Part shown: positions 1 through 24,000 of the stretch, one piece after another | Numbering within the stretch: position 1 is the first letter of the stretch | Layout of the letters: each line of letters begins with the position of its first letter | Assembly: GCA_016213825.1 (NCBI GenBank) | Contig: JACQZP010000021.1 | Coordinates: 245,109 to 269,108 of the forward strand | DNA length: 24,000 bases | Direction: 5' to 3' | Source of the DNA: Acetobacterium woodii | Lineage (GTDB): Bacteria; Bacillota; Clostridia; Eubacteriales; Eubacteriaceae | Notes under the pieces: generated by a model | What the model saw: the letters and a program-made list of their open reading frames with translations, nothing else | What the model was told of the DNA's origin: nothing | Database searches by the model: none | Position numbers and translations under genes: made by a program

Positions 1-183
1 TATGGTTATCGGTTTAAGCGCACCAAAATAAAGTATAACAATGCTATACCAAATTAGCGCTTAGACCGATGAGAATAAAAGTTTTACACTTTATCTTTAG
101 GCTCAAAACAATGTCTCATCGATAATCTCATTGTTCGAGCTGCTTCAATTGTTAAAATCATCCTGTTATACCTTCCGCTAGAT

Positions 184-212
184 AGTTTATCAAAAGGAAT
201 TGATCTTGTCAA
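184..212 (-). promoter_or_regulatory. Candidate sigma-A promoter firing toward the window start
   Basis: The minus strand reads TTGACA (207-212), 17 nt, TAAACT (184-189), immediately after the hairpin at 221-262. No ORF of 60 aa or more lies downstream inside the window (1-183). Confidence 0.35.
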
Positions 213-220
213 TCAACATT

Positions 221-262
221 AAAACCCCAGCACCAATCCTTTAAGGATGCCACTGGGGTTTT
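221..262. terminator. Bidirectional intrinsic terminator-like hairpin downstream of htpG
   Basis: A perfect 10-bp stem pairs AAAACCCCAG (221-230) with CTGGGGTTTT (253-262). An inner ATCCT/AGGAT stem is also present. The A-run and T-run are built into the arms, so it works on either strand. Confidence 0.6.
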
Positions 263-300
263 AAAAGTTGTTGCATTAAAAACAGGGTGAAAGAAATGCC

Positions 301-404
301 CCAGTACCGACAATTGTTAGATCATGTTGTTTTCATCAGAGCGGACACGGCGTTAGTCTGTCCGATTCTGCAGCAAACAACAGATTAACAATTGGTCGGT
401 ACGG
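301..404. repeat. Hairpin repeat family 1, copy A (about 104 bp, long terminal inverted repeats)
   Basis: The left end CCAGTACCGACAATTGTTAGATCATGTTGT (301-330) is the near reverse complement of the right end ACAACAGATTAACAATTGGTCGGTACGG (377-404). Both ends recur at 11149-11303. The interior CAGAGCGGACA...TGTCCGATTCTG forms a second stem. Confidence 0.75.
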
Positions 405-424
405 TATCTCAGTCAAACGCCTGG

Positions 425-2320
425 TTACATCAGTTTGCTGATATTTTTGGTAAAGGCCACCACATCGTCAAGCGGTAAGCCAGCAATCAGTCGGGCCTGA
501 TTATAAAGCAATTCGGTATAGAGGGCAAATTGCTCATCATCGGATTCATAGAAAGTTCTCAGTTTTTCATAAACCGGATGGTTTTTGTTGATTTCCAATA
601 CTTTTTTAGCTTTCACATCACCGCCCTGGGGCATGGTATTTAAGGTCATTTCCATTTCGATGGACAGATCCCCTTCAGTGGATAGATAAGCGACGTCATC
701 TTTTAAATGAGCGGTGGTTTTAACCTTAACGACCTCATCCCCAATGAGTTCCTTCATCTTTTCCAGCAGTTTTTCATCCACTTCCGAAGTTTCACCGGTA
801 TCGTCTTTTTCATCTTCTTCCGGCGCTTCCAGGCCCAGATTCTGGCTGGATACGGAACGGAATTCTTTTTCCTCGTATTGTCTGAGGGTCTGGGTGACAA
901 ATTCATCGATGGTTTCGGTTAAATATAAGATCTCATAGTTTTTGTTTTTGATGATCGATACCTGGGGCAATTTTTCAATCTGGCCCACTGATGATCCGGA
1001 GGCGTAATAGATGTATTTTTGATCTTCAGGCATTCGCTCAACATATTCTTTAAGGGTAACCAGTTTGCCTTCTTTGGATGAATAAAACAGTAGGAAGTCC
1101 TGAAGTTTTTCCTTGTCCTGTCCCCATTTATCATAGGTACCCACCTTGATCTGATTACCAAAGGCTTTAAAGAATTTTTCATAGTTTTCCCGATCATTTT
1201 CCTGCATTTTCTTGAGTTCTTCAGAAATTCGGGTATCGATTTTACGGCTGATCAGACGAAGCTGACGATCCTGTTGGAGCATTTCCCGGGAAATATTCAA
1301 GGAGATATCTTCCGAATCCACCACCCCTTTGACAAAGCTGAAATAATCCGGCAGCAGTTCACTGCATTTTTCCATAATCAACACGCCGTTGGAATAAAGT
1401 TCCAGTCCCTTTTCATAATCCCGGGTGTAGTAATCAAAAGGAGCCTGGCCAGGGATATAAAGAATCGCTTTGTAGCTCATCGCACCTTCAATGCTGAGGT
1501 GGACATGAGCCAGCGGTGCATCAAAACCTAAGCGTTTGTCGTGATAGAAATTGTTGTAATCTTCATCGGTGAGCTCGTTTTTGTTTTTTCGCCAGATCGG
1601 GATCATCGAGTTTAGCACATCGTCGGATAAATAGGTTTCATATTCGGGTTTGTCGCTGTCTTTGGTTTCTTCCTTAACCCGGCTGTTTTCAACCACCATT
1701 TTGATGGGATAGCGAATAAAGTTGGAGTAATGTTCCACTAAATGACGGATCCGGTGGGGTTCCAGATAGTCGTCAAAATTATTATCTTCGGAATTTTCTT
1801 TAAGATGCAAGGTGATTTTCGAGCCATGGGTTTTTCGTTCTCCCGGCTCGATGGTGTAACCATCTGCCCCTTCAGAGACCCATAAATAAGACTGCTCGTC
1901 ATCAACGGATTTCGTTTCGACGGAAACCCGGTCAGCCACCATAAAGGCCGAGTAGAAACCGACCCCAAATTGACCGATGATGTCAAAATCTTCTTCCATT
2001 TCCTGTTCGTTCTTGAAATCGCTGGAACCGCTTTTGGCAATGGTCCCAAGATTGTCTTCCAACTCAGCCGCAGTCATTCCGATTCCTGTATCTTCAATCG
2101 TCAGGGTGCGGTTATCCTTGTCAGGGTGAATCCGGATATAGTAATCATCCTTATTAAAACTTTTATCTTTGTCTGTTAATGTTTTGTAGTAAACCTTGTC
2201 AATCGCATCAGATGCATTTGAAATCAATTCCCGGAGAAATATTTCTTTGTTGGTATAAATTGAATTGATCATCAAATCCATCAGACGTTTGGATTCTGAT
2301 TTAAACTGCTTCTTTTCCAT
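425..2320 (-). CDS. htpG: Molecular chaperone HtpG (HSP90 family)
   Basis: 631-aa ORF with the N-terminal GHKL ATPase signature [14 protein letters not shown] and [11 protein letters not shown]. It is full HSP90 length. An RBS-like AGAGG lies upstream of the ATG, and CIRCE plus a promoter lie further upstream. Confidence 0.95.
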
Positions 2321-2350
2321 AACATACCTCTTCTTTAAACTTTTATAACA

Positions 2351-2377
2351 TTAGCACTCTTTTGCTTCGAGTGCTAA
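2351..2377 (-). promoter_or_regulatory. CIRCE operator (HrcA binding site)
   Basis: TTAGCACTC-TTTTGCTTC-GAGTGCTAA is an exact match to the CIRCE consensus TTAGCACTC-N9-GAGTGCTAA. It lies 31-57 nt upstream of the htpG ATG and just downstream of the -10 box. Confidence 0.9.
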
Positions 2378-2381
2378 CAAT

Positions 2382-2410
2382 ATTGTAAGGATAATTATTA
2401 TATGTGTCAA
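2382..2410 (-). promoter_or_regulatory. sigma-A promoter of htpG
   Basis: The minus strand reads TTGACA (2405-2410), 17 nt, TACAAT (2382-2387). CIRCE starts 5 nt after the -10 box. Confidence 0.7.
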
Positions 2411-2561
2411 CACTTTTAATATTTTTTTAAGTATAAAACCATTCAAATAACTCGCTATCGGTTATTACTCGCATATTTTTGAGAATAACCGAACTTCATC
2501 TACAAAAATTGCTTTTAGTTCAGTCATTCAACACGCATCAATAGCCAAATATTTCTATCAT

Positions 2562-2590
2562 TTGTCAATAATTGCCTAAGTAATTATAAT
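2562..2590 (+). promoter_or_regulatory. Candidate sigma-A promoter for the CGGC-type gene
   Basis: The plus strand reads TTGTCA (2562-2567), 17 nt, TATAAT (2585-2590), about 120 nt upstream of the ATG at 2711. Confidence 0.4.
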
Positions 2591-2710
2591 GATTTCTATA
2601 GTATAATATGCTTTGTACTGTATTTAGCACTCAAAGAAAATTTGAATGCATTTAATTTTATTGAATTATTCCCAAATTATGATAGTATATTAGCTAAAAA
2701 GGTGTTTACA

Positions 2711-3046
2711 ATGAAAAGAGTCGTCATTATCAGTTGCGACAAAATTATGGATAATTGTTCTGGAAAAGGATGTAAGCAAGCATTCAAAGAAAGACAGGAC
2801 GCTTTTTCAAATTATCCATTAACGGATGTCAAATTAATCGGATTTATCCGCTGTCGGCATTGCGACGAAACTGCTGTGTCTCGAGTTCTCAAAAAAACAG
2901 ATCATCTGCTAAAAAAAGATGTTAATGCAATCCACCTTTCAAGTTGTATCTGTTCTGTTTGTGAAAAACATGATGACTTTGTTGAAAAATTATCGAATCA
3001 ATTCATTATTGTTAAAGGTACACATCTGACCAGAAAATCCAATTAA
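2711..3046 (+). CDS. CGGC-domain-like Cys/His-rich protein (putative metal binding)
   Basis: The ORF track starts at a TTG at 2642. An ATG at 2711 has an AAGGTG RBS 6 nt upstream and gives MKRVVIISCDK.... The pattern IISC...C-x4-C...F-x-RC-x-HC...IHLSSC...C...GTH resembles the CGGC domain family, with CRHC in place of CGGC. Confidence 0.65.
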   Translation: MKRVVIISCDKIMDNCSGKGCKQAFKERQDAFSNYPLTDVKLIGFIRCRHCDETAVSRVLKKTDHLLKKDVNAIHLSSCICSVCEKHDDFVEKLSNQFIIVKGTHLTRKSN

Positions 3047-3158
3047 ACCTTTTATCTGAAAAACTCACTTTAACCCATTTTATTTCACACCACTACATTT
3101 ACATCAATGAACGGATGCGCTTATTTATGTAAAAACTATTCAGGAGGAAAAGCCAAAG

Positions 3159-4331
3159 TTGCCGAAACTATTTCAACCCAAAGAGAAAAAAGAAAAGAAA
3201 GAGAAAAAAAAGAGCAGTAAAAGTATTGAAAAAAACGAGAAATTAAAGAAAGTCACCGAAAAACTTGCTGATAACCCGGAAGTCGTTAAAATGATTCAGG
3301 AAGAAAATGAAGAGTCCAATAATAAAAAATCTAAAAAAAATGGTAAAAAGCTACCCCTAAAAATCATCATTCCAGCCGTTCTCGTCATTTTCCTCATCGG
3401 TGGTGGCGCATTTTTTGTTCTTAAAAGCGGCATGTTTTTTGGTAGTCACGCATCTGCAGAAGAAGATAATTCAGTGGACAAAGCGGCTATTTATATTCAA
3501 GCTGATACCTTTTATACGGAAGGGCATTACTATGATGCCAGTGCGCTATTTTCTTTTTTAGGAGAATATGAAGACAGCGTTGAAATGCTGACAAAAATCG
3601 ACTTAAACAGCCGGTATCCGGATAATGGAACAAAAATTACTAAATATGTTGGCAGTGATGTGATTAACAACTACATTCTCAGTTATAAAAACCATACTGA
3701 GATTACCACCGAACTTGAAAATGCCACAAAAACTACCGAAGCGCCAGCATCGGAAACGAAATCGGAGTCGAAGGAGCCATCGTCAACCACCGCAGAATCA
3801 ACTCAGCCGACAAAAAAAGCGGCACCGAATACCTCTAAAGAACTGGTCGCCTCTAATACTTCAGGAGAATCTACTTCTAGCACTGAAGAAAAAAGCACGA
3901 CCACTGAAGAGCCAGAAAAAACCCAGGAAAAAGCTGATGAAAAAGTCGAATATGATAAAGCAGTGATCGAAGCCGTTAAAGAAAAGACTCATGAAATTGT
4001 TCTCGCTGGCAATCTGGTTAAAAGCCTGAATATCCCCAGTGACAATCCCCTTTACGAAGCCCACGAAACCTTAAAACGGTCGGCTGATTATAGTAATCAA
4101 GCCGCTGAAAAAATTCTTGAAGGTGTCGAAGCGGGAACTTATAAACCAGGTGGTACCGGTGAAGTAGCTGAAGAAGTGAATACCTTGCTTGAAAATATGA
4201 ACAAGGAAACGGAACTGTTTCATAACCAGGTTAGCGATGTCATCGCCCTCAATCTCTTCGAGCTCGTTAAATGCCCTGATGCAGGCGAACTACTCAAGCG
4301 GTATTCGGAATCCTTTATTGTTTATGAATAA
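3159..4331 (+). CDS. Hypothetical single-pass membrane protein with Lys-rich N-terminus and Ser/Thr/Glu-rich linker
   Basis: 390-aa ORF with a TTG start preceded by AGGAGG (3142-3147). It has one clear hydrophobic helix (LPLKIIIPAVLVIFLIGGGAFFVL), then a low-complexity STE-rich region. I recognise no family. Confidence 0.55.
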   Translation: MPKLFQPKEKKEKKEKKKSSKSIEKNEKLKKVTEKLADNPEVVKMIQEENEESNNKKSKKNGKKLPLKIIIPAVLVIFLIGGGAFFVLKSGMFFGSHASAEEDNSVDKAAIYIQADTFYTEGHYYDASALFSFLGEYEDSVEMLTKIDLNSRYPDNGTKITKYVGSDVINNYILSYKNHTEITTELENATKTTEAPASETKSESKEPSSTTAESTQPTKKAAPNTSKELVASNTSGESTSSTEEKSTTTEEPEKTQEKADEKVEYDKAVIEAVKEKTHEIVLAGNLVKSLNIPSDNPLYEAHETLKRSADYSNQAAEKILEGVEAGTYKPGGTGEVAEEVNTLLENMNKETELFHNQVSDVIALNLFELVKCPDAGELLKRYSESFIVYE

Positions 4332-4357
4332 AAGTTAGCCTTAACCGTGTTATTACC

Positions 4358-4400
4358 AAAAAAAGTTCCGGGAGTGATTAAACTTCCCGGAACTTTTTTT
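4358..4400. terminator. Bidirectional intrinsic terminator shared by the convergent 3159-4331 gene and dapL
   Basis: The stem pairs GTTCCGGGA (4365-4373) with TCCCGGAAC (4385-4393). It is flanked by an A-run (4358-4364) and a T-run (4394-4400). Confidence 0.8.
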
Positions 4401-4418
4401 ATATTGGATAGTGTTTGC

Positions 4419-5654
4419 TTATAGTTTAAATTGAGTGGTAAAACGTCTGATCGCTTCTTCGGTATTTTCTTTGCTACCAAAGGCGGTGAGACGGAAATAG
4501 CCTTCTCCGCTGGGGCCAAAACCGACCCCAGGTGTTCCAACGATGTTGACTTCATTAAGCAGTCGATCGAAGAAAGTCCACGAATCCATTCCGGCTGGCG
4601 TTTTCAGCCAGATATAAGGAGCATTGACCCCGCCGAAAACCTCAATCCCAGTGCTGGCGACGCCTTCGCGGATCATTTTTGCATTATTCATATAGTATTC
4701 AACCAGCGCCTTGATCTGCTGCTGACCAGCTTCGGTATAAACAGCTTCTGCGCCCTTTTGAATAATATAAGGAACGCCATTAAATTTAGTACAGTGTCTG
4801 CGGTTCCACAGTTTATTGATTTCAACGGGTTCTCCAGCTTCGGTATACCCCATCACTTGTTTCGGAACCACCACATAAGAGCATCGTGTTCCGGTGAAAC
4901 CGGCATTTTTGGAAAAGCTGCGGAATTCGACGGCTACTTCTTTGGCTCCTTCAATTTCGTAAATGCTGTGAGGGACATCTTCTTCCTGAATATAGGCTTC
5001 ATAGGCGGCATCATATAAAATAATAGCCTGATTGGCTTTGGCATAATCTACCCATTTTTTAAGTTCAGTTTTATTGATCGTTGTGCCAGTAGGATTATTG
5101 GGGAAACATAAATAAATCAGATCCACCTTTTCAGTTGGCAACTGTGGAACAAAGCCATTTTCGGCTGTGCAGGGGATATAAACCATGTCCGACCATTTGC
5201 CGTCAGCTCCTAATGTGCCACTGCGGCCAGCCATGACGTTACTGTCGACATAAACGGGATAAACAGGATCAGTGATGGCGATTTTAGTGTCCAGACCAAA
5301 AATCTCCTGGAAGTTGGCGGTATCACTTTTGGACCCATCGCTGACAAAAATCTCGTCAACGGCCAGATCAACGCCTCGGCTCTTAAAATCAAACGCAATG
5401 ATTTTCTCGATCAGGAAGTCATACCCCTGTTCCGGGCCATATCCTTTAAAGGTCTTCTCATCAGCCATTTCATCAACGGCTTGGTGCAGGCTGGTGATAA
5501 TTGCTTCCGGCAGGGGTTTGGTCACATCGCCGATTCCCAGTCGGATAATATCAGCATCTGGATTAGCGGTTTTATAAGCCTCCACGCGTCTTGCGATTTC
5601 AGAAAACAGGTAACTGCCTGGTAATTTTAGATAATTTTCATTAATTAATGCCAT
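4419..5654 (-). CDS. dapL: LL-diaminopimelate aminotransferase (DapL type)
   Basis: 411-aa ORF. The N-terminus [20 protein letters not shown]...[13 protein letters not shown] and the PLP-lysine context [12 protein letters not shown] match the DapL family as I recall it from plant and Chlamydia enzymes. GAAAGGA RBS. Confidence 0.88.
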
Positions 5655-5688
5655 TTTATTTTTTCCTTTCGGTAACTGATTTGTCGAT

Positions 5689-5920
5689 AATTGCTAAATT
5701 ACCGTGAGCTTTGTGTTCAGTTTCGCACGAAACAATTTTTACACTAGGGCGAACAACATTTTCTCGTGCAGTTCGCATACACGTTACAAAATTGGTTTCG
5801 TCAAGGCAATGAGCCAATCACAAGCTTGCTTGTAGTTGGCGACTGCCCGCGAACAAGAAGAAATTCGCATCGCGATTTCTTCTTGTTGTGGATACTGAAC
5901 GCAAAGCAAAAATTGTTCGT
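5689..5920. repeat. Hairpin repeat family 2, full copy a (about 230 bp) in the lysA-dapL spacer
   Basis: The left arm is AATTGC...GAGCTTTGTGTTCAGTTTCGCACGAAACAA (5689-5735). The right arm is TTGTTGTGGATACTGAACGCAAAGC... (5883-5920) and is an imperfect reverse complement of the left arm. The core 5811-5885 recurs inverted at 9415-9489. The internal hairpin ACAAGAAGAAAT...ATTTCTTCTTGT is perfect. Confidence 0.75.
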
Positions 5921-5946
5921 TGCTTATGAGTTTCTCAGATGTTTAT

Positions 5947-7200
5947 TTATTTCGTCCATTTTGAAAAATCAAGGGTTGCAAAGTAGTCGTCTGGGGTTTC
6001 AGCCCGGCGGATCAGTTCGGTGCTGCCGTCTTCTTTTAACAATACTTCGGCGGAACGCAGCTTGCCGTTGTAGTTATAGCCCATCGCAAAACCATGAGCC
6101 CCGGTATCGTGTAAGACCACCAGATCACCGATATCGATTTTAGGAAGCTTTCTATCGATGGCAAATTTGTCATTATTTTCACACAAGCCGCCGGTGACAT
6201 CATAAACATGATCAAGGGGCTCATTTTCTTTGCCCATTACGGTGATGTGATGGTAAGCACCGTACATGGCCGGTCGCATCAAGTTGGCGGCACAGGCATC
6301 CAGCCCGATGTATTCTTTATGAGTATGTTTTTCGTGAAGGGCAGTTGTGACCAGATGGCCAAATGGTCCCAGGACAAACCGACCCAGCTCTGTATAAATC
6401 GAGATATCCCCCATTCCGGCAGGCACGAGAATTTCTTCAAAGGCTTTTTGAACACCGCGACCGACTTCATAAATATCGGTGGCTTGTTGGTCTGGCAGAT
6501 AAGGAATCCCGACCCCGCCGGAAAGATTGATAAAGGCGATATGAGCGCCGGTTTCCTTATTGAGTTCAACTGCTGTTTCAAATAGAATGCGAGCCAGCGC
6601 CGGATAGTATTCGTTGGCAATGGTATTACTGGCCAGGAAGGCATGGATTCCAAAATGTTTAACCCCTTTGCCAATCAGCGTGGTAAACCCTTCGGTCATC
6701 TGCTCCCGGGTGAAGCCATATTTGGCTGTCTGAGGGGTGTCCATGATGGCATTGTCAATGACAAAATCGCCACCGGGATTGAAGCGACAGCTAATCGTTT
6801 CTGGGATGCCTGCAACTTCATCAAGAAAATCGATATGAGTGATGTCATCCAGCGTGATGATGGCGTTGAGTTTTCGGGCCAGCACAAAATCTTCTGCTGG
6901 CGTGACATTGGAGGTAAACATAATGTCATCGCCTTTAAAGCCTACCGTATCGGACATCATTAATTCAGTATAGGATGAGCAATCCACGCCGCAGCCTTCT
7001 TCTTTTAAAATCTGCAGAATGGTTGGGTTGGGCGTCGCTTTAACGGCAAAATATTCTTTATATCCTGCGTTCCAGGAAAACGCCTCCTGGAGATTTCGGA
7101 CATTTTCGCGAATGCCCTTTTCATCATAAAGATGAAAAGGCGTAGGAAATTCTTTAACAATTTCTTTTAATTTTTCTTGAGTAACAAAGGTTTTTTTCAT
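5947..7200 (-). CDS. lysA: Diaminopimelate decarboxylase family (fold-III PLP decarboxylase)
   Basis: 417-aa ORF with FAVKATP (PLP lysine context), LSGGVGIPY and GGLCENND motifs typical of the Orn/DAP/Arg decarboxylase family. Its ATG overlaps the stop of the upstream regulator gene (ATGA). The dapL neighbourhood favours LysA, but substrate is not provable from sequence. Confidence 0.75.
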   Translation of the reverse strand: MKKTFVTQEKLKEIVKEFPTPFHLYDEKGIRENVRNLQEAFSWNAGYKEYFAVKATPNPTILQILKEEGCGVDCSSYTELMMSDTVGFKGDDIMFTSNVTPAEDFVLARKLNAIITLDDITHIDFLDEVAGIPETISCRFNPGGDFVIDNAIMDTPQTAKYGFTREQMTEGFTTLIGKGVKHFGIHAFLASNTIANEYYPALARILFETAVELNKETGAHIAFINLSGGVGIPYLPDQQATDIYEVGRGVQKAFEEILVPAGMGDISIYTELGRFVLGPFGHLVTTALHEKHTHKEYIGLDACAANLMRPAMYGAYHHITVMGKENEPLDHVYDVTGGLCENNDKFAIDRKLPKIDIGDLVVLHDTGAHGFAMGYNYNGKLRSAEVLLKEDGSTELIRRAETPDDYFATLDFSKWTK

Positions 7201-7901
7201 AGATTTTTATTTCCTTTCATGATTTCAATCAGTTTAATTTCATTTTTCATCGAATCTTTAAATAAATCAACCAGGTTTTGCTTTTGAGAATAGAGACAGG
7301 TGGAATGCTCGCCGTTGTTGATATCGCCAGTAAGAACATTGGTCGAATCAGCAATCAGCCGGATCTGTTGAAGCAGCTGATCGGCAATATAAATGATGCT
7401 GCCGTCCAGACTAAAGGTTCCGTTGGTGATGATCACCATCTTGATGCCTCTATGAATAGCCTGCTCAATATCTGGAACGATTAAATCCAGAATCGGATTG
7501 GGTACTGAAATGTATACCCGCTCTTTTGCCTCCAAAATCATATTCCGTAATTTATTAAGAATGTTCACTTCCCCTTTGATGGTGATATAACCTTCCACCA
7601 ATGTCCTTTTGCTGGGAATAGTTCGGATCAGATCTGCTTTTGATTCCTGAAGTTTTCTAATTTTATTCTCACAAAATTCGTCAATCGGAACCGGTGTATA
7701 GCGGATGGTCGCCTCTTCAATTACAAAGGCACCGCCTTTTTCTACCAGCGAAGCAAGGGAGGTATAGGTATTGGATCGTGAAATCCCGGTTGCTTTGGCA
7801 ACCTCATAGCCATTTAAATCCCCGTCCGAAAGCAGGGTCAAATAAATGACGGCCTCGTGTCGGGTCAGGCCAAATTGTGTAAGTCGTTCAACGATATCCA
7901 T
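7197..7901 (-). CDS. TrmB-family transcriptional regulator
   Basis: 234-aa ORF. The N-terminal winged helix LTRHEAVIYLTLL...NGYEVAKATGISRSNTYTSLASLVEKG is typical of the TrmB family, and a C-terminal effector-like domain follows. Confidence 0.75.
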   Translation of the reverse strand: MDIVERLTQFGLTRHEAVIYLTLLSDGDLNGYEVAKATGISRSNTYTSLASLVEKGGAFVIEEATIRYTPVPIDEFCENKIRKLQESKADLIRTIPSKRTLVEGYITIKGEVNILNKLRNMILEAKERVYISVPNPILDLIVPDIEQAIHRGIKMVIITNGTFSLDGSIIYIADQLLQQIRLIADSTNVLTGDINNGEHSTCLYSQKQNLVDLFKDSMKNEIKLIEIMKGNKNL

Positions 7902-7939
7902 AAACTTCTGAGTCCTTACTTAATTAAAATTAATAACCG

Positions 7940-7989
7940 GATCTGTACAGACTGTTCTTTTGCAGATCGATTGGAATTTTCTGATCTGC
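7940..7989 (-). promoter_or_regulatory. Three GATCTG/CAGATC motifs in the 5' UTR of the TrmB-lysA-dapL operon
   Basis: Plus-strand GATCTG (7940-7945), GCAGATC (7962-7968) and GATCTGC (7983-7989). The middle copy can pair with either neighbour. The palindrome CTGTACAG lies at 7943-7950. Confidence 0.3.
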
Positions 7990-8021
7990 TTCAAAAATAA
8001 TTAGTGTTCCTGCTTAGTACT

Positions 8022-8050
8022 ACTCTACAGCAAATGGTATATTTTGTCAA
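8022..8050 (-). promoter_or_regulatory. Candidate sigma-A promoter of the TrmB-family/lysA/dapL operon
   Basis: The minus strand reads TTGACA (8045-8050), 17 nt, TAGAGT (8022-8027), about 115 nt upstream of the ATG at 7901. Confidence 0.55.
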
Positions 8051-8074
8051 GAATGATTATAAAAAATTGTTCTT

Positions 8075-8134
8075 ATATTTATTTTTGCATTTATTCTAGC
8101 ATTTATTCTAGCATTTATTTTTGCATTTATTAAC
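8075..8134. repeat. Five tandem 12-bp units (consensus GCATTTATTCTA)
   Basis: The units are ATATTTATTTTT, GCATTTATTCTA, GCATTTATTCTA, GCATTTATTTTT and GCATTTATTAAC, head to tail with no spacers. Confidence 0.9.
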
Positions 8135-8137
8135 TAA

Positions 8138-8188
8138 TAAAAAAGACCTGACTCCTAGGATAAGATTAATCATCGAAAGTGTGGTCTT
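8138..8188 (-). terminator. Weak terminator-like hairpin after azlD
   Basis: On the minus strand AAGACC pairs with GGTCTT (6 bp, about 34-nt loop) and is followed by TTTTTTATT. The large loop makes this weak. Confidence 0.3.
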
Positions 8189-8204
8189 AGCTTTGTATGT
8201 TTAG

Positions 8205-8549
8205 CTATGCGCCCATAAAAAAAGGCATCCGAATTAAAATCATGTACAGTCCGGTTCCGGCGATGATACTCAGGAAAACATTTTTTTTAAAGAACTGTAC
8301 GATCACCACGATACCAACCGCCAGAAGTTCCGGCAAACCATAGGGAAAGGCTGTGAACCCGATGTTTCGCAAACAAAATATCACCAGAATAATCATAATC
8401 GCTGCCGGTAGAACCATTCCTAGATAAGTGACTGTTTCCGGCAATGCTTTTTTGCGGCCAAAGAAAATAAATGGCAGCGCCCGTGTAAACACGGTAACCA
8501 GAACCACGACCACGATGGCCGCCAATGTATATTTCCAATCAATATTCAT
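8205..8549 (-). CDS. azlD: Branched-chain amino acid transport protein AzlD family
   Basis: 114-aa very hydrophobic ORF (about 4 TM helices), directly downstream of an AzlC-like gene. Strong RBS GAAGGAGG. Confidence 0.75.
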   Translation of the reverse strand: MNIDWKYTLAAIVVVVLVTVFTRALPFIFFGRKKALPETVTYLGMVLPAAIMIILVIFCLRNIGFTAFPYGLPELLAVGIVVIVQFFKKNVFLSIIAGTGLYMILIRMPFFMGA

Positions 8550-8583
8550 AATTGACCTCCTTCTTTCTCTGATCTATTAAACA

Positions 8584-8629
8584 CTTGCGAAAGTACTGTG
8601 CGCTTTGTGTCCAGTTTCGCACGAAACAA
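8584..8629. repeat. Hairpin repeat family 2, solo left-arm module (46 bp) in the azlC-azlD spacer
   Basis: CTTGCGAAAGTACTGTGCGCTTTGTGTCCAGTTTCGCACGAAACAA aligns with 5689-5735 and 9368-9414 and shares CAGTTTCGCACGAAACAA exactly. It begins 4 nt after the azlC stop codon. Confidence 0.7.
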
Positions 8630-8632
8630 TTG

Positions 8633-9334
8633 CTACTGATCAATCGCCATCGTCAACGTCTGGTGGATTTTTGTTTTCATCAGCACCAGTGCCAGCACAC
8701 TGACCGAAAGTGCTGGTAAGATAAACTGATTCGGCCCGAGAATAAAATAAAAAACCAGGGCACTGATCAAACCAGTGATTGCCGGCAGATGACTATCCAT
8801 CTGCTGCCATTGATTCATACAGACGGTGACAAAGAAAGCCGTGGCTGAAAATTCGATGCCAGCCAAATCAAAGGGAATCAGCTGACCAAAGAGCGCTCCG
8901 GCAACACAGCTGAAAATCCAGACCAGATGAAGAATCAGAGTAATATAAAAATCGACTTTTTTAATCTCCAAATCATTAGGATAGTTAACCGCACAGAGAA
9001 TTGAATAAACCTCATCAGTTAATGTGACCACCATGTAAGGATATTTCCAACCCATTTTTCTGAACGTGTCGATAAAGGCGATACCATAAAAAATGTGACG
9101 GGCATTAACAAAAAAAGTCATCATCGCGATGGTTCCCAGCGACGCTCCGGCAGTCAGCAGCGATACCATGACAATCTGCATCGAACCGGCATAAATGAAG
9201 ACACCGGATATAAAAGACCACCCCACCGAATAGCCAGCCTCATCCATCAGCACGCCAAAGGCAATACCGATAAACAAATATGGAAAGATAACAGGCACCA
9301 CCTGTTGCAGGGCAAAAACCAGATTTTTATTCAT
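8633..9334 (-). CDS. azlC: AzlC-family branched-chain amino acid permease/exporter subunit
   Basis: 233-aa polytopic membrane ORF paired with azlD. RBS AAGGGAG. Confidence 0.8.
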   Translation of the reverse strand: MNKNLVFALQQVVPVIFPYLFIGIAFGVLMDEAGYSVGWSFISGVFIYAGSMQIVMVSLLTAGASLGTIAMMTFFVNARHIFYGIAFIDTFRKMGWKYPYMVVTLTDEVYSILCAVNYPNDLEIKKVDFYITLILHLVWIFSCVAGALFGQLIPFDLAGIEFSATAFFVTVCMNQWQQMDSHLPAITGLISALVFYFILGPNQFILPALSVSVLALVLMKTKIHQTLTMAIDQ

Positions 9335-9367
9335 AAGATGCTCCCTTCACTAATTAAAATATTCACT

Positions 9368-9577
9368 AATTGCGACTGTATCGTGAGCTTAGTATCCAGT
9401 TTCGCACGAAACAACCAGAAGAAATCGCTACGCGAATTTCTTCTTTGTCGCGGGCAGTCGCTAACTACAAGCAAGCTTGTGATTGGCTCGTCGCCTTCGT
9501 GAATTTTTACACGTTACAAAATCGTTTGTGGAAACTGAACACTAAGCAATAACTGTACGTTATGTATTTTTGCAATC
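9368..9577. repeat. Hairpin repeat family 2, full copy c (about 210 bp) in the azlC leader
   Basis: The left arm is AATTGCGACTGTATCGTGAGCTTAGTATCCAGTTTCGCACGAAACAA (9368-9414). The right arm is CGTTTGTGGAAACTGAACACTAAGCAATAACTGTACG...TGCAAT (about 9522-9577) and is its imperfect reverse complement. The core 9415-9489 is the reverse complement of 5811-5885. Confidence 0.75.
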
Positions 9578-9615
9578 ACCTAACTAACGTTTGATTTGAG
9601 CCTCATTTTAACACG

Positions 9616-9653
9616 CAAAAATACGCCATACAATAAAATAAATGTATGGCGTA
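9616..9653 (-). terminator. Intrinsic terminator of the MocR-type gene
   Basis: An 11-bp perfect stem pairs TACGCCATACA (9622-9632) with TGTATGGCGTA (9643-9653), with a 10-nt loop. On the minus strand it is followed by TTTTTG. Confidence 0.75.
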
Positions 9654-9677
9654 CAAATTTTTCAATATTAATCAAGT

Positions 9678-11063
9678 CTAAATCTGATCTAACAGCTTTT
9701 TTAAAATTCTTAGGCCTTGTTCCAACTCTTCCAGGGTTTCCGGCGCACCGATGGACATCCGCACGGCTCGGCTTGGTAAACTGTTCCCCACCGTAAACCG
9801 CTCGGCGGCATACAACCGAACGCCATTTTTTAGCGCCAGCGCCTCAAAATCGGACCCGGTGATGGACCCCGGCAATAACAACCAGCGGAAGATCCCGGTT
9901 TCATCGCCGCGGCATTGATAATCACATAAATAAGCATTAGCCAAAGCGTTGCGCCTGGTTGCATTATTCTGATGATTTTTGATAAAGTCATCAAGCTGTC
10001 CGGAAACGATCACCCGTGCTCCCAGAACCGCCATCAGCGGCGAAACTGAAATGTTTAAGTTGTATAGCGCTTTGGACACCGCTTTTCGGTAGGATTCCGG
10101 TACCGATACATAGGCCATCCGCAATCCCGGAGCCAGGGTTTTTGACATGCTGGCAATGTAGATGGTCTGCTCCGAGGCAAAGGACGCCACCGCCGGCCGG
10201 GTTTCTCGACTGAGAATATGGTAGGCCCCATCCTCGATGATAAAGATCCCGTATTCCTTAGCAATCTCGCCAATCATTTGGCGACGCTCTACCGACATGG
10301 TATGGGTGGTGGGATTGTGATTATCGGGGATTAGATAAATGCCCTTAATGTTTTCATTTTTACAGGCATCAATCAGCGCCTCCGCATCCATCTCTCCATC
10401 CAAATGCCGGATCGGGGTTAACTGAATTCCCAGCATCGAGGCCGTTGTTTTTAGACCGGAATAGGTATGGGGATCGGCACCAATTTTATCGCCATGTCGG
10501 CAAAGACCGGCAAGAATGGCAGTAATGGCGTTTTGACCGCCATTTGAGAATAGAATGCTGTCGGGATTTGGACTGAATCCACCCTTTTCCATCAGTTTCA
10601 CCGCGGCATCTTTCAGCCAGAGATTGGCGTTTGGTCGGCTGTAATTAAATAATTTCTCCGCATCTGATTCATTCAGCATTTCTTTTAAATGGTCAATCAA
10701 GGGTCCAAAAGAGGCAGTATCCGGAAAGACAGCGCCCATCTCAATCAGGTTTCTCGGTTTGTCATCGGGCAATAAATAAGCGTTAGCCAGCGCGTCAAAG
10801 GATACAAAGGTGCCACTGCCAACGGTCGCGCTAAGCAGGCCTTTTAATTCGCAGACCTTACAGGCTTTTGAGACGGTGCTGACATTGATATCCAGAAAAT
10901 CGGCCAGCTCCCGCTGCGGCGGCAGCTTTGTTCCCGGCAGCAGGTTCCCCTTTTTAATATCCTGCTCCAGTTGCCGGGCCAGGGCGAGATACAGGGGTTT
11001 GACCGCATCGTTCAAGGTCGGTTTCCAGGACATCGGATAATCTTCAAATGAATTGACGGGCAT
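9678..11063 (-). CDS. MocR/PdxR-type regulator (GntR HTH fused to a fold-I aminotransferase-like domain)
   Basis: N-terminal GntR wHTH (LPPQRELADFLDINVSTVSKACKVCELKGLL) plus a roughly 350-aa aminotransferase-like domain with SMSKTLAPGLRMAY (PLP lysine context). The track start at 11072 is a GTG inside the RBS. The in-frame ATG at 11063 sits 8 nt after AAGAGG, so I prefer that start. Confidence 0.85.
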   Translation of the reverse strand: MPVNSFEDYPMSWKPTLNDAVKPLYLALARQLEQDIKKGNLLPGTKLPPQRELADFLDINVSTVSKACKVCELKGLLSATVGSGTFVSFDALANAYLLPDDKPRNLIEMGAVFPDTASFGPLIDHLKEMLNESDAEKLFNYSRPNANLWLKDAAVKLMEKGGFSPNPDSILFSNGGQNAITAILAGLCRHGDKIGADPHTYSGLKTTASMLGIQLTPIRHLDGEMDAEALIDACKNENIKGIYLIPDNHNPTTHTMSVERRQMIGEIAKEYGIFIIEDGAYHILSRETRPAVASFASEQTIYIASMSKTLAPGLRMAYVSVPESYRKAVSKALYNLNISVSPLMAVLGARVIVSGQLDDFIKNHQNNATRRNALANAYLCDYQCRGDETGIFRWLLLPGSITGSDFEALALKNGVRLYAAERFTVGNSLPSRAVRMSIGAPETLEELEQGLRILKKLLDQI

Positions 11064-11085
11064 GCATGTCACCTCTTTTTATCTC

Positions 11086-11115
11086 ATTCTAATAGAAAAG
11101 ACCTGCCGCAGTCAA
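11086..11115 (-). promoter_or_regulatory. Candidate sigma-A promoter of the MocR-type gene
   Basis: The minus strand reads TTGACT (11110-11115), 18 nt, TAGAAT (11086-11091), about 20 nt upstream of the RBS. Confidence 0.45.
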
Positions 11116-11148
11116 GTTCGCACGTCTCAGACTATCCAAAAAATACAG

Positions 11149-11303
11149 CCAGTACCGACAATTGTTATATCATGTTGTACCCAAAGGGCAGACCCTGTGC
11201 CTCAAGGCGAACAGTTGCTGCGAAACGTTTATATTTAACCGAATCTTTAATTGCAACTGTACGAATTGTGCGCATTCAACAGATTAACAATTGGTCGGTA
11301 CGG
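11149..11303. repeat. Hairpin repeat family 1, copy B (about 155 bp)
   Basis: The left end CCAGTACCGACAATTGTTATATCATGTTGT and right end CAACAGATTAACAATTGGTCGGTACGG match copy A (301-404) almost base for base. The interior is different and longer. Confidence 0.75.
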
Positions 11304-11323
11304 TAGTTTATCAACAACCTCAA

Positions 11324-11350
11324 ACCTGCCGTCATCAAGTCGGCAAGTCT
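11324..11350. terminator. Weak hairpin after the HD-GYP regulator gene
   Basis: CCTGCCG (11324-11330) pairs with CGGCAAG (11340-11346), a 7-bp stem including one G-U when read on the minus strand. The better T-run (TCTTTTT) is on the plus strand, and the minus strand has only TTTGAGGTTGTT. Confidence 0.35.
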
Positions 11351-11361
11351 TTTTATTGTAG

Positions 11362-12477
11362 CTACACCTCGTTCAACGTCACTAATTCCTCTTCACAATC
11401 TGCAAATTTAATGGCAATTTGGCGGAATTCTTCATTTACTGCTTCGAAAGCATCAACCATCATTGGGTCAAAATGAACTCCGCGACCTTCTATTATGATT
11501 GCTACGGCGCTTCGATGGGTAAACGGCGGTTTGTAGACACGCTTACTGATCAGGGCATCGTAGACATCAGCAATGGCCATAATTCTTCCCGCAATGGGGA
11601 TCTCATCACCAGACAGACCATCTGGATAGCCAGTTCCATTCCACTTCTCCTGATGACATTTTGAAAACTCCATGGCATGTTTCAAAAAAGAATTTTCACC
11701 AAGCTTTAATGAGGCAATCCGTAGGGCATCATAGCCAATCGTGGTATGTTTTTTCATTTCCTCAAATTCTTCACAAGTCAATTTGCCAGGTTTTAGCAGA
11801 ATTTCATCGCGAATGCCGATTTTTCCAATATCGTGAAGTGGTGCTGACTTATAAAATATTTTTATGATTTCTTCGTTTAGAATATTCTGATATTTTTCGG
11901 TGGTACTGAGTTTTTCAGCCAGAATTTTGACGTAATTCTTGGTGCGGTCAATGTGTCCACCAGTGTCTGGATCCCGATATTCGGCCAGAGACGCCAGTGC
12001 TTCAATGGTAATTTCCTGGGTCAGACATAATTCCCGGGTTCGTTCTTCCACTCGTTGCTCGAGTTTTTCATTTTGGCTGGCCAATTCTTTTTTGGCAATC
12101 GTAATAAAGAGGTGCGTTTGGACCCGAGCCTTGACTTCCAGAATTTCAAATGGTTTGGTAATATAATCGACCGCTCCGGTTTCAAATCCTTTTGTTTTAC
12201 TGCCAATATCCGTCATGGCCGTCAAAAAAATAATCGGAATGTCGGCTGTTCGGGGGTCTTTTTTCAGTTTTTCACATACCTCATAACCACTCATTCCCGG
12301 CATCATGATGTCCAGCAAAATTAAATCCGGCAGTTCCATAGCGATAATTTCCAGGGCCGCTTCACCATCCATTGCCACGGTCAGATCATAGTCATCTCCC
12401 AGTGCTTCCACTAAAAGATCAATATTCATTTCGGTATCATCGACGATTAAAATGCTGCATTCTGATAATTTCTTCAT
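11362..12477 (-). CDS. Two-component response regulator, REC + HD-GYP domain (predicted c-di-GMP phosphodiesterase)
   Basis: REC motifs are present (ILIVDD, LILLDIMMPG, ITKPF), as are the HD-GYP motifs LHDIGKIG and WNGTGYPDGL followed by IADVYDAL. The track start at 12483 is a TTG. The ATG at 12477 lies 6 nt after GTGAGGT and 2 nt after the kinase stop codon, so I prefer it. Confidence 0.9.
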   Translation of the reverse strand: MKKLSECSILIVDDTEMNIDLLVEALGDDYDLTVAMDGEAALEIIAMELPDLILLDIMMPGMSGYEVCEKLKKDPRTADIPIIFLTAMTDIGSKTKGFETGAVDYITKPFEILEVKARVQTHLFITIAKKELASQNEKLEQRVEERTRELCLTQEITIEALASLAEYRDPDTGGHIDRTKNYVKILAEKLSTTEKYQNILNEEIIKIFYKSAPLHDIGKIGIRDEILLKPGKLTCEEFEEMKKHTTIGYDALRIASLKLGENSFLKHAMEFSKCHQEKWNGTGYPDGLSGDEIPIAGRIMAIADVYDALISKRVYKPPFTHRSAVAIIIEGRGVHFDPMMVDAFEAVNEEFRQIAIKFADCEEELVTLNEV

Positions 12478-12479
12478 AA

Positions 12480-15400
12480 TCAAACCTCACTTAATTTGAT
12501 TAATAAGGAATCCGCTTGTTCTTCAGCTTCCTTAAACTTATATTTGGAAACAAGTCGCATCAGTTCTGTCGCTTCAGCTTTGATTTCATTCGGCCACAAA
12601 AGCTGATGATATAATTCGAGTACCGCCGTACATTTTTTGGGCTTTCGCGTTTGAATACCTGGCAGCAGTTCTTCTAAAAAATGGACCAGTTCATCTTTCG
12701 GAGCAATCGAATTGTTTAACTCAACGCTATTGTTTTCCTCTGGCAAATACGCTTCGAGTGATTTTATCATCGATTTTAATAGAATACTCAGATTTATGAC
12801 AAGCGGTTTTAACGAATCCCTGCTTGGTTGTTCGTGTATTGCCGTTTCGAGGATCGTTGCCGCGTGTTTTATATCCATTGCCCCAATATTTCCTGATACT
12901 CCCTTTAATGTATGAACAAGTCGTTCAGCACCATTATAGTCGTCATTATTAATTGCCTGATTCAGGTCCGCAACCGTGTTCTTTTGCCCTGAAACAAATT
13001 TTCTCAGCAGATTCAGATAGGATTTTTTCTTGCCCAGAACCCGTTTCAGTCCCAGTTCTACATCCAAACCGCTGATTCTGATATCTAAATAGTCGTCTGG
13101 AAAAAGTTCACAGTTCATCTCACTGCGATCAACTGAATCCGCGACATTATTCAATGGTGGTATCCACCGGGTTAACATCTCAAAAAGATCACTCGGCTCG
13201 ATGGGCTTAGGCAAATGATCATTCATCCCGGCGGCAATACAGCGATCCCGATCTCCGGCCATGGCATTCGCTGTCATGGCGACAATGCGAAGCTCGGTAA
13301 ACCGACGGTCTGAGCGAATTTGTTTGGTCGCTTCAAGCCCGTCTAAAACAGGCATCTGCATATCCATCAAGACCAAATCATAAGCATTTTGATTAACCAT
13401 TTCTACTGCCAGCTGTCCATTGTTGGCTACATCAATCATAAAACCACCTTCTTTAAGGAGTTCAATGACAACAATTTGATTCAGCTCATTATCCTCCACC
13501 AGCAAAATTTTAGCCCCGGCAATTGCCTGCAGGTTCTTTCTCTGAATACTAACTAATCGTTGTTCACTTTCTTCAGATTCATTAATCGCATTTTTGCCAA
13601 CAATTCTCTGGGTGGTTTCATACAATACCCAAAGATTAACCGGTTTGACCATTACCAGTTCAAATCCCACTCGTTTGGCTTCAAAGAAAACTTCTTCTCT
13701 TCCAAATCCGGTTACCATCACATATTTGGGTGGATGCTTCAATTCGCTTTGATTTAACCGGGCGACGGTTTGAATCCCATTTAAATCAGGCATTTGCATG
13801 TCTATAAAAGCAATCTCATAGGGTTCATTTCGCTGATCGGCTGTTTGAATCATCTCGATGGCACTTGCACCAGAACCGGCTTCATCCACTCGCACAGCCA
13901 TGGATTTTAACATCGCCGACAGGATTAAACGGGCCTGAATATTGTCATCGACAACGAGAACATGGACGCCTTTTAACAGCTCATGTGAAATAACCGATTT
14001 TGCTGTTTTGGGCGAAATCCGAAAATGGGTCGTAAACCAAAAGATACTGCCTTTTCCATACTCGGATACCACTCCGACTTCGCCACCCATTAAGCTGGCC
14101 AGGTCTTTGGAAATAGCCAACCCCAACCCGGTACCACCATATTTTCGAGTAGTCGATGTATCGGCCTGCTGGAAGGACTGAAATAATTTTGATTTCTGAT
14201 CGGCAGTTAAGCCGATTCCGGTATCCTGAACTTCAAATCGCAGCGCGAACCCAGTGGTCGATTCCTTTTCTTTCCTGATTCGAACAATAATCTCACCCTT
14301 TTCGGTAAATTTAATTGCATTGTTAACATAATTAATCAGTATTTGTCCAATTCGTAGCGGATCGCCGCATAATTCGTTGGGAACATCCGGATGAATGTCA
14401 AAGACAAGCTCCAACCCTTTTGACAGGCATTTTTCGCTGATACAATTGGATAAATTATCGAGAACTTCATACAATTTAAAATCAATACATTCAATATCCA
14501 GTTTTCCGGCTTCAATTTTCGAAAAATCCAAAATATCATTAATAACACCCAGTAAATGTTGACCAGATTGCTGAATTTTATCAACATAGTCTTTCTGCTT
14601 TTCTGACAGATCCGTTTTTTGGATTAGATAACTCATGCCGAGGATCGCATTCATGGGGGTCCGTATCTCATGACTCATATTGGCTAAAAAATCAGATTTA
14701 GATTTAGCAGCTACTTCAGCAACTTTTTTTGCTTCAAAAAGTTCCTCTTCCATGTGCTTTCGTTGGGTGATATCCGTAGAAATACTACAAAGTCCGATAA
14801 TTTCACCATTTTGTTTCATGGGTACTTTGGTGGACAAATAGGTTTTATCAATCTTGCTTTTGATGGAATGCTCTTCGGTTATCTGAATTTCTTTTTGTCG
14901 AATCACATTGAGATCATTTTGATCATATGCTTCACCCTGACTCGAATTAAATACCGTCCTAGCGGTTTTACCAATGCAAGCCTCCCGTTTAAAACCAGTT
15001 ACATCTTCCCACTGCTTGTTAATATAAGTATATCTACCTTTTAAATCTTTTACATAGACGGCCGCCTGCAAGTTTTCGAGAACAGACTCCATAAACTCCC
15101 GGCTGTTGATCAATTCCCGATTCTTTTGTTCAATTTCCTGCATTAATTCTTCCTTGGATGGCGACTCAATTTCAGCACGTAATTCGTTAATCAGTGCGTC
15201 GCAAAATTCCGGATCAACAGACATAAATGGTAAAAAAACATTGGCCACAAATTTACCGTCTGATTTTTTAAGGATTGTCACATCATTAAAGTATCGTTCT
15301 GCAAATTCCATTTTTACCGGCGCATCAAGATTATCAAAAGCTATCGAAAGACACTTTTTATCATGGATTTCCGTAACTGCGATAATAATATTAACTTGAT

Positions 15401-15563
15401 TGTTGTCATCAAGTAACTGTCGGATGGTTTCAGACAAGGCTGCTTCAATTCGTGTTGCCCGGACTTCAGTACAGCCCAATTTGAGCGCAATCTGGCGGGC
15501 TTTTTTGCGTGCCTCGATTAATGAACTATTGCCATCAACTTTAATATGACCCAATTCGATCAT
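12480..15563 (-). CDS. Hybrid sensor histidine kinase: N-terminal RsbT/RsbW-like degenerate domain, PAS, HisKA, HATPase, REC, REC, HPt
   Basis: 1027-aa ORF. H-box MSHEIRTPMNAILG. N/G boxes NNAIKFT, DTGIGL, GGTGLGLAIS. Two receivers (VLVVDDN...FIDMQMPDLNG...VKPV and ILLVEDN...LMDMQMPVLDG...PKPI). C-terminal HPt HTLKGVSGNIGA. No predicted TM helix, so it is probably cytoplasmic. Confidence 0.9.
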   Translation of the reverse strand: MIELGHIKVDGNSSLIEARKKARQIALKLGCTEVRATRIEAALSETIRQLLDDNNQVNIIIAVTEIHDKKCLSIAFDNLDAPVKMEFAERYFNDVTILKKSDGKFVANVFLPFMSVDPEFCDALINELRAEIESPSKEELMQEIEQKNRELINSREFMESVLENLQAAVYVKDLKGRYTYINKQWEDVTGFKREACIGKTARTVFNSSQGEAYDQNDLNVIRQKEIQITEEHSIKSKIDKTYLSTKVPMKQNGEIIGLCSISTDITQRKHMEEELFEAKKVAEVAAKSKSDFLANMSHEIRTPMNAILGMSYLIQKTDLSEKQKDYVDKIQQSGQHLLGVINDILDFSKIEAGKLDIECIDFKLYEVLDNLSNCISEKCLSKGLELVFDIHPDVPNELCGDPLRIGQILINYVNNAIKFTEKGEIIVRIRKEKESTTGFALRFEVQDTGIGLTADQKSKLFQSFQQADTSTTRKYGGTGLGLAISKDLASLMGGEVGVVSEYGKGSIFWFTTHFRISPKTAKSVISHELLKGVHVLVVDDNIQARLILSAMLKSMAVRVDEAGSGASAIEMIQTADQRNEPYEIAFIDMQMPDLNGIQTVARLNQSELKHPPKYVMVTGFGREEVFFEAKRVGFELVMVKPVNLWVLYETTQRIVGKNAINESEESEQRLVSIQRKNLQAIAGAKILLVEDNELNQIVVIELLKEGGFMIDVANNGQLAVEMVNQNAYDLVLMDMQMPVLDGLEATKQIRSDRRFTELRIVAMTANAMAGDRDRCIAAGMNDHLPKPIEPSDLFEMLTRWIPPLNNVADSVDRSEMNCELFPDDYLDIRISGLDVELGLKRVLGKKKSYLNLLRKFVSGQKNTVADLNQAINNDDYNGAERLVHTLKGVSGNIGAMDIKHAATILETAIHEQPSRDSLKPLVINLSILLKSMIKSLEAYLPEENNSVELNNSIAPKDELVHFLEELLPGIQTRKPKKCTAVLELYHQLLWPNEIKAEATELMRLVSKYKFKEAEEQADSLLIKLSEV

Positions 15564-15584
15564 TACTTTACCTCGATTCCGACT

Positions 15585-16172
15585 TTATTTTAGATACTTC
15601 AATGCGATACAGGACGCATCATCGGTTTTTTTTCCTAATTCATAAAGAACCCCTTTGGCAATTGATTCAGCATCTCCAGCAAATAACTGCAAATAGTCAA
15701 AGGTATTAAAATGCTCAGTAATTCCATCAGAATGAAGCAGCAGCAAATCACGCTGTGTTAACTGACATTCACTAATCACTGGATTGATGTTTCCAAATCC
15801 CAGGATACCATCCTTTGAGATCATTCTGTTTTGATTGATGCCAATAATTCTGCCCGTGATATTTCCAATGCCAGTATACAGCAGTTTTCCAGATGGGATA
15901 TCCAGACGGCACATCAGGACAACGCCACCTCTGCTGCCACGCAGGTGTTGATGAAGACCTTTGATTACATCGACCAGATGGTTTTGATAATGCGCTGCGA
16001 GATATTCTTCAGCTTTAATCGCCAGGCTTCTTGCTTTCCGGCCATGCCCGAGGATATCGATCAGACAGATAAAACAATTTTGATCATATTCTTTAACATA
16101 ACCCAGATCGCCACATTCTGATAAATCGCCCAACAAAGCACTCATTTTAATGGCATAGTCAATGTTCTTCAT
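15585..16172 (-). CDS. PP2C/SpoIIE-type serine phosphatase, RsbX-like
   Basis: 195 aa, phosphatase domain only. Motifs CLIDILGHG, LHSDGITE and DDASCIAL. It overlaps the upstream kinase gene by 14 nt and holds the position of rsbX in RsbR-S-T-X modules. Confidence 0.8.
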   Translation of the reverse strand: MKNIDYAIKMSALLGDLSECGDLGYVKEYDQNCFICLIDILGHGRKARSLAIKAEEYLAAHYQNHLVDVIKGLHQHLRGSRGGVVLMCRLDIPSGKLLYTGIGNITGRIIGINQNRMISKDGILGFGNINPVISECQLTQRDLLLLHSDGITEHFNTFDYLQLFAGDAESIAKGVLYELGKKTDDASCIALKYLK

Positions 16173-16632
16173 TGTCCACCCATTTGCGTGTCAAAACACG
16201 GGTACCTTTTTCACAAACGGATTCGATATAAAACTCATCCATAATCCGCTGGACACTGGGTAGACCCTGACCTAGACTATTCAACTGAGAACTATAATTT
16301 TCCTTAAGTGCCTGTTCAACGTCATTAATCCCCGGTCCATGATCAATTGCGAGCAACTCAATGCCACAAGACGGATGCACTTCATCCATAATAATGCTTA
16401 TTTCGATCTGACCTTCACCCGCGTACCGCAGAATGTTTGTTGATAGTTCTGACGCTGCCACGGCTATTAACACCTCATCGGTTAAATTGAATCCCGCTTT
16501 TTTAGCGATACTCCGAACCGAATAGACAACATTTTCATTGTCATGACTCAAAACGAGGTCTATTTTTTTTGATTCCAGAATCTTATTATTTTTATTGATT
16601 TCAAAGCTCAATTGATTGCGACAAATTTTCAT
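16159..16632 (-). CDS. Anti-sigma-factor-type serine kinase (GHKL), RsbT-like
   Basis: 157 aa with N-box SELSTNILRYA, G1 DHGPGI and G2 LGQGLPSV. It directly follows two STAS genes. Confidence 0.85.
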   Translation of the reverse strand: MKICRNQLSFEINKNNKILESKKIDLVLSHDNENVVYSVRSIAKKAGFNLTDEVLIAVAASELSTNILRYAGEGQIEISIIMDEVHPSCGIELLAIDHGPGINDVEQALKENYSSQLNSLGQGLPSVQRIMDEFYIESVCEKGTRVLTRKWVDNEEH

Positions 16633-16648
16633 TGTTCCTTACCAGCGT

Positions 16649-17017
16649 TTACCGTTTGCTTTTGTGGAGCAAGGCCAAACCATTCTCTAAATTTATTGCT
16701 ATTTTTATTTTGGGATTAATGACAACATCTAAATCAATGAGTCCAAACACGACGCCCGGCCGTAATCCGACCCAAATTGTCTGAATTCCCATCAGTGCAA
16801 AAACATTTGTGATCCGTTCAAAAGCCTGATAGGTATAGGTATCGATCACAGTAACCATGGAAAAATTGAGGATTATGCCGTTGATGTTGGTCTGATAGGC
16901 TTTCTCAGTAATCATTTTTTCGATATTCACAATACTTTCATTGGTCATTTCAGCCGGAAGTGCCACGATAAAGCTGTTCTCGATAACGGTTATGGCAGTA
17001 CGATAATCTGCTTCCAT
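16649..17017 (-). CDS. STAS-domain protein, RsbS-like
   Basis: 122 aa, a single STAS domain. The conserved D-[ST] phospho-acceptor position reads VIDT. The size and position match RsbS. Confidence 0.85.
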   Translation of the reverse strand: MEADYRTAITVIENSFIVALPAEMTNESIVNIEKMITEKAYQTNINGIILNFSMVTVIDTYTYQAFERITNVFALMGIQTIWVGLRPGVVFGLIDLDVVINPKIKIAINLENGLALLHKSKR

Positions 17018-17051
17018 ATTTAAACCTATTCCTATCTTACGAATGATAACT

Positions 17052-17852
17052 TCACGATTTTTTCACCTTTACTTCCAGATTTAACATTTGAAACGCTTCA
17101 GTTAATGCGTCGCTGAGTGTCGCCCGAGTATTGATTGCTTCCATATCGATGCCTAACTGGATGATCGTTTGCGCCACCGCTGGCGAAATTCCTGAAAGGA
17201 TGCAATCACAACCCATCAATTTAGTCGCTTTTGTTATTTTAATCAAGTGGTTGGCAACCGCCGTATCCACGGCCGCTACACCATGTATATCCAGAATGAT
17301 AACTTTCGCATAGGTTTCGGCAATTTTGGTCAGCATGCTTTCCATCATGTGTTGCGCTCTCATTGAATCAACCACCCCTACAATTGGCAAAACCATGACC
17401 CCTTCCCACAGTTTAATCGTTGGCGTTGACATTTCTCTGATTGTATGACTTTGTTCTTTTAACCGGTTTTCATATAAAACACGTTCGGTAATGTCCAGAA
17501 CAAATTCAAGACCTCCGATTATTTCTCCGGCTTCATCAAGCAGAGGAACCGCAGAAAATTCCAAGGGCAGTGTTTGTTCACCGATACTTGCCACAGTTCG
17601 GGATGAATGGGTTTTTCCGGCTCTCATCGCTTTTAACATGGCGCAATCATCGGTTCCGCACTGATCAGTACAGATTAAATCTTTACAGGGGATGCCAAGA
17701 ATCTCATCTCCTGATTTTCTAAGCATCTTTTTCCCGGCCTCATTGATATAGGTCACGATCAAATCTTTATTGACGGCCATCACGGGTGCTGGAATTTGGT
17801 CAAGAATCTGAGCTTTTAATTTGTCATCTGCTTCCTGGAAATTTTTGTTCAT
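17052..17852 (-). CDS. RsbR-like stressosome sensor: N-terminal PAS (four Cys) + C-terminal STAS
   Basis: 266 aa. The PAS-like N-domain runs from QILDQIPAPVMAV to VLDITER. The C-terminal STAS domain has AVDT at the phospho-acceptor position and the GISPAVAQT motif typical of RsbR/RsbS. Strong AGGAGG RBS. Confidence 0.85.
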   Translation of the reverse strand: MNKNFQEADDKLKAQILDQIPAPVMAVNKDLIVTYINEAGKKMLRKSGDEILGIPCKDLICTDQCGTDDCAMLKAMRAGKTHSSRTVASIGEQTLPLEFSAVPLLDEAGEIIGGLEFVLDITERVLYENRLKEQSHTIREMSTPTIKLWEGVMVLPIVGVVDSMRAQHMMESMLTKIAETYAKVIILDIHGVAAVDTAVANHLIKITKATKLMGCDCILSGISPAVAQTIIQLGIDMEAINTRATLSDALTEAFQMLNLEVKVKKS

Positions 17853-17901
17853 TATGTCCTCCTAAAATTTTTAAGTTTGATCCGAATCATTAAGGGCTGG
17901 T

Positions 17902-19557
17902 TTATTGCTGTTGATCTTTTTCATTGATGATTGCTTTGATTTTTATGTAAGCTTTTTCAAGATCCCTGGTAAGGCTCGAAATTTCTTCGACCCTTTCCTG
18001 CGGAAATATTTCTTTGATTGTCCGACCTGGCTGAGTTAAAAGGATGTCCAATTCATCATGCATATCTTCCAAATTATCTTTAATTTCAAGCAACTGCTTT
18101 TTGACTTCTACTTGACTTTTTAGATCATCCAAAATAATTTGTTCTTCATCATCCAGATTGTATTCGGATACGTCTTCCACCACAATACAATCATAACCTA
18201 AAATATTTTTGACGGTATTAGCGAATGCCTTTTTGGGTTCATCTTCACCATGAACAAGGAAGATTTTTTTTGGCTGCTCTTTAAACCCAGAAAGCCATTC
18301 TAACAAGTAGTTCCGATCGGCATGGGCGGAAAAACCTTCTAAAAAATAGATTTCGGCATTGACAGCAATTCGCTCCCTCAAGATCCGCACATATTTTTCA
18401 CCACTAATGATTGCCCGTCCTGTGGTTCCTTCTGCCTGATAGCCCACAAACACGATACTGGATTTCGATTTCCATAAGTAGTGCTTGAGATGATGCTGTA
18501 CTCGACCGGCATCTGCCATCCCACTTGAAGCGATAATGACTTTCGGAGCAGTATTTTCGTTAAGCGCCTTGGATTGGTCAATACTCTTGGTAAAATTTAA
18601 ATTTCTGAAATAGAACAACTCATCGCCTCGTTTGATTCGTTCCTTGACCTTGTCATTGAAATAGTGGGCATTTCTCCTGAAAATTTCGGTAGCGTCGGTA
18701 GCCAGTGGGCTATCAATATAAACCTTAACCTTATCCAGTTGATTCTGGAAGTTTTCATGTTTTTCATAAAATAGTTCCAGCTCATGAATCAAATCCTGGG
18801 TTCGCCCCAATGCAAAGGATGGTACCACGACTGTTCCCCCGCGACTAATCGTTTTCAATACGATGTCAATAAAGTGTTTTCCGCTTTCCAAATGCGTTTC
18901 ATGGATACGATCACCATAGGTGGTTTCCATAATCAGATAATCTGCTTCGGATATGATCGTCGGATCATTGAGCATCCGTTGATTGGCCATTCCTATGTCA
19001 CCTGAGTAAACAAGTTTTGACTGCTTGTCGTCTTCTTTAATCCAAAGTTCAATAATCGCTGCTCCCAATATATGCCCGGCTTCATTCAGTCTTAAGGTTA
19101 TATCCGGGTTGATCTCAAATAAATTTCCATAAGCCACTGGAAAAAAGTATTTTAAGCAAGCGGCAGCATCTGCCTGGGTATAAAGGGGCTGAGCTTGAGG
19201 TTGTCCGGACCTTTTAGTACGCTTGTTTTTCCAGGAGACATCCATTTCATGAATATTACCGCTGTCCTGAAGCATGATATCGGATATTTCGGCAGTTGCC
19301 CCGGTGCAATAAATTTGTCCCTTAAACCCATGTTTTACCAGCAGGGGAATCCGACCGCAATGATCGATATGGGCATGACTGAGGATCATAAAGTCAATTT
19401 CCGCCGGGTCGAAATCAAATTCCTGATAGTTTAACTCTTCTAAAGCTTCACTGCCCTGAAACAAACCGCAATCAAGGAGGAACTTGTATCGGTCAGTGGT
19501 AATCAGATGACAAGATCCGGTAACGGACATCGCAGCTCCTAAAAATTTGATTTTCAT
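17902..19557 (-). CDS. Metallo-beta-lactamase fold, beta-CASP family nuclease (RNase J/CPSF-like)
   Basis: 551 aa with HAHIDHCG (HxHxDH), EAGHILGAA, YSGDIG, ETTYG, GFSAHAD and FLVHGE motifs in the canonical order. A further roughly 90 aa form an acidic, coiled-coil-like C-terminal tail. Confidence 0.85.
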   Translation of the reverse strand: MKIKFLGAAMSVTGSCHLITTDRYKFLLDCGLFQGSEALEELNYQEFDFDPAEIDFMILSHAHIDHCGRIPLLVKHGFKGQIYCTGATAEISDIMLQDSGNIHEMDVSWKNKRTKRSGQPQAQPLYTQADAAACLKYFFPVAYGNLFEINPDITLRLNEAGHILGAAIIELWIKEDDKQSKLVYSGDIGMANQRMLNDPTIISEADYLIMETTYGDRIHETHLESGKHFIDIVLKTISRGGTVVVPSFALGRTQDLIHELELFYEKHENFQNQLDKVKVYIDSPLATDATEIFRRNAHYFNDKVKERIKRGDELFYFRNLNFTKSIDQSKALNENTAPKVIIASSGMADAGRVQHHLKHYLWKSKSSIVFVGYQAEGTTGRAIISGEKYVRILRERIAVNAEIYFLEGFSAHADRNYLLEWLSGFKEQPKKIFLVHGEDEPKKAFANTVKNILGYDCIVVEDVSEYNLDDEEQIILDDLKSQVEVKKQLLEIKDNLEDMHDELDILLTQPGRTIKEIFPQERVEEISSLTRDLEKAYIKIKAIINEKDQQQ

Positions 19558-19655
19558 ATTCTTTCTCCCATTCTTAATATTTTTGTGTTTTATTTCAAAC
19601 TTTTATCAAGTAACTATTTTGCAGCTTAAATATCCGCAGTACTCTTATTAAAAGA

Positions 19656-22130
19656 TCATTTTATATTTGGCGGCTCCTTTTCAAGTGCTTTGCGATAATC
19701 ATTGAGTTTTTGCTCAACACGATAAAACACGCTATTTTTCTCATAGCTGCCCTGTTTGTTTATTTTACCCGCAGGTAAACCAGTTAAAATCTCCAGACCT
19801 TCTTCAATATGACTGATTGCATAAATATGAAAACGGCCATTTTTGACTGCATCCAGAACTTCATCTTTTAACATCAGATTGTCGATATTGCTTGCTGGTA
19901 TCATAACACCTTGTTCGCCGGTTAATCCCTTAGCCCGACAGATGTCAAAAAATCCTTCAATTTTTTCATTAACGCCGCCGATCGGCTGAATTTCGCCGCG
20001 TTGATCCACGGACCCGGTTACTGCAATGCTTTGCTTTATACCAGTTCCTGCCAGACTTGAGATGATCGCATAAAGTTCGGCACTGGAAGCACTGTCCCCC
20101 TCCACGCCATCATAAAGCTGTTCGAAAGTAACCTGGGCTGTAAAGCCCAATGGCTTTTCTTGAGCAAATTTTCCACCAAGATATCCGGCCAGTGTCAGCA
20201 CGCCCTTCGAGTGGATATTGCCACTCATTTCCGTTTCTCGTTCAATATTTATGACGCCGCCATGGCCCACATGCGTAACCGCCGTTATGCGAGCGGGCAA
20301 CCCAAACGAATAACCACCTGTTTGCATAATGAAAAGACCATTTATTTGCCCGACAGCAGTCCCTTCGGTGTCAATAATTATTTTTTTCTCAAAGATTCCC
20401 TCCTGGATCTTTTCTTCCAATTTATTAAACCGATATTTGCGCTCACTAATCGCTTTTTTGACGTGCGTCAATTCGACATATTTTAAGCCTTCAGCTTTTG
20501 CCCAGGTGATTGCCTCAAAAACAACTTCTTTCACATCACCAAAACGGGTCGACAACTTATGTTGATTTTCTGCCAGTCGTGAGCCATATTCAATAATACC
20601 GGCTAATCCGGTTTTGCTGAATGATATGGCACCTTTTTCGTTACAGATTGAGTTCACAAACGATGCATATTTATGAATATTTTCCGGGGTTCTTGGCATT
20701 TCATAGTCAAAATCCACCTTCACTTTAAAGAGCTCCCGAAAATCTTCGTCACTTGAAAGGATCATATAATAAAGCGGACTGCCGATGAGAATAACTTTTA
20801 CATTCAGTGGAATGTATTCTGGTTTTAACGTAACTGTTGGTACTGTCCGATATTGCTCGCCTATATTTTCCACAATTGCCTGCCTGTTTTTGAGCATTTT
20901 CTTTAATGTGTTCCAGACAAAAGGATCAGACAGAAGGTCTTTTGCTTGAAGAATCAGGTAACCGCCATTAGCCAGATGCAAAGATCCTGGCTTGACCATG
21001 GTAAAATCAGTATTCATTACCAGAATTTGACTTTTGTATTCAACCTTACCAAAAACATTATAATAGTACGGATTTGACTCAATTATTACTGGTGCACCCA
21101 GCTGTTTTTCATTATTAATAAACAAATTGACGCGATACTGGATAAATAGATTATTTTCTTCTGGTTCGCTAAAATATTTCATACTTGTTCCAGCCGTAAC
21201 ATCTTTATTGCCGCTATTATTTTCATTTTCCTTCTGGAAAGATGGCTGCGACTCCGAAAAAGCTTCTGCCTGAATAAAAAGCCCATTTTTTTCCGCGACA
21301 TCGTCTAAAACATATCCCAGATATTCGATAATCTTGGGAATTTCCGCATATTTTGCTTTTAAGCCATCAATTAACGGTACCGCAATCGCATAGGTAGTTT
21401 CTCTGGCCAATTCTAAAATCTGAGCAGTCATCTTTCTTTCGGCAAATTGTCCGTCAGTCAGGATATGATCTATTTTTTTGATTAGTCCCGATCGCTTTTC
21501 GTTGATGTGATTGCGCTGATCATCTGTAAGGTTACTAAATTCTTCGGGCTGATAGGGTTTACCATCTTTAAGCGGAATGAAGACAAATTTAATGCCCACA
21601 GGTTTTACCCCAAATCCGTCTTCAAAAGCTTTTTGCCTGATAATCTGGACTAGCTCTTCCATTTTTAATTGATAGGTGTTGAAAATTTGATCTCTTTTCA
21701 ATTCATAGTCCGTACTTTCAAAGGCGTTTCGAATGATATTTTTGAGTTCATCGACCAGTTTTTCCATATCCTTTTGAAATTCCCGGCCCTGACCTGCTCG
21801 AAATGCGACTGCTATTGGTTGATCTTTATTGCTAAAGTTATAAAGATAACACCAGTCACAAGGCACCTGTCTGTTAGCGGCTGCCTGGGTAACTACTTCT
21901 TTAGTATAATCATATTTGCCAGTTCCCGACGGTCCTACGACAAAAATATGATAGCCATCTTCGTCCATGGCAAGTCCAAACTCCATGGATTTAACTGCCC
22001 GCTCCTGACCTGCGATGGAGCTTAGCGGGATGATATTCTGAGATGTCATCGAGAAATTTAATTCATCTTCATCGTCACATACTTTTTTTAATTTTTCCAA
22101 TGGTATCTGATAATAATCATCTGGCATCAT
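19656..22130 (-). CDS. LonC-like protease (AAA-like domain + Lon S16 protease domain)
   Basis: 824 aa. N-terminal GQERAVKSMEFGL...FVVGPSGTGKY. The C-terminal Lon protease domain carries the Ser-Lys dyad context GDSASSA and IGGVNEKIEGF. AGGAGG RBS. Confidence 0.85.
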   Translation of the reverse strand: MMPDDYYQIPLEKLKKVCDDEDELNFSMTSQNIIPLSSIAGQERAVKSMEFGLAMDEDGYHIFVVGPSGTGKYDYTKEVVTQAAANRQVPCDWCYLYNFSNKDQPIAVAFRAGQGREFQKDMEKLVDELKNIIRNAFESTDYELKRDQIFNTYQLKMEELVQIIRQKAFEDGFGVKPVGIKFVFIPLKDGKPYQPEEFSNLTDDQRNHINEKRSGLIKKIDHILTDGQFAERKMTAQILELARETTYAIAVPLIDGLKAKYAEIPKIIEYLGYVLDDVAEKNGLFIQAEAFSESQPSFQKENENNSGNKDVTAGTSMKYFSEPEENNLFIQYRVNLFINNEKQLGAPVIIESNPYYYNVFGKVEYKSQILVMNTDFTMVKPGSLHLANGGYLILQAKDLLSDPFVWNTLKKMLKNRQAIVENIGEQYRTVPTVTLKPEYIPLNVKVILIGSPLYYMILSSDEDFRELFKVKVDFDYEMPRTPENIHKYASFVNSICNEKGAISFSKTGLAGIIEYGSRLAENQHKLSTRFGDVKEVVFEAITWAKAEGLKYVELTHVKKAISERKYRFNKLEEKIQEGIFEKKIIIDTEGTAVGQINGLFIMQTGGYSFGLPARITAVTHVGHGGVINIERETEMSGNIHSKGVLTLAGYLGGKFAQEKPLGFTAQVTFEQLYDGVEGDSASSAELYAIISSLAGTGIKQSIAVTGSVDQRGEIQPIGGVNEKIEGFFDICRAKGLTGEQGVMIPASNIDNLMLKDEVLDAVKNGRFHIYAISHIEEGLEILTGLPAGKINKQGSYEKNSVFYRVEQKLNDYRKALEKEPPNIK

Positions 22131-22248
22131 ATCATAGCCTCCTATTTTGTTTTAACTTTGTTTTTTTAATCATTCTGGTTGTTCTAACATTTAAATTTAA
22201 TTTCTTTACTTTATTAATATCCAACTTTATGAATTTTACGCAGATCTG

Positions 22249-22300
22249 CAAATAAAAATACACCAGAAGCTAAACATATCATTCAGCTATCTGGTGTATT
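22249..22300 (-). terminator. Intrinsic terminator (bidirectional) downstream of the DUF815 gene
   Basis: AATACACCAGAAGCT (22257-22271) pairs with AGCTATCTGGTGTATT (22285-22300), about 15 bp with one bulge. The minus strand is followed by TTTTATTT and the plus strand by CTTATTTTTATT. Confidence 0.6.
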
Positions 22301-22334
22301 CTTATTTTTATTGTTCAAGTTTTTTTAAATCAAG

Positions 22335-22385
22335 CGCTGTTACAATGCGATTTACGGTCCTCATCGATTTAACAGCGTTTTTTTT
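22335..22385 (+). terminator. Plus-strand-oriented terminator-like hairpin with no obvious plus-strand gene
   Basis: CGCTGTTA (22335-22342) pairs with TAACAGCG (22370-22377), with an inner AATGCGAT/ATCGATT pairing. Eight T residues follow (22378-22385). On the minus strand the hairpin is followed by A-rich sequence. Confidence 0.4.
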
Positions 22386-22401
22386 CATTTGATTTTTTAA
22401 T

Positions 22402-23715
22402 TTATTCTAAGCGAATTGAGAGCAGGTGATTGATGAATTGCTGCGCCGTCCGTCCCGAAATCCCACCATGTTGAAGCTCCCATTTATTGGCTTCCTGACA
22501 TAATTCTTCATCGGACAAGGACAGCCCTTCCCGTTTTGCCAACTCCGCCACAATTCCAAAATACTGTTTCTGACTGGGTCGCTCATAAAAAATGCTGACG
22601 CCGAAGCGATTGACCAGTGACAGTTTTTCCTGCATCGTATCCGAACGATGGATATCACTATTGGATTCCATGTCGTTGCGATCACTCCAGGTTTCCCGAA
22701 TAAGATGACGTCGGTTTGAGGTGGCGTAGATTAAGATGTTATCAGGTTTTGTTTCGACGCCACCTTCAATGACTGCTTTAAGAAATTTATATTCAATCTC
22801 AAATTCTTCAAATGAGAGATCATCCATATAGATAATAAACCGATAGTTGCGGTTTTTTATCTGCGCAATGACATTTGATAAATCCCGGAACTGATGTTTA
22901 TAGATTTCGATCATTCGCAAACCTTGATCATAAAATTCGTTGACAATGGCTTTGATACTGGTTGACTTCCCGGTACCGCTGTCACCAAACAACAGCACAT
23001 TATTAGCTTTTCGGCCTTCCACAAAGGCTTTGGTATTTTCAACCAGCCGTTGTTTCTGACTTTCATAGCCCACCAGATCACTGAGCATAACCTTATCCAT
23101 ATTATTGATGGGATTAAAGATCACCCCGTTGCCGTCAGCTTTGGGAATAATCCGGAATGCTTTATTGAGCCCAAACATACCCACGCCATATTCCCCATAA
23201 AATTCAGTGATTCGATCAAAAAATTCCTGATCATTTTCTGCGGCTTCCAACTTCAGACTGAGACTTTTTACTTTTTCGCTGACATTCTGATTATACATGA
23301 ATTCCGGTTTCTTGATGGCCTGATAGTTTGAAACCCGGCTGAAACAATCGATATCCAAGGCTTTTTCTAAGTCATTAAAATCAAAATCAAACAGATTTTT
23401 AAAGACGCTGCTGTCATTTTGAGCAAAGAAATTGACGCTACCTTCTTTTTTGCCCACCTTTTCGCAGGTTAAGCTAAACGGGTTTTCATTGGTGATCAGT
23501 AAAAAGGTCAGATAGTGGTGCCACAGATTTCGATCAAAGCCAAAATCAGTGGCAATTTCCAGCAGTGATTTGATCTGCCGATAACTCTCTGCTATTAATT
23601 CTTCTTTCGTATCTTCGCCTCTGTAGTAACGTTCATAGAGCTGGCCCATCTTTGTTAATAGATTTCTGGGATCTGTGTCGGTATAGAGGATTAGTTTTGC
23701 AATCATTCGATTCAT
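22402..23715 (-). CDS. DUF815-family P-loop ATPase (AAA-like), function unknown
   Basis: Walker A LLFGDSGTGKST and Walker B-like FIIYMDDLSF, with overall resemblance to the DUF815 ATP-binding protein family. The track start is 23760. The ATG at 23715 has AAGGAG 6 nt upstream, and the candidate promoter would place the TSS downstream of 23760, so I prefer 23715 (437 aa). Confidence 0.75.
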   Translation of the reverse strand: MNRMIAKLILYTDTDPRNLLTKMGQLYERYYRGEDTKEELIAESYRQIKSLLEIATDFGFDRNLWHHYLTFLLITNENPFSLTCEKVGKKEGSVNFFAQNDSSVFKNLFDFDFNDLEKALDIDCFSRVSNYQAIKKPEFMYNQNVSEKVKSLSLKLEAAENDQEFFDRITEFYGEYGVGMFGLNKAFRIIPKADGNGVIFNPINNMDKVMLSDLVGYESQKQRLVENTKAFVEGRKANNVLLFGDSGTGKSTSIKAIVNEFYDQGLRMIEIYKHQFRDLSNVIAQIKNRNYRFIIYMDDLSFEEFEIEYKFLKAVIEGGVETKPDNILIYATSNRRHLIRETWSDRNDMESNSDIHRSDTMQEKLSLVNRFGVSIFYERPSQKQYFGIVAELAKREGLSLSDEELCQEANKWELQHGGISGRTAQQFINHLLSIRLE

Positions 23716-23764
23716 AATGGTCTCCTTGGCAATTGTAATAATGTCTGGAATAGATGTCATTTTT

Positions 23765-23794
23765 AGTTTATCATTACATCTGTGCCAGCGTCAA
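23765..23794 (-). promoter_or_regulatory. Candidate sigma-A promoter of the DUF815 gene
   Basis: The minus strand reads TTGACG (23789-23794), 18 nt, TAAACT (23765-23770). Confidence 0.4.
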
Positions 23795-23836
23795 TGTGAT
23801 TTAAGGGTTGGTACTTTCATGATCGCTTCTTTTCTG

Positions 23837-23867
23837 AAAAAAACCACCTCATTACAAGGTGGTTTTT
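23837..23867. terminator. Bidirectional intrinsic terminator after the partial MCP-like gene
   Basis: AAACCACCT (23841-23849) pairs with AGGTGGTTT (23857-23865) around a 7-nt loop. An A-run lies before it and a T-run after it, so the minus-strand reading also ends in a T-run. Confidence 0.7.
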
Positions 23868-23934
23868 GATCATCATTCAAAATATAAATATTGATCGATT
23901 TTGAGCGTTTCAGTCTTTAAAACAAATCATTTTA

Positions 23935-24000
23935 TTATCGCAGTTCAAACTGATCAATCATATTTTTTAACAGCACTGATTGCCCCGACAGCTCTTCACT
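23935..24000 (-). CDS. 3' end of a truncated gene, possibly a methyl-accepting chemotaxis protein
   Basis: The minus-strand frame reads ...SEELSGQSVLLKNMIDQFELR then a stop codon (23935-23937). That resembles the usual MCP C-terminus (...EELSAQAEEL...F+L). Only 21 residues are visible. Confidence 0.35.
   Translation of the reverse strand, partial: SEELSGQSVLLKNMIDQFELR

Follow-up and report, generated by a model that had tools for sequence, protein, structure and literature searches.

A probable Vibrio-type stressosome operon with a pseudo-RsbT domain on its hybrid kinase in an Acetobacterium-like acetogen

Six tightly packed minus-strand genes, at 17852-11362 of the 24-kb stretch of DNA analysed here (the window), encode a PAS-STAS RsbR, RsbS, RsbT, RsbX, a soluble hybrid kinase and a REC-HD-GYP regulator. 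Judged from its sequence, the locus is a genuine operon, predicted to run from a stressosome through a histidine phosphorelay to a c-di-GMP-degrading enzyme. It is probably a Vibrio-type stressosome operon in an Acetobacterium-like acetogen, combining an RSTX sensing and reset module with a phosphorelay and an HD-GYP protein, with RsbT coupled through a pseudo-RsbT (psT) domain. The wiring of stressosome to phosphorelay to HD-GYP is already known from Vibrio and is not new, contrary to the preliminary description of this DNA, which had regarded it as uncharacterised. What appears to be new here is the psT domain that heads the kinase, an apparently undescribed domain and possible coupling device, from which more can be learned than from any other part of the locus.

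Locus organization

The spacings within the six-gene set are 34, 16, −14, 21 and 2 nt, as first reported, and an independent gene call on an identical metagenome contig gave the same six genes. The domains originally assigned to the six proteins were recovered, all Pfam matches lying above the gathering thresholds. No transmembrane-like segment was found in any of the six. The 24-kb window encodes no sigma factor, RsbU, RsbV or RsbW, and the earlier statement that RsbU, RsbV, RsbW and sigma-B are absent holds for this window. A candidate for the operon end lies just past the stop codon of the last gene:

11318..11348, minus strand: weak hairpin (CTTGCCG...CGGCAGG then TTTG) just past the regulator stop codon, read from the sequence

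The terminator scan made no call at this hairpin, and we assign it as the end of the operon tentatively.

The stressosome core

The first four genes are:

17052..17852, minus strand: rsbR, stressosome sensor and co-antagonist, 266 aa; Pfam PAS_4 (aa 14-125) and STAS (aa 149-249)
16649..17017, minus strand: rsbS, single-STAS scaffold and antagonist, 122 aa; Pfam STAS
16159..16632, minus strand: rsbT, GHKL serine/threonine switch kinase, 157 aa; Pfam HATPase_c_2
15585..16172, minus strand: rsbX, single-domain PP2C feedback phosphatase, 195 aa; Pfam SpoIIE

RsbR, preceded by an AGGAGG ribosome-binding site 7 nt upstream, matches PAS_4 (E 3e-17) and STAS (E 2e-16), and the closest solved protein to its STAS half is V. 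vulnificus RsbR (7o0i_B, E 1.5e-47). In an alignment with solved stressosome proteins both of its acceptor positions are kept, as Ser and Thr (VDS and AVDT; IDT and VVDT in Listeria RsbR). RsbS (STAS, E 2e-8) matches the solved RsbS chains 6jhk, 6qcm, 7o0i_a and 2vy9, and its acceptor is a Thr (VIDT) in the column occupied by the IDS of Listeria and Bacillus RsbS. The Thr acceptors read at the outset in both proteins agree with this alignment. RsbT (HATPase_c_2, E 6e-9) is nearest, among named relatives, to Acetobacterium RsbT (64-73% identity), and its N-box (SELSTN), G1 (DHGPGI) and G2 (GQGLP) motifs are intact and invariant across a 16-homologue alignment. RsbX scores 36.7 bits against the SpoIIE/PP2C cut-off of 25 (E 6e-9); its gene overlaps rsbT by 14 nt, and its place straight after rsbT is kept in RSTX loci.

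By homology to solved stressosomes, the STAS domains of RsbR and RsbS would form a stressosome that sequesters RsbT. Following the Bacillus, Listeria and Moorella paradigm, a signal at the RsbR PAS domain would cause RsbT to dissociate after phosphorylating RsbR and RsbS on their conserved Ser/Thr residues, and RsbX would restore the complex. The order of signal flow proposed in the preliminary description is supported, but the 'stress or redox' input that it named is not.

The hybrid kinase and its pseudo-RsbT domain

The fifth gene and its domains are:

12480..15563, minus strand: soluble hybrid histidine kinase, 1027 aa; pseudo-RsbT, PAS, HisKA, HATPase, REC, REC and HPt, from Pfam and motif positions
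15144..15563, minus strand: pseudo-RsbT (psT) domain, aa 1-140; GHKL fold resembling RsbT but lacking ATP-binding motifs, with the conserved linker motif S-R/K-x-E-L at its end
14757..15098, minus strand: PAS domain, aa 156-269; Pfam PAS_4, E 3e-18
14025..14702, minus strand: catalytic core, with HisKA at aa 288-353 (Pfam E 6e-23) and HATPase_c at aa 400-513 (Pfam E 1e-26)
13173..13955, minus strand: two receiver domains, about aa 537-660 and 686-797; Pfam Response_reg in two stretches, E 3e-44
12753..13010, minus strand: HPt domain, aa 852-937, with His884 (HTLKG); Pfam Hpt E 7e-13 and motif position

Pfam recognizes PAS, HisKA, HATPase_c, two Response_reg and Hpt domains. The HisKA-HATPase-REC-REC-HPt order first given is correct as far as it goes, but it omitted the PAS domain and the N-terminal domain. 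The core motifs are present (H-box SHEIRTPMN, G1 DTGIG, G2 GTGLGL), and both receivers carry a DMQMP motif, with Asp588 and Asp734 as acceptors. The PAS domain is a possible second signal input and could act independently of the stressosome.

The psT domain has no matching model in Pfam or NCBIfam. Its family comprises 94 representative clusters, in all but one of which it lies at or near the N-terminus (the exception being P0137, residues 103-250). Aligned with RsbT by hhalign it scored 96.2% (E 2.2e-9), over a region that covers the N-terminal helices, and its HMM matched 70 of 83 RsbT ORFs (median E 8e-11) and none of the 10 RsbW ORFs from the same loci. By these sequence comparisons psT is specifically RsbT-like, not RsbW-like. 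The best Foldseek matches to its AF2 model (pLDDT 88.7) are RsbW, SpoIIAB, UsfX and SiaB (probability 1.0, TM 0.5-0.78). None of 40 members has the N-box Asn, and only one of the 40 has DxGxG; psT also lacks the ATP lid and both G boxes (G1 and G2). Two serines, at positions 44 and 136, are nearly invariant, the linker residue S136 being Ser or Thr in 39/40 members. The domain appears to be a dead copy of RsbT.

Its genomic setting is equally specific. In about 25 surveyed loci psT is borne on the gene immediately 3' of rsbX, all five psT proteins found independently of RsbT are encoded directly after an RsbX gene, and the same placement was seen in every genomic context examined. The family is homologous to RsbT and, in the loci examined, associated exclusively with rsbX. 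It heads kinases, PP2C phosphatases and nucleotide cyclases; its partner domains are HisKA (58/85), REC (34) and Hpt (22), and also SpoIIE, nucleotide cyclase, GGDEF and HD_5, the one GGDEF and one HD-GYP protein being known from family counts only. We found no natural protein that joins psT to a catalytically intact RsbT.

The psT domain may be the missing link between the stressosome and phosphorelay halves of the locus, and it is the strongest candidate for the coupling element that was reported to be lacking in V. vulnificus. Free RsbT would engage the kinase through psT, an ATP-blind RsbT paralogue standing in place of the RsbU_N domain of Bacillus RsbU and Moorella MtG; Pfam RsbU_N has no match here. 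The conserved helical linker (S-R-x-E-L...K-N) and the PAS domain would then relay the change to the DHp/CA core.

RsbT might instead signal by phosphorylating the kinase transiently on Ser/Thr, without binding it stably, with psT or its linker residue S136 as the substrate or docking site. Heinz et al. detected no interaction between VvRsbT and VvD1 and proposed transient phosphorylation (PMC9237108). The intact catalytic motifs of RsbT in this locus and the near-invariance of S44 and S136 fit such a mechanism. However, S44 is the counterpart of the structural SE motif in RsbT, so its conservation requires no phosphorylation role. Moreover, RsbT kinase activity is reportedly dispensable for RsbU activation in B. 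subtilis (Kang et al. 1998). We regard phosphorylation as possible, if rather unlikely.

Alternatively, psT could mimic RsbT and dock the kinase on the STAS surface of RsbR and RsbS, so that the kinase would be a stressosome client competing with RsbT. This is consistent with the RsbT-like, not RsbW-like, character of psT, with the N-terminal helices that the two share, and with the fact that every one of its structural relatives was solved bound to a partner: a STAS-type antagonist for RsbW, SpoIIAB and UsfX, sigma F in 1l0o and 8jzt, and SiaC in 6kko. Yet the ATP-lid region, which touches the STAS partner in SpoIIAB-SpoIIAA complexes, is deleted in psT, and a dimeric 1027-aa kinase may be too big for the stressosome surface; docking of this kind is unlikely. 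Engagement of psT by free RsbT remains our preferred reading.

The REC-HD-GYP regulator

The last gene is:

11362..12477, minus strand: response regulator with REC (D58) and predicted HD-GYP phosphodiesterase domains, 371 aa from ATG; Pfam Response_reg and HD_5/HD

The ORF spans 11362-12483, with the ATG start at 12477. All residues for a relay are present, and the predicted phosphoryl path is from H298 of the kinase to D588/D734, to H884, and then to D58 of the regulator. Going by its homologues PA4781 and PmGH, the regulator would switch its HD-GYP activity when REC is phosphorylated, and so lower c-di-GMP.

In NCBIfam the regulator scores best against NosR, a family of response-regulator c-di-GMP phosphodiesterases. 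The HD (217-218) and GYP (285-287) motifs are intact and, in an alignment with six orthologues, these and the other conserved positions are invariant. The HHE motif, however, reads HQE, as it does in the Vibrio THAF191d orthologue, and is kept in 4 of the 6 orthologues (5 of 7 sequences). Since the second His of this metal-binding motif is replaced by Gln, phosphodiesterase activity or metal stoichiometry may differ. Because of this substitution the output might not be a c-di-GMP phosphodiesterase, but an enzyme for another cyclic dinucleotide, a weakened enzyme or a sensor; one solved HD-GYP relative, 5z7c, is specific for 3'3'-cGAMP. Against this, the closest solved relative is the HD-GYP domain of the c-di-GMP phosphodiesterase PA4781 of P. 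aeruginosa (4r8z, E 5e-54), followed by PmGH (E 5e-40), and a different output seems quite improbable. We retain c-di-GMP hydrolysis as the predicted function.

Recurrence in other genomes

The full six-gene set is also found in Eubacteriaceae ES2, Limiplasma, Fibrobacter, two Desulfobacter, Oceanispirochaeta, Victivallales, two Vibrio replicons, an unrelated metagenome contig and A. woodii. The kinase is split into two ORFs in ES2, as is the regulator in Limiplasma; the regulator is encoded divergently in Victivallales, and an additional HPt gene is present in Oceanispirochaeta. The gene-neighbourhood comparison thus favours the linkage first suggested, the kinase/regulator pair being co-conserved with RsbRSTX over six phyla. 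None of the loci in an 80-locus survey shares the genes that flank the operon here, and only A. woodii is syntenic with the window.

These data bear on whether the kinase and regulator are an independent two-component system lying beside the stressosome genes and driven by the kinase's own PAS domain only. That PAS sensor, and several loci in which no HD-GYP regulator follows the hybrid kinase (L002, L007, L016), are compatible with independence. But gene order is kept over six phyla while the flanks vary, psT was seen solely after rsbX in the contexts examined, the gaps on either side of the kinase gene are 21 nt and 2 nt, and V. vulnificus is known to produce transcripts that span rsbX and D1 (PMC10436020). 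Independence, already disfavoured, is highly improbable.

Both Vibrio sp. THAF191d and V. aquimaris have, after RSTX, a HisKA-HATPase-REC-REC-HPt hybrid kinase and then a REC-HD-GYP regulator. The two-component system of Vibrio, earlier cited as a different output, in fact has the same architecture as the one here. The kinase N-terminus matches the psT profile strongly in V. aquimaris (E 1.9e-26) and moderately in THAF191d (hhalign 87%, E 4.5e-6); a kinase PAS domain was demonstrated for THAF191d only. The RsbR sensor is a protoglobin in THAF191d, and the RsbR N-terminus of V. aquimaris gave no domain assignment. The predicted PAS sensor on RsbR is what distinguishes the present locus from these two.

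Comparison with known systems

The V. vulnificus locus has been published as Vibrio-type, with VvRsbR-S-T-X, the hybrid kinase VvD1 and VvD2, a predicted c-di-GMP hydrolase (Pane-Farre 2005; Heinz 2022, PMC9237108; Cutugno 2023, PMC10014275, PMC10436020). Its gene order is that of the present locus, with a PAS-containing hybrid kinase of ~1050 aa (VvD1 contains a PAS domain, PMC9237108) and a regulator predicted to hydrolyse c-di-GMP, and both loci lack sigma-B partner-switch genes. V. vulnificus transcribes its RSTX genes together with D1/D2, and the mutants have motility and fleQ phenotypes in common (PMC10436020, PMC10014275). The present host differs in being an anaerobic Acetobacterium-like Firmicute, and the RsbS acceptor column holds Thr here and Gly in V. 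vulnificus. The RsbR sensor is a PAS domain here, not a haem globin-coupled sensor (protoglobin in THAF191d).

Moorella thermoacetica, whose stressosome genes are MtR-MtS-MtT-MtX-MtG (Quin et al. 2012), is likewise an anaerobic acetogenic Firmicute in which an RSTX module with a single RsbX-type reset phosphatase controls c-di-GMP, not sigma-B. Its output, as described in PMC12143880, is one RsbU_N-GAF-GGDEF cyclase, MtG. MtT reportedly inhibits MtG (Quin et al. 2012). Here the predicted output is a phosphorelay that starts with psT and ends in an HD-GYP hydrolase, and it differs from that of Moorella in adaptor domain as well as in enzymatic direction.

The RsbR/RsbS STAS core, RsbT and RsbX are homologous to those of Bacillus subtilis and Listeria, and the acceptor Ser/Thr positions are kept. 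There the output is RsbU with a four-helix RsbU_N domain, followed by a partner switch and a sigma factor, all absent here; and rsbX, which ends the operon in the surveyed Bacillus/Listeria-type loci, does not do so here.

The regulator resembles RpfG of Xanthomonas and PA4781 of P. aeruginosa in its two-domain REC and HD-GYP structure, its HD-GYP domain aligning end to end with that of PA4781 (4r8z). RpfG and PA4781, however, are fed by membrane sensor kinases (e.g. RpfC), whereas the present kinase is soluble and stressosome-linked; the HHE motif is HQE here. Finally, psT shares its fold with the GHKL family of RsbW, SpoIIAB and RsbT, and has detectable sequence homology to RsbT, but those are free proteins, whereas psT is in every case joined to an output enzyme, on its N-terminal side.

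Gene organisation of the cluster

The six consecutive minus-strand genes named in the preliminary description (rsbR, rsbS, rsbT, rsbX, a hybrid kinase gene and a REC-HD-GYP regulator gene, 17852–11362) were all found in their places, and the spacings of 34, 16, −14, 21 and 2 nt were confirmed, with rsbX overlapping rsbT by 14 nt. The last gene begins as follows:

12477, minus strand: ATG start of the regulator, from ORF reading

Gene calls on an identical metagenome contig agree with those of the window across the module. A strong ribosome-binding site lies ahead of rsbR, and a weak hairpin stands just past the stop codon of the regulator gene. The upstream beta-CASP gene ends 49 nt before rsbR with no recognisable terminator between the two, and because this gap is so short, read-through transcription from the beta-CASP gene into rsbR is possible. 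Promoter and terminator consensus scans of the window performed no better than on shuffled sequence, so the operon boundaries were drawn from spacing and synteny. Neither an Rfam family nor a tRNA was detected in the window, and it therefore contains no c-di-GMP riboswitch.

Elsewhere, the window has genes for HtpG, a CGGC protein, aminotransferases, a decarboxylase, TrmB, AzlCD, a MocR-type regulator, a beta-CASP nuclease, a LonC-like protease and a DUF815 ATPase, including:

17902–23760, minus strand: DUF815, LonC-like and beta-CASP flank
9678–11072, minus strand: MocR-type GntR/aminotransferase regulator
425–2320, minus strand: HtpG (Hsp90) chaperone gene at the left end of the window, with no evident link to the module
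3159–4331, plus strand: 390-aa ORF with a TTG start, Lys/Glu/Ser/Thr-rich and of low complexity, with one hydrophobic segment

No Pfam family matched the 390-aa ORF; its region has a strong AT skew (0.26), and no DNA-level tandem repeat was found there. The same six genes are found in Acetobacterium woodii DSM 1030 (CP002987), flanked by DUF815 and beta-CASP upstream and by AzlC, AzlD and TrmB downstream, and the locus is thus already in a published complete genome. From this match and the similarity of its RsbT to Acetobacterium proteins, the window was assigned to an Acetobacterium-like acetogen. The LonC-like protease gene (19656–22130) and the MocR-type gene are missing from that A. woodii locus (L088), and they look like insertions in the lineage of the window.

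Domain content and conserved residues

Pfam supported the proposed domain assignments of all six proteins, every one above the gathering score. RsbR consists of PAS_4 and STAS, RsbS is a single STAS domain of 122 aa, RsbT is a HATPase_c_2 protein, and RsbX, encoded directly after rsbT, is SpoIIE/PP2C over residues 30–192 of 195. The 1027-aa kinase contains PAS, HisKA, HATPase_c, two receivers and Hpt, and the last protein is a receiver joined to HD_5/HD. No membrane-spanning segment was found in any of the six.

RsbR-type proteins carry a variable N-terminal sensor and a C-terminal STAS domain with two Ser/Thr acceptors (T171 and T205 in B. subtilis). The acceptor columns of the present RsbR were set by alignment to the Listeria and V. 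vulnificus RsbR structures, and its VDS and AVDT motifs fall on the two phospho-threonine columns of Listeria RsbR, as had been proposed for the Thr of AVDT. The RsbS motif VIDT, whose Thr was also proposed as an acceptor, occupies the alignment position of IDS in RsbS of Bacillus and Listeria (solved chains 6jhk and 6qcm). For the RsbR STAS domain, the solved V. vulnificus RsbR (7o0i_B, E 1.5e-47) is a closer match than the proteins of Listeria or Bacillus. RsbT has intact N, G1 and G2 boxes, with E62, N66, D97, G99, G101 and G121/G123 invariant among 16 homologues; its nearest named relatives are from Acetobacterium, at 64–73% identity. By homology to solved stressosome components, RsbR and RsbS may form a pseudo-icosahedral complex of ~1.8 MDa that sequesters RsbT.

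The relay residues are present (H298, D588, D734 and H884 of the kinase, D58 of the regulator). The parts of a stressosome and a phosphorelay are all encoded, and their catalytic and relay residues are intact. The best NCBIfam match of the regulator is a response-regulator c-di-GMP phosphodiesterase family, and HD217–218 and GYP285–287 are present. At residues 277–279, HHE reads HQE. This substitution also occurs in the Vibrio sp. THAF191d orthologue (L082, 12373–13515), and HHE is kept in the four other aligned orthologues and, overall, in five of the seven aligned sequences. HQE could alter metal stoichiometry or activity, and because of it an atypical activity of the HD-GYP domain is conceivable. 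The domain nonetheless aligns end to end with that of the c-di-GMP phosphodiesterase PA4781 (E 5e-54). The window regulator also matches the two Vibrio regulators examined over the HD-GYP domain (E 9e-73 and 4e-43), and Pfam HD_5 is found in the window and Vibrio proteins.

Co-conservation of the kinase and regulator with RsbRSTX

An RsbT-profile scan of one genome per species yielded 80 loci, which were annotated with the window's own domains. About 40 Bacillaceae loci have the classical order RsbU-RsbV-RsbW-SigB-RsbX. In all loci nearest the window, the RsbT gene is succeeded immediately by that for RsbX and then by one for a hybrid kinase. Next comes a REC-HD-GYP gene in Eubacteriaceae ES2, Limiplasma, Fibrobacter, two Desulfobacter and Oceanispirochaeta; Victivallales has this gene upstream, in divergent orientation. 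An independently reached metagenome contig has the same gene order. Once Vibrio and Acetobacterium are counted, six phyla bear the cassette (Bacillota, Fibrobacterota, Desulfobacterota, Spirochaetota, Lentisphaerota and Pseudomonadota), and none of the window's flanking genes recurs in the 80 surveyed loci, the A. woodii locus alone being syntenic. The lack of co-conservation that the preliminary description had named as a refutation was thus not observed. The kinase and regulator could be an independent two-component system that merely adjoins stressosome genes; this is unlikely given the conservation pattern, in which the pair is retained with RsbRSTX over six phyla and the flanks change. 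Four neighbours were considered as parts of the module, namely beta-CASP, LonC and DUF815 on the upstream side and MocR on the downstream side; they were rejected, as they are not co-conserved with it in the 80 loci. The reported absence of RsbU, RsbV, RsbW and sigma-B held for the 24-kb window, which encodes no sigma factor of any kind.

Several loci depart from this arrangement. Oceanispirochaeta (L014) has an extra stand-alone HPt gene (14203–14820) in the kinase–regulator interval. In Desulfobacter, a second, very large hybrid kinase follows the regulator (L011, 15017–19780; L012, 10518–14447). In an uncultured delta-proteobacterium (L015), the second very large hybrid kinase (14505–19817) lies ~550 nt after the kinase that bears the N-terminal domain described in the next section, and no HD-GYP regulator was found. 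A second class of loci has RsbT followed by a protein that fuses a second RsbT-like domain to a PP2C phosphatase:

L022, 6593–7648: RsbT-like + PP2C fusion
L038, 10330–11361: RsbT-like + PP2C fusion
L042, 8034–9062: RsbT-like + PP2C fusion
L051, 3230–4342: RsbT-like + PP2C fusion
L065, 1941–2951: RsbT-like + PP2C fusion
L075, 1147–2148: RsbT-like + PP2C fusion
L049, 4076–4994: reverse-order fusion, PP2C then RsbT-like

L051 showed no RsbT-like ORF apart from the fusion. In L042, from Bipolaricaulota, the fusion is followed by a gene for an RsbU_N-...-HD-GYP protein, a direct link from stressosome to HD-GYP without a phosphorelay.

A pseudo-RsbT domain at the head of the kinase

The preliminary description overlooked kinase residues 1–140 (15144–15563), which we call the pseudo-RsbT (psT) domain. 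No Pfam or NCBIfam model matches this region, and word-indexed homologue searches with the kinase N-terminus, as a single sequence or a 40-sequence profile, returned nothing useful. An exhaustive HMMER search placed psT in 94 representative clusters, whose proteins are between 79 and 1352 residues long; in every cluster except P0137 (residues 103–250) the domain is N-terminal or nearly so. When 85 psT proteins were scanned, HisKA was found in 58, receivers in 34 and Hpt in 22; a few bear SpoIIE/PP2C, adenylate/guanylate cyclase, GGDEF or HD_5 domains.

The psT HMM matched 70 of 83 RsbT ORFs (median E 8e-11) and none of the 10 RsbW ORFs in the same loci. By hhalign, psT aligned with RsbT across the whole GHKL domain (probability 96.2%, E 2.2e-9), with a gap of ~20 residues in psT where RsbT bears the G1 box and ATP lid. 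The Mg-ATP-binding N-box Asn occurs in 0 of 40 psT members and DxGxG in 1 of 40, and in the alignment psT has lost the lid. Since psT lacks the N-box Asn, the G1 DxGxG, the G2 box and the ATP lid, it is a pseudokinase and not a catalytic member of the family. A conserved linker, S-R/K-x-E-L...K-N, forms part of it.

An AlphaFold model built with 40 sequences was confident (pLDDT 88.7, pTM 0.80), is alpha/beta and shares the Bergerat-type fold of RsbT, RsbW and SpoIIAB. The top 17 Foldseek matches were RsbW, SpoIIAB and UsfX, and the best structural matches, with SiaB added to these three, are anti-sigma-type GHKL kinases. Most of the matches were solved with STAS-type antagonists, and some with sigma F or SiaC. 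A rival reading is that the domain docks the kinase onto the STAS surface in competition with RsbT. In one 552-aa protein (P0055) two psT domains stand in tandem (residues 1–131 and 130–261), which hints that psT domains pair mutually, like the RsbW and SpoIIAB dimers. A Rosetta-stone search found no fusion of psT to an intact RsbT; the other 'RsbT' matches were the kinases' own CA domains.

We also considered psT as a divergent RsbU_N domain. This was rejected: RsbU_N (PF08673) gave no match up to E 10 on 26 psT domains, whereas the same Pfam library readily found it, at E 1.6e-15, where it does occur (the L042 protein), and the psT model is alpha/beta, in contrast to the four-helix bundle by which RsbU_N binds RsbT.

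Genomic context and proposed role of psT

The psT HMM matched the gene directly after rsbX in ~25 surveyed loci, including cyanobacterial PP2C and proteobacterial cyclase genes. For five psT proteins taken from the representative search, in which RsbT was not used, the coding gene in each case came immediately behind one for RsbX, and four had the full PAS-STAS/STAS/RsbT/RsbX cluster. The genomic coupling of psT to RSTX is strict.

In the cyanobacterial RSTX loci (L018, L030, L057, L062 and L076), psT heads PP2C phosphatases, each an analogue of RsbU with a different adaptor. In three loci, from Desulfovibrionaceae, Hyphomicrobiales and a metagenome contig (L010, L046 and L085), it heads class III adenylate/guanylate cyclases, suggesting that stressosomes also act through cAMP or cGMP. 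A 2025 study generalised RsbT action via RsbU_N-type adaptors on phosphatases, kinases and cyclases (PMC12143880). In our survey RsbU_N occurred on the stressosome-linked HD-GYP protein of L042 and never on psT proteins, and for this reason the two domains look like alternative adaptors.

We tentatively propose, with a little under even confidence, that the ~140-residue N-terminal psT domain is an undescribed, phylum-spanning adaptor that connects RSTX stressosomes to hybrid kinases, PP2C phosphatases, adenylate/guanylate cyclases, GGDEF and HD-GYP proteins, in a role like that of RsbU_N in Bacillus. The domain appears undescribed; no published description was found in the literature searched, and an earlier one is possible in sources outside the search, such as the 2005 and 2017 Pane-Farre reviews. 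The adaptor reading predicts a heterotypic interaction of RsbT with pseudo-RsbT, or of pseudo-RsbT with STAS, as the coupling step.

The proposed pathway would run as follows. RsbR and RsbS would assemble and sequester RsbT until, on a signal sensed by PAS, the STAS acceptors were phosphorylated and RsbT was set free. Free RsbT would then engage the psT head of the dimeric kinase, and the S-R/K-x-E-L...K-N linker and PAS domain would pass the change to the catalytic core. A His-Asp-His-Asp relay would phosphorylate the regulator, its HD-GYP domain would hydrolyse c-di-GMP, and RsbX would reset the system. The functional reading in the preliminary description is reasonable. If the role of psT were confirmed, a single domain signature could serve to predict stressosome outputs across whole genomes, and a kinase paralogue would have been recycled as a docking module.

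Comparison with known systems

The wiring of the module had been thought uncharacterised, and the two-component system of Vibrio had been listed as an alternative output. Neither view survived comparison, as the Vibrio system has the same architecture as the window. In V. vulnificus, an upstream module of VvRsbR, S, T and X is followed by a downstream module of the hybrid kinase VvD1 and the regulator VvD2, a two-component system 'most likely involved in c-di-GMP hydrolysis'; the rsbX-D1 junction is co-transcribed, and deletion of RSTX or D1 lowers motility and fleQ expression (PMC10014275, PMC10436020, PMC9237108). Two further Vibrio loci, taken from chromosome-2 records, show the same design. 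The order in Vibrio sp. THAF191d is protoglobin-STAS, STAS, RsbT, RsbX, a 1057-aa PAS-HisKA-HATPase-REC-REC-Hpt kinase and REC-HD_5, and V. aquimaris has the same gene order. Its 913-aa kinase matched the core, two REC and HPt, with PAS not detected; VvD1 is described with a PAS domain (PMC9237108). A psT match is strong in the V. aquimaris kinase (E 1.9e-26) and weaker in that of THAF191d (hhalign probability 87%, E 4.5e-6).

An interaction of VvRsbT with VvD1 was not demonstrable, and transient phosphorylation was suggested instead (Heinz et al., PMC9237108); RsbT may likewise phosphorylate the present kinase instead of binding it. The adaptor reading of psT, if true, would answer this gap in V. 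vulnificus, where no RsbU_N was found in VvD1. The domain is a concrete, testable candidate for the step from RsbT, or the stressosome, to outputs without RsbU_N, a gap that the V. vulnificus studies state explicitly. The original framing of the locus adds little, the design being on record for Vibrio and present in the A. woodii genome; the part worth pursuing is psT, which makes an acknowledged gap in stressosome signalling directly accessible to experiment, and A. woodii is a genetically tractable anaerobe that bears the cassette.

The stressosome-phosphorelay-HD-GYP design is not specific to Vibrio; it is a conserved cassette found in at least six phyla. As in the Vibrio-type output, the window has a PAS hybrid kinase immediately after rsbX and then a REC-HD-GYP regulator. 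The sensor heads of RsbR are interchangeable: of the two Vibrio loci compared, one (THAF191d) has a Protoglobin sensor on RsbR, whereas the window RsbR carries PAS and lacks a globin-coupled haem sensor. PAS versions of RsbR are common among the other loci, and the exchange of PAS for Protoglobin is a sensor swap within one module type. The locus is a PAS-headed Firmicute version of the Vibrio-type stressosome-two-component-HD-GYP cassette, a known architecture.

Follow-up and report, generated by a model that had tools for sequence, protein, structure and literature searches.

Organization of the locus

The window, by which we mean the whole stretch of 24,000 nucleotides that was analyzed, contains six consecutive minus-strand genes whose Pfam domains follow the RSTX-type order of rsbR, rsbS, rsbT, rsbX, sensor kinase and response regulator:

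17052..17852, minus strand: RsbR-like PAS-STAS sensor, 266 aa (Pfam PAS_4, E = 3.2e-17; STAS, E = 1.6e-16)
16649..17017, minus strand: RsbS-like single STAS protein, 122 aa (Pfam STAS, E = 2.3e-8)
16159..16632, minus strand: RsbT-like serine kinase, 157 aa (Pfam HATPase_c_2, E = 6.1e-9)
15585..16172, minus strand: RsbX-like PP2C phosphatase, 195 aa (Pfam SpoIIE, E = 5.5e-9)
12480..15563, minus strand: hybrid histidine kinase, 1027 aa
11362..12483, minus strand: REC-HD-GYP response regulator, 373 aa (Pfam Response_reg, E = 2.6e-26; HD_5, E = 2.7e-27)

The open reading frame of the hybrid kinase begins MIELGHIKVDGNSSLIEARKKARQIALKLGCTEVRATRIEAALSETIRQLL, with a GAGGT Shine-Dalgarno motif 8 nt ahead of its ATG and a gap of 21 nt to the stop codon of the RsbX-like gene. 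Its own stop codon is overlapped by the start of the gene for the REC-HD-GYP regulator, which is likely to be the final output, through c-di-GMP hydrolysis. The kinase is laid out as follows:

15219..15563, minus strand: pseudo-RsbT domain, residues 1 to 115, here called the N-domain (hhalign against RsbT, AlphaFold2 [AF2], Foldseek and residue statistics)
15093..15218, minus strand: conserved linker, residues 116 to 157 (AF2 secondary structure and residue statistics of 151 domains)
14757..15098, minus strand: PAS domain, residues 156 to 269 (Pfam PAS_4, E = 2.9e-18)
14505..14702, minus strand: HisKA phospho-acceptor and dimerization domain, residues 288 to 353 (Pfam HisKA, E = 5.9e-23)
14025..14366, minus strand: the kinase's own catalytic HATPase_c, residues 400 to 513 (Pfam HATPase_c, E = 1.3e-26)
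12480..14024, minus strand: two receiver domains (Pfam Response_reg, two stretches, E = 3.2e-44; REC2 at residues 686 to 797) and an Hpt domain (E = 7.4e-13; residues 852 to 937), then the stop codon

According to AF2, the linker consists of a helix (residues 122 to 133), an S136-x-x-E139 capping box and a signaling helix (residues 137 to 156) with the motif SR.EL..E...KN.EL that runs into the PAS domain. Across 151 N-domains, S or T was found at position 136 in 147, E139 in 132, L140 in 146 and N148 in 111, and in relatives that lack the PAS domain, such as P0010, the linker helix continues directly into the H-box. The RsbT-like kinase of the window keeps N49 and the G1 and G2 boxes, carries 25 additional N-terminal residues and has lost the canonical R19 of alpha1 (R19, R38, S44, E45 and R48 are numbered here from the N terminus common to RsbT and the N-domain). 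The same gene order was found in locus L001 and 17 other genome loci. The genome from which the window comes has one pseudo-RsbT domain and one RsbT, and RsbU_N (PF08673) had no match anywhere in it, while the B. subtilis positive control did match.

Homology and predicted fold of the N-domain

An original prediction, made from the sequence by eye, had read residues 1 to 115 as a degenerate RsbT-like domain and a possible stressosome module, a first reading that our analysis supports. The kinase sequence and coordinates that it gave were recovered exactly. Residues 1 to 157 matched no Pfam or NCBIfam family, the HATPase_c_2 threshold included, and ten diverse members of the family gave no Pfam match, again including HATPase_c_2, even at an E value of ≤1. 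Searches of PDB sequences with phmmer and with a profile (hmmsearch) returned noise only, and BLASTP against the neighboring RsbT-like protein was not significant (E = 24), although it paired the same segments as the alignment made by eye. The similarity to this neighbor thus fails in pairwise comparison but holds at the profile level, where an hhalign comparison of a 56-member N-domain alignment with one of 20 RsbT kinases gave a probability of 98.5% (E = 1.7e-15, 110 columns), with a whole-length alignment interrupted by a single deletion of 19 residues that comprises the ATP lid and the G2 box. S44-E45 coincide with the S-E of RsbT, Q49 takes the position of the Mg-binding Asn, and F76-DNLDA that of the DxGPGI strand of G1, so that the three defects noticed by eye (catalytic Asn replaced by Gln, degenerate G1 and missing G2) were all recovered.

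In 39 genomes without the domain, RsbT kinases of ~135 aa were the sole match of the 56-member profile at an E value of ≤1e-5 (1e-6 to 1e-11). In comparisons made within the same genomes, RsbT scored 38 to 45 bits, compared to 7 to 12 bits for SpoIIAB and 2 to 5 bits for RsbW, a much weaker relation (2 to 12 bits for the two together). By these scores, the N-domain is homologous to RsbT itself and not to RsbW, a refinement of the label "RsbT/RsbW-like" that it had been given. The best structural matches, in turn, were SpoIIAB, RsbW and UsfX. Two AF2 models of the domain (pLDDT of 72 and 82.7) both had them as top Foldseek matches in the PDB with a probability of 1.00, and for the model with a pLDDT of 82.7 they made up the top 18. 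The best matches of the two models (1TH8, 1L0O, 6M36, 6M37, 8IH8 and 8JZT) had E values of 1e-5 to 1e-3 and target-normalized TM scores of up to 0.78. The modeled topology (beta1, 2 to 9; alpha1, 12 to 28; alpha2, 33 to 53; beta strands at 57 to 66, 69 to 79, 94 to 99 and 105 to 112) is a Bergerat-type alpha/beta fold with the arrangement of the anti-sigma kinases, and the Arg of alpha1 is equivalent to R20 of SpoIIAB, the residue with which SpoIIAB docks the STAS protein SpoIIAA. Profile and structure searches, proposed with the original prediction as its check, led to the GHKL fold of RsbT, RsbW and SpoIIAB and to no unrelated fold.

Could the resemblance nevertheless be superficial, the domain being either an unrelated alpha/beta fold or a GHKL domain that still binds nucleotides actively? 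The insignificant BLASTP value, the empty searches of PDB sequences and the failure of HATPase_c_2 to detect any of the ten members would fit such a reading, but we consider it highly improbable: the profile alignment spans the full length of RsbT, RsbT is the specific best match in all 39 genomes, two independent models led to the same Foldseek family, and the Asn, G1, G2 and lid are absent or unconserved.

Loss of catalytic motifs and conservation of the partner face

Residue statistics were compiled for 151 N-domains, 27 canonical RsbT proteins and 72 RsbT kinases encoded beside an N-domain (associated RsbT). The Mg-binding Asn, present in 99 of 99 RsbT kinases, is missing from the window domain, which has Q49, and the position is variable in the family (Q in 20, I in 20, L in 18, S in 17 and A in 12 of the 151, among others). 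G1 is equally degenerate, with FDNLDA where RsbT has DxGPGI and no conservation at positions 77 to 82 among the 151 domains. Having lost the lid, G1, G2 and the Mg-binding Asn, the domain is predicted not to be an ATP-dependent kinase and to have no serine/threonine kinase activity on STAS proteins. Since the Asn, G1 and G2 motifs are lost throughout the family, the term pseudo-kinase used in the original prediction is justified at the sequence level.

The face formed by alpha1 and alpha2 has been preserved. R19, R38, S44, E45 and R48, residues of the partner face of RsbT, are near-invariant in N-domains, and the window domain retains R19, K21, R23, R38, S44, E45 and R48. R19 was found in 148, R38 in 141 and K21 in 141 of the 151 N-domains, which also share a near-invariant, family-specific N terminus, MIELG. 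Canonical RsbT proteins have R19 (27/27), R or K at position 38 (26/27) and a hydrophobic residue at position 21. The associated RsbT kinases show a different pattern, with R19 kept in no more than 2 of 72, M, I or L at position 38, and N49 in all 72. At position 21, 68 of the 72 have E, opposite in charge to K21 of the N-domains, but this E is missing from the clade of the window, whose RsbT has S21 (I21 in locus L001). R19, R23 and N24 of RsbT bind its partner (Hardwick 2007, as cited in PMC12143880). It is nearly certain, in our judgment, that residues 1 to 115 are a homologue of RsbT that has lost the lid, G1, G2 and the Mg-binding Asn, is no ATP-dependent kinase and has kept the alpha1/alpha2 face.

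Family size, fusions and genomic context

The N-domain family comprises 481 clusters at 50% identity and is absent from Pfam and NCBIfam. The domain almost always starts at residue 1 of the protein, and the outputs joined to it are histidine kinases, PP2C phosphatases, nucleotide cyclases and also GGDEF domains. In all 18 genome loci with sufficient flanks, from several phyla and one archaeal metagenome-assembled genome (MAG), an rsbR-S-T-(X) cassette lies immediately upstream on the same strand (12/12 diverse loci and 6/6 from an independent profile search). In metagenome loci, RsbT was found in 56 of 56, STAS proteins in 46 of 46, and a PP2C gene at the RsbX position in 72 of 73. A single Sediminicultor MAG has two N-domain loci, and a separate RsbS and RsbT are encoded in each. 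The loci were retrieved with two subfamily alignments, each locus set being biased to one subfamily, a bias that was offset by profile searches of ~1,100 genomes from three phyla and by inspection of the flanks. It had been asked whether the domain occurs only in kinases adjacent to RsbRST modules. The adjacency was borne out (18/18 genome and 56/56 metagenome loci), but the confinement to kinases was not, given the fusions to PP2C phosphatases and cyclases. N-domains lying mostly in genomes that lack RsbRST modules would, like an unrelated fold, have refuted the original prediction, and neither outcome was seen.

When N-domains, RsbT, SpoIIAB and RsbW were placed in one tree, the N-domains were monophyletic and the associated RsbT kinases formed one clade, apart from the RsbT of locus L020; the tree has long branches, and its outgroup nests within RsbT. 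Some operons contain fusions of intact RsbT. Locus L139 encodes a free RsbT, an RsbT-PP2C and an RsbT-HisKA-HATPase_c-REC protein, and locus L020 an RsbT-PP2C fusion. The RsbT domains of these fusions keep N49, G1, G2 and the lid and reach the Pfam threshold of HATPase_c_2. Like the N-domain they form the N terminus of a phosphatase or histidine kinase encoded in a stressosome operon; the domain in the window differs in being degenerate and in belonging to a separate, monophyletic family.

Relation to known stressosome components

Compared with RsbT of B. subtilis and relatives (Pfam HATPase_c_2), the N-domain is homologous over its whole length, has the same beta-alpha-alpha-beta-beta...beta-beta topology and is likewise encoded in a stressosome operon. 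It differs in the absence of the 19-residue lid/G2 segment and of Asn49, in the degenerate G1, in the MIELG N terminus and in being covalently joined to an output enzyme via a conserved helical linker. Unlike SpoIIAB, RsbW and UsfX, it is not a free dimeric protein, and the operon in the window has no sigma factor. RsbU_N (PF08673) is the input domain to which RsbT binds in RsbU, in Moorella MtG and in some histidine kinases of proteobacteria. The N-domain shares its placement, i.e., N-terminal, followed by a helical (coiled-coil) linker and a variable output (PP2C, GGDEF, cyclase or histidine kinase), and encoded downstream of rsbRST. However, RsbU_N is all-helical, whereas the N-domain is predicted to be a GHKL alpha/beta sandwich and has no sequence match to PF08673, in agreement with the earlier remark that the output enzyme is headed by an RsbT look-alike unrelated to RsbU_N.

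The operon resembles the RSTX modules of Vibrio vulnificus and V. brasiliensis (PMC9237108, PMC4976288) in having RsbX directly after RsbT. As in the VvD1/VvD2 system of Vibrio, the output consists of a PAS sensor kinase and a c-di-GMP-related regulator, with neither a sigma factor nor RsbU_N; the RsbR of the window differs in carrying a PAS domain and not a heme-globin sensor. The Vibrio papers (PMC9237108 and PMC4976288) describe no such domain, and there were no Vibrio proteins among the database relatives retrieved for the N-domain. According to Heinz et al. 2022 (PMC9237108), RsbU_N is missing from most of the proteins whose genes follow RSTX modules, an interaction between VvRsbT and VvD1 was not seen in a two-hybrid assay, and control of the output by transient phosphorylation, not stable binding, was proposed.

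A putative link between the stressosome and its output

The genomic context strongly supports the pseudo-RsbT domain being the input module through which the upstream RsbR-RsbS-RsbT-RsbX cassette controls the kinase, and we regard this as very probable. It would take the place held in Bacillus by the unrelated helical RsbU_N. As to the contact itself, we hold as close to an even proposition that the kinase dimer docks through its pseudo-RsbT domains on the STAS scaffold of RsbR and RsbS, in the manner of RsbT in Bacillus, and is released upon STAS phosphorylation, with an effect on the phosphorelay. The co-encoded, catalytically intact RsbT would phosphorylate the STAS proteins and free the pseudo-RsbT domain; the change would travel through the linker, with its capping box and coiled coil, to the PAS domain and the DHp helices and alter autophosphorylation; the phosphoryl group would pass via REC-REC-Hpt to the REC-HD-GYP regulator, changing c-di-GMP hydrolysis; and the RsbX-like PP2C would reset the system. 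The two jobs of RsbT would thus be divided between paralogues, catalysis remaining with the free protein and partner switching with the fused, dead copy. Taken as a whole, a stressosome-coupling pseudo-RsbT module that docks on STAS proteins is the best explanation, one that we would believe and doubt in equal measure.

The available indications lean toward docking on the STAS core over binding of free RsbT. One pointer may be the reciprocal pattern of residues, with N49 and no R19/R38 in the associated RsbT and R19/R38 and no N49 in the N-domains. The partner-binding role of R19, R23 and N24 in RsbT and the STAS-docking role of the corresponding R20 in SpoIIAB are further pointers. Another comes from loci L139 and L020, where an RsbT domain on the reset phosphatase makes sense if the domain targets the STAS scaffold. 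The null result for VvRsbT and VvD1 (Heinz et al. 2022) leans the same way. VvD1 (VV2_0077) possibly lacks the domain, however, which may limit how far the absence of a two-hybrid signal bears on the N-domain. Nor is the reciprocal pattern repeated evidence, as monophyletic N-domains and a single clade of associated RsbT make it approximately one inherited event; moreover, the associated RsbT must still reach the STAS phospho-sites without R19, so that a need for this residue in STAS contact is not obvious. A further point against docking is that the ATP lid, part of the STAS contact in complexes of the SpoIIAB type, is deleted in the N-domain.

Alternatively, RsbT released from the stressosome could itself bind the pseudo-RsbT domain, perhaps in a pseudo-dimer that resembles the homodimers of RsbW and SpoIIAB, stiffen the linker and switch the kinase. 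Analogy favors such a receiver, since the N-domain sits exactly where the RsbT-binding RsbU_N does, with the same kind of linker, range of outputs and genomic place; the mechanism of RsbU and the idea of an exchangeable toolkit (PMC12143880), a genome that offers RsbT no RsbU_N, and the opposite charges at position 21 described above would all suit it. We nonetheless consider it rather unlikely: R19, with which RsbT binds its output partner, is gone from the associated RsbT kinases, the intact RsbT-PP2C fusions suggest targeting of the STAS scaffold and not pairing of RsbT with RsbT, and the two-hybrid result speaks against it, with the same reservation about VvD1. The E21/K21 pair breaks down in the clade of the window itself and is kept as a lead only, not as a sign of direct contact. 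Even less probable, and to us doubtful, is a passive role in which the domain merely dimerizes or stabilizes the kinase, or offers a phospho-site such as S/T136 to RsbT, as control by transient phosphorylation would have it. SpoIIAB, RsbW and histidine kinases are indeed dimers, and S or T occupies position 136 in 147 of the 151 domains, but S136-x-x-E139, where helix 137 to 156 is predicted to begin, is a classic capping box, which explains this conservation equally well without phosphorylation, and S136 was discarded as a candidate phospho-site. The near-invariant, exposed basic residues R19, K21 and R38 and the MIELG N terminus point to a surface for a specific partner, and the strict 1:1 linkage with the RsbRST cassette, seen even in both loci of the Sediminicultor MAG, argues for a specific interaction.

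Stressosomes are found in many phyla, but how the complex reaches its output is understood in a single case, the Bacillus route from RsbT to RsbU_N. The pseudo-RsbT domain may be the missing link that couples RSTX stressosomes to outputs beyond sigma-factor phosphatases, here two-component systems, c-di-GMP enzymes and cyclases. We tentatively propose, at somewhat less than even confidence, that the widespread RSTX stressosomes without sigma B and RsbU reach their outputs by another principle than in Bacillus: RsbT would have become two proteins, one free and catalytic, the other a dead, lid-less copy fused to each output enzyme (kinase, phosphatase or cyclase), which would make that enzyme the client captured and released by the STAS scaffold. 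If true, this would answer the question raised by Heinz et al. 2022 of how stressosomes without RsbU_N signal, and it would be a clear case of a pseudo-kinase that arose through duplication, fusion and division of labor. R19, K21, R38, the MIELG N terminus and the capping-box linker provide mutable handles on RSTX signaling.

Operon context and the N-terminal region of the hybrid kinase

The hybrid histidine kinase is encoded in an operon-like block of six successive genes, all on the minus strand, with products assigned by their Pfam domains:

17052-17852, -, RsbR-like PAS-STAS protein
16649-17017, -, RsbS-like STAS protein
16159-16632, -, RsbT-like GHKL kinase
15585-16172, -, RsbX-like PP2C
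12480-15563, -, hybrid histidine kinase (1,027 aa)
11362-12483, -, REC-HD-GYP regulator

The same type of operon is found in Vibrio, where an RsbR-RsbS-RsbT-RsbX cassette (RSTX) is combined with a two-component system and a c-di-GMP enzyme (PMC9237108, PMC4976288). From residue 156 onward, the kinase has Pfam matches to PAS, HisKA, HATPase_c, two REC domains and Hpt. No Pfam domain was placed on residues 1 to 155, and an NCBIfam scan found no family on the N-terminal region either. Translation returned the N-terminal sequence quoted in the original prediction, with 15219-15563 encoding residues 1 to 115 (here, the N-domain), and a ribosome-binding site (GAGGT) lies 8 nt upstream of the ATG. 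The nearest relatives are Acetobacterium proteins. The genome itself (99% complete) has one N-domain and one RsbT-like gene, and no RsbU_N, the RsbT-binding input domain of RsbU, was found in it. Its RsbT-like kinase (16159-16632, -) is atypical in having about 25 additional N-terminal residues (MKICRNQLSFEINKNNKILESKK...) and an alpha1 from which R19 and the DIVxARQ motif of canonical RsbT are missing, with N49, G1 and G2 intact; the Marinisporobacter homologue shows the same extension and the same alpha1 loss.

The N-domain is a relative of RsbT

Pairwise, the N-domain and the neighboring RsbT-like protein are not significantly similar (BLASTP, E = 24), and sequence searches of the PDB with a single N-domain or with profiles gave noise only. 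An AlphaFold2 single-sequence model (pLDDT of 72) folds as beta-alpha-alpha-beta-beta-(alpha)-beta-beta, and its first 19 Foldseek matches in the PDB were all RsbW, SpoIIAB, UsfX or SiaB. The outcome was the same with a model built from a 51-sequence alignment (pLDDT of 82.7 and pTM of 0.72), for which the top 18 matches were RsbW, SpoIIAB or UsfX (E of 1e-5 to 6e-3; TM normalized to the target of up to 0.78). We then ran a profile of 56 diverse N-domains against 401 genomes of the same phylum. Full-length relatives appeared in two genomes only; in 39 others the profile matched a single protein at an E of ≤1e-5, each time about 135 aa long and recognizable as a canonical RsbT (e.g., MKDQSCVKILTEWDIVAARQLGRNVAKELGFGTVDQARITTAISELARN...). 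Profile-profile comparison with 20 RsbT kinases gave a probability of 98.5% (E of 1.7e-15, 110 columns), aligning N-domain residues 5 to 114 with RsbT profile positions 10 to 138 (reference RsbT residues 5 to 133). In five genomes having all three families, RsbT scored 38 to 45 bits against the N-domain profile, SpoIIAB 7 to 12 and RsbW 2 to 5. Because of these structural matches, genome matches, profile alignment and within-genome scores, we conclude that the domain is related to RsbT specifically and is not a generic GHKL domain, which confirms what had been noticed by eye.

The only gap in the profile alignment is a 19-residue deletion running from the G1 strand (DxGPGI) via the ATP lid to the G2 box. 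Counted from the N terminus, residue numbering is identical in both families. Position 49 is Asn in 99/99 RsbT kinases and variable (Q, I, L, S, A and others) in 151 N-domains, which also show no conservation at positions 77 to 82, the former G1 box. The predicted loss of the catalytic Asn, degeneration of G1 and absence of G2 are therefore all borne out. With N49 variable, G1 unconserved and both the lid and G2 lost, we expect no ATP-dependent catalysis. The alpha1/alpha2 face of RsbT is retained, including S44 (143/151), E45 (122/151) and R48 (127/151).

Association with RsbRST(X) modules and distribution

In genomes, the N-domain gene directly follows STAS-STAS-RsbT-(PP2C) on the same strand at all 12 loci with enough flank. 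These are records from Nitrospira, Atribacterota, Desulfobacterales, Dehalococcoidia, a Gammaproteobacteria MAG and a Methanomicrobia archaeal MAG, together with the window, a Marinisporobacter MAG and one more Bacillota genome; a thirteenth locus, whose flank is very short, breaks off in a PP2C fragment. Independent profile matches in the Pseudomonadota and Desulfobacterota samples had this arrangement in 6/6 cases. Among 79 metagenomic contigs of a marine-sediment subfamily, counting loci with enough flank, PP2C was found in 72/73, RsbT in 56/56 and STAS in 46/46, the sole exception being a 1.8-kb contig (L078) in which the output gene follows the cassette without an intervening PP2C. The linkage is thus obligate, and the main test set by the original prediction, whether such domains occur mostly in genomes without RsbRST modules, came out in its favor. 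The domain is not restricted to kinases and also heads PP2C and cyclase outputs. In the marine-sediment subfamily (L058 to L137), the RsbR-like gene (380 to 432 aa, C-terminal STAS) is not the first gene of the operon and lies divergent from rsbS-T-X and the output gene. The archaeal locus (L051, positions 7728-11221) has a full RSTX cassette followed by an N-domain histidine kinase on a 127-kb contig (JAUVXU010000004.1) assigned to an archaeon; either the cassette was transferred horizontally into archaea or the contig has been misbinned.

When 1.84 billion representative proteins were searched with a profile, 481 clusters matched at an E of ≤1e-3 and 258 at ≤1e-10, and the domain nearly always begins at residue 1. 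Of the 149 best representatives, HisKA was found in 106, REC in 56 and Hpt in 38, and further outputs were PP2C (SpoIIE), class III nucleotide cyclase, GGDEF, EAL and HD-GYP; no Pfam model covered the N-domain (ten diverse members scanned, E of ≤1). With 2/401, 2/401 and 6/301 genomes in three phylum samples, the family is rare yet phylogenetically widespread, and tightly tied to its own RsbRST cassette. One representative (P0017, 552 aa) has two tandem domains (residues 1 to 132 and 131 to 274). In an Atribacteria MAG (L056, 2024-3404), the gene is split between two overlapping frames (2024-2311 and 2196-3404), a frameshift or assembly error.

Intact RsbT domains are also fused to outputs. 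A proteobacterial operon (L139, G635:C3:699000-712000) encodes three RsbT domains that have N49, G1 and G2 and reach the Pfam HATPase_c_2 threshold:

6155-6703, free RsbT
6706-7710, RsbT-PP2C
7581-9605, RsbT-HisKA-HATPase_c-REC

This operon looks like an undegenerate counterpart of the architecture described here. In a Bacillota genome (L020), an RsbT-PP2C fusion lies beside a weakly matching N-domain kinase. Both cases show that RsbT-type domains are fused to stressosome outputs more generally, the N-domain being the degenerate form.

Reciprocal residues in the co-encoded RsbT

We compared 27 canonical RsbT from genomes without the N-domain with 72 RsbT adjoining one (12 diverse and 60 metagenomic).

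Residues in canonical RsbT, adjoining RsbT and the N-domain, respectively
Position 19: R 27/27; R ≤2/72 (T, V, I, S, A); R 148/151
Position 21: hydrophobic; E 68/72, not in the window's clade; K 141/151
Position 38: R or K 26/27; M, I or L; R 141/151
Position 49: N 27/27; N 72/72; variable

The N-domain mirrors its associated RsbT, keeping R19, K21 and R38 and losing N49. The equivalent of R19 in SpoIIAB is R20, on which both sigma F and the STAS protein SpoIIAA dock. In Bacillus subtilis RsbT, R19, R23 and N24 have been implicated in binding the partner RsbU (Hardwick 2007, as cited in PMC12143880). Judging by sequence, the two paralogues seem to have split the labor, with catalysis in one and the partner-switching face in the other. 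The N-domains group as one clade (100/100) in a maximum-likelihood tree, and the kinases of the associated RsbT group, apart from that of L020, as another (98/89), so the pattern is a single inherited state rather than a series of independent events; the tree gives no placement for the origin of the N-domain. Position 21 of alpha1 bears opposite charges in the co-encoded paralogues (E versus K), a pairing missing in the window's clade.

Probable coupling of the stressosome to its output

How stressosomes without RsbU_N are coupled to their outputs was explicitly left open by Heinz et al. (PMC9237108). The RsbU_N route and the idea of exchangeable N-terminal modules acting via coiled-coil linkers are known (PMC12143880). 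A full-text literature search returned no report of stressosome output proteins headed by a domain derived from RsbT, nor do Pfam (2025) and NCBIfam (2026) have a model for it, and we class the N-domain as an undescribed, probable output-coupling module of stressosome systems.

The reading that we favor, with a confidence just short of even, is that the hybrid kinase docks on the RsbR/RsbS STAS scaffold via its dead RsbT copy. It would be held there until the true RsbT phosphorylates the STAS proteins and so releases it, the signal then passing down the linker. We favor docking because STAS is the ancestral partner of both the fold and the alpha1 Arg, because the associated RsbT has shed its output-binding residue and because, in sister operons, an RsbT domain is fused to the reset phosphatase. 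A further reason is that Heinz et al. found no interaction between VvRsbT and VvD1, the Vibrio vulnificus protein encoded downstream of RSTX (PMC9237108). Two points count against it: the ATP lid, which contributes to the STAS contact in SpoIIAB-type complexes, is deleted from the N-domain, and an RsbT lacking R19 must still reach STAS.

In the main alternative, the N-domain would receive free RsbT as RsbU_N does, a reading favored by their identical placement and shared repertoire of fused outputs. We consider this rather unlikely, as the output-binding residue is gone from the associated RsbT. The reading of the original prediction, a degenerate RsbT-like domain that may dock on the stressosome, is supported.

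The linker after the N-domain is conserved, with an S/T136-x-x-E139 capping box and a KN.EL motif opening a long helix, which in relatives without a PAS domain (P0010) continues straight into the DHp H-box. The S/T-x-x-E-L motif (residues 136 to 140; 15144-15158, -), which begins with S or T in 147/151, is near-invariant; we interpret it as a helix capping box, but it may also be a phospho-site.
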